Assembly (NCBI GenBank): GCA_038087875.1 | Contig: CM075993.1 | Span: 2,172,001 to 2,236,000, forward strand | Length of the DNA: 64,000 nt | Direction of reading: 5' to 3' | From: Malacoraja senta | Taxonomy: Eukaryota | Part shown: positions 1 through 64,000 of the stretch, in pieces | How the letters are laid out: the number at the start of each line of letters is the position of its first letter | How positions within the stretch are numbered: position 1 is the first letter of the stretch | Notes under the pieces: generated by a model | What the model was told of the DNA's origin: nothing | Database searches by the model: none | The model's input: the letters and a program-made list of their open reading frames with translations, nothing else | Made by a program: the position numbers and the translations under genes

Positions 1-2920
1 GTTGTGTTGCTGGGTATGTGAACTGTACACACACTCTGATGTTCTGCACAAATGAAGTTCCTAACGGATAAATAAAGTGCATTGAATATCCTTCTATAAA
101 CGATTCCCCAGTTTCTGAGTCTGAAGAAAGATCTCGACCTAAATCGTCACCTATTCCTTCTCTCCAGAGATGCTGCCCGTCCCGCTGAGTTACTCCAGCA
201 TGTTGTGTCCATCCCCAGTTTCTTATCCAGGCTCACTCTTAAATTGTTCATGTAATCAATCCCTGCTCCTCACCACACAGTTACTGCATTAGTTTATCCA
301 CACATTTACCCCCTCTGTACAGATAAGTTTAAAAAAAACTCTCCCACAAAATTCTAGCATCATTATATTCTGTCAAACTATTGCATGTTACTCAACTGTC
401 CAAAAAGAGCTGTATAAATGGAAGACTCTTAGTACACAGAGGTTGCCATTTGGCCCATTGCTTCAAATACTAACCCTTTGAACAGACCTGCACAATCAGT
501 CCCATACATAGAGTCATGGAGTCATATGCAGCATGGAAACAGGCCCTTCGGCCCAACGCTGAACAAGATGCCCCATCTACACGAGTCCCACCAGCCTGCG
601 TTTGGCCCATATCACCATAAACCTTTCCTATCCGTGTTGGAGTTTGGGTTGAGTTTAATGTCTCGTGTTCCGAGGTACAGTGAAAAGCCTTTGTTGCGTG
701 CTAACCTGTCAGTGGAATGACAATACACGGTTACATTTGAGCCATCCACAGTGTACGGATACATGACAAAGGGAATAAGGTGAATAACATTTAGCGCAAG
801 ATAAAGCCAGTAAAGTCCAATCAAGGAAAGCGTGAGGGTCTCCAATGAGGTAGCTCCAATATTCCTGCCCAAATGTCCCTTCTATGTTGTTCTAGTGCCT
901 GCCTCAACTACCTCCTCTGACAGTTCATTCCATGCATCCATTACCATGTGTGTGAAAATATTGTCCCTCAGATTCCTATTAAATCTTGCCACTCTCACCT
1001 TAAACCAAGGTCCACTGGCTCTTGATTCCCCGTCTTCAAGGAAGAGTTAGATTTAGCGGTTTTCAAGAAAGAGTTAGATTTAACTGTTTTCAAGAGTTAG
1101 ATTTAGCTCTTAGGGCTAATGGAATTAAGGGATATGGGGAAAAAGCAGGAACGGGGTACTGATTTTGGATGATCAGCCTTGATCATATTGAATGGCAGTG
1201 CTGGCTCGAAGGGCCGAATGGCCTACATCCTGCATCTATTTTCTATGTTTCTATTCGGGGTAAATAAAAAGACACTGTGCATCTACCCGATCTATTCCCC
1301 TCAAGATCTTATACACCTCTATAAGATCACCCCTCATCCTCCTGCACTCAGAGGAATGATGTCCTAGCCTGCCCAACCCTCTCCTTGCAGTTCAGGCCCT
1401 CAAGTCCTGGCAACATCTAGTTAAACCTTCACTGCACTCTCCTCTTGGCCCCAGCATCCCTTTCCATTGAAGCTTGTAATCAATTCCCTGTTGAAGGCGA
1501 CTTGCAGGCAATGCTTTGTAGATCACGAAAAATGCATTTACCTCCAGTTACGCTGTAAATATTCCCAATTGCCACGCTCGAAAAGCTAATCCTATGATCA
1601 GTCAACCAACTGTTGACGGAGCTGCCGACTGTGTATTCGTGTTCATTCCAACTGAATTAGCTGCTCAGTCCAGAATCGGCACTGAAGTGAAGCGATGGGG
1701 AAGGTTCCACATCCAGAGAGGTTCAGCCACTTAGTTCCAGCATTGGTCAGAGACAGACTCACGGTTTATCCTGCATTCACATCACCACAATGGATGTCTT
1801 TCCTTCTGTAAACCCTGGAGTCTGTCTGCTTGTAAGTCTGAAATGTTCCACTGATCCAAACCCTATAGGTGACCTGAAACGTCACCCATTCCTTCTCTCC
1901 AGAGATGCTGCCGGTCCCGCTGAGTTACTCCAGCACTTTGTGTCTGTCTTGGGTGTAAACCAGCATCTGCAGTTCCTTCCTACACGTGGGAATTTCAGGC
2001 AGGTTTTGTTAGTCAATTTTCTCCAACGAACTTCAGGAAAGAAGTTCAGAAAAGCAACCAAGAATTCTGAAGCTGTAATTTAATAGCTTGTTGAATGATG
2101 AATAATGCCATGGGGACTTGCCTCAACTCATCAAATATTAAATGTACGGCTGGTAAGTAATAAATAATAACAAATGATGTATGGAACGGAATATAAAGCA
2201 TCTAAAATTATTTGTGCATTAAAGATTGCTTCACATCCATTAGAATCTTTAGACTTTAGAGATTTAGTGTGGGAAACAGCCCCTTCGGCCCACCAAGTCC
2301 ATGCCGACCAGCGATCAGCCCCGTATACTATCCGACACACTCGGGACAGTTTACAATTAACAGAAGCCAATTATCTTACAAACCAGCATGTCTTTGGAGT
2401 GTGGGAAGAAAGCAGAGCACCTGGGGAAAAAACCCACGCGGTCACGGGGAGAACGTACAAACTCCGTACAGGCAGCACCCGTAGTCGAGATCGAACCGGG
2501 ATCTCTGGCGCTGTGAGGCAGCAACTCTACCGCTGCGCCACCTGGTTTTGATGGGTGATTAATCTGAGCTTTCTATTCTCACTGGAGATCATTCAAAGAT
2601 CCCTTGCGACTACTTCAAAGAGATATCATCACTCGCCCAACATCAAAGGAGCTGCCCCTAGATGCCACCCGACCAGTTTATTTCCCTGCAGTAAAATCTG
2701 TGAACACCCATCCCTGTTAGAGAATTGAATCAAAGAATACTAGGATCATAGAGGTGTACAGCACGGAAACAGGCCCTTCGGCCCACCGAGTCCATGCTAA
2801 CCATCAACCAGCCTTTTACACTAAGCCTGCATTAATCCCAATTTTTCACCCCCCATTAATCTCCTCATTTGCAGCCATTCCCCACAGATTCTACCACTCG
2901 CCTGCATAATTCTACCACTC

Positions 2921-4238
2921 GGCCCAGGGTGTTGTCCCCACTTGCCTCAAGACATCAACCATCGTGCCAGTGCCCAAACAGTCAGCCACAGGGAGCCTCA
3001 ACGATTTCCGCCCAGTGGCACTCACCCCTGTCATTGCTAAGTGCTTTGAGCGGCTGATCTTGGCTCACCTCAAAGCCAGCCTCCCCCCCACACTGGACCC
3101 CCATCAGTTTGCCTACCGGGCCAACAGGTCTACAGAGGACGCCATATCGGCAGCCCTACACTCTGCCCTGACCCACCTGGACAACAACAACTCCTACATC
3201 AGGTTGCTGTTCATTGATTTCAGCTCCGCTTTTAACACTGTCATCCCCGCCAGCTTGATCACCAAACTCAGCGGGCTTGGCATCTCCACCTCCCTCTGCA
3301 ACTGGACACTGGATTTCCTCACCAACAGACCACAGTCTGTTAGGGTCAACAACCTCACCTCCTCCACTATAACACTGAACAGGGCTGTGTGCTCAGCCCT
3401 CTCCTCTACTCCCTCTTCACCTACGACTGCATCCCTAAGTACGGATCCAACGCCATCATTAAGTTTGCTGACGACACCACGGTGGTAGGACTGATCAGTG
3501 ACAACGATGAGTCAGCCTACAGAGAGGAGGTCCAGCACCTGACAACCTGGTGTGCCAACAATAACCTCGTCCTCAACTCCAAGAAGACGAAGGAAATTAT
3601 TGTCGACTTCAGGAAGGTCAGAGGGGGCAGACATACCCCCATCCATATAAACGGGACTGAGGTGGAGCGCGTCTCCAGCTACAAATTCCTCGGGGTACAC
3701 ATCTCGGAGGATTTGTCCTGGTCCCTCAACACCTCCAAGCTGATCAAAAAGGCACAGCAGCGCCTTTACTTCCTGAGGAGGCTCATGAAAGCCCACCTGT
3801 CCCCCCAGATCCTGACCAACCTCTACCGGTGTACCATCGAGAGCATTCTGACCACCTGCTTCACGGTATGGTACAGCAGCTGCACTGTTGCGGACAGGAA
3901 GGCACTACAACGGGTGGTGAAAACTGCGCAGCACATCATCGGTGCCCCGCTCCCTGCCATGGATGCCCTCCACCGAAAACGGTGTCTGAAACGGGCTGGG
4001 AAGATCATTAAAGACCCCTTCCACCCCAACCATGGACTGTTTGCCCTCCTCCCATCAGGGAGGCGGTACAGGAGCCTCAGGTCTCGCACCAGTAGGATGA
4101 GGAACAGCTTCTACAATTATACCGTCGCATTGCTGAACTCGGAGTCCCGCCGATAGATTCCTCCGGTCCCTTCGTTGTACCCATACTCAGTATTTGTGCA
4201 ATGACATTAAAGTTGAATTGAATTGAATTGAATTGAAT
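2921..4238 (+). mobile_element. 5'-truncated Rex1/Babar-type LINE with RT remnant and (TTGAA)n tail
   Basis: ORFs 2964-3488 and 3389-4156 give [46 protein letters not shown] small deletion removes the PQG motif near 3380 and shifts frame. Tail repeats at 4212-4238. Confidence 0.92.
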
Positions 4239-4337
4239 CTAAACGATCATTTACAGAGGCCAATTAGCGCACAAACCTGAACGACTTAGGGATGTGGGAG
4301 GAAAACAGAGGGAACCCCACGGGGTCACAGTGAGAAT

Positions 4338-6745
4338 GTACACACTCATACACACAACGTACACACTCATACACACAACGTACACACTCATACACACAAC
4401 GTACACACTCATACACACAACGTACACACTCATACACACAACGTACACACTCATACACACAACGTACACACTCACACACACAACATACACACTCACACAC
4501 ACAACATACACACTCACACACACAACATACACACTCACACACACAACATACACACTCACACACACAACATACACACTCATACACACAACATACACACTCA
4601 TACACACAACATACACACTCATACACACAACATACACACTCATACACACAACATACACACTCATACACACAACATACACACTCATACACACAACATACAC
4701 ACTCATACACACAACATACACACAACATACACACTCATACACACAACATACACACTCATACACACAACATACACACTCATACACACAACATACACACTCA
4801 TACACACAACATACACACTCATACACACAACATACACACTCATACACACAACATACACACTCATACACACAACATACACACTCATACACACAACATACAC
4901 ACTCATACACACAACATACACACTCATACACACAACATACACACTCATACACACAACATACACACTCATACACACAACATACACACTCATACACACAACA
5001 TACACACTCATACACACAACATACACACTCATACACACAACATACACACTCATACACACAACATACACACTCATACACACAACATACACACTCATACACA
5101 CAACATACACACTCATACACACAACATACACACTCATACACACAACATACACACTCATACACACAACATACACACTCATACACACAACATACACACTCAT
5201 ACACACAACATACACACTCATACACACAACATACACACTCATACACACAACATACACACTCATACACACAACATACACACTCATACACACAACATACACA
5301 CTCATACACACAACATACACACTCATACACACAACATACACACTCATACACACAACATACACACTCATACACACAACATACACACTCATACACACAACAT
5401 ACACACTCATACACACAACATACACACTCATACACACAACATACACACTCATACACACAACATACACACTCATACACACAACATACACACTCATACACAC
5501 AACATACACACTCATACACACAACATACACACTCATACACACTCATACACACAACATACACACTCATACACACAACATACACACTCATACACACAACATA
5601 CACACTCATACACACAACATACACACTCATACACACAACATACACACTCATACACACAACATACACACTCATACACACAACATACACACTCATACACACA
5701 ACATACACACTCATACACACAACATACACACTCATACACACAACATACACACTCATACACACAACATACACACTCATACACACAACATACACACTCATAC
5801 ACACAACATACACACTCATACACACAACATACACACTCATACACACAACATACACACTCATACACACATCATACACACAACATACACACTCATACACACA
5901 ACATGCACACTCATACACACAACATACACACTCATACACACAACATACACACTCATACACACAACATACACACTCATACACACAACATACACACTCATAC
6001 ACACAACATACACACTCATACACACAACATACACACTCATACACACAACATACACACTCATACACACAACATACACACTCATACACACAACATACACACT
6101 CATACACACAACATACACACTCATACACACAACATACACACTCATACACACTCATACACACTCATACACACTCATACACACAACATACACTCATACACAC
6201 AACATACACACTCATACACACAACATACACACTCATACACACAACATACATACTCATACACACAACATACACACTCATACACACAACATACACACTCATA
6301 CACACAACATACACACTCATACACACAACATACACACTCATACACACAACATACATACTCATACACACAACATACACATACACATACACACAACATGCAC
6401 ATACACACAACATACACCCATAGACACAACATACACACATAGACACAACATACACACAACATACACATACACACAACATACACAACATACACATACACAC
6501 ACACACACACATACACACACATAGACACAACATACACATACACACAACATACACATACACACAACATACACAACATACACACATAGACACAACATACACA
6601 CAACATACACATACACACAACATACACACATAGACACATACACACAACATACACACATACACACAACATACATACACACACATACACACAACATACACAC
6701 ATACACACATCATACACACTCGTACACACAACATACACACATGCA
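4338..6745. repeat. 21-bp minisatellite (ACATACACACTCATACACACA)n, roughly 95 units, grading into degenerate CA-rich repeats
   Basis: Directly visible tandem array. It accounts for the long low-complexity ORFs at 4251-6825. Confidence 0.97.
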
Positions 6746-7633
6746 CATAAGATCATGTTCATAAGTGATAGGAACAGAATTAAACCATTCGGCCCATCAA
6801 TTCTACTCCACCATTCAATCATCACTTGATCTATCTCTCCCTCCTAACCCCGTTCTCCTGCCTTCTCCCGATCACCTCTGACACCTGTACTAATCGAGAA
6901 TCTATCTATCTTTGCCTTACAAATATCCACTGACTTGGCCTCCATGGCTTTCTGTGGCAAAGAATTCATAGCAACATAGAAAGTAGGCGCAGGTGTAGGC
7001 CATTCAGCCCTTCAAGCCAGCATCGCCATTCAAAATGATCATGGTTGATCATCCAGAATTAGTACCCCATTCCTGCTTTCTCCCCATATCCCTTAATTCC
7101 GTTCCTTGTTTTTTCCCTCTTCATCGTCCCTAGACAATCCCTGCTACATTTACACACCATTTCTCCTTTATTACGTGCAGAGGAGAGGAACCCTCACCGT
7201 TGACATTCCGGGCTGGGATGAATCATCACTGCTGGCTGGTCTAGACTCCTGGCATTGTAAACCCTGGTACATCTTGTGTGAGTCATCTGAACAAGGAACT
7301 GGCAGAATCAGGAGAGACAATCATTAGGAACCATTGCTAACATCAAAGCAGATGATACAGCCTTTGGAGAGAGCCTTGGATTTTGCGAGAAAGGAAAAAA
7401 TGATAAAAAGGAGATGTGTACGCCTTAATTATTCCTCAATAGAAGCAATTCACATTGGGCCTGGAGTCATATAATGCCTACAGTTTTGGTTTCCCTTTTA
7501 TAGGACAGACATCATTAAGCAGGAAAAAGCACAAAGAAGATTTACGGATTAAATTGTTGACATCACCCTTTGTTTCTCCTCATTCTTAGTTTCTTCATAT
7601 TTTTTGGTTTAGGTTAGAAATACAGCACGGAAA

Positions 7634-8370
7634 TTTTCCCACATATCTCTCCTATATGTGATAAATGCCTGCACCTAGAGGCCAATTTAACACATACCTT
7701 TGCAAATTGTATAAAAATTAAAAATTACTGGACTGATATTTTTCAAATAATCTCTGAAGTTATTAATACCAAATTGGCTCCAGACTCAAAATTAATAATA
7801 CTTGGGATATCAGAACAAAGTTTAACACTCACAACAAGCCAAATAAACTTCCTTGACTACAGTATAATAACAGGGAAAAAATTAATATTAAAATTCTGGA
7901 AAGGCCCTACAACCCCCACAATTAAAATGTGGATTGTGGAAATGTCGGAGACCCTACATCTAGAAAGAATTAGACTTGTCTTAATGGACAAGCAAGAACT
8001 TTTTGTTAAAATATGGGCTCCATTCATTGCCTATTTGAAGGGATAGAGTGGCCCAGCGCCAAAGCCCGACTGAAGCTTGAACTCAGGATTAGATGTAATT
8101 ATATTTCATAACCTACGAACTTATCTCCTATGACGTATTATAAGTTATTCATTCCACCTTTTTTTCTTTTTTGATATTGTAATTCTTCTTTCTCTCTCTT
8201 TTTCTTTTTCTATCTATATTAAAAAAAAACACTAGAAGCAGAATTAACTGACAATTGACAAATGTAATAATGTTTGAGTGATTGATGTATATGAAAAGTT
8301 TTTTCTTCTCCTATTATAATATGTTACTCTACATTATAATATGTTTGCTTCTAATAAAAATTTATATCAC
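7634..8370 (+). mobile_element. 5'-truncated L1-type LINE (ORF2 C-terminus plus 3' UTR)
   Basis: CCHC-like knuckle CDKC...THTFANC and ...KIWAPFIAYLKG* ending at 8046, AATAAA near 8353, and an 18-bp TSD agaaatacagcacggaaa at 7616-7633 and 8371-8388. Confidence 0.85.
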
Positions 8371-10749
8371 AGAAATACAGCACGGAAACGCACTTCGGCC
8401 CACTACGTCCGCACCGACCAGCGATCCCCGCACACTAACACTATCCTACACACACGAGGGACAATTTACTTTTCATACCAAGCCTACATACCTGTGCATC
8501 TTTGGAGTGTGGGAGGAAACCGAAGATCTCGGCGAAAACCCACGCAGGTCACGGGGAGAACGTGCAAACTCCGTACAGACAGCACCCGTAGTCGGGATCA
8601 AACCTGGGTCTCTGAAGCTGCAAGTGCTGTAAGGCTGCGCCACTGTGGCCGCCCTTATAAAAAACTAAACGAAACTCAGGCAGCATGGTGGCGTAGCGGT
8701 AGAGTTGCTGCCCGAGTTTAATTCACTTCATCATTGTCACATATACTGACTATCTCGGCTTCAGCACCATTGATGCAGACCTTGTTAGCTCTGCCACGCT
8801 TTTCTACAGAGAAACCTATTCTACAAACAAGCATCTATTCCACAGTGCTGAACTGTGTAAGAAAGAACTGCAGATGCTGGAAAAATAGACAAAAATGCTG
8901 GAGGAACTCAGCGGGTGAGGCAGCATCTATGGAGCGACGTTTCGGGTCGAGACGTGAGGGCGATGGTGAAGAAGGGTCTCGACCCGAAACGTCGCCTGTT
9001 CCTTCTCTCAATAGACAATAGGTGCAGGAGTAGGCCATTCAGCCCTTCGAGCCAGCACCGCCATTCAATGTGATCATGGCTGATCATCCCCAATCAGTAC
9101 CCCGTTCCTGCCTTCTCCCCATATCCCCTGACTCCGCTATTTTTAAGAGCCCCATCTGGCTCTCTCTTGAAAGTATCAAAGATGCTCCATAGACGCTGCC
9201 TCACCAGCTGAGTTCCTCCAGCATTTTTGTCTACCTACAGTGCTGAGCTATCTACCTCTTTGATGACCCTCGGACTATCCTTGAAGGGACTTTGCTGGCT
9301 TTACCTTGCACTAAACATTATTCCCTTATTATGTATCTATGAACACTGTGAACAGGGCGACTGTAATCATGTATTATCACTCCACTGAGACACACAACTA
9401 AAGCTTTTCCCTGTACCTCGCTACACGTGACAATAAACTAAACTGAACAGGGAGAGGCAAGAACAGCAATTAAAGGGTTAAAGAAGCAAATCTGAGGTTT
9501 GCGATCAGTTGTATTTCTGGCAAGGCCTTCCCTTCAGCTTGGAAGAAAACAGGATATTTCTTTGTATTGCAGTAACAGAAATAGCAATCACTTTAATCCT
9601 TTATCTGTGATGCCAACCCCTCTGAACTAACCACGCTCTGAAATAATTCATTAGACTGCTTTGTTAGTTCTATTGAAGGGACTACCAGATGGTATGTATT
9701 TGAACAGGAGCCAAGAGTGGGAGTTAGCAAGAACCTGTTTAATAATTGTCTGTGCGCTAACTACTATAATTTCCATACAAATTCATCCATATTGAGAAGT
9801 ATAATTTGCTGTTTGTTCACAAATATCCTCTCACTAAAAAAAAAACCACCCTCCAGTTTAATAACATTGAGAGTGTTTAGTTCTGGCTATTAAGCTGGCA
9901 CAAAGGAATTCCCAATTCAATTTTTGTATTATTAAATTTGTTTTTCTGTTCTACAAGAAATGATAGCACTATTTTTTTCAGCAAATTCAACTGCACCATT
10001 TGGCCATTAAGGATAATTAAATTCCTTAGAGAACCCAAGAAAGAAATTGAAATTGAAAACTATTCCTCTTTTGAGATTATCAGCCTTTTAAACGCCTGTT
10101 ATGGAATCAGCGAAACATTGTTCTCTGATCTCAAAACACTTTGCATGCCATTTTTTATCTCTGTTAGACGCACATATTCCAATCCCAATTCAGAATTTTA
10201 CAAAAGGACTGGCTTTGTGAAATGTGTCTTCATTTTCTTCTTTTTTTAAATCTGCTTTTAAAATTAAAAGCAAAATGGCATAATCTTATCCGTGGCAAAG
10301 CAATGGACAATAGAATTGCTGGTACTATAATCCTAAACTCTCCAAGATTAGAAGGCAGTGGAGGCCAAGTCAATGGATATTTTTAAGGCAGAGATAGCTA
10401 AATTCTTGATCAGTATGGGTGTCAGAGGTTACGGGGAGAAGGCAGGGGGATGGGAGGGAAAGATACATCAGCCTTGATTGAATGCAGGAGTAGACTTGAT
10501 GGGCTGAATGGCTTACAATCACATGGCTTCCAATGAAGTGTTATATTTTACTTCGGAGTCACGTGAGTGACTACGTGAAGAACCCCGCCAGTGCGCCTGC
10601 GCGTCATTACGTCAGACGCCTTGTCGCAAACGGACGCTCTGCTCCTCTAATGGATTTGTAGTTTTTTAACTACAAGGTAAGTAAAAACTTTTTTCAGTAT
10701 TTTCAGGTCCGTTTACTGTGGGTCTGTGGGGATTTTTTCCACAGACGCC

Positions 10750-11880
10750 ATGGAAAAAACGGGCAGGGGGAAGAGGCGAGCGACTCAGCCAACAGAAAGT
10801 CGGGAAAGTCGGGAGTCTGCGGTTAGCGACCAACCGCCTCTAACCCCGGTACAGTCGCCAGCGGTGAGCATAGCGACTGTGGACCTGGGGCAGTCAGCGC
10901 CTGTCGGGCGCAAGGCCAAGTTCAAATCTACACGGCGCACGGAGGAGTCCCAGGAAATGGAAATGGAAGAAGCTCCAGGGCTAGATACTGCTTTTAAGCG
11001 TATTGCCCAAATGGAAAGCCTGCAACATAGGTTGTTGGAGCGAAGCATACTCAGGTAAGAGTGCACTGAAATCTAAGCTGCTGAAAGCAGCTCAACAGCT
11101 CCTGGTACAGGGCTGATAGAATGCACCCTCAGGGATGAGGAGCGTGCCACAGGTCATGAGATTTCAGACCCCGACTCTGACGGTGAGGCTGTACAAGGCG
11201 AAGAACGGCAGCTGCCAGATTTTCCATCCCTGGCAGTACGATTCACTGCCCCGTCAGGGTCAGGAGAGCCATTAGGCGAAGAATTGGCCTCCCTAATAAA
11301 TTACTTGGTTTCCCATCAGCTGGAACAGCAGGAGATGGATGAGAATGCAAGAAAATATGAGTTGAGTATGAGAACTCAAGAATTGAAATTGCAGAGAATA
11401 TTAAAGCTGCTGGGTTCTGGAATAACTGCTTTTGCCAGAATAGCGGATAAAAGCCAAGAGATGACGGAGTTGCATCATGAAGCACTGGGGTTGCTATGCA
11501 GCACCCACTTCGAGATCAATTGTCTCAGGAAAGGTGCTATACGGCCTACTATGAATCCGAAATTCGCAGCACTCTGCAAACCAAGTAATGTACAATTACC
11601 CAACTTACTCTTTGGAGAGGATCTCGGGAGTTGGAAGATGAAGCGAAAACAGGATTGATGAAAACATCAATGGTTGTAAAGTCTGTAAAGAGGAAGTATC
11701 CTTTCAGATGTCATACGGATCCTGGACCAGGACCAAGTCGCTCATTAACGCAGGGACGTAGCTGGCGGCCTGCAGCGGGAGCAAGAACCAGTGGGGGTGC
11801 TTCCGGGAGAATCCAGGGATCTCAGAGTACTCAAATGACTCAAGAGGTAGGTGGACCTGGTTCTCATGGGAACATACTAT
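10750..11880 (+). pseudogene. DIRS gag-like ORF1 (disrupted)
   Basis: Kozak-context ATG (gccATGG) at 10750. Fragments 10750-11058, 11284-11658 (FEINCLRKGAIRP...LLFGEDL) and 11631 onward are broken by stops and frameshifts. The end is approximate. Confidence 0.7.
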
Positions 11881-11889
11881 CAGGATTAA

Positions 11890-13735
11890 GTCCAAAAGTT
11901 GGAGGCAGATTACGTCTCTTCTATAACAACTGGAAGAAGATTACTTCAGATCCGGTCATTCTGAATAGTATACAAGGATTTTGAATTGAATTCAATCCAA
12001 ATTATGATTTGCCTGTCCAGCATGTTCCTAGCAGAACTCTCCACTTTGCACAAAAAGAAGTGATGGAGGTTCAAGCTGCGCTTCAAACCCTATATATAAA
12101 AGGTGTTATTGAAGAATCAGTCTACCAAATTCACCAATTTGTGTCAAATATATTCCCTCGATCAAAAAAGGGATGTAGGATTATTATAGACTTGACAAGT
12201 CTGAATCCTTTTGTTCAAGTTAGACATTTTAAAATGGAGACATTTGTGACTGCCAAACAACTTATCTCAGAAGCATGTTTTATGGCAGCTATAGATTTAA
12301 AAGATGTATATTATTCAGTGTCTGTTCACTTGGAAGATATGAAGTATCTTAAATTTACATGGATGAACCAGTTAGGGCAGTTCAAAGCTCTGCCTAATGG
12401 GTTAACGTCCGCTCCCAGAATATTCACAAAATTGTTAAAATCAATTCTGGGGTTGCTGAGAAGCCAGGGGCATGTACTAATGGCATACTTGGATGATGTC
12501 CTGATTATAGGAAGGACAAAACAGTCAACAGAAGCATCTGTTGCAGTTGTGAAATCAACTTTTGATAGTTTGGGGTTTCTAAATTCATCCAAAGAAATCA
12601 AGGTTAACACCATGTACCTCGATTGATTATTTGGGGTTCACAATTGATTCAGTTCAAATGAAAATTACTTTGCCCAGTGAAAAAAGGGTGGAGTTGATTA
12701 AAGATTGCAGTAATCTGTTAAACGAGCAAAAACCCTTAATCAGACAGGTGGCTCGAGTACTGGGAAAATGAGTAGATTCCCAGCAGTCCAGTACGGACCA
12801 TTACATTATCAACAGCTGCAGAGAGTTAAACAACAGGCACTGAGAATGAATGCTGGTCATTTTGATAGAACCATGCAACTAACAACAAATGCTGTTTCTG
12901 ATCTGCAGTGGTGGATTCTACGTCTCAAGCAGTTCTGGCAAAGTGCTGATTGAACAACCTTCCATGATATTACAAACTGATGCCAGTGCACTAGGATGGG
13001 GTGCAACTGACTTAACATCTAGCTGCGGAGGCAGATGGAATCAGGAAGAGTCATTGTTACTGCAGACATGGGGAATTAACTATTTGGAGCTTTTAGGATG
13101 TTTCTATGGACTCCAAGCTTATTGTTCTAACATAACTAAAAGGCATGTTCAAGTTCAAATTGATAAACACAACAGCAGTTGCCTATATTAATGATATGGG
13201 TGGAATTAAGTAGGTGTCATGTGACAAAATGGCTAATCAACTTTGGTCTTGGTGTATTGAAAAGAACATTTGGATTTCAGCTATCTATCTACCAGGTAGA
13301 ATGAACACGATAGCAGACACCAGGTCACGAAAGTTCCATGATAATAAAGAATGGATGTTGAATCGAGAGGTATTCAATGATATAGTAATCAGATTTGGAA
13401 TGCCCGACATCGACTTGAATCATCAGCTATCGAGATATGTCTCATGGAAACCAGATCCAGGAGCAGTGGCGATTGATGCTTTCTCGCTACATTGGGGTCA
13501 TACGTTTTCATATATATTTCCACCTTTCTGCCTCATAATCCAATGTTTGCTTAAAATCAGGCAAGATGCTGCTTCAGGGGTATTGGTAGTACCAGATTGG
13601 CCTACACAGCCATGGTATCCGTTGATATTAGAATTAACAACACAAATGTTGATGAAAGTCCCAAAAAAGGGTAACTTATTGCTGCACCCTGTAACAGGGG
13701 AACAACATCCATTATATGATCTTTGGATTTGTTGA
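11890..13735 (+). pseudogene. DIRS pol: reverse transcriptase, RNase H and adenine-methyltransferase-like domain (disrupted)
   Basis: VGGRLRLFYNNWKKITSDPVILNSIQGF; RT motifs IDLKDVY, LPNGLTSAPRIFTK, YLDD; RNase H motifs LQTDASALGWG, INYLEL; MT-like segment WMLNREVF...DAFSLHW...YIFPPF...VVPDWPTQPWY. Multiple frameshifts. Confidence 0.93.
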
Positions 13736-13759
13736 TTTGCAGGTTTTAAGAAGGCCTTT

Positions 13760-14716
13760 TCTGGGGCGAGGACTGTCTGAGCGTACTGTGGACATGCTTA
13801 CGGCAGCCTGAAGGAAGAGCACTCAAAAACAGTACCTTTCTTATATTAAGAAATGGGAAGAGTTCTGTGTACAAAAGAATGTGCAATATAGTACTGCAGA
13901 TATTTCAAATGTTTAGAATTTCTGTCAAAACTTTATTATGATGATGGTCTGAGTTGTAGTGCAATTAATGCAGCAAGAAGTGCATTGTCCTCATATTTGG
14001 TTCTGGATTGAGAAAGAAACCCAATTGGGTCATACCCAATTGTTTCCAGACTAATGAAAGGAATCTTTAATTCCAAACCACCGAAACCTAGGTACATGAC
14101 AATCTGGGATGTAAGTGTGGTACTGAAACTACTTCGTGAATGGTCATCAAGTGTGTCTTTACCTTTGGCCAAGCTCAGCATGAAAGTATTCATGCTTATG
14201 GCATGAGTGACAGCACAACGAGTGCAAACACTTGGAAAATTACAAATAGACAGTATGGAAGTAACTGAAGACAAGGTTACATTCTATATCTATGACCTAC
14301 TAAAGCAAATTAGGCCAGGTGTGACAGGATTTAATATTATGCTAGCAGCATATCCAAATGATCCTTGTCTCTGTGTTAAGACATATTTGTTACAATACAT
14401 TGAGGTCACAAAGAATTTGAGAAATACGGAAACTGGGTTGTTGATCACACACAAGAAACCACACAAGAGAGTTTCAATACAGACTATTTCCAGATGGATA
14501 AAAGAAGTCTTAACAGCTGCTGGTATTAACACTTATGTTTTTACGTCTCACTCGACTAGGGCAGCAGAAACGTCAGCGGCCAGGGCAAAAGACGTCCCCG
14601 TCGACCATATCCTCGCAGCCGCAGGGTGGTCCAATGAGTTGATGTTTCAACATTTTTACCATCGGCCTATTGTTAATGCGGGATTGTTTGCAGAAACTAT
14701 TTTAAGTTCTGTGTAA
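13760..14716 (+). pseudogene. DIRS tyrosine recombinase (disrupted N-terminus, C-terminal catalytic domain open)
   Basis: GLSERTVDML...STQKQY...RLMKGIFNSKPPKPRY..WDV; catalytic R in TAQRVQTL, HSTR motif, AAGW, and nucleophile Y in FQHFY. Confidence 0.93.
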
Positions 14717-14884
14717 ATTCCTCTGGTTTAAAGGGGATCTGATTAATTTCATTATTGAAATGAATTACTGCATTTGTGGTACAAATGTTATTATTAATGC
14801 ATTATTGATTATTCTCGTTCCGAGTCAATCAATGCAGTTAGAAGCCGGGATTGATCTACGGCATGAAATCACAAAGCTTTAAAA

Positions 14885-14998
14885 TCTTCACGTAGTCACT
14901 CACATGACTCCGAACTAAAATAGTAAGATTAAACGAGAACTTACCTAAGTTTGAAGTTTGATCTTTATTTTATGAGGAGCTACGTAGGTGATTACGTG
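14885..14998 (+). repeat. DIRS internal complementary region (ICR)
   Basis: The left part is the reverse complement of the element's left end (ttttacttcggagtcacgtgagtgactacgtgaaga). The right part is the reverse complement of the right end (cacgtaatc...tcttactattt). Confidence 0.95.
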
Positions 14999-16359
14999 CC
15001 CACCACGACCCAACCCTCTATCATAAAGGTCAGATGGAAGTTCTTGTATTACTCGTTTTATTATGAGACTATATTACTTCGGTTGTTGTTTTTTGTGATT
15101 TCACACCGCTGCTTTGAAGATTGACGCGCAGGCGCACTGGCGGGGTTCTTCACGTAATCACCCACGTAACTCCTCATAAAATAAAGATCAAACTTCAAAC
15201 TTAGGTAAGTTCTCGTTTAATCTTACTATTTATAATGGGTCTTTTTGATTCTCCCAAAATATTTTACTGCCAATAAACTGAGTTGGAACTGTAAGTGTTG
15301 TTCCAATACAGGCTACGATGATGATTATTGTAGTTTTTGGTTTAAACAGGCCCTTCGGCCCACCGAGTCCGTACCGACCAGCGATCCCCGCACATTAATA
15401 ACACTATCCTACACACACTAGGGACAATTTGCACATACACCAAGACAATTAACCTACATACCTGTATGTCTTTGGAGTGTGGGAGAAAACCGACGATCTC
15501 TGAGAAAACCGACGATCTCGGAGAAAATCCACGCAGGTCACGGGAAACTGTAGACAGCACCCGTAGCCGGGATCGAACCCGGGTCTCCGGCGCTGCGAGC
15601 AGTTGCTGTAAGGCAGCAACTCTACCGCTGCGCCACCGTGGCCGGTATTCTGTTGAGACAAAACTTAAGCCAGCATACTGCATTCATAAAAATGCTGAAA
15701 CAATTACCTGTGTTCAGTCAAAGATGAAGAGAAAAGCAGTATTAGTCTTCCAGGAGATGAGTGCCATCCTTTGGATTTTACCTGTTATCTCCTTCCAAGG
15801 AGCAAGGGAGGCTTTAATCAAATTAGCAAGGTTCCATTACATTATTAGCATTCCGGACTGAACGCACCATTTGATTTTAATAAAGAAACATTCTCTGCAG
15901 CAAGGGAGTTCAGCTTATTATATCAGTCATGCAAAACTACCCACCAGGGGCTGCCATTATAAGTGATAGAAAAATTATTTTGGCTGCCTCCTCAGAGCTA
16001 AAAGGTTCTCTTACCTGCCTTAATTAGAATTACTCACATCAGTTGCATTTCATTTATTTTGAGTCAACATTGCATGTGTATCGAGTCAAATAAATTCTTG
16101 GAACGTTAAAATAGAAATAACACGCCTGTCCTGTCAGTACTGCGCGGGGTCGCAGCGGTAGAGTCGCTACCTTACAGCGCTTACAGCGCCAGAGACCCGG
16201 GTTCGATCCCCACTACGGGAGCTGTCTGTAAGGACTTTGTACGTTCTCCCCGTGACCTGCCTTGGTTTTTTCCGAGATCTTCGGTTTCCTCCCACACTCC
16301 AAAGACGTGCAGGTTTGTAGGTTAATTGGCTTGGTGTAAATGTAAAAATTGTCCCCTAG

Positions 16360-16491
16360 TCTTCTTCTGGCGTATACAGCGTAAAGTTGTCGGAAAACTT
16401 GTTCTATTTGATCTTGTTTGACTGTGCACACCAGGCTGATTGCCTTCGTCGAAACTGGGCGGACCACGTGAAGGTTGCAATCTCCCACCCC
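16360..16491 (-). mobile_element. 132-bp short retroposon with HDV-like ribozyme head and (AGA)n tail, inserted into an HE1-like SINE
   Basis: TSD aattgtccc(c)tag at 16347-16359 and 16492-16503. The host SINE is continuous once the insert is removed. The tail reads ccagaagaaga. Confidence 0.85.
16438..16491 (-). ncRNA. Putative minimal HDV-like self-cleaving ribozyme (two apparent substitutions in this copy)
   Basis: GGGGUGG-GA-GAUUGCA-ACC-UUCACGU-GGU-CCGCCCA-G-UUUCGA-CGAA-GGCAAUC follows the HDV order P1, J1/2, P2, P3, L3, P3', P1', P1.1, mini-P4, C-GAA, P2'. Confidence 0.75.
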
Positions 16492-17283
16492 AATTGTCCC
16501 TAGTGTGTGTAGGATAGTGTTAATGTGCGGGGATCGCTGGTCGGCGCGGAAGGGCAAAGTTCTCCATAGGTGATCAGCAAGGCTTCCACAGTGAAAGTGA
16601 CTTTTGTGTATGTATTATGCAGACAGATCGGTATATTTTTCAATCCACAGGTAAAAGAGTATTATGTAGACTGTTGATAGACACAAAATGCTGGAAGAAC
16701 TTGAGGGGCATAATTTTCCACACAGAGGGTGGTGGGAATACAGATCAGGCTGCCAGAGGAGGCAATTGAGGCAGGTGTTATTCCAACAATTATAACATTT
16801 GGACAGGTACATGGATAGGGAAGGTTTAGTGGGCTATGGGCCACATGTGGGCAGGTTGAATTCCTGTCAATGGGGCACATTAGTCGGCATGGGTAGATTG
16901 GGTCAAATGGCCTGTTTCCATGTTTAATGACTTTACGGTACTTTATAGTACTTTGTCACATGTACCGAGATACAGTGAAATTCCTTTTGTATACAGTTCA
17001 GTACAAGTGTCACTATACACAAGCACTTAGATAAGCAGCTCAGATACAAGTGTATAGCAGTGGTACACTGAGGCAGTATACAGTCCCAGTTTGGCACCTT
17101 TTTCAGGTTCCAGTTGCTGTGAGTGAAGGGTTCTTGACCTGACCTGCAAACCTGTACGTCTTTGAAGTGTAGGAGGAAACCAGATCACCCGGAGAAAACC
17201 CACGTGGTCACAGGGAAAATGTACAAACTTCCGTACAGACAGCACCCGTAGTCAGGATCGAACCTGGGTCTATGGTGCTGTAA

Positions 17284-17613
17284 TGGGTCTGTCCCACTTA
17301 CCCGAATTTTCCGGCGGCTGCCGGCACCCGTCATAGGTCGTTGCAGGTCGCCGAAAATTTTCAACACGTTGAAATTCCAGCGGCAACCAGAAAGACGCCA
17401 CGACTCTTTGGGCGACTGAGGAGACGACTCACGACCATACAGGCGACATGTCACGGGGTGACTCCTGCATGGATGTGAGTAGTCACCCAAAGAGTCGTAC
17501 CTTGTTCTGGTCGCCGCTGGATTTTCAACATGTTGAACATTTTCGGCGAACTGCAACGACCTATGGCGGGTGCCGGTAGTCGCCGAAAAAGTTGCGTAAG
17601 TGGGACAGGGCCA
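17284..17613. mobile_element. Foldback MITE (PIF/Harbinger-like), TAA TSD, inserted in a SINE
   Basis: taa-TGGGTCTGTCCCACTTA...TAAGTGGGACAGGGCCA-taa. The arms are complementary over most of the length. Confidence 0.85.
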
Positions 17614-18420
17614 TAAGGCAGCAACTCTACTGCTGCGCCACCGTGTGGTGAACATGGCGGTTTCTTGTCTTTCTTTAGTAAACTAGCAGCTGCAGTTCCT
17701 CCTTTCTACATAGATGGGTACGCGATGGCTGGCATTGACATGGTGGGCTGAAGAGCCTGTTTCGATGCCGTAATGATCCTATTAATATGCTACATGGGTG
17801 TATTAAGTGCAGAAATTGAAACATGCCTTAGGAATGAGGTCTATAAATTTAAACTGTCAATTGGTCAAGGAAGGCAGGCACGAACAGAATGTCTAGTGTT
17901 CTCTGAGGAGGTATGTAAAGGCAATTGTGAGCACAAGATTTTCCGTGTTGTGTGCCTTGGCTTTCAGACTTGTCTAACTTGAAAACCCTTGGGATTGCCT
18001 ATGAAGTTGTAAATTGGATTATTAATTGCAGAGCTAAATGGGAACTAGAGATTCACTGTCAGCAATAATTGGTCTAATTGGACAGCTGTGACCATGAGGC
18101 ATCTCCAGGGACTGGTCCAGTGATTCTTGCTCTTACAATGAATTGAACAAAAGTCTAGAATATGCACTCATTTGTTACATTAATTTGAAACACCGATTGT
18201 TCTGAACAGTGGATTGTGTTGGGGGCACAGCAGCAGAAATCAGAAACATGTTGATGTCAAATAGTCTTAATTGCTACCACTGCTGTCTAGAAGTTGGGCT
18301 ATAAGTGTATCTTTAGCCAAATATCTGTAGCCTCCCTTTGATCTGGTATTTTGGTTCACATGCTTGATCAATGGTGTTTTATCATTAATGTTTTATTATT
18401 ATTAATATTGAATGTTTTCT

Positions 18421-18754
18421 AATAATAATAATGGATGGGATTTATATAGCGCCTTTCTAATACTCAAGGCGCTTTACATCGCATTATTCATTCACTCCTC
18501 AGTCACACTCGGTGGTGGTGAGCTACTTCTGTAGCCACAGCTGCCCTGGGGCAGACTGACGGAAGCGTGGCTGCTAATCTGCGCCTACGGCCCCTCCGAC
18601 CACCACCAATCACTCACACACATTCACAAGCAGGCAAAGGTGGGTGAAGTGTCTTGCCCAAGGACACAACGACAGTATGCACTCCAAGCGGGATTCGAAC
18701 CGGCTACCTTCCGGTTGCCAGCCGAACACTTAGCCCATTGCGCCATCTGTCGCC
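18421..18754 (-). mobile_element. tRNA-derived SINE with L2-type tail (AFC/SINE2-like), distinct from the HE1-like family
   Basis: A box tggcgcaatgg, B box ggttcgaatcc, body gtgtccttgggcaagacacttcacc...gtcagtctgccccagggcagctgtggctac, tail gtaaagcgccttgag...aggcgctatataaat..(att)n. Confidence 0.85.
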
Positions 18755-19171
18755 ATTCTGAGTCATTCGTAACTGTCACTATGTCATGTTGTTACTTGTG
18801 GGTGGAGCACCAAGGCAAATTCCTTGTATGTGAATATTTGGCCAATAAACTTACTTACCTGTGAAATGCTTTCTCTTGCAGGTAGCAATAGCAGTTTCAC
18901 TCTCTCCTCTCTCTCTCTCTCTTCTTCCCCTCCCCCCAACCGCCAAGAAAAATCCCAAATTATGTTTTAAAATTAGTGTCGAGGTGGCTTCAGCAACAGA
19001 GGATGGGCTGGGAAGCGAGGTTGTGGAATCTTGATAAGAGCAAGGACTGGGGGAGGAAACTGAAGATCTCAGAGAAAACCCACCCGCCCACAGGGAGTAC
19101 GTACAAACTCCGCACAGACAGCACCCGTAGTTGGGATTGCACCCGAGTCTCCGGCACCGCGAGCACTGTAA

Positions 19172-19574
19172 AGGGCTTGTCCCACTTTCACGACTTAATT
19201 CGAAACCTCTGCCGAGTTTAAAGGACCTAAAAAAAAAAATCAAGATCGTGGTAATCTACGAACTCCTACGACTATGTTCACAAACTCCTACGAGTATGTC
19301 TACGAATTCCCACGACTATTTCGATGCCCTCCTTACGAGTAAAAAGTTGCAATTTCTTTCATCCCGACCATTTTTTTTTTTTTACCCATGGACATTTTTT
19401 ATCGGGCTGGAAAAAATGTCCCGACTTACCTGATGCCACGAGTACCTACGGGTAGCATAACGAGCCGCTATGATATATCTACGGACTCCTACGGACTCGT
19501 TACGAACATTCTGCCAGTTTGAATCAAGGGGAAAAATCGGGAGAAGTTGTGAATAACTCGTGAAAGTGGGTCAG
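19172..19574. mobile_element. MITE with the same TIR type, right end clipped, inserted in a SINE
   Basis: taa-AGGGCTTGTCCCACTTTCACGA...TCGTGAAAGTGGGTCAG, with internal CTACGA/CACGA repeats. Confidence 0.8.
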
Positions 19575-22500
19575 AAACTCTACCGCTGCGCCATCTTGTC
19601 ACCCATCTGAACAGAGGGCAGTAGATTGTGTTGGCAACAACATCAGGGCTGCAATCAGTTAGCATTTTGGTCTCAGTCTGCTGCTGCAACATGTGCTATT
19701 CCATGGAAAATTAGGAAAATAAATCTTTGCTCGTCAATCAACTGTCACCATATGAGACTAAATCACTGAACCAAGTAAAATTGTTTAATTTGGTAATTGA
19801 GTGGATTTGCAGAAGATGCTACTGGAATTTAAATAGCTATGCTGGAAACACACAATCGTACTCTGGTTACAAAGTGTCAGAAGTCCACATCCGTAAGGCC
19901 ATATGTGATGGGAGTAGAATTAGGCCATTCGGCCCATCAAGTCTACTACGCTGATCTATCTCTCTCTCTCTCCTAACCACATTCTCCTGCCTTCTTCCCA
20001 TAACCTCTGACACCTGTACTAATCAACAATCTATCTATCTATCTCTGCCTTAAAAATATCTATTGGCTTGGTCTCCACAACCTTCTGTGCCAAAGAATTC
20101 CACAGATTCACCACCCTCTTATTAAAGATATTTCTCCTAATATCTTTCCTAAAAGAGCGCCCTTTAACTCTGAGGCTGTGACCTCTAGTCCTAGACTCTC
20201 CCACCAGTGGAAACATCCTCTACACATCCACTCTATCCAAGCCTTTCACTATTCTTGTCAGTGGAGAATATGGTTAGGTCCTCCAGAGATGCAAGTGGAA
20301 GGCTTTTTGTTCCCTGGACTTCCATGTGCCTATCTAAAAGCCTCTTAAATGCCACCATCGTATCTGCCTCCACCACCACCCTTGGCAATGCGTTCTAGGC
20401 CTAAGTTAGTTAGATATGCAGCACTTCACTTTTGTGGCTAGGACAGATATCTCCCTGGGGACTTTATTTATCCCATAAACATTTACCAATGATTTCAGAA
20501 CTTTAGTAACTATAGTACCACTAGCATTTGAAAATATGGAACTGGATTCTGGCCTGGCTGGTCAAGTGGCCTATTTGTGCTTCATAAGCAGTCCAGAAAG
20601 TATTTTCACAGCATTGGATCAGAAAGTATTTTAAACATTAGAATATATTTGAAAAAGGAACTACAATATTGTGCTTCAAAGACCAAAGCAATTCTTCAAT
20701 AAGCTGGCCACAATAATTGGCCACTGTCTTGGTTGGAATGGATAGGTTGGGCCGAAGTGTCTGTTTCCCTGCTCTATGACTGTCTATTAACTAAACTATA
20801 CTAAACATGATGTAGGATGGAACTGCAGATGCTGCTTTACACCAAAAATACATATTAAATGTTGGAGTAACTCAGCAGGACGGGCAGCATCTCTGGAGAG
20901 AAGGAATGGGTGATGTTTCGGGTCAAGCCCCTTCTTCAGGTCTCGACCCGAAACGTCGCCCATTCCTTCCCTCCAGAGCTGCTGCCTGTCTGTCCTGTCG
21001 AGTTACTGTAGCATATAGTACGCTAAACATGGCATGTGTTTGTGTGGCAAGATGCAAGTGAGAGTCAAGACAAAAATAACCGATCTGAGCTTTACCATTT
21101 ATTTCTATAGAATGACAGATACATTGACATAAGGGGAAAACAGTGACATCATCTCTCATTAGGAAAGGTGGAGATAATCTATTGAAGAATTACTGTAAAA
21201 AGTGAAAACATTACCGACAATACCTACGTAACATATGCAGCAGCTACTAAGTACACAAATATTAACAATTTTGTTCTTTGAAAAATTGCCCTTTTAAGTC
21301 GTTGTTTAAGGAATTGTTAACAGATTGCACTGTGCAGTCAGAAAGTGTAATTTGGGAGGAAGACAAAACCAAACTAATTAGGACTACTCTACGTGAATGT
21401 TGAACTAACAGTATTGGGAATTGTTTTTTGGGAAGATATGTATATCATTTAACATTAACAATCTCAGTATTATCAGATTTCGCAAAGCCACACAATCGCA
21501 ACCCGGTTCAAATTGTTTATGACACTGGACATTCATTCTAATCTTACAGACAGGACAATTGTTATTAGAGAACTCTCCTGTACTTGAAGTATACTTGGTT
21601 AGTACAAGTATCAGAGGTTATGGGGAGGAGGCAGGAGAATGGGGTTAGGAGGGATAGATCGGCAATGATTGAATGAGAACTTGATGGGCCGAATGGCTTA
21701 ATTCTACTCCTATCACTTATGACCTTTAGTACACGGCAGAGCCCTGATAAAGAAAAATTAATATTCACAAAATTTGAAATGATGAAAATGGTATTATAGC
21801 CGAAAGACTAAGACTATTTACTAATGCCAGACTTGGCGGCTCATGTTCCTCAAATGGAAAGCTTTTTTTAATTTTATACGGTGCTTACATTTTTTATCTA
21901 CGTAGTTTACCCTAACACAGCTCTCTTCCTGCCATTGACCTACACTTAATTTCCAATGTATAAACTGAGGTTTCCGTAGAATGCAAAATGTAATTAGCAA
22001 TACCTGCATGCCATGTTCTGCAGGAAACCAAAGGAGAGATTCCAACTTAAAATAAAAATTGATCCCTTATTTTGAGATGCTTATTTTAAAACAAAAACAG
22101 ACTATTGTGACATGAAAATGTAAGCAAAAATCTCAAACCCTCATCCAAATGGAATGGTTAGACTCGAGCAGATGAGCTCCTCAAATTGGTCTAACCAAAT
22201 GGCTTTATCGCTGGTTTAGACTGAAAATAGACACAGATGCCTCAGATACAGTAAAGAAATTGGAAGATAGACACAAAATGTTGGAGTAACTCAGTGGGAC
22301 AGACAGCCTCTGGATAGAAGGAATGGGTGATGTTTTGGGTCGAAACTCTTCCTCAGTCTGAAGAAGGGGCTTGACCCGAAACGCCACCCATTCCTTCTCT
22401 CCAGAGAATTTTGTGTCTATCCTCATTGCATGCAGTTTTGACTCTCACTATAGCTGTTTGCCAGGACTCTGGATGCAAGATGCTACCTTTTTTTAAAAAA

Positions 22501-23424
22501 TGAATTAACTATCCAAGTCCGGAAAAAGGCAGATGTTGAAATTCTTGGTGAATTACTAAAACGCTCACATAGGAGTCTGGAAATAGGAAGAAAAACTAAT
22601 TGCAAATAGTGTCCAAACAGAAACGGATAATGGGATAACGCAATATATAGAGAAACTTGAAGTTGTTGCTGTGAATACATCAAATTCTGTGCATCAAACT
22701 GCAGGGAACCTTCATTCCAAATCATGTTTTTAATGTTTTAAAATGAATCATAAAATGTCTAACGGAAACACATTACACTGTCACGCATTCTTGAAGAACG
22801 CATAACATTTGGCAATATTTACACAATGCATGGCTAATGTTGAAAAGACAGGAATATATTTAGACACGTAGAGGTTTACTTGCACAGGAGGGGGTGGAGG
22901 TGGAAAAAGGTTTGGTAGCGGTTAAGTTTAGAGAAACAGGCCCTTCGGCCCACCGAGTCTGTGCCTACCAACGATCCCCGTGAGTGTCGTGAGATACTAT
23001 GTAGTGTCTGTAGGAAAAGCTTTAACTCTCCAGTCATCTGGAAACTGATTTTAACGATGTGGGAAATAAAAGCAACAAACATGACAATGATTTACTTTCA
23101 CCAGTATTAGTAGTAGAAGGAATTTTACTCCACTGTGTCTGAGGCGAACTGAATAAAATATTCTTTATTCCAGGCACCCTTCAGTCGGTGAGAAATTATT
23201 CTCATCAGCAGCCTGTAGCAAACCCATTCCCATCAATTTGGAAAAGATATTTAAAAAAAAAATACTGAAAGCCGCAAATTTACGTGCAGTTTCAGAGGAT
23301 AGTTGTTGGGACAAAATTATTGAAACTACAGAAAAAGAACCTCTATACAGCTCATAAGAGTTATCTTAACAACTTGAAAAGTAGGCGTAGTGTCTGGGTC
23401 TTAGTGATAAATAGCATTACAAAG

Positions 23425-26400
23425 CACAATATATCCATGAAAGTGCTTTATTAAAAGTTATTTTGTCATTTTAAGATTGTGTAACAGGGTGCTGTGTGGA
23501 GGGAATGTTAAAGGATGATTGGAAAGAGCACACTTTTAGTTACTGTACGGTGAAATGTTTACGAAGGGACTGGGATGAAGTACACAGCCAAATACATTAA
23601 AGGGTCGTCAGTATCAGGAATTTTAAGTTTCTCTAGTAATTAAGCAGCAATTAGAATTCAAAAACATGATCTTTGAAGTCTACTGTAATTTTCACAAAAA
23701 AACATCTTACAATTACTTTATTTACATTTAATGAAATTAGCCTAATGCAAAGATCAGTCGTACTGTGAAATATTCAGTGGATACATTTGTGACATCAGGA
23801 ATTTCTAGTTCAAAACCCAGAGGTAATTTATTTAACTATTATACGTTTCTGATACACAACTGAGAAAGCATTAATCTTTTACTTAAAGTGCTGCAGAACT
23901 CTGTTGTATTCCATCACAAAATACTTTAAGAACATGATTCCCATTTGTTTTATACACAAAACATGTCTAAAGTGCTAGCACCTGCAAAATTTACATTGAA
24001 CACTTTTCTAATAACAGGAATGATAAATTGCCTAGTGTTTTTTTCCCTTAAATAGCTTTGAAACAAACAATTCTTCAATTTTCAGCTCGGAAGGAGGTTA
24101 TGAGTAGACTGTGTTTTCAAGTACATTCACGAGTAACATTATCAGAACTTCTGTACAACCAGGGTACTACTTTGCAAGTTTAAATCATGAAGTACTTTTC
24201 TGTATTCCATGGATTACAAGCAAGAAATAAGTTCAAAGTATACGCTCGACCCAAAACAGCAACTATAAATCATGCTCCTACAATTTCTACAAATGTACTG
24301 AGCAACATTATCACCAGAGCCACTGACCACAGTTTAAATATTATGTACATTTCCTCTACTTTAATTGAAAATTTGGACTCATCTCAGATTATATTTACTG
24401 TACAAAATTAATTCACTATGCCTTCCCCATGTACAAACTGTTTCAGATCTGAATACCATGGCAGCTTTGCAAATGAGAACTCTTCACAATACTGATCAAA
24501 ATCAATTAGGGAATTGAGGGGACTTCAAAACAGGAATGCGAGCTTTCTATAATTAATTGCAAGTCACCCTTTCCCAGTTTTCTATTTCATAACATACGTG
24601 TTAGACATGCATTTTATTTGTCGTAACCGAGACCCTTACAGTTTGTAGTAACTTCCATGAAGTAGTTAATAACCATTCGTTTTTTTCCCCTTGTTGATTC
24701 AATGCTGTATTGATTGACCTTGCCAGTAGCTTTGATCCCATATGTTCTTGCTTCTTATACATCATTCAGCACCTGAACTTGCGAACAATGGATTGGTTTC
24801 CGATACAGGGGAATCCAATTGCATTTTTTTTTTTTAACGGGTTCTTAACTGGAAACCAAGTTGATCATTTCTCCACCTGGACAACTATGATTTAGCCTCT
24901 GTACAAGCAGCATGATGTTTATGGCTTGTACTTCTATAATCCAGGCCAACAGCCCTTCTGTGCATTAGTCCCTGACCTATTCTGGTTCCAGTGTCTATTC
25001 CTCTGGCCTCCCTCTTTCAGATCCATTTGAAAATGTTATGAGATAATAGCTGACAGAGTGGAGTACAAAGCTCAGAAACAAGGGTGGAAATAACATTCAG
25101 TGATAAAAGTGCTGACACTGTCTGCAATGTGCTGTTCATTCCTTCCAATTTTCATTGGAGAAAGCTTGTACAAAGGTTATGCAAAGATACTTTAGTAAAG
25201 ATGCATAAAATGTGGCTATAGCTTGAACAAGATCAGCACCGTTGCAAATTAAGTGACAATAAGCAACATCCTTGTAGCCATTACTGCTCCGGCCACAAAG
25301 CCACAAGCAACGCGGAACTGATTGAGACTCCAACCAAATTTCTGAGAAGTTTGACAATGTCAGAGTTTTTTAAAGAGCGTTTGCAACTGATGAATAGTGC
25401 AATAACAAATTAAGACTTTCAAGTGACAAACACTTAATTAACGGAAACCATTAAGCTGCTAAATAAATCTCAAGAAAAAAAATATTAGAACATAAATCAA
25501 ATTTTCCTGTGAGCTAACTGGACACCGTAAGATGACTTGAGGCAGCGTCAGGATTTATCTGACACATTGTTATTCACTTAAGGACATTTTTTAAAATTGA
25601 TTTATTCTATTTAACTTGCAACGAGTGTGCCAGAAATTCAGAACTGATGTGTCTGATTAGGTTTGAATGTTAGACACTTGGGAGAAATTCATCTTTAGTT
25701 GCCAGTTCCAAATGTGTGGTGGCAGAGTTTGATGACCAGTTCCACTGACCTCCGCATATTGATATCCAGCGAGGTCAAAAGAATCTGCTGCCCAAATAAA
25801 CAATACAACTTGTCGCAGATACCTCCTCACACATTTGATTCTGAAATCCAAAGACAATTTGATCCCTTGCACCTCCTGGTTGCATTTACGTAGAATGACC
25901 AGAAGAATCCCGATTCACAAACACAGATGGGAAGTTAAAACAAATGGATCTATTGAAGCAGTTTCCCTTATTTTATGCCACTACAAACCGGCCAAACTTT
26001 CGCTAATACTCTGCATTCCACAAAAGAGCCTTGGGGTAATCACAATGTCGATCTCAATACAGTAATCAATACCAGGAGTGATTTATGGGCCAGGAATCTC
26101 TCTATGCCCATCAGCAGATGTTCCTGGCATTCTGGCAGTGTTATTGAACTACCGTTCCCACATTTGCATGTGTGCATGATTTTTCTTGAAGCTGGAAGGA
26201 TCCTATATCATCACAAACAATTTCAATATCGATAACGTCACATCTTTTAAAACTATTTTGCACATTGTTCTACGGTAACCAAGATCTTGGCATCTAGTGT
26301 ACATCACAAATATTAGCTGCTTTTCAGAACACCTGATCTCCGAACAATATTGACGGAGAAGGGAAAAATAAAACATACACGCTGCACTTTCCACCTGACC

Positions 26401-26451
26401 CCGGATCCAGGGGTTCTGCTGTAAACTGACGAGGTGCGTTAACGCAGAAGC
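23425..26451 (-). other. SCAMP5: Probable long SCAMP5 3' UTR
   Basis: About 3 kb of AT-rich sequence after the stop codon with no recognisable SINE/LINE/PLE, unlike the flanks. The 3' end is inferred from a poly(A) signal. Confidence 0.6.
23448..23453 (-). terminator. Candidate polyadenylation signal (AATAAA) for SCAMP5
   Basis: Minus strand AATAAAgcactttcatggatatattgtgctttgtaatg, with a GU/U-rich tract downstream. Other AATAAA copies lie near 23164, 23718 and 24613. Confidence 0.45.
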
Positions 26452-26649
26452 TTACATCTGGTTGTTGTAGGCGTAGTTGGGGGTGTCCGAGTACTCTGTG
26501 TACTGCGGGTTCTGCACGGACCCCTGGACTGCTCCGACAGCAGCTTGCTGGGCTGCCTGTTGCACATGCGGGTTCTTCCATGCCCCCGTCGTCCATTCCT
26601 CCTGAGCTTTGCTCATGCTGCCCCCACTGCCGCGGTAATAGTTGTGAAC
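26452..26649 (-). CDS. SCAMP5: SCAMP5 last coding exon (198 bp including TAA)
   Basis: ccctcag|GTT CAC AAC... translates [65 protein letters not shown]. Summed CDS 7+120+157+102+118+198 = 702 nt = 233 aa plus stop. Confidence 0.98.
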
Positions 26650-27834
26650 CTGAGGGTCAGGTAAAAAAAGAGTCCAGTTGAAATCAGTGCCTCAAATTCA
26701 ATTCCCACAGAATGTTTACGTTTAGTTTGCTGTCACGTGCAGTGAAAAGCTTTTGTTGCGTGCTAACCCGTCAGCGGAAAGGCAATACATGATTACAATC
26801 GATCCATTTACACTGTGTAAGATACATGATAAGGGAGGATGCATAGAAACATTGAAAAGAGGTGCAGGAGTAGGCCATTCGGCCCTTCGAGCCACACCAC
26901 CATTCAATATGATCATGGCTGATCATTCAAAATCAGTTCCCCGTTCCTGCCTTCTCCCCATATCCCTTGATATTGTTAGCCCAAAGAGCTATATCTAACT
27001 CTCTTGAATACATCCAGTGAATTGCCCTCCACTGCCTCTGTGGCAGAGATGCATGAGAAGGCTGTGGAGGCCAAGTCAGTGGATATTTATAAGGCAGAGA
27101 TAGATAAATTATTGATTAGTATGGGTGTCCGGGGTTATGGGGAGAAGTCAGGAGAATGCGGTTAGGAGGGAGAGATAGATCAGCCATGATTGAATGACAG
27201 AGTAGACTTGATGGGGCGAATGACCTAATTCTGCTATTATCACTGATGATCGTATAAATGAAGGAGGCGGGCCAGAAATGTAATTTAATTACAACAATGA
27301 AGATGATTCAACTTGCAGACCAGTCGTTGTGAAAAACTGTCTGTTTCTTTCTATTTAAGGAATCTTTGCTATTTGCTTCAGCTATTTGTGATAGCAGGTA
27401 CATAATTTCACTTTCTGCCAAAATATTATAACGCAAACGTGTTTGATTTATTAATGTCTTCTCATGTCTAGGTAATTTCTCAACAAAAATAACATAGATA
27501 ATTGATTGATAGATGGAAAAATACAAAATGGAAACAGGCCCTTTGGCCCACCGAGTCCATCCTGATCATTGATCACCCATTCACACTAGTTCTAGGGAAA
27601 GACCACATTATGCTCGAGTAACTCAGCGGGTGAGGTAGCATCCTTGGAGATCACGGGAAGGTGACATTTCAGGTCCAGGGGTGCCTGGCCCGCTGAGTTA
27701 CTCCAACATTTTGTGTCTTTCTGTGGTAGAACAGCATCTGCAGTTCCTCGTTTCTAAAAGGAATAGCTGAAGAAAATGGATAGCTGAAGCTCAGAGGGGG
27801 TCCTTTCCCAGACGGCAGCCCATCATAAATAAAT

Positions 27835-28122
27835 TAGATAGACACAAAATGTTGGAGTAACTCAGCGGGACAGGCAGCATCTCTAGAGAGAAGGAAAGGG
27901 TGACGTTTCGGGTTGAGACCTGTCTTCAGACTGTCAGGGGAGAGGGAGTCTAGAGATATGGAACGGTAAGGTGTGAAAACGAAACTCTCAGTCTGAAGAA
28001 GGGTCTCGATCCGAAACGTTACCTATTCCTTCTCTCCAGAGTGCTGCCTGTCCCGCTGAGTTACTTCAGCCTTTTGCGTTTATCTTCGATATAGACCAGC
28101 ATCTGCAGTTCCTTCCTACACA
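27835..28122. mobile_element. Foldback (inverted pLTR pair) Penelope-derived element, representative copy
   Basis: gacacaaaatgttggagtaactcagcgggacaggcagc...cttcagac with its reverse complement downstream. Similar copies near 118-210, 1868-1984, 8853-9237, 20812-21008, 22267-22420, 32838-33120, 35831-35997, 37388-37585, 38097-38460, 54010-54185, 57825-58037, 58682-59063, 60234-60407, 61191-61337, 63805-63930. Confidence 0.85.
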
Positions 28123-29164
28123 ATAAATCAATTAGATTTGACTGAAATGAGTATCAGCAAAGCTGAAAGCAAAAGGGTAAAATGTTCCATTATTTTAAAG
28201 GAATGCATGGGTGATAAGATAGCATTATATTTGGTCATTTGAAAGGATATTTATTCACGTTCAGATGCTGGAAGCAAACCTCTGCATCTGCTATCTATAA
28301 CAGGCATAGTGATAGATTAAAGCATGACAAATATTTGAGCTAGGTTTTGCTGTCTGTGATATTGAAAGAATTTTCCCTTAATGTGAAACCAAGAACAATG
28401 TACTGTCCAAATTAGAATTACATTTACTTAACTTGCGTTCAGCTGAGGTTACTTTTAAATGCAGTTTGTTCATTGGAACAACAATTCATTTCTCAAAGCC
28501 CCTGCTGTGTGGAGCTGATATGTCCAACGTGTATTAAACACAGGTTTACCACAGCTCGGGTATTGCAACCAATTCTGATTCCACACTTCAGTAAGGATGC
28601 AAAGGCTTAAAGAAGGTGCAGAAAAGATTTTAGAATGGATCCAGGGGATTTCAGCTTTAAGGTTAGACTGTTGAAGCTGAGTTATTCTCCTTGGTAGAAG
28701 ATCATGAGTGGTTTAGACATGAAGCTGTTCCTTTAGTAGGTGTTCGACAACCAAGCAGCACCGATGGGGATGATCAGCCATGATCACATTGAATGGCGGT
28801 GCTGGCTTGAAGGGCTGAATGGCCTACTCCTGCACCTATTGTCTATTGATTTAAAACTGGGCAAAAGGAATGGAGGGGCAATAGAAGCTTTTTTGAAAAA
28901 TCTAGAGAGTAGCAATGACCTGGGATGTTATAGTAACAGGAAACTTTCATAAAGGGTCTATATACATTGAGAAAATAATGGTTCCATGGTATGTTATTGT
29001 CATATGTTGAAGTCCTTTTGTGCACAGTTCAGTACAAACCTTCCCCTTCACAAGCATCCTTAAGCACAAGAGTGTAAGAACAGTAGATCATACTGACAGT
29101 TCACAATTTGCAGGGAGAGGAGGAAAGAGCGGGGTAATAGGACAAAATGGCATCGGTTTGCTGA

Positions 29165-29320
29165 AGGGCCTGTCGCACAACTTGATTTTTTCGGCGACTT
29201 GCCGGCACCCGTCATAGTCGCAGCAGGTCGCCGAAAATGTTCAAAATCCAGCGGTGACCAGAAAAGGTACGACTCATTTGGGCGACTACTCACGACCATA
29301 CAGGCGTCACCCCGCGACAA
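29165..29320. mobile_element. Half MITE related to 17284-17613
   Basis: AGGGCCTGTCGCAC...gccggcacccgtcatag...cacgaccatacaggcg matches the left arm of the 17284 element. Confidence 0.7.
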
Positions 29321-31866
29321 ATCACTCATTCATTCACTCCAGAGATGCTGTCTGTACCCGTGAGTTTTCCAGCTTTTTGTGTCTATCTTCGGTTTAAACC
29401 AGCATCTGCAGTTCCTTCCTACACTAGACGTAAATATACCATGGCTTACTAATTGCTGGAAATAGCAGCATAACTCTGGCGTCAACGAGCCAGGCATCAG
29501 AGAAGATGCAGTCGTACTGTATGTGGACACTGTATGGAAATTAATTGGACATGACTTTTGTTTACACTGGCAACAAGACTAATGATACATTAGATTGAAT
29601 TCCCCCAAAATATGATAGCCGCACTCATTAGGAATTCAACAACGCACAATTATTCTAATACTGTAATTAATCAAACACAGTGAACAGCTCTGGATTTCAG
29701 GAGGCCCGGAATAAAAACGTTTAATTTTAATTATAAAGGACCAACACTTCTATTGGTAAAGAGCTGATAAAATCAGAATTAGTTACTGCCTTAGAAATGT
29801 TTTCATTTAAATTAGGATCCTCAAACATTTACATTTTATTTCATAGTCGTGCATATGAAACCCAGGCCTTCAGTCCACGCCAACCAGTGATCACCCATTC
29901 CATGTTATCCCATTTCTCAATTCATTCCCTACACACCAAGGACAATTTACAAAGGCCAATTGACTTCCTCACTTTGGGATCTGGGAGGAAACTTGAGCAC
30001 CCGGAGGAAACCCACACAGTCCGGGAGAACATGAAAACTCACACAAGGAAAGCCTCAAGGTCAGAATCGAACCAGAGTCACAGGTGCTGAGGCAGCAGGT
30101 ATACAAGCTGCGTTTCTGTACCTACCCTCCCATTGCTATCCAAAATCACAGCTGCTGGAGACTGAAATCCCCAACACCCAGTGTCAGGGTTGTTGAAGCC
30201 CAGCTCTTTGGTTTAACAAGCTGATCAGGAAGGCTGGCTCTGTCCTGGGGGCGGTGTTGGATCATGGAGGTGGCCTTGGTGTGGAAGATGCTCTTCAAAC
30301 TGCGGAGCATCTTGGATAATACAGCTCACCCCCTCCTGGTCAACCTGTGGAGTAACTTCAGCAACAGACTGGTTGCCACCAAGTTACAGAACGCCACAGG
30401 AGATCATTTTTTCCTGTGGCTATCAAACTGTACAATTCCTCCCCCTTGGGGGAAGACCGACTCCCCTCCCTAATCTTTGCACATCCCAATCCTTTCCACT
30501 CGTCACTTTAATTTCATGTTCCACGTATCTTGTGTTTACGCCTGTTGGTAGACTCCTGGGATAAATAAAGTTCTATCGTATCGTAAGGCAAGTGGACATG
30601 CAGACGGAGGATGCAAGGTAGTTGAGGATGCAAGGTAGTTGAGGCCAGTTCATTAGCTATATTTAAGAGGGAGTTAGATGTGCCCTTGTGGCTAAAGGTA
30701 TCAGGGGGTATGGAGAGAAGGCAGGACACAGATACTGAGTTGGATGATCAGCCATGATCATATGGAAGGCGGTGCAGGTCGAAGGGCCGAATGGCCTATT
30801 CCTGCACCTTTTCTATGTTTCTAAGACACTAGATCATAGATGCTGTAGGGATTATGAAGACACCCAGCTTTTACCAGTGTGCAGTTAACAGCTCTTCAGT
30901 CTTGGCTTTAAATGTTTAATTGTCTGCTTATTCTCAGATCAGTTTGACTCATGGATTTAATTAACAAATTATTTTTATTTGATCAAAGGTTTCTGGTTTA
31001 TTCCATTATAAATAACTGTGATTCATTTAACAATCGAGCTCAGTTTCCTGTGCACTTGCAAAGCTTCTGAGAATCGCGTCAGTTTCTATATATTCCTTTT
31101 TTGAGAGTTTGCAGATCAGGCCTCTGGAATAAGTGGAATTACACAATGCATCATTCACCTCCACAACTGATTGACAAATAGCGAAGCTATTTGATTTTCA
31201 AAAGAACAAAAAAAATTGAAATATCCCAGAACTTCATCGAGATATTTTTTTCCACAAGCTTATGACAAAATCTTAGCCACTGAGTCCATGTGAACTTTAC
31301 GGATGGTGCAGCTAGTAGAGCTGCTACCTTACAGCTCCACATTAAGCCGGGTTCACTGCTGACCTCTGGTGCTGTCATGTGGAGTTTGCATGTTCTTCCA
31401 GTGACCACCGTGGCTTTCCATCATATTCCACAGCGCTCCAATTCCCACAGACTGGAAGATTAAGAATATACGCGCACACACACACACCATAAGAAGGATA
31501 TAATTGCACTACAGAGGATGAGGAGCAGATTCAAATAGTTGCATTGGCAGAGGATGAGGAGCAGATTCAAATAGTTGTTCCTTCCTACATGTTTTAAAAC
31601 TGTGTTTTAAAGAAATCAAAGGATGGTGAGTGTATGGAACAAGCTGCCAGAGGAGGAAGTTGAGGCAGGGACTATCCCAACATTTAAGAGACAGTTAGAC
31701 AGGTACATGGATAGGACAGGTTTGGAGGGATATTTCGGGTAGCTGGGACATGTTGGCCAGTGTGGGCAAGTTGGGCCAAAGGGCCTGTTTCCAGACTAAA
31801 TCCGTTGTCCATGAACAAAGTTCTGCGGAGCAAGTGTCGACTTCGGCCTAATCACACACGCTTTAC

Positions 31867-31984
31867 CTTGGTCAGAGCGACGAAAGACAGCACAGCTACA
31901 GCTGTAAACATTATAGTTGGAATCAGCATCACGACCGCCGCGCCAACATTGGTCCCAAAGAATCCAATAGCAGCAATCCAGCCA
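31867..31984 (-). CDS. SCAMP5: SCAMP5 coding exon 5 (118 bp): TM4
   Basis: ctcttgacag|T GGC TGG...ACC AAG|gtaaag. Translates [39 protein letters not shown]. Confidence 0.98.
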
Positions 31985-33504
31985 CTGTCAAGAGAGAATA
32001 AACACGTTTAGCTTTTAATGACACAGACGACTGTTTATTTTAAGAACACAAACAGAACACAAAGTCCAATTATTAGAGTGATGCAGATCAACTCCTCCAC
32101 AAAGTAATAATTGCATCCTAAATATAATTTATTGGTGTGGAGCCCTTGTGGACAAAAACATACGTTCTTCCAGCCTCAAGCAGTTTGGCATTCCCATATC
32201 ACATTGTAGTTTTATTTGTTCTGTTGCCTAGTGCATCAATTTTCAAGTTTTGGTGGTAATAGCATATGATTTGGGATAGCAAACACTGGATCCAGGAAAG
32301 AGAATTGGGCATTTTGTCCGAACCAAAGGCACCTTTGGAAGCTTTGGTCCAGGCAACACCTGATGCAGGTTATCCAATATATTGACATCATTGGCACAGC
32401 GGCAGAGTTGGGTTTGATCCTGACTACGGATGCTGTCTGTACGGTGTTTGCATGTTCTCCCTGTGACCGCTCTGGATTTCTACAGGTGCCCTGGTTTCCT
32501 CCCTCATGCAGGTTTGTAAGTTATTTGGATCATGTGTCCTACACACTCCCTAATGTGTAGGACAGAACTAATGTACGGGTGACCGTTGGTCGGCACGGAC
32601 CCGGTGGGCCGAAGGGCCCGTTTCTACGCTGTATCTCTAAACTAAAAATCATACTGAAGTTCAAGATCTGGTTCACAAGTTCATACAAGCTCTGAGCGTA
32701 CTGTAGAATATTCCTACCACCTTGGGAGTGTGAAAGGTGTGAAAGACACGGTAGCTTTGAAGATACTGCCTGTATTAGTAATGTATTTATTGCCATTTGC
32801 CAACCATAGCACCACATAGTAGGGAAAGGTCATGTGCGGGTAGGAACTGCAGATGCTGGTTTAAACCGAAGATAGACACAAAATGCTGGCGTAACTCAGC
32901 GGGACAGGCAGCATCTCTGGAGAGAAGGAATGGGTGACGTTTCGGGTTCGGATATCGTTCATTCATTTGTTCCATATCTCTCTAAATCACTGTCTGTATC
33001 CCGCTTTCCTTTTCCCCTGACTAGTCTGAAGAAGGGTCTCGACCAGAAACGTCACCCACTCCTTCTCTCCAGAGATGCTGCCCGTCCGCTGAGTTACTCC
33101 AGCTTTTTGTGCCTATCTGCAGTTCATTATGTCAACTACAATGAAAGCCTTTCAACAAGAACAACCTTCAGGATCCAGAACAGTCCCATTATTATTCCTA
33201 TTTAGGAGATACTGTACATTGGTCAGTATTATCTGTATACAAAAAAAAATTTATGCTAATAATCAACAGGTGTGATGTATAACCTATTCAATACTCTTCA
33301 TAGAACGGTTTTGGAATGATTAGCCCTATTATGCTTTAATTCATAACATGCAACCTCGGCAAGCAGAAACAGCTGTACTAATCAAGTTTATGTTATTTAT
33401 TAGCTGCCAGCAATACTTTCTAATGTTAAATCTTATCTGCACTTTCATTAAAAGTCACCTCATCTAACTTCCCCCTCATATTGGAGTAAGGTCAATAATT
33501 GGCA

Positions 33505-33823
33505 GCATGGTGGCGCTGCGGTAGAGTTGCTGCCTTACAGCGAAATACAGCTGCGCCGGAGACCCGGGTTCGATCCCGACTACGGTGCTGTCTGTACGGA
33601 GTTTGTACGTTCTCCCCGTGACCTGCGTGGGTTTTCTCTTGAAATATTCGGTTTCCTCCCACACTCCAAAGACGTGCAGGTTTTTTGGGTTAATTGGCTT
33701 GGTAAATGTAAAAACTGTCCCTAGTGGGTGTAGGATAGTGTTAATAAGCAGGGATCGCTGGTCAGAGCGGACCCGGTGGGCCGAAGGGCCTGTTTCTGTG
33801 CTGTATCTCTAAACTAAACTAAA
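33505..33823 (+). mobile_element. Complete HE1-like tRNA-derived SINE (representative copy)
   Basis: A box tggtggcgctgcggtag, B box gggttcgatccc, body ggtttcctcccacactccaaagacgtgcagg, CR1-like tail gggccgaagggcctgtttc...(ctaaa)n. Other copies (approximate) at 2250-2543(-), 8371-8650(-), 15343-15640(-), 16140-16555(+), 17140-17645(-), 19050-19595(-), 32395-32645(+), 38725-38912(-), 39915-40217(+), 40245-40548(+), 49400-49785(+), 62040-62300(+), 62490-62767(+). Confidence 0.85.
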
Positions 33824-34627
33824 ATTGATTTCAACATTATTTTAAAGTACACAATTTTAAAGTAGAAACCAGGAACTGCCAGAGGACTGTCGTGACCAGA
33901 AATGTCATCTATTCATGTTCTCCAGAGATGCTGCCTGACATGCCGGCACATTTTTTATGTCTGGGTTTTAATTTGAAACTCAAGTGAATCTGCCGCTAAA
34001 GTTCACTAAAAAGAAATGGATTTGTCAATCAATGATTCACTTAAACATCAACTGTGTCAGGATTACTCGGTTAATAGCACCAAGTTTAGAGGTACAAGGA
34101 ACTGCAGATGGTGGTTTACAAGAAAATCGTTCTGGGATAACCCAGCAGGATAGGCAGCACCTCTGGAGGACATGGACAGTCAATTCTAATTCTAGATAGA
34201 TACATTTTTGCTGGTTTGCAAGCGTGGAAAACCTAGTCACCCAAAAATAAAATAAAATTAGGAACCATTGCATCGTCATAACTTTCATCTTAAAATGGAG
34301 ATTTAGACAATAGGTGCAGGAGTAGGCCATTCGGCCCTACGAGCCAGCACCGTCATTCAATGTGATCATGGCTGAGCATCCCCAATCAGTACCCCGTTCC
34401 TGCCTTCTCCCCATTTCCCGACTCCGCTTTAGAGCCCGATCTAGCTCTCTCTTGAGACCACATTTGACATCACATCTGCTCTTAAATGATGTATGTGTTG
34501 GAAAGAACTGTAGGTGCTGGTTTAAACCGAAGGTAGACACAAACAGCTGGAGTAACCCAGTGGGTCAGACAGCATCTCTAGAGAAAAGGAATGGGTGATG
34601 TTTCAGCTAGAGACCTTTCCCCAGATA

Positions 34628-35066
34628 GTTGCTTAAGAAAGAACTGCAAAATGCTGGAAAAATCGAAGGTAGACAGAAATGCTAGAGAAACTCAGTGGGT
34701 GAGGCAGCATCTATGGAGTGAAGGAATAGGTGACGTTTAGGGTCGAGACCCTTCCGGGTCTCGACCCACCTCATATTCCGCTTGGGCAGTTTGCAACCCA
34801 GCGGTATGAACATTGACTTCTCCAATTTCCAGTAGTCCTTATTGTCTCCTCCCCTTCTCAGCTCTCCCTCAGCCCTCTGGCTCCTCCTCTTACTTTCTTC
34901 TTCCTGCCCCCCCCCCCCCTCCCCCCCACATCAGTCTGAAGAAGGGTTTCGGCCCGAAACGTTGCCTATTTCCTTCGCTCCATAGATGCTGCCTCACCCG
35001 CTGAGTTTCTCCAGCATTTTTGTCTACCTTAGGTTTTCCAGCATCTGCAGTTCCTTCTTAAACAAC
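34628..35066 (+). mobile_element. Penelope-like element with inverted 5' pLTR, truncated endonuclease remnant and 3' pLTR
   Basis: Inverted arm 34628-~34755, HLIFRLG-like remnant ...PSGMNIDFSNFQ*, hammerhead motif at 34936 with a GGGU-UUCG-GCCC stem II. Confidence 0.85.
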
Positions 35067-38000
35067 GACTACATTTCAGAGACTACTTTGGTTGTAAACT
35101 ACTTTGGGACAGCTCACAGATCTTAAGAGATGCTTTATAAATGCAAGTCAATCTTTATTGCTTCCTTCACATCTGACCCATTTTCCACACTCAAAAGGAA
35201 TGGCTTTAAAAGCAGATGCTTGGCAGATCGCCATGGTGACGGCATCCACAATTATTGGGCCATCAAAAATCTTTTTGTTGTTTGTTGGCAAGAAAATAAG
35301 AATGCATTAGAGACCTGTGCCTGCTCGGCATTACTCGATGGGGATATGAAAAGGCAAAAAGATTTCATTGCTCAATCCTCAGATCACTATATTAACGCAT
35401 AGCTAAAAGATCAAACAGTGTTTTTGTCACACTGGCAAAACAAAAACTAAAAATCTCTTTTCTCATGTTGAATTGCTAGTGTTTGCTAAATCAAGTATTG
35501 CATGAATTATAGATACCCTACAAAGCCGTTCTAAAAATCTGTGCCGTATGCTTTAAAACATCAATTATTTTCCACAATAAACTAGATATCCAGCTAAAAT
35601 GAGAATTGCCTCTCCATGTCCTCCAGGGATGCTGCCTGACCTGCTGGGTTATTCCTGCACTTTTCATTTGTAAACCAGCATCCTCAGTTCCTTGTATCTC
35701 TAAACTCCGATTCCAAAGCTTAGTTATACGATATATGCTCTATTGGACCAAAAAGAGTAAAAAATAAATACAATTTCTCAATCCAGAATGCAGAACCATC
35801 CTGCAGCAACCAGAGAGCAGTCCTGAGCAGTAGTCTGAAGAATGGTTTTGACCCGAAACGTTACCAGTCTGAAGAAGGGTTTCGACCTGAAACTTTGCCT
35901 ATTTCCTTCGCTCCATAGATGCTGCCTCACCCGCTGAGTTTCTCCAGCATTTTTGTCTACCTTCGATTTTCCAGCATCTGCAGTTCCTTCTTGAACAGCA
36001 GCCCTGAATTACTATCTACCCGAGTGGTGATCCTCAGACTATCTTTGATCGGACTTTACTGGCTTTACCTTGCACTAAATGTTATTCCCTTATCATGTAT
36101 TTTTACACTGTGGACGGCTCGATTCCGGCTGGCTGGTTAGCACACAGCAAAAGCTTTTCACTGTACATCATGCACGTGACAATAAACTAAACAAAACTGA
36201 ACGATTTATACAACCTTCATTTCAATGTTTGTTGAGTCAGAAATGAGATGCCTTGTGTGCAAACACAAGCTACCAGAATCAGTTCATGATCCTAATGCCT
36301 CCCCAACACATAATCTCACCCTTGTTAATAGAACAAATAAATTTGATAAATGTCCTATAATCACACTGCGATGGAGAAATATTATACATAGAATGAGAAA
36401 GAGATGTGCTTGATTGCAGCCATTTGGAAGAGACCAGTGACAGAAGATACCTTTTTCTCATCCTCCTGAAAATTGGACCAGTAGCTCTAACCACAATGAT
36501 AATACCTTCAATCAACTGTTCCCAGCTTTCAAGGAAGCAATCCAATACGGACACAGGACCCAGAAGCGGATGCTTCATAACTGTGCAAATAAAATGATCC
36601 ACAATTTTTATCAGATCATTAGTGATAGGAGTAGAATTAGGCCATTCGGCCCATCAAGTCTACTCTGCCATTCAATCATGGCTGATTTATATCTCCCTCC
36701 TAACCCCATTTTCCTGCTTTCTCCCCATAACCTCTAACACCCGAACTAATCAAGAATGTATCCATCTCTGCCTTAAATATAATCACTGACTTGGCCTCCA
36801 GTCTTCTGCGGCAAAGAATTCCACAGATTCCCCACCCTCTGACTAAAGATATTCCTCCTCATCTCCTTCCCAAAAGAACATCCTTTAATTCTGAGGCTGC
36901 GACCTCTAGTCCTAGACTCTCCCACGAGTGGAAACATCCTCTCCACATCCACTCTATCCAAGCCTTTCACTATGCCCCCCCCCCCTCATTCTTCTAAACT
37001 CCAACGAATATAGGCCCAGTGCTGTCAAACGCTCACCATATGTTATTTTGCTATTAACAAACCCATATTGACGTTAGACAAGCCTTGAATCGTGAAGTGA
37101 TATCGATGATGCTCTTTGAAACTCATCCCAAATTCCACTATACAAGTCTCTTAACAGAAATTAGATCAACACCCAAGGGAACACCATACAAAATCGTGCA
37201 AAGTGGATGACTCAGAAGGATGTTGTTACAGCGACAGCCGTATAACTGATACCTGTCAAGCCATCATCTCATCTACCAGAGTTTCACATATCAGACCATA
37301 ATTAAATTTGACAGCTTGCTCATTAATGCCATTTTGTTGTTTGGAGGTTAGGTTTCCAATAACAGATTGACAGGCGTTTATTTCGAAGCAAAGATAGACA
37401 CAAAAAGCTGGAGTAACTCAGCGGGACAGGCAGCATTTCTGGAGCGAAGGAATGGGTGACGTTTTGGGTTGAGACCCTTCTTCAGACTGGTTAGGGATAA
37501 GGGAAACGAGAGAGATAGACGGTGATGTGGAGAGATAAAGAACAATGAATGAAAGATATGCAAAAAATGTAACGATGATAAAGGATTTATTTAGAAGCAA
37601 CTGAAGAATCTATTATCATTCTGTATTTATATTGTAATGTGAAAAATTGAAATGTACATCCATTCATCTTGATATGATCTACATTCACTATTATGTTAAT
37701 ATGCATCCAAATCCTTTATTAAAATAAGCCAGATTGCACTTAAGTTCTAATACATTTTATGGGGTGTCTTATTAATATAAATTAAACTTGCTACCATCTG
37801 GCCATTATTTAATTCCTTTGGAAACCAGTATAAATCAAACAGGTCATATTGAATTGTGCTGGATATTAATATTTAAATACATTTAATTATTAAAATACTG
37901 TTCAAACAAGTGAATTTCAGTGGGTTAAATATACAGCAGTCATCAGATGCAAGATGTGAAATTTGGAATCAAATGTTTCACAGTGCTTTACAGTTAAGGA

Positions 38001-39217
38001 AATTAAACGTAAAACTAAAACTTCATTCATCCAGTTTTAATCCAGACTCCTTCAGAGCACAGAAAAATCATAATAATCATCAATATTTAATAACAAGGAG
38101 CTGCAGATACTGGTTTACCAAACACAGACATAATGCTGGGAGTAATTCAGCTGGTCAGGCAGCATAGCTGGAGAACGTGGATAGGTGACGTTTTAGGTCG
38201 GGACCCTTCTTCAGACCTGCCGACCCAAAACACCACCTATCCAGCGGGTGCAGCAGCATCTATGGAGCGAAGGAAATAGGCAACGTTTCGGGCCGAAACG
38301 TTGCCCATTTCCTTCGCTCCATAGATGCTGCTGCACCCGCTGAGTTTCTCCAGCATTTTTGTGTACCTTCGATTTTCCAGCATCTGCAGTTCCTTCTTTA
38401 ACACCACCTACCCATGTTCTTGCTGCCTGACCCGCCGATTTACTCCAGTATTTTGTGTCTTACGATAATCACCAACTTATGCATCCTACAAAACTCCAAA
38501 AGGCAGACAACTAAAAAGACGCCACTCTACAGATACAATATAAAAGCAGAAGACGTTGGGAGCACTCAGCAGGGAAGCCAACTTGGGAAGCAGGGAAGCA
38601 CTCAGCAGGGAAGCCAGGTTTCTTCCTCCACAGGTGTTGCTGGGCCTGCTGGCTATTTCTAGCATTTCCTGGCTTTAGTTCAGATCTTCAGCAGTTGCAA
38701 TTAGTTTTATTTTAGTTTTGCAAATTAAAGACAGAAGCTAATCAACCTGCGGACCCGCACGTCTTCGGAATGTGGGAAGAAATCGGAGCACCTGGAGGAA
38801 ACCCACGTAGTCACGGGGGGGAACGTGCAAACTCCACACAGACAACATCCGAGGTCAGGATCGAACCCATATCTTCGGCGCTGTGAGGCAGCCGCTCTAC
38901 CAGCTGCGCCACTGATGTATCGTGGAATTCGTAAACCAGTATACTTCACTACATGATGGATACAAAAAGCTGGTCTATCTTCGGTTAAAGCCAGCAGTTC
39001 CTTCCTACATACTTCACTACATCCAGCATCTCCTGAACCTCTGCAGCGTGCTATAAATGGGGCTAGGAGAGGAGAGTGGGTGAAGTGTTTATAAATCACT
39101 AGTTATTTCTCTCTGAATGGACCACCCTGGTTGATGTACATATGAGAAATTTAAATGAATGGCAGCGACGTTCATGTCCTTGGTATTCTACATGCAATTA
39201 AAAAAATCTAATCCTTA

Positions 39218-39352
<135 letters not shown>

Positions 39353-40902
39353 TCAGACAATTAGTAGTGACCAACATTGGCAATCATATGCTTAAAAGAT
39401 AATGCACCCACCAACCAACAGACCAGCTAAACTAGGGAACCCACACCACATTTTAAATATCTACTTGTAATACCAGTAGAGACATTATATATACATTCGC
39501 AAAGAAGGGCCAAAGGAAAAGAGCAAGAAGAGTTCGTTCTTGAAGCAAATCAAAGCCTCATCATAGGGTTTAGATTCATCTACATTTTGTTTTACTTTAA
39601 ACAATTCTGCAGCAAAACTAGTTAAATAACAAAAGCAAAATGCCTATGAAACCTTAATCAAGAATGATTGTCTATAATCTTTTGAGGGAAAAAAAAGCAA
39701 AGATTAATGGAACAAAACCTGGCAGTCTCGCATCTTGAGTTAAAAAAAAAAGAAGTGATATTTAATAACATATTCCTGATTTTCTTCTGCATTGTAAAAA
39801 AAAACGTGGGAAGAGATGAAAGCAAGTTCATGTTCAGATTGGCATATAATTTATTTTAACACAGAGCGATCATACAGTGTTGTGAAATAAATGATCGTTT
39901 TCATAGCATGTAGGACGCACAGTGGCGCAGCTGGTCGAACTGCTGTCTCACATCGCCATGGACCAGAGTTCGATCCTGACTTTGGGTGCTGTCGGTGTAG
40001 AGTTTGCAAGTTCTCCTTGTGACCACAAAGGGATTCCTCCAACTCCTGTTTTTTCCCCACATCCCAAAGGTGTGTGGGTTTGTAGGTTAATTGGTCTCTA
40101 AATATCCCCTAGTGTGTAGGGAGTGTATGTAAAAGTGGGATAACATAAACCTAGCGTGAATGGGTGATTGGTGGAGGGCGTGGGAAGAAGGGCCTGTTTC
40201 CATGCTGCATCTCTAAACGACACGGTGCAGTGCCGACATCTCGGCAAGGTGGCGCAGCAGTAGAGTTGCTGCCTTAAAGCGCTTGCAGACCCGGGTTCGA
40301 TTCCGACTTTGGATGCTGTCTGTACGGAGTTTGTACTCCCCGTGACCTGCGTGGGTTTTCTCAGAGATCTTCGGTTTCCTCCCACACACCAAAGACATAC
40401 AGGTTTGTAGGTTAATTAGCTTGGTATAAGTGTAAATTGTCCCTAGTGTGTGTAGGATAGTGTTAATGTGCGGGGATCACTGGTCGATGCGGACTCGGTG
40501 GGCCGAAGGGCCTGTTTCTACGCTGTATCTCTGTAATAAACTAAAACTAATCTCTGCCGTTTTTATGCCACTTTAAACTAATGCATCTGTAAACCTAAAC
40601 AAAAAAACCCAGCAACAATATCAGATGGAGTATCCTGTGTAACTGTATGCCAGCTCGACTCGGAGAGGGAGGAAGGAAAGTGTGGAAAAATCTGCAGCGA
40701 ACGATTGAGAATTATGCAGTCAAACAGACTGACTCAGTATCACAACTTGGAGCAAAGTGTGACAGTGTTGGTGGAAAATAAACCAAGAGCGTGATTTTAA
40801 AACTGTTACACAGACAGTCTTGCTTCTAAGTGAGGGAAAAATAAATTGGTTTGGGACTTGTTTTTGATTAATATGTCGATTCTATTTGTTTTCTGCAACA
40901 TA

Positions 40903-41109
40903 AGGGCTTATCCCACTTTCACGACCTCTGCCCTTGACTCATACTCGCAGCATGGTCGTCACAAGGTCGTGGGTAGGTCGTAGCAGGCCGTGATGCTAGT
41001 CGTAGGTACTCGTGGCATCAAGTAGGTCGGGGTGTTTTTTCTAGCATGATGAAAAATGTCCACGAGTAAAAAAGGTCGTGAATTAGGCTGTGAAAGGGGG
41101 ACAGGCCCT
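40903..41109. mobile_element. MITE related to 19172-19574
   Basis: AGGGCTTATCCCACTTTCACGA...GTGAAAGGGGGACAGGCCCT-taa. The interior is reverse-complement similar to the 19172 element. Confidence 0.78.
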
Positions 41110-42469
41110 TAAGTCTGCACTGAGACGAGGATAGCTGGCATTCTTTGGCAATGGGAGTCAGTGTGCCATCAACATCAATTCTGGAAAAACAAACTGCATC
41201 CTTGGAACACAATTTCAGGCAAATAAATAATCCAACTGCATGCATGATCCAAGATAAGAAAAATGTGTTTCAATTAACATGGAATTGTGTGTCCTTAGCC
41301 AAATAAAGCTGGGAAAGGAAGCACAAAACAATGAGGCTACAAATACATCTGGAGCCCCAAAGACAAGGCAGCTTCAAGAATTATTATTTAATCAGACAAG
41401 CAATGTGGTTATTTTCCTCCGGCTCTATTCATTTCTTGCAGCCGACTCTCAACATAACAGGCTGTAATACACCTGGATGAAATGGTTCAATTCTATTTCT
41501 GTTTGTTGATCTAGTCATGCACAATTAAGACGGAGACACGAGAGACTGCATGTGCTGGAATCTTGAGTAAAAGGCGCAAAGTGCCAGATGGAAATCAGCA
41601 TCTGTGGAGGGGATAGATTTCGGATTTCGGATAAGGACCCTTCTTCAGACTGGTGGATTGGGGGGGTAGGGCAGGGGGATAACGCCTGGCAAGTGACAGG
41701 TAGACCCAGGTGAGCCGAGTAACAGATGGGTGGAGTAAGTGACTAAGGCTAGAGGAGTCTAAGGAGGATGTCAGATAAGGAGGAGTACAATGCAAAGCTA
41801 GAGGTCTGTGTGGACGAGTTGGGTCAAAGAGCCTGTGTCCATACTGTATGGCAATCAAGTCATGGACAATCAAGTATGGATTAAAGTACCATTAATGCAT
41901 TAGAAAATAATTAGTTTGGGAAATTTAAGCTGCAGTTCAGTAATTGTGCAATCTTCAGATTGTTTCACACTTGCTCTCCAAAGATGGCAGGATTGAAAAC
42001 TGCTGAAAACGGTTAACCAGCCTTGCTGCTGCTAAGCTACAGAATTGTAAGCTTTCACAGCACTGAGGGCTGTTATTCCCTGTGGCAGCGCAGTGAAGGA
42101 GCGAGTAACACAATCTGTTTGCCTGATTTTTCCCATCTTCCTTCAAATATTGCTCCACCCCGAAAAGTGAACATTTTTGATTACTAATTCTGGCAGTGCA
42201 TTCCTTGTTCTCAGAGTCCCCATATATACAAATAAAATCCTCCAATCTATGCTTTCTGTACCTCAAAGGCAAACAGTCCAGCCAGTGGAAAAACTGCCTC
42301 TTCATTTACCCCCTCAAAATATAAAGCATTCAGAAATCAGTTTTGCTGAAAATGAACATAATCTTCTTTGAAGGCAAGGCTATCAATTGTCAGTGTTCAG
42401 TTGATTAAATCAAAAGCATTTATTTCATATCCTCATACTAACCTTTCTGTCCTGGGCCTCACACAAACA

Positions 42470-42880
42470 TCTTGTTTACAGCCCAATAGTACGAACATTG
42501 AATTCTACAATTTTAGGCAGGTACCCCTCCCCTTTCCCCCCTCCCTCCCACCCATCTGGACTCGCACCTAACTCCTCCTCCATTCCTTCCTCTAGCTTCA
42601 CAATTCACAACTCTGCACTCCTTTTGTCTTGCCCCATGTCTTTTCATCTCTGGCCTTCGACCAGCCATCTTCCTATCAAAACCCCGCCTCACTTGTATCA
42701 ACCCATTATTTTCCAGGCTTTGTCCTGCCACCCCCTCCCCTCCCCCCAGAATCAGTCTGACAAAAAGTCCCGTCCCGCAACGTCACCTATCCATGTTCTC
42801 CAGAGATGCTGCCTGAACCTCGAGTTACTCCAGCACTTTGCGTCTTTTGTAAACCAGCATCTGCAGTTCCTCGTTTCTAC
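42470..42880 (+). mobile_element. Older Penelope-like 3' end
   Basis: LQPNSTNIEFYNFR endonuclease-end remnant, C-rich tract, and a degenerate pLTR (gtctgacaaaaagtcccgtcccgcaacgtcacc...cagcatctgcagttcc). Confidence 0.7.
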
Positions 42881-43052
42881 GTTTCAGCGTTTAATTCACT
42901 TAATTTCTGGTGTGCTGAATCGCTGTATCGCCAATAATGTAGATATAATTATTTGGTCCAAGAAGCCCCAATAATTTGATGTTAAAATGTTTGAACTCTC
43001 TCGAAGTCCATGCGACGGGAGCCGAGGAAAATGAGTGAGGTTTGAGTACTTA

Positions 43053-43223
<171 letters not shown>

Positions 43224-45626
43224 TCAGGTAGCACACAACAACCATCAGTCACATGCTGCACGCAACACTAACATAGAGGTCAGCACTTCCATGGGTGGTA
43301 GGATGAGCAATTAACAAGGGTATGGTCAAAACCCAAAGAACTCAATTTATGCAATGGAGGAAGTGTTCCAATATCATTCAATGAGAGTGACAATCGATCT
43401 TATCTCGAGTGGCCAACTGCAACCTGATCTCCACATTTTCACATCTGCCCCATACAATTGTAACCTCATCTCCACATACCTGGATATGGAGACACTTATC
43501 ACACCATCAGACCTGCCCTATAAAGTCCTAGGCCCTCCACATTGTACCGCTTGCCACAACTATCCATCTAAGTCTCCCATCTCTTCCATAAAATGGATGC
43601 TAATTCAGAACTCAGAGATCCACAGGAGGAATGGGGTTATTGTTAGACAAATGAGGCCCACGGTATCAGGAAGTAACAAGTATTTAACAATCAGAACATC
43701 AGCTGATCATAATATGATGGGCTTTTATTCACATGGTGGATGTTAATTCTAGACAGTGGCACTTTGTGTAGTTGAGGATGGTCTTCATGGAATCCAAGAC
43801 CACACAGGATCTGACAGTTCTAGTCTTTGTTACAACAAGATGGTGATCATGGAGCCAACAAAATGGTTGCAACATAGGAGCCTACAAGTTGAGCATCTAG
43901 ATCATCCCACAACTTCCAGCATGATTATGCTGCACTGCTCAATTCTGACACAAAAGAAATGTATTCATTGCAATAATGTACCAAAAGACTACACGTCTTG
44001 TAACTGATCCCGAGTCTGAGGAATATGGTCTATCTGGGACATATGACAATAAAACACTCTTGACACTTGGTCTTGGCTACTACCTAGGAAGTCGCTGATG
44101 CAAGACATGAAATAACCCAGACAGAGAGGAGCATCCCCAAGATAAAGCTTTGGTGTCTGAATACCAGAGATTAATGCGGTTTGCAATACAGTAATAAGAT
44201 AGACATTGAGTGATAAATGTTAATGTTTATGGACCTCGGGAGCTGTTGTTCAAATGTGATGCAGTAACCAATATCTGCAATTTCTTAGAAAATTGGTTTT
44301 GCTGATTATTTTTGTAGAATTCGAGTCCGACAGATCTTTCGCTTGTAACACTCCATCAATTGCGACACTCCTCACATACAATACTTCTTTATCAATGCGT
44401 AGTTTCATTGGAGAGGTTGCAAATCCCAGGGAAGTGATGTTAGATGTAGCTTGATTATTTCAATGGGCAATGCAACAGACTTCGCTACCTGGTCAATTAG
44501 AATACTTGATTAATTTAACCTACTTGACCAAAGGCTCCAACTGGACATCAAACTATGGCCATGGGTTCTGGACAAGACTACGTGGAGCTTCTAGTATGCA
44601 CCGCAGGCTTGGATAGAGTGGATGTGGAGAGGATGTTTCCACTAGTGGGAGAGTCCAGGACTAGAGGTCATAGCCTCAGAATTAAAGGACGTTCTTTTAG
44701 GAAGATGAAAAGGAATTTCTTTAGTCAGAGGGTGGTGAATCTGTGGAATTCATTGCCACAGAAGGTTGTGGAGGCCAAGTCAATGGATATTTTTTAAGGC
44801 AGAAATGGATAGATTCTTGATTAGTACAGGTGTCAGGGTTTATGGGGAGAAATCAGCAGAATGGGTTAAGAGGGAAAGACAGATTGAATGGCGGAGTGGA
44901 CTTGAAGGGCCGAATGGCCTAAATCTTCTCCTATCACTTATGAGCTGAGAATCGGTAAAGGACTGCACTGAAGTCTAGAGACCAGGTCAGCCCTGTTGCA
45001 ATAACTGGACGATGGGTGAAGGCTTACCTTCAACACTTAAACTTCTACCATTCTATCACCAAATCAAGTGGGCTGATTCTATCACCAAATCAAGCAGGGC
45101 CGCAATCATAGGTCTATTGAAGTGAGTCTGAAGAAGTATCTCGACCCAAAACGTCACCCATTGCTTCTCTCCAGAGATGTTATCGCTGAGTTACTCCAGC
45201 ATTTTGTGTCTATCCTCTATTGTACTAAGGATGTACATGAAGCACGTGGTTTAACTTAAGACTGAAAGCTGGGCTACACGCCTACAACAGCGTATGGAGG
45301 GATCACTGAATGTTGTCAGAGGGGATCTATGGCATTTTGTTTCAGGACTTTGTTTCAACACACTTTGCCTGTTACGGGTTGTGAAGACATTGTGGCATCC
45401 CCTCTACTATTGATTTATCAACACAATTTCCACCGTTGTTTCTCACTGGCAAGGGCGGTAAATTCTGAACTTGCCAGTAATAACACAACCCATGAGTACA
45501 AAAAAAATTGACAGGGTGCCCTGGGCAAAGACTGCTGCCATAATAAGTACAAACTCTCTTCTCCACATAAGTGTTAGAGAGATACACCAAAGGTGTGCCT
45601 GAGAATTACCTAATCACACCGTCTAA

Positions 45627-45872
45627 AGGGCCTGTCCCACTTGCCGATTTTTTCGGCAACTGTCGGCATCATTGACTGACGTATCAGGTCACCGTAAAAG
45701 TCGCGGCGTGACAGCGTGACGACGTATTGACGCGCGGCGTTTCCTCAAGTGTCGCAACTTTTTTTTTGTCGCCGCTGGATTTTGAAATGTTCAAAATCTT
45801 TCGGCGACCCTGATACGTCAGTCAATGACGCCGGCATTCGCCGAAAAAAAATCGCCAAGTGGGACAGGCCCT
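45627..45872. mobile_element. 246-bp MITE, perfect terminal TIR AGGGCCTGTCCCACTTG, TAA TSD
   Basis: taa-AGGGCCTGTCCCACTTG...CAAGTGGGACAGGCCCT-taa, with imperfect inverted arms of about 70 bp. Confidence 0.9.
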
Positions 45873-46045
45873 TAAAAGCAATTCATGATTTAGCACTGTT
45901 CAGTTTTTACATATACATGGACAAGGCAGCTGTTAAAACTGCTCGACTATGGCTTAGTTTGTCTTTTTGACACATTGGGAGTTCAGTACATGTTTGTGAT
46001 GCTGTGAAATTTCTCCTTGATAGGATTTCGAACACTAGAAGGAAC

Positions 46046-46352
46046 ATCGTAAATTGGTGGAGCAGCACCTCATATTTCGCTTGTGCAGTTTGCACCCCAG
46101 CGGTATGAACATTGACTTCTCCAATTTCAGGTAGTCCCTGCTTTCTCCTCCCCTTCTCAGCTCTCCCTCAGCCCACTGACTCCACCTCTCCCTTTCTTCT
46201 TCCCCCCACCCCCCTCACATCAGTCTGAAGAAGGGTCTCGACCCGAAACGTTGCCTATTTCCTTCGCTCCATAGATGCTGCCTCACTCGCTGAGTTTCTC
46301 CAGCATTTTTGTCTACCTTCGATTTTCCAGCATCTGCAGTTCCTTCTTAAAC
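46046..46352 (+). mobile_element. Penelope-like element 3' end: GIY-YIG endonuclease C-terminus plus pLTR
   Basis: 46048-46134 translates RKLVEQHLIFRLCSLHPSGMNIDFSNFR*, the typical PLE endonuclease end. A pyrimidine tract, the hammerhead-like motif and the family terminus ttcttaaaca follow, with agaaggaa duplicated on both flanks. Confidence 0.85.
46225..46252 (+). ncRNA. Minimal type-I hammerhead ribozyme motif in the PLE pLTR (representative copy)
   Basis: CUGAAGA-A-GGGU(CUCG)ACCC-GAAA-CG-UU: conserved core, stem II hairpin and palindromic ACGU stem III. Confidence 0.7.
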
Positions 46353-47540
46353 AGAAGGAAGGAACTGCTCTCTCCTGTCAACTGAAAGACCTCAAAATCC
46401 TTTCCAGCTTAATTTAAAAGAATGGCTTTGATTTTTCAATAACTAGATGTGGCAAAACCATGATCATAGCTCAGGCAAACAGGGAGAGTGAACTGGGACA
46501 TGGGTCCCATGGATATAAATGAGCAAGCGAGATGAGGATGGACAGTTAATTAATGTTCAACAGTGCACAAATCTAGACTCAAAGGAAACCAAGTTCAACA
46601 ATAAAGGATGCATAGTCAACAATAATCTGGGGTACTGACCCTTTAAGGATTTAAATTGGGATATTAAAATGTAATGCTCGAGCAGGGCAGAACTGCTGTG
46701 TCCATTTCTCAATCCTGTAGCTTTCCACAGACACCACGCTGCCAATATCAACATCTTCCAAACACTATTGTGAATGACAATGGCATTCACACAAAAGAAC
46801 ACTGTTGCAGTTTGGAGGTTTTGTTGAAATGCAAAAAGAGAAATAACATGCAGGTTTGCCCAAGAGAAAGAAAAACAGTCTGTAATTTTGAGCTTGAAAG
46901 CTGGTGCTTACATGAGGACTGCCTGGCTCAGTTGGAAAGGCAGCTAATCAGTTGCACAAAATGCCATAGAACTCATGCCTGTGTGATCCATTGTGTCCAC
47001 TGGTTACATTCTGAAAGAACTGTTAAGCCCCCTACTTTCAATGTTTTATTTTCCAATAATATTAATCCACTTTGCTTTTAAGTTTATTTTGAATTCTGTT
47101 TTCACCAAAAGGGTTTCATAACAGCATTCTCCAGAAATAAATCCCCAACCTCTACATTCTTTCACCTGCGATGACTTTAAACTTGCATCCTCTGGTACCC
47201 AACTTGCCAGTGAGTCTTCTCACTTTGCCTCGAGTGATTAGAAGCCCTCATAACCTTGCCAAATTTTAATTGAAACTGCCGTGTGTGCACAACCCTTGGG
47301 ATCGTCAGTCCGGAAATCCGTTCTTGACTCGCTGAAACCAAGCACGTCACAGAGCAGGGCACGGAAACAAGAGTATAAACTGTGCAGAGGGCATTGAGTA
47401 CTCAGAGCAAAGGTGCATCATTTGTTCCAATAAGAGTCAGGGAGGAGGTGATAGGCAAGAGGGAGCAGGGAACTACAGAAGGGAAATAGCAGAGGCATTA
47501 ATGGGCTGCATCACTGGAAGCTGAGCCAACTGAAAGTAAA

Positions 47541-48320
47541 CATGCAGGTACAGCAGGCAGTGAAGAAAGCTAATGGCATGTTGGCCTTCATAACGAGAGG
47601 ATTTGAGTATAGGAGTAAAGAGGTCCTTCTGCAGATAGACAAAAGTGCTGGAGAAACTCAGCGGGTGCAGCAGCATCTATGGAGCGAAGGAAATAGGCAA
47701 CATTTCGGGCCGAAACCCTTCTTCAGACTGCAGTTGCACAGGGCCCTGGTGAGACCACATCTGGAGTATTGTGTGCAGTTTTGATCTCCTAATTTGAGGA
47801 AGGACATCCTTGCTATTGAGGCAGTGCAGCATAGGTTCACAAGGTTAATCCCCGGGATGGTGGGACTGACATATGAGGAAAGATTGGAAATACTGGACTT
47901 GTATTCACTGGAATTTAGAAGGATGAGAGGGTATCTTATAGAAACGTATAAAATTATAAAAGGATTGGACAAGCTAGATGCAGGAAAAATGTTCCCAATG
48001 TTGGGGGAGTCCAGAACCAGGGGCCACAGTCTAAGAATAAAGGGAAGGCCATTTAAAACTGAGATGAGAAAAACAACTTTTTCACCCAGAGAGTTGTGAA
48101 TTTGTGGAATTCTCTGCCACAGAAGGCAGTAGAGTCCAATTCACTGGATGAATTTAAGAGAGAGTTAGATAGAGCTCTAGGGGTTAGCGGAATCAAGGGA
48201 TACGGGGAGAAGGCAGGCACAGGTTACTGTTTGCGGATGATCAGCCATGATCACAATGAATGGCGGTGCAGACTCGAAGGGCCAAATGGCCTCCTCCTGC
48301 ACCTATTTTCTATGTTTCGA
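47541..48320 (+). mobile_element. CR1-type (HER1-like) LINE 3' fragment interrupted by a PLE pLTR piece
   Basis: QVQQAVKKANGMLAFI...LVRPHLEYCVQF...RRMRGYLIETYKI...RTRGHSL...NLWNSLP. The PLE insert at ~47635-47727 is flanked by duplicated ctgcag. Further CR1 3' fragments at about 19900-20250(-), 36615-37045(-), 44605-44945(+), 54705-55205(-), 56137-56645(+), 59165-59520(-), 60760-61150(+). Confidence 0.88.
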
Positions 48321-48620
48321 TGTAACTGGTGTCCTGTTCCATTTTCTTAGAGCAAAATCAAAGAGGATATTATACTGTTCATATGGATAAATTCTTTACA
48401 ACCATTGTAAAAGCTGACTTAGCTTCCTTGGACAGCACCTTCTGAACCCAGCACCTCTGCCAGAGAGAAGGACAAGGGCAGCAAAAGCATGGAAACCCAT
48501 GCAAGCTACATATCTTCCTCACTTCGAGTTACACCACTGCTTCTCTACCGTGGCTGGGACAAAATCCTGGAACTCGTTCTCTAACCTCAAAGGGTCACAG
48601 CAGTTGAAGGATCGTGGTCC

Positions 48621-49129
48621 ATGCTGACCGGTTGCATCGTGGCTTGGTTCGGCAGCTTGAATGCCCAGGAACGGAAAAGACTACAAAAAGTAGTAAACAC
48701 TGCCCAGTCCATCATCGGCTCTGACCTCCCTACCATCGAGGGGATCTATCACAGTCGCTGCCTCAAAAAGGCTGGCAGCATCAAGGACCCACACCATCCT
48801 GGCCACACACTCATCTCCCTGCTACCTTCAGGTAGAAGGTACAGGAGCCTGAAGACTGCAACATCCAGGTTCAGAAACAGCTCCTTCCCCACAGCCATCA
48901 GGCTATTGAACTCAACTCAAACAAAACTCTGAACATTAATAGCCCATTATCTGTTTATTTGCACTTTATCTGTATAATTTATTGATGTGTGTATATATTT
49001 ACACAATGGTACATGGACACACTGATCTGGTCTGTATTCATGCCTACTATATTCTGTTGTGCTGAAGCAAAACAAGAATGTCATTGTCCTATCTGGGACA
49101 CATGACAATAAACTCTCTTGAATCTTGAA
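48621..49129 (+). mobile_element. Rex1/Babar-type 3' fragment with (TCTTGAA) tail
   Basis: LTGCIVAWFG...LQKVVNTAQSIIG...HPGHTLISLLPSGRRYRSL, homologous to the C-terminus of the 3389-4156 ORF. Ends gacaataaactctcttgaatcttgaa. Confidence 0.85.
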
Positions 49130-51270
49130 GGAGACCCACCACCCCCACCTGCTCAAGGACAACTAGAGATAGACAATGCCTGTGAAACCCACATCCCTTC
49201 AGATGCATACATGAAGAAAGAGAATGCATGATTTGTTGGCTGACCTCCATGCACAAGTTACATCGTTAGTTAGCAAGTCAATGATTAAACACATCAAACC
49301 ACAAAAAAAAACCACAGCAAACATTGTTACAATACCCTTTAAAACATTAGGAGCATTTTATAAATTTTACATCTCAATCAAATACTTTGTAATGTGGCTG
49401 TGGCAACACTGGTAGAGCCATTGCCCCACAGCGCCAGAGATCTCGGTTTGATCTTAACCTCAGGCGCTGTCTGTGTGGAGTTTGCACGTTCTCCCTGTGA
49501 CTGCGTCGGTTTCCCCCCTAGATGCATCCCAGAGACATGTTGGTTTGTAGGTTAATTGACCCTCTGTAAATTGACCCTCTGTAAATTGCTCCTGGAGTGT
49601 AGGGAGTGGATGCAAAAGCAGGATAACAGAACTGATATGCACGGGTGATCAGCCATGATCACATTGAATGGCGGTGCAGGCTCGAAGGGCCGAATGGCCT
49701 ACTCCTGCACCTATTTTCTATGTTTCTATCGCTGGTCAGTGTGGACTTGGTGGGCCGAAGGGCTTGTTTCCATGCTGCATCTCAAAAAAAGTCAACCTAA
49801 CTTTTGTTAATGTACTCTCCTAATCTGAAATAAATCCCCATTAGAGTCATATAGCACAGAGACCTTTGGCACAACTCATCCATACTAACCAAAATACCCC
49901 ATCTAAGCTAGTCCGATTTTCCTGCATTTAGCCTATTACACCGTGGAGGCCAATTCATTGGATGCTTTCAAGAGAGTTACATAGAGCTCTTAAAGATAGC
50001 GGAGTCAGGGGATATGGTGAGATAGCAGGAACGGGGTACTGAATGTGGATGATCAGCCATGATCACAGTGAATGGAGATGCCGGCTCGAAGGGCCGAATG
50101 GCCTACTCGTGCACCTATTGTCTAAATCTTTCCTATCCATGTACCTATTCAGATGTCCTTCAACTGTTTTTATTATACCTGCCCTCCCAGGCAGATCATC
50201 CCATATACCTACCGCTCTAGGAGTGAAAAAGTTGCCCCTCGGGTTCTATTAAATATCTCTTCAAACCCGATGCCCTCAAGTTCTCGATTCTGCTAACCTG
50301 GGAAAAAACAACCCCGTACATTCAACCTATCTATTCCGCTCAAGATTTCATGCACCTCGATAAGATCACCCCTCAACCTCCCTGCATTCCACTGAGGAAA
50401 GTCTTAGCCTATCCAACCATTCCATATAGGCCAGGCCATGCCCTCAAATCCTGGCACCATCCAAAGATCTTCTCCGCACTCTGTCCAGCACAATGGCATA
50501 TATTTCCCATAGCAGGAAATATAGCCCTGCGCACAATACTCGAAGGGTGGCCTCACCAACATCTTATACAACTAAAACAATAACGTCCTATCTTCCATAC
50601 TCCATTCCCTGAATGATAAAGGCCAGCGTGCCAAAAGCCACCTTCACTACCCTACCTACCCGCGATTCCAGTCTCTGTGAACTGCGTTCTTGTACTCCTC
50701 GATCATTCTGCTCTACAAGAATTCCACAGATTCACTGACGAAAGAAATTACTCCTCATCTCCTTCATAAAAGAACCTCCTTTAATTCTGAGGCTATGACC
50801 TCTATTCCTAGGGTCTCCTGCCAGGGGAAGCATCCACTATGTGGATGAACGTGTTTTGCACACAACTACATTTAAAATAAACTCCACACATGTACATATT
50901 GAAAAGATTAGGAAAAAAAAAATCAATTGGTAATAAATCATTGCCAACATCAAACAATGAGCATCTTCCCTAGATTAATGGTTAAACATGTGCTGCAGCA
51001 CAAAGGGGGCCTGGATTTGTATTGCAGCAAGCACATTGTTCAGGACATGAAAGGAGATGATATCCAGACTGTCTGCATCATCATCATCGTGTTGTTTTTA
51101 TCATTCTGTATTCACCACCCGCAATATCAATCTTACTGGGATGTGCATTTGGAACTCAATCACTTGGCAGTCCAAGACGCCTCTCACAGGCAACACTGGA
51201 TGTTGCAGCCCATTTTAGCTGGCTCTACTGTATTCGCCATCACATCGCCTCCATAACTAGCAACAAACCT

Positions 51271-51419
51271 GGGAGAGAGGGAGGGCCAGAGAGAGAGGGC
51301 CAGAGAGCAAGAGAGAGAGAGAGAGACAGACAGAGCCAGAGAGAGAGGGCCAGAGAGCAAGAGAGAGAGAGAGAGAGCCAGACAGAGCCAGAGAGAGCAA
51401 GAGAGCGAGAGAGCGAGAG

Positions 51420-51484
<65 letters not shown>

Positions 51485-51700
51485 GATTAAGAGAGATGTG
51501 AGAGAAAGGGATTGAGGGAGATGGGATAGTTGGAGAGGGAAAGGGAGTGAGAGAGATGGGATAGTTGGAGAGAGAAAGGGAGTGAGAGAGATGCAAGCGA
51601 GAGAGAGCAAGAGAGAAAGGAAGTGAGGGAGGCAATAGAGAGAGAAAGAGAGTGAGAAAGAGAGAAAGCATGGAAAAGAAGTGAGGGAGAAGGAGAAAAG
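51271..51700. repeat. (GA)n microsatellite within a purine-rich low-complexity tract
   Basis: Pure GA run at ~51423-51480 flanked by degenerate GAGAGC/GGGA repeats. Confidence 0.95.
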
Positions 51701-52789
51701 ATGATGACCAATTCAAGGGTAAAAAGAGTGAGGCTACACATGAAGCTATTAGGGATGTTAGTCGAGTTTAATGGAAAAAAATTAAAACTCATATTGACAA
51801 AACTCATTAATAATTGAGAAATCTCAAATCAAATTTTAAAGATTTAAGGCAAAGCAGATCTTTGACTTCAAGAACGATTTTTATTCTAGTGCCATTACAG
51901 AATATGGATCGTGGCTATTGAATGAAATGTTGTGGTAAATGGTGAAATGCTGCCACCTAATGGTGGTCTATGCTAAGGCAATCTATATTCTTTCAAAACA
52001 TTACAAGCAAAGCACCAATTGAAATAACCATTCTAAGGATTAAAATAAGTTGAATTTACAGCAAGAAGCCTTCGGCCTTCTCTAGAATTTGTTTGCAGCT
52101 GTTCATCAATAGAATCAATGATGTTAAAATTACTATTTATTACACAGAGTTCACTTAATTGAAGAAAATTTGACTTGCGATTTTCACTAATAGGCAATTT
52201 ACCATAAAGCATTCTCTGAATCCAGTTTGTCTTGTGTTCCGTTTTCAGGCATCTTTTATTTTACTGTACTTTTAAGAATATTTATATTCACTGTCTATGT
52301 TTAGTTCATTTATTTCTGAATTCATATGGAGCACATTCTGTTTTTTGTTTGCAAATCGATGAAAGATACTGCTGACCATTTACACCGAGTCCATATTGTC
52401 CATCAAAACACCCATTCACATTAGCTCTACATTATCCCATTTTCACATCTATTGTCTACATATTAAGGGCAATTTATAGAGGCCAATTAACCTACAAACT
52501 CATGACTTTGGGGATGAAACTAGAGCAACTGGATGAAAGAGTGAGAACTGCAAACATTTGAGATTGAAGTTGGGTTTTTGGGCATTCTGAGCCAGCGACT
52601 CGTGAAGCTGCTGTAAATGGTCACTAAAAAGTAACTCAATCTAATTCCCTGCAGATGTTATAGGTATGTTGCAGCATTTCATGTCAAGCGGAAAGAGAAA
52701 CATTGCTTGCTCTACACAATAGAAGACGGGAAATAGGCAAGTAAGGAAAAGAGAGCTGCGATCCGATTCTAGACAAGCTAAAAGACACT

Positions 52790-53583
52790 TAGGGGTGCTG
52801 CATTGACGGCAGCCTCTGCCTACAACCCGTTAGTCTTTCAATCTTTTTTTTAGTTTTAGTCAGTTTAAAGTTTGTTTCTTTGACTTTTATGTGGGGGAGA
52901 GGGGGGGTAGGGTAAGGGGGAAACTGTTTCCCAGTCGCTTCCTGGCGGGGACGCGACTATTTCTCCGAGTCGCGTCCTCGCCCCCCTCCTCGCGGCCTAC
53001 CACCTGGATCGGAGCGGCCTTTCCTGCCGGGGACCGGACCAGAGCTACAACAGCGGCGCTGAATTCACCTCGGAGCGGGCGTTGCCTACCTGGATCGCCG
53101 TTTGGAGCTCTGGAGCGTAGGGCCGCTGCTCCAACATCGTGGAGCTGCGGTTTGGGAGAGCTTTCAACGCGGGCGGCGCTGACCGTCATCGCGGAGTCCT
53201 GGGGCCCTTTGCCGAGGGCCGCCAGCGTTGCATCTCCGCCCAGCGGACTTTGGGAGCCGTGGACTCCGGTAGGAGGTGGCCGACTCTGATGTCCAGGCCG
53301 CTGAGGTCCCGCAGCCCCGACGTCGGACTTACATCACCCCGGCGAGCGGGCCTGAACATCGGCCCCGACCACGGGTGAACATTGGGGAACATTAGAGGAA
53401 GTGACTGACTTTGGTGCCTTCCCTCACAGTGGGAAACTTTGATTCTGCTGTGTGGGGATGTTTTATGTGGAACTCTACCAACTCTATGTTGTGTTCTTTA
53501 TTTTTATTGTATGGCTGTATGGTGATTACATTTCACATGTGCCAACTGGCACATGTGACAATTAAATGTATCTTGATCTTGAA
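52790..53583 (+). mobile_element. CpG-rich probable non-autonomous retroelement with Rex1-like 3' tail
   Basis: GC/CpG-rich core at 52890-53380 inside AT-rich intron. It ends cacatgtgacaattaaatgtatcttgatcttgaa, resembling the tail at 49100-49129. Boundaries are approximate. Confidence 0.5.
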
Positions 53584-56500
53584 ATGTACGTTGATCAGAT
53601 TGTGTCAACACACATTTCACAAAACAAGTTAGAATGATGAGGCAGCAGAACCGGCTTGGACTCAGGGAAGTGTTAAAATGTCAACGATTATACAATTTTG
53701 TTTAAAGAGAAAGCGAGATTCATTATTTATTATTGGGTGTAAAAGTTGAAGCGAAATTCCAGCAAGTCTTGTTTAAAAGGTGTGATGACATAAAATTGTC
53801 AACACTTCTGTGCTCCAAAACAAAGAGGTTTACATTAAAGAAATTTGTGAGGCAAGTTGAATAATATTTGAGTACTAGACTATTATTTTGGTTTACATTT
53901 TTTAGTGAGACTTTACGGCTTATGTTCCACATCTCTCACCTAGATCCACTGTACACCTAGGGAAGTGATGGTTCATTATATACAAAGGGACCAGTTAAAT
54001 AAAAACAGATGAGGCCACATCTATGGAGCGAAGGAAATAGGCGACGTTTCGGGTCGAGACCCTTCGAAGGGTCTCGACCCGAAACGTCGCCTATTTCCTT
54101 CGCTCCATAGATTCTGCCTCACCCGCTGAGTTTCTCTTGCATTGTCTACTTTCGGTTTTCATGCATCTGCAGTTCCTTCTTAAACAGTTAAGAAAAAACA
54201 AATGGGTATTATTTCCAAAAGTAGTAATATTGATTACAAAGCACAGTAATCCTTTGAAATGCAGTTCTCTCATATATTGTGTCACTTCTTTATGTTCTCT
54301 TAAAAAAATCTATAATAGTTTAAAATGGTATTATTTAAACTTCACTGGGAGAAATTTCACTAAGCTAAAGACAGTTGTGTAAGCACAAATGATTGACAAG
54401 TACAGTATATATAAACTGGCATTCGTACAAGTACCTTCCATAATTACATGGGCACGTAGCAATTTTGAAGTGTCGTTAAATGGACAAACTTGGCAGCTAA
54501 TTTGTGCACATTGAGAATGTAGGAAGGCGCTTCAGTTCATGGGGCTTGGTCTGGTGAACTAAAAGGAAGCTGTCATCAGGCTGACACAGAGCCAGGGAAT
54601 GTCCGCAACTGAAGGGGATTCCTTAGAGAAACCATTGAATCTTACAGCACAGAAACCACCTCTTCTGGAGAAATCTTAAAATACATCTCGCAAATCTCAA
54701 AAGACCATAAGACACAGAAGCAACATTAGGTAATTTGTTCCATCAAGTCTGCTCCACCATTCAATCACTGGTGATCTATTTTTCCCTTTCAGCCCCATTC
54801 TCCTGCTTTTTCCCCCCATACCTTTTGACACCCTTACTAATCGAATCAGTCAATCTCCACTTTAAAAATACCCAATAACTTGGCTTTCGCAATCGTCTGT
54901 GGCAATGTATTCCACAGATTCACCGTCCTCTGGTTAATGAAATCCCTCCCCCCCCCTCATCCCCATTCTAAAGGTATGCCCGTTCTTTGATTCTGAAGCT
55001 GTGCCCTCTGGTCCTCGCCACATCCACTCTATCTGGGCCTTTCATTAGTCGGTAGGTTTCAATGAGATCCCCCATCTAAACTCCAGCAAGTGCAGGCCCA
55101 GAGTCATCGTCTCTTAACCCCGGGATCATTCTCGTCAACCTCTTCTGAACCCTCTCCAACATCAGCACATCCTTCCTCGGATATGGGGCCCAAAGCGGCT
55201 CACAATATCACCATTTATTACCATCTCAACATTACTTTGCGCTTTCGCTGTTTATATTGCTATCAAAAGAACCGATGTCCATAGTCTCTGTTTCCAAACA
55301 TTCTACGCTCCAAAGAATTTCTCCCACTTTTCCAAATAAGCAATATTTTCATGGGAGAGTTCGATTTACCTATTAGGACTAAAGGAATCAAAGGATATGG
55401 GGAGAAAGCAGGAACAGGGTACTGATTTTAGATGATCAGCCATGATAATATTGAATGGTGGTGCTGCCTCGAAGGCCTACTCCTGCACCTATATTTCTCA
55501 AAATTGTCATCACATGAAGACATGTAATCTGTAGTGCATTTATATTTTGTGCGAGAATGAATCAAAGACAATTTGCAAAAGACGAGATCAGAACATTTTT
55601 TTTTTTTTTTTTCAACTGGCCTGTCATAATCTGAAATGTATTGCGTGAAAGGGTGCAAGAAACAGATTCAAGAAAAACTACTTGAGGGGAATTGGAGAAA
55701 TAATGAAGTGGAAAAATAACATTGCTGAGGAAAAAGCAGAAACTAATTTTCACAGAATTGTGTTTTCTTCTGTACAATTCTACAGCTTCCCACAAAGTCG
55801 TCTATGCCCATTAAAGTTCAATAAAAGCCTCTCAACTTTCCTCCAACCCTTAATGTTCCAACAGAAATACTATTTCTCAACTGTCACCCTATAATTGTAA
55901 GTCCCCATATATTTTTTTTAAGACTAAGCCTGGAGATCTCTTAAGGCACCACCTGCAGATTTTGTGCTTTATTACAATTATGTTTCATGCTGGCAGAGTT
56001 TTGACCCTGTGGAGCAGAAGCAAGTTATTGAATGCCAAGATACTTGTTCACAAGGGAAACAATAGCTTTGTGGTTGCCAGTCACGTGAAATAATGACAGC
56101 GGCAGAAGTGTCAGCCCAAGCTGGGAATACATCTTTGACATGCTGTTGCAGTTGTATAAGACGCTGGTGAGGAAGCATTTTGAGCATTGTGTTCAGTTCT
56201 GGGCACCGTGTTACAGGAAAGATATTGTCAGGCTGGAAAGGGTACAGAGAAGATTTACGAGGATGTTGTCAAGACTAGAGGGTCCGAGCTGGAAGGAGAG
56301 GTTGAGTAGGCTGGGATTCTATTCCATGGAGCTCCGGAGGATGAGGGCAATCTTATAGAGGTGCATAAGATCGTGAGAGGAATAGATTGTATCAGTCTGA
56401 AGAAAGGAATCTGAGAGGTAACCTTTCACACAAAGGGTGGTGGATGTATGGAACAAGCTGCCACAGGAGGTAGTTGAGGCTGGGACTATCCCAATCCTTA

Positions 56501-58397
56501 TGGAAATGTTAGACAAGTACATGGATAGGACAGGTTTGAAGGGATATGGACCAAACGCGGGCAGATGGGACTAGTGTAGCTGGGGCATGTTGGCCGGTGT
56601 GGGCATGTTGGGCTGAAGAGCCTGTTTCCACATAATATCACTCTATGCTATTATACAGAGAATAAACAGTAAATTTAATCATAAGACACGCAAGAACAAG
56701 TTAAAAGGAGAGTTTTAAATACAATTTTAACAGGCAGGTATTTTGACACTGCTCAAAATTGATGGTGTTAATAAATGTTTTAATATCTTTCGAAGTACAT
56801 TAATGTGTGATATTAAAATATTCTAATTATTGATGGTGACATCCACATAATTTAACATTTTACTGCTCTGGGTTGTATTTTACATTTTGAATGTTCCCTA
56901 GTTACTTTATTAGTGACAACCGATGTATTAGCAAAGAAGCAAAGCACAAGTTGAACATTAGTGCCGAGCTTTCTCATTAATCAACATCTTGCAGTAAAAT
57001 TATTGTTAACCAAAAATGTCCTGAATCACCGTTGCAAATCACTGGAGTACAAATCGCATTATGCTGATTTATAAATTTGAAGTACCTGACTATTCAAATA
57101 ATAACAACTTTTTCCAACACGCTGACAAAATTGTGTCGGGACTGCAGATGCTGGTTTCAGTTTAGTTTATTGTCACGTGTACCGAAGTACAGTGAAAAGC
57201 TTTTGTTGCGTGCTAGCCAGTCAGCAGAGAGACAATACGATCCATTTACAGTGTGTAGATACATGAGAAGAGAATGACGTTTAGTGCAAGGTAAAGCCAG
57301 CAAAGTCCGATCAAGGGTAGTCCAAGGGTCACCAAAGAGGTAGATAATAGTTCAGGATTACTCTCTGGTTGTGGCAGGATGATTCGGTTGCCTGATAACA
57401 GCTGGGAAGAAACTGTCCCTGAATCTGGAGGTGTGTGTTTTCACACTTCTATACTTTTTGCCTGCTGCGCGAGGGGAGAAGAGGGAAGTGTGACTTTGCC
57501 CTTGATTATGTTGCTGGCCTTGACGAGGCAGCTGGAGGAATAAATGGAGTCAATAGAAGGGAGGTTGGTTTGTGTGATGTTCTGGGCTGCGTCCACAATT
57601 TGCTGCAACTTCTTGCGGTCTTGGATGGAGCAGTTGCCAAACCAAGCTGTGATGTATCCCGATCAAATACTTTCTACGGCGTACCTACACCGTCACTGTA
57701 ATTTACCACAAAGATCTTCAAATCCTACTCATGAGACCAGTGAACCGGCTAGCTATCCATTCACTAATTTCCTAAAATCCTACACGGGCACTATAGTTAG
57801 ATATATTCTGGGTAGACAAAAGAAAATAGACAAAATTCTGGAGTAACTCAGCAGGACAGGCAGCATCTCTCGATAGAAGGAATGTGTGATGTTTCGAATC
57901 GAAACCCTTCTTCAGACTGGGAGTCCGCTGATGTTACTCCAGCATTTTGTGCCTTCCATCTGCCTGCCCCACTGAGCTACTCCAGCATTTTGTGTCTATC
58001 TTCGGTGTAAACCAGCATCTGCAGTTCCTTCCTACACTCAATCTTATCCCCTTCCTTGAATTCTCCAACTACCAAGTCCTTCTCAGTGAATACAGATTGA
58101 TAATGGCCAGGTAATATTTGGCAGTATACAGGTCTTGTGAAACCGTGCTTAAAAAAAAATTCAAAATATCAAGCTCCAAATCAGCGATACAAGGTGTTGA
58201 CTAAGTAATAAACACCCAGCTGGCAACTGAAACAATGCTTTTAGTTTCCCACCTAGTTAGCATCAACTCTTCCAGATTCAATGTAGAAGGGTGCGTCACA
58301 ATGGCAATGCTCCGAATTATTCAATTTGCCATATGTGCGCAGATCTTCTCATGCTTTCTGCAAAGAACACCAATTAAACTGATGCGTGGAGCTCTCT

Positions 58398-58600
58398 AGT
58401 AGTAGTAGGCCCCCCTCAGTCATGACTGACCATGGGTGATGCATCCTAGTTTGTCGGATGCGATGTCATATGGAGGACAGGCTGTTGCCCATTCAGCACA
58501 TCCCCCCTCTCCTTGTCGCTGATCGATCCAAAGGAACAGCAGGGCCGTTACAGTTTGGCACCAGCGCCGTCGCAGGAGCTGCCAGAGCGAGGTTGGCAGC
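58398..58600 (-). mobile_element. Short GC-rich retroposon-like insert with (ACT)n tail, possibly RTE-related
   Basis: Minus strand ends ggggggcctactactact. It is a GC-rich island with no similarity to other repeats in the window. Confidence 0.45.
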
Positions 58601-59700
58601 TTATATTTACTCTGAGCCAGAAGTCAAAACGGATACCTCGTCTTTTAAAGTGTTCAAACGCATATAGTGATCTGGGTTTCTCAGTCTGAAGAAGGGTCTC
58701 GACCCGAAACATCACCTATTCCTTCGCTCCGTAGGTGCTGCCTCACCCGCTGAGTTTCTCCAGCATTTTTGTCTACCTGGGTTTCATCTACGTTGGCTGG
58801 ATTTGAATTTGGAAAAGTACAAATGCCTCTGTGTCAAAGATCGATACAAAATGCGGGAGTAACTCAGCAGGACAGGCAGCATCGCTGGAGAGAAGGAATG
58901 GGTAACGTTTCGGGTCGAGACCCTTCCGTGAGCCTGAAGAAGAGTCTCAAACCGAAATGTCACCCATTCCTTCTCTCCAGAGATGTTGCCTGTCCCATTG
59001 AGTTTCTCCAGCATTTGCGTCTATCTTTGGTTTAAACCAGCATCTGGAGTTCCTTCATACACATGCCATTGTGTCATGTAGCCTGCTCATTGCAAGACAT
59101 ATATATATTTCTAGCTTGAGCTAACAACAGGGGAGAAAAAAATATATATTATATGGTTATTTAATAGTCAGAGCCATACAGCATTGAAACAGGCCCTTCG
59201 GCCCAACTTGCCCACACTGACAAAACCATCTACACTATCTACACTAGTCCCACCTGCCTGCGTTTGGCCCATATCCCTCCAAACCTGTCATATTCATGTA
59301 CCTGATTATTTCTTAAATGTTGCAATAGACCCTTCCTCATCAACCTCCTCTGGCAGCTCGTTCCATACACCCATCACACTGTGTGAAAAGGTACCCCTCA
59401 GATTCCTATTAAATCTTTCCCCCCTCATCTTTAACCTATGTCCTCTGGTTCTCAATTCCCTTACTCTGGGCAAGAGACTCTGTGCGTCTTCCTGATCTAT
59501 TCCTCACATGATTTTATACACTGTACACTAATTTCAAATAGTTTTGAAATTTAAACAAATTCACGAGTAATTACACATTAAGTATCCATATGAAAATAAA
59601 GGAGTTGTAACAATGTTTGAATTTTAGAGAAATGTTAGAAGGGAGCACGTCACATCTAGAGTGCTTTCACATTCACTTGGGATATAGCTGCTGTACTCAC

Positions 59701-59820
59701 ATGCCCACAGATAGTAAATGCGCTTTGCCAAGACGCGATGGTGATCCGGAATCTCATTAAAATCCTGGTAAAAACATGGCTTCAATGGGATAAACTTTGG
59801 GAGTGGGGGGAAGTTATTCT
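59701..59820 (-). CDS. SCAMP5: SCAMP5 coding exon 2 (120 bp)
   Basis: ttttccag|AG AAT AAC TTC...CTG TGG GCA T|gtgagt. Translates (E)[39 protein letters not shown], the SCAMP4/5 N-terminus. Confidence 0.97.
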
Positions 59821-62800
59821 CTGGAAAACAAAATGCAGTTGTTTTTAAAACTTCGCATTGCCTCGAGAAAGCAACCAACATTATCAAAGAATACTCACAT
59901 CTTGGTCATTCTCTCTTCTCCCCTCTCTCATGGGGAAGAGATACAAATTCTTCAAAGCACGTACCACTAGACACAAGAACAGCTTTTTTCCTGCCACAAT
60001 CAGACTCTTGAATAGACTTCTATTCTACCAAAGATGAATTCCTGATCTTCCCAATCTACCTCATTGCTGGCCTTGCATTAAAAAAAAATCTGCATTGTCA
60101 CTATAGAGGTTACACTATATTATGCATTTTATATCTTTTCCTCTCTTGTACTACCTTGATCATAAGGTCATATGTGATAGGAGTAGAATTAGGCCATTCG
60201 GCCCATCAAGTCTACTCCACCATTCAATCATGGCTAGACAAAAATGCTGGAGAAACTCTGTGGGCGAGGCAGCATCTATGGAGAGAAGGAATAGGCGACG
60301 TTTTGGGTCGAGACCCTTCTTCAGACTTCTTCAAACTCAACTGCTGAGTTTCTCCAGCATTTTTGTCTACTTTCGATTTTTCCAGCATCTGCAGTTCTTT
60401 CTTAAACATTCAATCATGGGTGATCTATCTGCACCTCAAGCCCATTCTCCCGCCTTCGCCCCATAACCTCTGACACATGAACTAATCAAAAAATGATGTA
60501 CTTACGCAGCGTACAATTTACACAGACAGGATGCAAACAATGTTTTTAACTACATTATGGCCCGTGACAATTATAAACTATTATCCCAACACTGATTCCA
60601 AGTAAGTTGAGAGCTTTCTTGTTTTCCTATCTCAACGCTCCATTGTCAAAAAGAGTTCCCTGCTCCTCCATTCTCCATTCATATTCATCTCTCCAATCGG
60701 TGGCTGAAAATTAAATCGCACACAAATTCAGTATTGGTAGATTTTGTTTTTTTTGTCTTACAAGAGGTTTACAAGAATGATCCCAGGAATGAGTAGGTAC
60801 GGCACTGGGCCTGTACTCACTGGAGTTTAGAAGAATGAAGGGGGAAAGTCTATGATTAGAGTTCATAGCCTCAGAATTAAAGGACGTTCTTTTAGAAAGG
60901 ATATGAGGAGAAATTTCTTTAGTCAGAGGGTGGTAAATCTGTGGAATATTTTGCGACAGAAGGCTATAGGGACCAAGTCAGTGGATATTTTTAAGGCAGA
61001 GATAGATAGATTTTTGATTAGTACAGGTGTCAGAGGTTATGGTGAGAAGGCAAGAGAATGTGGTTAGGAGGGAGAGATAGATCAGCCATGATTGAATGGC
61101 ATAGACTTGATGGGCTGAATGGCCTACTTCAACTCCTATCATTTATGACCTTATATGCATATCAAAGCCACTGATAATTCTCAAAATCAGTTTAAGAAGG
61201 AACTGCAGATGCTGGAAAATCGAAGGTAGACAAAAGTGCTGGAGAAACCCAGCGAGTGAGGCAGCCGAAACGTTGCCTATTTCCTTCGCTCCATAGATGC
61301 TGCCTCACCCGCTGAGTTTCTCCAACACTTTTGTTTATTCTCAAAATCAGACTGGTCCCAACAGGCTACCATTTCTGAAGATTAAAGTGTCATTAGACAA
61401 GCATGGAACAAAAAGAAACTCTGATCTCACTTTTCTTTATTTACACTTCTCTAAAATGTGGGACTTTGTGAACTTGAGAACCAAGATTCTTTTGACAGGT
61501 CTCAAGATGACACAAAGAGCACTAAAGGGGTGGTGAGATGAAAAGAGTTGTTATTTTTAGCGTGTCATTTTTATGTAGCTTCTTGCAAATAAATAGCAGG
61601 AAGAGCAAGGAACAACGATAACCGAGATTGTTTATTCCCCCTAAATGGAATGCAAGTCAAATCTTTGACAATGAACTGAGAAAAAAAATTAAGAAAAATA
61701 CAACAAAGAAATAATGGTATGATTAGTGAATGGTGATGAAGAAAGATTTAATACTCAGCATAGCAATGATACAACTGAAGTTTATTGTCTTGCTGGCCAC
61801 ACCAGAGACAGTGCATTTACTTCAAAGCTGACGAAGCAGTTCTAATGGTAAATGCGTGGCATCATTAAATTTACACGACTTTAGCGCAGTTGTGGTTAAT
61901 GTTGCATTGTTTGTGGGCAGAAACACAAGTGAGAACATGGAGCAAGAATTAAATATTGATTCTGGCCTTATTGAACATGACTCATAATTCATTTAATAGC
62001 TGCAGCTTTGTGAAATCATTTAATGAAACAAAAATCAATGGCACAGCTGGAAGAACCAGAGACCATGGTTCAATCCTGGCCTCGTGTGCTGTCTGTGTGG
62101 AGTTAGCACGTTCTACCAGTGACCGCCAGGTACTCCGGCGTCCTCCCACTTCCCAAAGACAAGCGGGTTTGTAGGTTAATTGTTACTTGTAGAGAGTGGA
62201 TGTGAAAGTGGAATCACATAGAACTGGAGTAAATGGGTGATGAAATGGTCGGCGAGGACTCAGTGGGACAAAAGTTCTATTTCCATGTTGTATCTTTCAA
62301 TCATTCATATAACACACTGCAGATAATTCTTTATAAAATATATAAAGGAATATTTAATGGCAGAGGAAAAATCTTACACATCAGTAATGGTTTATTTTTA
62401 ACTATTACTGGCTGATTAAAAGCTTTGAGTGTTCATTTGCATCAACAAATATGGATTAAGTGTTTTGTGTAGTTTAATAAACTTAAGTGGGGCAGTCAAT
62501 GGCGCAGCGGTAGAGTTGCTGCCTTACACCGCCATAGACTCGGGTTCGATCCTGACTAAGGGTGGTGTATGCACGGAGTTTGTATGTTCTCCCTGTGACC
62601 GTGTGGGTATTCTCCGAATGCTTCGGTTTCGTCCCACATTCCAAAGACGTGTAGGCTTGCAGGTTAATTGGCTTCTGTAAATTGTTCCTAGTGTGTATGA
62701 TAAATGCTAGTGGGGTTATGGCTGGTTGGAGGGCTGAAAGGCCTGTTTCCACGATGTATCTCTAAAGTTCCTGGTTCTGGTGACCAAGCACTCAAGAACT

Positions 62801-63264
62801 GACTACTCCCAGGAATTGCCTTGGAGTTTACTTTTTGAATCGTGCTCACTCAGCTGATACTATCCTTTGAGAAATGTAGCAAGGGAACAATCAGTTCTTT
62901 CACCAACTTAAAAGTCGGCTCCTGTTTAGGCAATCAACATCACTTCTGGCTGCTCAGAGAGCTGCAGCGCAGGAAACAGGAGAGGAAATTGAATTAAAGT
63001 GGCCAAAGGTTTCACATGACTGCAACTGTTTACAAGCAGCACAACGTAAATATTTGATTTATGGTAGAGAACCAAGTAGTTCACAAACAAGAAAATGGAT
63101 CAAGAGTTCAGTTTAAAGACCACAGGAAATATTAGACGACGAATTTGCACGCAGAGATACCAGTTCCTTCAAATGTTTATTGAAGATTTAATCTTTTGTG
63201 CTTCCAGGAGTTAACGAGTTAACGGCTTTCAGCAACCTAATCATGTTATATTATCTGTCCATAC

Positions 63265-63271
63265 CTGCCAT
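63265..63271 (-). CDS. SCAMP5: SCAMP5 coding exon 1 (ATG GCA G); whole exon probably 63265-63326 including 5' UTR
   Basis: Minus strand reads aaacATGGCAG|gtatgg, with an upstream acceptor tttttgtcttacag ending at 63327. The phase-1 end joins the next exon (G|AG = Glu) to give MAENNFPP. Confidence 0.8.
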
Positions 63272-64000
63272 GTTTTAGATATTTTGTGCAGTGCACTGCC
63301 TTTCCAAAGAAGTTAAATGTTCCAATCTGTAAGACAAAAATACCAAGTTATAACATACAGATCCCAATTCAGATTTCTAGTTGAATTATAATAATTACAT
63401 AAGATCACAAATCATTGCATTATAAAGTACAATTAATTATGATTTAAATGAATACCCCAACATGAATTTCACAACTGACTGCTCCAAATCACTGCCAAAA
63501 TATGGAGGTCTTTAGTTATGTTTATAATGTGCACACTGGCACCTAATCTAATCAAGGTCACAACTTTGCATGCAACAGAAAGTCAGGTGCCACACTCAGC
63601 GGATCTTTCGACATCATAAAAATCTATAAAGGACAAGGCAGGGAGTCTAACTCAGAACCTTTGCTCCACATATCAGCTACAGAAATCTTGAGTGCGCCAA
63701 CATTTGACTCCAGATTTCCTTAAAAAGCACCAGCAAGAGCCGATACACAAGCAAAATCACAACACATTTTACTTCATGGAAGATGCTGCATATGGTGAAA
63801 TAAAAAGGAACTGCAGATGCTAGTTTATAATCAAAGAAAGACACAAAGTGCTGGAGCAAGTCACCGGGTCTGCAGCATCTCTGGAGAACATGGATATGTG
63901 ACGCTTCAGGTCTGACCCTTCTTCAGACTACTTCTTAACATAGAACAGTATAGCACAGGAACAGACCCTTTGGTCCAGGATGTTTGTGTCGAACATAACT

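Follow-up and report, generated by a model that had tools for sequence, protein, structure and literature searches.

The window analysed here is a stretch of 64,000 nucleotides from Malacoraja senta (GenBank assembly GCA_038087875.1, contig CM075993.1, positions 2,172,001 to 2,236,000 of the forward strand). It contains a tRNA-headed SINE with an exact B box on the plus strand (16140..16552), which is split by a short insertion lying on the minus strand at 16360..16491. This insertion, 132 nt in length, is a copy of a non-autonomous element derived from a Vingi-like LINE by internal deletion, and it belongs to a family whose members are approximately 139 nt long, and relative to these it has lost 7 nt near its 3′ end. 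It is bounded by a target-site duplication (TSD) of 13 nt on the 3′ side of the element (16347..16359) and of 12 nt on the 5′ side (16492..16503), the two copies differing by a single C and the latter adjoining the first nucleotide of the element, G1. The flanks are joined in four uninterrupted copies of the host SINE within the window, in agreement with the initial annotation, which had described a 132-bp insert with a 12/13-bp TSD inside a SINE that it termed HE1-like.

Read from its 5′ end, the insertion consists of a part that matches the 5′ end of the LINE (nt 1 to ~78; 16414..16491), a junction filler of ~16 nt (16398..16413) in which 8 nt repeat LINE nt 72-79 and the rest is without clear source, and a part in common with the LINE 3′ end together with an (AAG)n tail (16360..16397; ~45 nt in the family). 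Nucleotides 1-54 (16438..16491) are predicted to form an HDV-like nested double pseudoknot, with two mismatches in this copy, and nt 47-49 (16443..16445), which are AUG in the family, read AGG here. The element has no good pol III boxes, as had been noted, the best A-box match having three mismatches and the best B-box match two, compared with two and none, respectively, in the host SINE. The suspicion that this copy is inactive also appears well founded, because two predicted pairs are broken – one of them at the cleavage site – and the 3′ end is damaged; the window copy is probably dead.

Copies of the short element and their ends

A genome search returned 1,470 candidates, and the 3′ 25-mer of the element has 2,837 exact matches in the genome compared with none for a control; this count takes in some LINE ends, and together with the sample of copies described below it gives a lower bound of ~2,600 copies. 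The exact 25-mer is carried by 11 of 38 copies in a sample biased by its enrichment for indels. The insert, treated from the outset as one member of a presumptive family, thus belongs to a family of ~139 nt with thousands of copies in this genome.

Copies were sampled as the first 30 matches of the 3′ 25-mer, picked regardless of their 5′ ends, and 29 of them are independent (L054 duplicates L053). Of these, 27 extend as far as the head; the remaining two are a truncated copy of the short element and a copy with LINE-type letters at the break. The 27 full copies diverge from the column majority by 4.8% on average and have no common sequence upstream of the head, and a TSD of 7-14 nt (mode 12) was detected in 24 of them. 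The prediction that 5′ ends coincide with G1 is largely borne out, with the TSD ending at G1 or 1 nt inside it in 19 of the 24 copies, and 1-6 nt before G1 in the other five. The short element is therefore known from dispersed, TSD-flanked copies of 139 nt, without coding capacity. All sampled words of the element also occur in runs of six organisms, some of which may be the source of this assembly, and a metagenome scan for the head gave 0 matches.

The body of the element has a nested-fold z-score of −2.9. An 11-bp stem can be drawn between nt 59-69 and nt 114-124 (L009:1559-1624), connecting the part from the LINE 5′ end to that from the LINE 3′ end, and this stem is longer in the short element than in the LINE owing to the change A61G. 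A 6-nt palindrome occurs identically in the two arms and could alternatively represent a repeated protein site.

The parent LINE

In contigs of four runs aligned with the element, the same loose end joins at nt ~100 in all four. The motif at this loose end, which has 268 matches in the genome, forms the terminus of a LINE with coding sequence. Nucleotides 100-139 of the element are matched in 27 of 31 LINE loci, seven of them at 100%, and nt 95-138 are matched at 95% in L390/L401; at the other end, nt 1/2-77 have 89-91% identity to L398, L399, and L370, and a head lies less than 3.5 kb upstream of the LINE end in nine of 40 further loci. The head runs directly into APE, RT, and a C-terminal CCHC finger over ~3.1 kb in both L398 and L399, and L398 has head, tail and TSD. 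L370, with the head and the 3′ 1.5 kb of the LINE inside one TSD, represents an intermediate form. Because the 5′ and 3′ ends of the LINE are both present in it, the short element is an internally deleted LINE, composed of LINE nt 1 to ~78, the ~16-nt filler, part of which duplicates sequence at the junction, and the LINE's final ~45 nt.

The initial annotation had proposed a promoter-less SINE with a ribozyme head that borrows the reverse transcriptase of a LINE, possibly RTE. Dependence on a LINE holds, and the suggested search for a partner with the same 3′ end did recover one in this genome, ~3.1 kb in length; RTE as the partner does not hold, since the LINE with both ends, matching at ~90-100%, is Vingi-like. 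The designation as a SINE is likewise replaced by that of an internally deleted LINE, a catalogued kind of element (PMC5786205, PMC3414825). That the element is derived from, and dependent on, a Vingi-like LINE of the same genome we regard as practically certain.

The closest intact relative of the LINE protein among the matches listed is P0001, with 72% identity, 1019 aa, APE and RT domains, and no RNase H. Relatives among the matches listed are ~1000 aa in length, and none of those matches is a named Vingi or Ingi protein. No RNase H family is present in the best 120 of 337 homologues, nor was RNase H detected in a Pfam scan of three L399 pieces together with P0001, P0004, and P0008. Because there are frameshifts in all of the LINE copies read, a single ORF is deduced from the frames and the relatives. 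This anatomy corresponds to the published description of Vingi, which includes the lack of an RNase H domain (PMC13708176), and the length of ~3.1 kb estimated from L398/L399 compares with 3128 bp for Vingi-2_Gav. Judged by its anatomy, the parent LINE is very probably a Vingi.

The first codon of the LINE reading frame is an AUG at nt 47-49 of the predicted ribozyme (L398:266-430, L399:275-440), and because this is the first AUG, the 5′ UTR of the LINE would be the predicted ribozyme itself. An N-G-P-x-Q-G motif is common to P0001 and the LINE, and its distance from the first Met of P0001 equals that from the LINE AUG, a spacing that gives a weak hint that the AUG at nt 47-49 is used.

RTE families and other rejected partners

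Two RTE families of this genome were rejected as the parent. They were found through DUF6451 (30 + 20 loci), with RTE-A (L185-L193, L200) ending in (AAG)n and RTE-B (L205, L208, L212, L244-L270) in (TAAG)n, and at the 3′ end they share with the element only the microsatellite tail, or nothing; no 3′ match beyond the tail is present in the 30 + 20 loci. Thirty loci from a PF14529 search likewise had no match to the element. Negative-letter patterns for a LINE sharing head or tail gave 219, 328, 19, and 72 matches, and those listed consist for the most part of short-element copies that are truncated or vary by indels. The 219-match set, of which 30 loci were read, includes inverted LINE heads, and the 328-match set includes one LINE end. 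Among 19 filtered matches there is no element with the same P1 and a long P4.

The heads of both RTE families are HDV-like and in register with that of the element; they have the pairs C1-G36 and G22-C37 and a P4 that is long. The RTE-B head is identical to the Vingi head at 18 of 20 positions over nt 10-29, and that of RTE-A at 17 of 19; in P2/P3, RTE-B is closer to the Vingi head of this genome than gharial Vingi is. Ribozyme exchange between clades and convergence are candidate accounts of this likeness. RTE-B is also present as many internally deleted head-plus-tail copies of ~300-600 bp with varied junctions (L244-L270), and the head joins the 3′ end within the locus in 16 of 17 RTE-B-headed loci read. 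The pattern matches number 651 in all, from mixed families, and L216, one of the weak DUF6451 matches, represents a third, different RTE-like family.

The predicted ribozyme

The fold predicted for nt 1-54 has a P1 of 7 bp, a J1/2 of 2 nt, a P2 of 7 bp, a P3 of 3 bp, and an L3 of 7 nt; P1.1 is the C22-G37 pair, J4/2 is present, and P4 is vestigial, with at most one pair. The helix lengths and L3 are presumably equal to those of the CPEB3 ribozyme, and minimal HDV-like ribozymes without P4 occur in microbiomes. P1, P2, P3, L3, C22-G37, and the cytosine at 16448 are all as the initial annotation had described them, and the mismatches that it reported in the window copy, G1-A36 (A36 at 16456) and A16-G48 (G48 at 16444), are indeed present. 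The cytosine at 16448 is C44, which is predicted to be catalytic by analogy with published members of the HDV family (PMC4836649, PMC13635239).

A descriptor of the fold, written post hoc after the fold had been seen, gives no strict match and one match with two mismatches allowed in the window copy, and one strict match in copy L009. None of 5,000 dinucleotide shuffles of the 139-mer match it, at either 0 or 2 mismatches, and over both strands of the window there is exactly one match, at 16491, with 1, 0, 0, 0, and 0 matches in five shuffled windows. The comparison with Rfam models that had been recommended turned out negative, with no HDV-family match at E≤10 for the window copy or L009, and no CPEB3 or tRNA match on the element; Rfam models leave pseudoknots unscored and expect a P4. 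Nested-fold energies are no better than those of shuffles for the head (z +0.9) or the whole element (z −0.8), although nested MFE folding leaves pseudoknots out and these folds do not show the pseudoknot. One weak Rfam match (E 9.4), to Phage_DGR (RF03022) at L009:1488-1606, covers letters resembling L3-P3-J4/2; it is probably due to chance, and the RF03022 model may conceal a minimal HDV-like motif.

In the sampled copies, the majority letters form all 18 pairs and include the catalytic residues, and in 13 of 27 the predicted pairing is complete, with all 18 pairs plus G25, C44, and A47. The U expected at the two mismatched positions is found in the family, at 36 in all 25 copies having that position and at 48 in 26 of 27. 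Core residues are similarly prevalent, with U20 in 26/26, G25 in 24/26, G1 in 22/27, and C44 in 25/26 of the copies having the position. Subfamily-linked changes are compatible with the fold: G8A is in the linker, G32A turns U-G into U-A, which is the LINE state, and G45U is in J4/2; part of the variation at 32 and 45 is attributable to decay, because both are also CpG sites. No two-sided covariation of helices was seen within the family among the sampled copies. Across the RTE heads, which we take as homologous to the Vingi head, P1 is replaced whole and C22-G37 is swapped to G-C, in heads that are themselves imperfect, having an A17-A29 mismatch and a J4/2 that is too short or too long by one nt. 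The head has deletions in 4/27 copies and the body in 2/27, so that they are no rarer in the former, as expected for neutral copies.

In a published J1/2 length series, activity is nil at 0 nt, little at 1, and rises with 3 and 7 (PMC4908430), placing the 2-nt J1/2 here at the low end. The near lack of P4, the lack of two-sided covariation within the family, the imperfect RTE cores, and the inactivity of some well-folded trypanosome SIDER ribozymes (PMC4035085) also speak against activity. In its favour are the canonical core residues, the numbering in common with CPEB3, a U21-U38 pair like that of a fast natural ribozyme (PMC13635239), and the swaps of P1 and P1.1 across the RTE heads. On balance, we think it likely that intact copies self-cleave.

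The 5′ end of the gharial element Vingi-2_Gav is, we assume, very close to the mammalian CPEB3 ribozyme. By eye, this end (nt 2-74, from the supplement of PMC5786205) has the same fold type and the same L3 as the head described here. CPEB3 is not mentioned in the main text of PMC5786205, and the phrase ‘CPEB3 ribozyme’ was not found in the Vingi-ribozyme literature searched. In the CPEB3 ribozyme, G1-U36, U20/G25, C22, A23, and G37 are numbered as here (PMC4836649), and the element differs from it in having a P4 of at most one pair, in lying within a mobile element, and in having an ORF start inside P2.

Inverted LINE 5′ pieces

Thirteen independent LINE copies, among 93 loci that include some duplicates, carry an inverted 5′ piece (L323, L325, L330, L338, L339, L344, L351, L359, L362, L373, L388, L393, and L377/L378). 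The outer end of the inverted piece is at LINE nt 71-81 in 12 of the 13, with the qualification that BLAST ends of these pieces may overrun by a few bases; the start of the forward piece varies between nt 418 and 2666. A single TSD surrounds the whole inverted insert in eight of ten copies checked, and microhomology of 2-7 nt is present in six copies. The inverted piece ends where the short element and L370, too, depart from the LINE. This pattern points to a second priming site in a fixed position immediately after the predicted ribozyme, as in twin priming; such a fixed end point of inverted 5′ LINE pieces was not found in the literature searched.

Discussion

The family, the presence of both of its ends in the LINE, the TSDs, the boundary at G1, the ORF anatomy of the parent, and the fit to the fold are together best explained by a deleted derivative of a Vingi-like LINE that has an HDV-type ribozyme head and is mobilised by the LINE protein, a reading to which we assign a probability of about three in four. 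The element would be transcribed by read-through of host transcripts, and its RNA would then fold and cut 5′ of G1, with C44 as the general acid. The LINE protein would bind this RNA via the 3′ 45 nt, and probably also via the stem that nt 59-69 form with the 3′ end, and insertion into new sites would proceed by target-primed reverse transcription with the Vingi protein acting in trans. Mobilisation in trans by the parent protein is suggested by the common ends and the similar TSDs.

The same origin could be combined with a different account of the 5′ end, in which an internal pol II promoter starts transcription at G1 and the HDV fold is a slow ribozyme or a vestige of one, or has a role in translation and protein binding. 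Because the 77-nt head of L1Tc/NARTc, Pr77, acts both as a ribozyme and as an internal promoter (PMC4035085), the boundary at G1 is accounted for just as well by a promoter, and the pile-up of 5′ ends at G1 fits both alike; the short J1/2, the missing P4, the lack of an Rfam match, and the position of the first AUG at nt 47-49, inside the fold, also favour such an account. However, the 18 pairs and catalytic residues are the majority state, the subfamily changes keep the pairs, and the non-coding derivative still keeps the fold while having no need of translation, and we consider it unlikely that the promoter sets the 5′ end in place of the ribozyme.

Alternatives that assign the element a different parentage are less probable still. 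An RTE LINE as parent or mobiliser would fit the (AAG)n tail, which RTE-A also has, the similarity of the heads (18/20 for RTE-B and 17/19 for RTE-A), and the many head-plus-tail deletion copies that RTE-B yields here, but the 3′ likeness is limited to the tail, P1 and P1.1 differ, and the Vingi-like LINE matches both ends of the element at ~90-100%; RTE parentage is largely refuted, and we hold an RTE LINE in either role to be very improbable. We rate as close to negligible the chance that the element is a pol III SINE whose tRNA-like head has degenerated and that its fit to the ribozyme is fortuitous: a loose A-like motif at nt 5 and a B-like motif at nt 38 can be pointed out, but these boxes have three and two mismatches, there is no tRNA match, the descriptor is matched by 0 of 5,000 shuffles, and the head is the LINE's own 5′ end.

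Internally deleted non-autonomous LINEs are a known kind of element, and the family described here is one of them, like the R2 SIDEs, NARTc, and the Vingi derivatives of hedgehog. Bipartite non-autonomous LINEs are produced by RTE, Ingi, Vingi, and R2, the named examples including RIME, NARTc, and derivatives of Vingi-1_EE; the clades with 5′ ribozymes in Kojima's 2018 list are R1, R2, R4, RTE, Ingi, as well as LOA, with Vingi absent from the list (PMC5786205). The Vingi-1_EE derivatives of hedgehog (Kojima 2011, cited in PMC5786205 and PMC4494074) are alike in parent clade, as judged by anatomy, and as described there they likewise consist of only the LINE 5′ and 3′ ends and are mobilised in trans; the host differs, being fish-like here, judging from its repeats.

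R2 SIDEs consist of a ribozyme and the LINE 3′ end (PMC3414825). Those of Drosophila resemble the element in combining an HDV-like ribozyme with a 3′ end, in having a short filler, and in relying on the parent's protein, and they rely on co-transcription, as the element would in the proposed mechanism (PMC3414825). They differ in being rDNA-specific, few, and longer (R2Dwi_SIDE is 529 bp), with cleavage shown (PMC3414825), whereas the element is dispersed, is present in thousands of copies of 139 nt, has an APE-type parent, and has a ribozyme that is only predicted. NARTc, RIME, and SIDER of trypanosomatids belong with the sister clade Ingi/L1Tc and have a ribozyme that starts at +1, and the common 5′ block is 77 nt in L1Tc/NARTc compared with ~78 nt here; the trypanosomatid Pr77, however, is a shown promoter (PMC4035085) and has a different ribozyme sequence, and the host here is a vertebrate. 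Further general background is given in PMC7936874, PMC7761336, PMC5753468, and PMC4494074.

Neither this family nor a Vingi ribozyme was found in the literature searched, with Repbase, Dfam, patents, Ruminski 2011, and Kojima 2011 lying outside the search. Against that literature, the putative HDV fold in the Vingi clade, its near lack of P4, and the inverted 5′ pieces with a fixed end point appear new, and the very small size, the Vingi parent, the nearly P4-less predicted fold, and the fixed-point inversions are unusual traits. The predicted fold would extend 5′ HDV-like ribozymes to the Vingi clade. The element is also a natural template of 139 nt that has been copied thousands of times, mostly at full length, and it marks the minimal cis signals (78 + 45 nt) in a clade that has found use in RNA-based gene writing (PMC13708176). 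How the protein deals with the LINE 5′ end can be approached from the fixed end of the inverted 5′ pieces, which is a testable clue. If intact copies do cleave, approximately half of some thousands of insertions would be sites at which host pre-mRNAs could be cut, and the ribozyme would be among the smallest of the HDV family.

A wider reading, which as a whole we regard as possible though doubtful, joins Vingi-clade HDV/CPEB3-type ribozyme heads, active P4-less copies, a grip of the protein on the RNA, and a link to CPEB3. If it is true, Vingi LINEs would as a clade begin with an HDV/CPEB3-type ribozyme doubling as the 5′ UTR, and a 54-nt P4-less ribozyme would be active in more than 1,000 copies across the genome, which could cleave transcripts of the host. 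The Vingi protein would grip the RNA just past the ribozyme, giving a fixed second priming site at nt ~71-81, and this grip would explain both the inverted heads and the origin of minimal 139-nt parasites. The link to CPEB3 comes from the presumed likeness of the CPEB3 ribozyme to the printed gharial Vingi end, and would mean that in mammals the CPEB3 ribozyme may have arisen by domestication of a Vingi head.

What the first reader, a model, noticed from the sequence alone, without database searches (positions are those of the whole stretch)
46046..46352. The window's commonest repeat is a Penelope-like end carrying a minimal hammerhead ribozyme core
Seen: CTGAAGA-A-GGGT(CTCG)ACCC-GAAAC-GT(C/T) recurs on both strands, about 20 copies including degenerate ones (plus strand: 121, 8968, 22358, 27993, 33026, 34936, 35835, 35869, 45128, 46225, 58686; minus strand: 20913, 27902, 37458, 38187, 47699, 57888, 60297, 63900). 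Stem II varies while staying paired (GGGU-UUCG-GCCC). Three copies (34628, 42470, 46046) are attached to a GIY-YIG endonuclease C-terminus. Established: PLE pLTRs carry minimal hammerheads with a palindromic stem III that cleave as dimers, and an extra A after A9 is known from the CChMVd viroid hammerhead. Inference: this genome holds a very large population of latent ribozyme motifs. Stem I is weak here (about 2 bp), so activity is uncertain.
Basis: partly seen in the sequence, partly recalled or inferred. Interest (0 to 1): 0.7.

Follow-up and report, generated by a model that had tools for sequence, protein, structure and literature searches.

The report
Penelope retrotransposon stubs with minimal hammerheads
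The repeat is real but ordinary: it is the short end piece of a Penelope-type jumping gene, carrying an already described tiny self-cutting RNA motif that is broken or folded away in most copies.

Summary
Observation confirmed. All 19 listed positions are present. The family is the window's commonest repeat: 49 segments, 7.3% of bases. It is the pLTR-plus-tail end of an endonuclease-bearing, Neptune-like Penelope-like element (PLE) in a skate-like genome. The motif matches the published minimal hammerhead (min-HHR) consensus, including the extra base after A9 and the loop-less palindromic stem III (PMC4209133). Known PLE hallmarks are present: two 3' ends 35 nt apart, 13 head-to-head pairs and target-site duplications.

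The 'latent ribozyme population' reading is weaker. Only 4 of 23 copies spanning the core are intact, and 13 of 18 broken ones are hit at the two CpGs. Helix I is 2 bp. No copy starts at the predicted cut, and RNA reads show no pile-up there. Core positions vary less than downstream ones (P=0.018), so the motif was selected in master elements.

One unexplained feature: 17 of 24 copies that reach the core stop within about 10 nt upstream of it. This scan reported the same family type earlier in other cartilaginous-fish windows. New member of a known kind; low interest.

The parts
46033..46134 (+). Last ~33 codons and stop of a PLE GIY-YIG endonuclease (5'-truncated)
   Evidence: Translation; 70-76% identity to skate proteins and 52% to a whale shark PLE protein; longer homologs carry RT and GIY-YIG domains
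46135..46220 (+). Pyrimidine-rich spacer between stop codon and hammerhead; differs between subfamilies
   Evidence: loose-end consensus in reads
46221..46224 (+). CAGT: 5' strand of helix I (only G and U pair) and the zone where most short copies begin
   Evidence: read loose ends at 46219-46223
46225..46254 (+). Minimal type I hammerhead: CUGAAGA, extra A, 4-bp stem II with tetraloop, GAAA, palindromic CG, U, H17 (46252), 2-bp helix I; predicted cut after 46252
   Evidence: Matches the consensus in PMC4209133 Fig. S3; descriptor scan
46255..46318 (+). pLTR body down to the proximal 3' end (inferred first RT start site, about 46318)
   Evidence: 15 of 49 segments end here; read loose ends at 46318
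46319..46353 (+). 35-nt optional tail ending at the distal 3' end (inferred second RT start site)
   Evidence: 26 of 49 segments end here; read loose ends at 46353 with AT-rich flanks
34629..35065 (.). Inverted tail arm (minus), endonuclease C-terminus (34767-34832) and intact hammerhead with tail (plus, C3 at 34936)
42474..42880 (+). Older, decayed endonuclease-bearing copy with broken hammerhead
27840..28122 (.). Head-to-head insertion with 15-bp target duplication; intact motif at 27993 locked in a long hairpin
47635..47727 (-). Solo 93-bp copy with near-intact motif (U.G at 15.2/16.2), inserted into a CR1-like LINE frame with a 6-bp duplication
   Evidence: interrupted reading frame visible
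58681..58774 (+). Solo 94-bp copy with 9-11-bp target duplication; palindrome broken at the CpG
8853..9236 (.). Head-to-head insertion with 10-bp target duplication, right arm split by a later ~170-bp insert
   Evidence: read from the sequence
38244..38399 (.). Head-to-head insertion, 15-bp target duplication, one tailed arm
54012..54193 (.). Head-to-head insertion, 11-bp target duplication, one tailed arm
60236..60406 (.). Head-to-head insertion, 15-bp target duplication, one tailed arm
61191..61334 (.). Head-to-head insertion, 16-bp target duplication, one tailed arm
35832..35998 (+). The only direct tandem of two hammerhead cores (34-nt period); both cores broken

Best explanation
The repeat is the 3' end (pLTR plus tail) of an endonuclease-bearing, Neptune-like Penelope-like retrotransposon that amplified heavily in a skate-like genome. 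Its motif is the described PLE minimal type I hammerhead. Shown here: the anatomy (endonuclease end, spacer, min-HHR, two 3' ends 35 nt apart), target duplications of 6-16 bp, head-to-head pairs that mostly carry one tail, lower variation of the core across copies, and decay at CpGs. Inferred from the anole PLE studied in vitro: the endonuclease makes a staggered break in AT-rich DNA, and RT starts inside the RNA at one of two sites and copies through the uncleaved hammerhead. It usually stops just past it, giving 95-135-bp stubs. When both DNA ends are extended, one from each start site, a one-tailed palindrome results. The ribozyme mattered in the master elements, probably as a weak, protein-assisted dimer. 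In genomic copies it is a passenger that is mostly broken, isolated or folded away.
For: Consensus match. Endonuclease relatives in skates and sharks, with the CX2-5CxxC linker in 97 of 104 homologs that have the GIY-YIG motif. 41 of 49 segments end at one of two sites, and reads from four runs show the same two ends with heterogeneous AT-rich flanks. 13 head-to-head pairs; five have 11-16-bp duplications around the whole unit, against 9 of 216 random placements reaching that score; a sixth was read by eye. Exactly one tailed arm in 10 of 13 pairs (6.5 expected, P=0.044). 0 of 49 segments start within about 5 nt of the cut. 4 of 23 intact; 13 of 18 broken at CpGs. In the anole element, RT starts internally at two sites, both strands are cut and extended, the ribozyme needs the protein, and it is not needed for insertion (PMC11167929).
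Against: No RT-coding DNA of this family is in the window and no genome is held, so the autonomous partner and clade rest on homologs of a 33-codon fragment. The one-tail excess is marginal, and one of the 13 pairs is ambiguous. Arms of most old pairs are no more alike than other copies, so single-event origin is shown only for the six with duplications. Why copies stop just upstream of the core is not explained.
Confidence: 0.85

Rival explanations
1. One reading: the genome holds a large pool of latent ribozymes that cut host or element transcripts when two copies meet as a dimer.
For: 4 intact motifs in 64 kb, i.e. 17-160 per Mb if the window is typical. About 0.2% of RNA-seq reads in a related species lie on the stretch. 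Core conserved across copies. The four shown read-level variants in the motif (30-41% of reads in X23) are all compatible with the fold.
Against: 18 of 23 broken. Helix I is 2 bp, and the active dimer lies 14-27 kcal/mol above the best fold; the same measure gives 4-29 for 20 relatives, so it does not discriminate. Stem II probability is 0.03 or less in the three whole short copies folded. No pile-up of read starts or ends at the cut (only a pile-up above a fifth of local depth would be listed). Published min-HHRs cleave weakly even as dimers, and 8 of 9 Xenopus dimers did not cleave.
Confidence: 0.12
2. In this lineage the motif no longer cuts at all; it is kept in master elements as a cis signal (protein binding, RT stop or transcription start) while helix I has eroded.
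For: The third helix I position is A opposite C in almost all copies. Relatives average 3.1 bp. Pyrimidine stretches after the cut and at the tail end can pair with the purine-rich core strand in predicted folds. 5' ends cluster at the motif's start.
Against: 6 of 21 related families also have 2 bp or less, and published PLE motifs include 2-bp helices (Drosophila virilis, Culex). Variation falls at N7, loop, wobble and H17 positions, as catalysis predicts. The fold z-scores are not significant.
Confidence: 0.25
3. The short copies are a non-autonomous retrozyme spread through tandem or circular RNA whose ends are set by ribozyme cleavage.
For: Most copies lack coding sequence. Retrozymes derived from PLE pLTRs are reported in vertebrates, including one chondrichthyan. 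One 34-nt tandem of cores exists at 35832-35998.
Against: No tandem arrays of full units in the window; both cores of the single tandem are broken. Copy ends follow PLE tail sites, not the cut site. Three copies run on into endonuclease sequence.
Confidence: 0.06
4. Head-to-head units come from fold-back of one cDNA at short internal palindromes, not from two priming events.
For: Junctions of 22256/22352, 38242/38282 and 54010/54066 sit in short palindromes. The arms of the last two are 97% and 95% identical and share rare variants. Self-priming was proposed for rotifer PLEs.
Against: Several junctions are asymmetric, with arms of very different 5' extent (27597, 57815, 60226, 61187). In six pairs the arms end at the two different canonical sites (seven with the split arm at 8967-9236), which fold-back explains only with added processing. 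Arms of 34629/34910 carry different subfamily letters.
Confidence: 0.35

Closest known systems
min-HHR of metazoan Penelope-like elements (Cervera & De la Pena 2014, PMC4209133; read main text parts 1-2 of 4 and supplement parts 1-2 of 3)
   Same: CUGANGAH, G10.1-C11.1, GAAA, palindromic 15.2/16.2 without loop, NUH. Located in the pLTR after the endonuclease. Mostly single dispersed copies, some in opposite-strand pairs.
   Different: No cartilaginous fish among the 56 motifs listed. Helix I here is 2 bp and stem II 4 bp, at the short end of the range. The upstream flank is C-rich rather than U-rich. Density may exceed the 4,000-9,000 per genome reported for coelacanth and Xenopus (extrapolated from one window).
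Poseidon element PAc of Anolis carolinensis (Frangieh et al. 2024, PMC11167929; read parts 1-2 of 4)
   Same: Two 3' ends defining a tail, AT-rich flanks, hammerhead about 100-130 nt upstream of the end, no RNA reads marking the cut.
   Different: Homologs here have the Cys linker of Neptune/Nematis, not Poseidon. No AUG at the start of stem II. The protein of this family has not been studied.
Inverted pLTR plus one-sided 30-40-bp tail of EN+ PLEs (Craig et al. 2021, PMC8557442; Arkhipova et al. 2013, PMC3846280; passages only)
   Same: Head-to-head 5'-truncated arms, tail usually on one end, duplications of about 8-16 bp, microhomology and palindromic junctions.
   Different: Here the stubs are only 95-290 bp and very dense, and their 5' ends cluster within about 10 nt upstream of C3.
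Non-LTR retrozymes (Li et al. 2026, bioRxiv 10.64898/2026.07.22.740005; read parts 1 and 3 of 5 plus passages; supplements closed)
   Same: Non-coding, derived from PLE pLTRs, carry type I hammerheads.
   Different: Defined by tandem units each with a full motif; not seen here.

Membership tests
PLE min-HHR | CUGANGA plus one extra base, then G10.1-C11.1 and stem II | tested here: met
   against the consensus
PLE min-HHR | GAAA, palindromic 15.2/16.2 with no loop 3, then UH | tested here: met
   C at 15.2 in 32 of 36, G at 16.2 in 30 of 36, H17 = C or U in 35 of 36
PLE min-HHR | Short helix I closing a type I fold | tested here: met
   First pair U-A or U.G in 19 of 22, second pair G-C in 21 of 21; third position unpaired. 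Within the published range but at its low end
PLE min-HHR | Location in the pLTR downstream of a PLE ORF | tested here: met
   About 90-100 nt after the endonuclease stop in the 46046 and 34767 copies, further in the 42474 copy
PLE min-HHR | Self-cleavage after H17 as a dimer | not testable with these tools
   Indirect signs are negative but weak: no copy boundary and no read pile-up at the cut
EN+ Penelope-like elements | C-terminal GIY-YIG endonuclease joined to a PLE RT in one ORF | tested here: inconclusive
   Only the last ~33 codons are in the window. The closest homologs with both domains are shark proteins
EN+ Penelope-like elements | Optional 30-40-bp tail (two 3' ends) | tested here: met
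   15 and 26 of 49 ends at two sites 35 nt apart; same in reads
EN+ Penelope-like elements | Inverted 5'-truncated copy at the 5' end, target duplication around the unit | tested here: met
   13 head-to-head pairs; 6 with duplications of 10-16 bp
Neptune/Nematis clades | CX2-5CxxC linker between RT and endonuclease | tested here: inconclusive
   Present in 97 of 104 homologs, but the linker region is not in the window; definition
Neptune/Nematis clades | RT phylogeny placing it in the clade | not tested
   No RT of this family in the window
Non-LTR retrozyme | Tandem units each with a complete hammerhead | tested here: not met
   One 34-nt tandem, both cores broken
Rfam hammerhead families | Score at or above the gathering threshold | tested here: not met
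   0 hits in 64 kb; does not bear on min-HHR membership, which was defined by a separate descriptor

The most novel reading that the evidence does not exclude
The sharp 5' boundary marks the true start of the element's RNA, a few bases before the hammerhead core, at an initiator-like TCAGT (consensus recalled). The commonest copy would then be a complete run-off cDNA from the internal RT start sites to the RNA's 5' end. Helix I would be short because the RNA offers only about three bases for it. One-tailed palindromes would record a dimeric enzyme priming each DNA end at a different start site. The genome would hold a very large natural record of PLE reaction intermediates that makes the still unproven in vivo cycle testable by counting. 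For: 17 of 24 copies stop there, whether short-ended (8) or long-ended (7), a 15-fold jump in stop rate. Against: 7 of 24 run on upstream, related families in other animals show looser 5' ends, and reads show no pile-up of starts there.
Probability: 0.25. Interest if true: 0.5.

Novelty: new member of a known kind. Interest (0 to 1): 0.22.

Why it matters
As a ribozyme find it adds a cartilaginous-fish family to a class described in 2014, so it matters little by itself. Two points have modest value. First, the family takes 7% of this window and about 0.2% of poly(A) RNA reads in a related species, so it may be one of the largest min-HHR populations in a vertebrate; that is an extrapolation from 64 kb. 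Second, thousands of short, duplication-bounded copies could test the PLE insertion model drawn from one in vitro study: two internal RT starts, both strands extended, uncleaved RNA as template. I found no paper on PLE hammerheads in skates or sharks in three searches; most subscription papers, including Lunse et al., are outside the library.

Tried and rejected
Whole-genome count: no genome is held, so all copy-number statements are extrapolations from 64 kb.

Rfam scan: 0 hits.

Search for elasmobranch copies in metagenomes: 121 loci matched the core pattern, but none matched the skate tail. They served only as distant relatives.

RNA holders: no listed holder was on record as RNA; raw reads added by species label were laid instead.

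Intron idea: the pyrimidine tract and AG just before the core resemble a splice acceptor, as in Drosophila virilis. No joint skipping 46131-46223 is among the 15 shown of 410, and duplication-bounded solo copies carry no shared upstream exon. Not supported, not excluded.

Length-limited truncation as cause of the 5' cluster: rejected, since short- and long-ended copies stop at the same place.

Dimer energy as a predictor of activity: does not separate this family from relatives.

Tail as the ORF start: a 26-codon AUG frame exists in the tail, but no homolog matched it.

Arm-to-arm identity as a test of one versus two templates: informative only for two young pairs.

Dropped rows: three high-scoring duplication calls (16676, 34494, 35832) are internal-repeat artefacts and were not counted. 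Of 8 first protein hits, four (P0001, P0002, P0003, P0007) are repeat-protein noise.

Lunse et al. could not be read; I saw only its citation in review passages. A search on twin priming or template switching with PLE hammerheads listed one unrelated review.

Full report
Verdict. That kind is described. The claim of a large latent ribozyme population is weaker than stated.

1. Observation. All 19 listed positions are present. Blastn with five reference copies gives 49 merged segments in 36 units covering 4,683 bp, 7.3% of the window. Two segments are one arm split by a later insert. Self-hit depth reaches 34 inside this family and 13 outside, so it is the commonest repeat. A strict min-HHR descriptor finds 8 sites against a mean of 0.01 in 100 dinucleotide shuffles. 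Rfam gives no hit. No whole genome is held.

2. Anatomy. The reference copy reads as follows. The last codons of a GIY-YIG endonuclease end with a stop at 46134, followed by a pyrimidine-rich spacer and CAGT. Then come CUGAAGA at 46225, an extra A, a 4-bp stem II with tetraloop, GAAA, CG, U and H17 at 46252. About 65 nt of body run to 46318, and a 35-nt extension to 46353. Endonuclease pieces also lie at 34767-34832 and, decayed, at 42474-42520. No other coding part of the family is in the window. The best real hits of the 31-residue fragment are named proteins of Rhinoraja, Leucoraja and Rhincodon; four of the eight hits were repeat-protein noise. The host is therefore inferred to be a skate-like fish. 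Longer homologs carry RT and GIY-YIG domains. Of 104 homologs with the GIY-YIG motif, 97 have the CX2-5CxxC linker that marks Neptune and Nematis (PMC8557442, passages).

3. The motif against the published class. Cervera and De la Pena define the min-HHR as lacking loop 3, with an extra base after A9, G10.1-C11.1, palindromic 15.2/16.2 and a short helix I. They report low cleavage even for dimers (PMC4209133, main text parts 1-2). Their Figure S3 lists 56 motifs, many with the same CUGAAGAA...GAAA-CG-UH pattern and some with a 2-bp helix I; none is from a cartilaginous fish (supplement parts 1-2). The window motif meets each sequence feature. Helix I is U-A or U.G in 19 of 22 copies and G-C in 21 of 21, then A opposite C. 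As an outside check, a core pattern found 121 metagenome loci from other organisms, forming 21 families. Their helix I, which the pattern did not constrain, averages 3.1 bp against 0.95 with shuffled partners (0 of 5,000), with both A-U/U-A and G-C/C-G forms; 6 of 21 have 2 bp or less. A tblastn found related endonuclease sequence in about 20 of those loci. A zebra shark gene model reads through its PLE stop region into a peptide that back-translates to the same core with a different N7 (P0014); that is inference from protein only.

4. Selection versus decay. Non-CpG core columns deviate in 11 of 211 cells against 246 of 1,996 downstream. A column permutation gives P=0.018; many downstream columns are equally conserved. 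In reads, the four shown variants inside the motif are the first loop base, the U-A to U.G change, H17 and position 1.1, each in 30-41% of X23 reads and each compatible with the fold; 40 of 129 variant rows were shown. Against this, core CpG positions deviate in 26 of 145 cells. Of 23 copies spanning C3 to H17, 4 are intact (27993, 34936, 46225, and 47726 with a U.G). One has all core letters but broken stems, and 18 are broken, 13 of them at the two CpG dinucleotides. This pattern fits selection in master elements and neutral decay in copies.

5. Copy ends. Of 49 segments, 15 end at the proximal site and 26 at the distal site. Three RNA runs show loose ends at 46353, two of them also at 46318, and the contig set at 46353 and 46309, with heterogeneous AT-rich flanks. 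This is the PLE tail, which in the anole element corresponds to two internal RT start sites (PMC11167929, parts 1-2). The three largest related families also have two 3' ends. No segment starts within about 5 nt of the predicted cut; two end in that range, one decayed and one at a tandem junction. The read tables list no place where many molecules begin or end. So the templates of these insertions were not cut by the ribozyme, as found in vitro for the anole element. The read test is weak: libraries were oligo-dT or single-cell, 89-95% of laid reads run on into unlike sequence, the runs are from a related species, and only a pile-up above a fifth of local depth would show.

6. Head-to-head pairs. 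Among neighbours within 200 bp, 13 are head-to-head, 3 tail-to-tail and 7 same-strand. Five pairs have 11-16-bp duplications around the whole unit, against 9 of 216 random placements reaching that score. A sixth, of 10 bp, was read. Exactly one arm is tailed in 10 of 13 pairs (6.5 expected, P=0.044). Inverted 5' copies with a one-sided tail are described for PLEs. I favour two priming events at a staggered break, one from each start site, because the anole protein cuts and extends both strands and is predicted to be a dimer. Fold-back of one cDNA remains a serious rival, since several junctions sit in short palindromes. Either way the palindrome buries the motif: in 27840-28122 stem II probability is 0.0.

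7. Can it cut? Not testable here. Predicted folds do not favour the hammerhead. Stem II probability is 0.03 or less in three whole short copies, where the purine-rich core strand pairs with pyrimidine stretches, and z-scores are not significant. The active dimer lies 14-27 kcal/mol above the best fold, but relatives give 4-29, so this does not discriminate. Eight of nine Xenopus dimers did not cleave (bioRxiv 10.64898/2026.07.22.740005, part 3). The most likely state is weak, protein-assisted activity in the element's own RNA and little or none in dispersed copies. If the window is typical, intact motifs number 17-160 per Mb.

8. What stays unexplained. Of 24 segments that reach the core, 17 stop within about 10 nt upstream of C3, and 7 run on as subfamily-specific pyrimidine-rich sequence (my reading). 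The stop rate is about 15 times that over the preceding 90 nt, and short- and long-ended copies stop at the same place. Reads show loose ends at 46219-46223, partly because subfamilies differ upstream. Candidates are an RNA start at an initiator-like TCAGT (consensus recalled), snap-back at the TCAG-T-CTGA palindrome, or release of RT at the edge of the bound RNA domain. I favour the first only slightly. In D. virilis the start lies well upstream of the hammerhead, with an intron between (PMC2377424, passages), and related families have looser 5' ends.

9. Novelty. Three searches listed no paper on PLE hammerheads in skates or sharks. One preprint reports retrozymes in an unnamed chondrichthyan; its supplements were closed and may bear on this. 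Lunse et al. could not be read. Earlier notes of this scan describe the same family type in other cartilaginous-fish windows; they are unchecked and add no support. Final: new member of a known kind, interest 0.22.

Noticed in passing
window 10681-14716: Decayed retrotransposon with an RT frame (11985-12623) and a tyrosine recombinase frame (14207-14713), DIRS/Ngaro-like (label recalled); Pfam RVT_1 and Phage_integrase hits.
   Followed up: partly
window 2910-4156: LINE fragment with RT hits and an ALKBH8_N-like match in its C-terminal part, Rex1/Babar-like by recall.
   Followed up: partly
window 4243-6843: About 2.6 kb of CA-rich tandem repeat giving long open frames in several phases.
   Followed up: no
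window 47455-48350: CR1-like LINE (label recalled) interrupted by a solo PLE stub with a 6-bp duplication that keeps the reading frame open.
   Followed up: partly
P0004, P0006, P0019, P0023: Gene models of host proteins (neuromedin-U receptor 1, a VKOR-family protein, and two named ray proteins) include PLE coding sequence; either mis-annotation or exonisation of this abundant repeat.
   Followed up: no
window 46130-46224: GT after the last endonuclease codons and AG just before the hammerhead could bound a 93-nt intron whose removal would keep CAGT before the core. The matching GT is absent in the 34767 copy, and no such joint is among the shown read joints.
   Followed up: partly
window 46228-46234 with 46341-46349: In two of three folded copies the purine-rich core strand pairs with the pyrimidine run at the distal tail end, closing the 134-nt unit and hiding the core; no covariation was tested.
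   Followed up: partly
run X23, joint 46148 to 46248: An opposite-strand joint carried by 294 reads in X23 but 4 in X24 and none in X21: one expressed inverted copy specific to a sample or tissue.
   Followed up: no
L008, L021, L052, L064: Distant relatives in other organisms also occur as opposite-strand pairs of the hammerhead end, so the pattern is general.
   Followed up: partly
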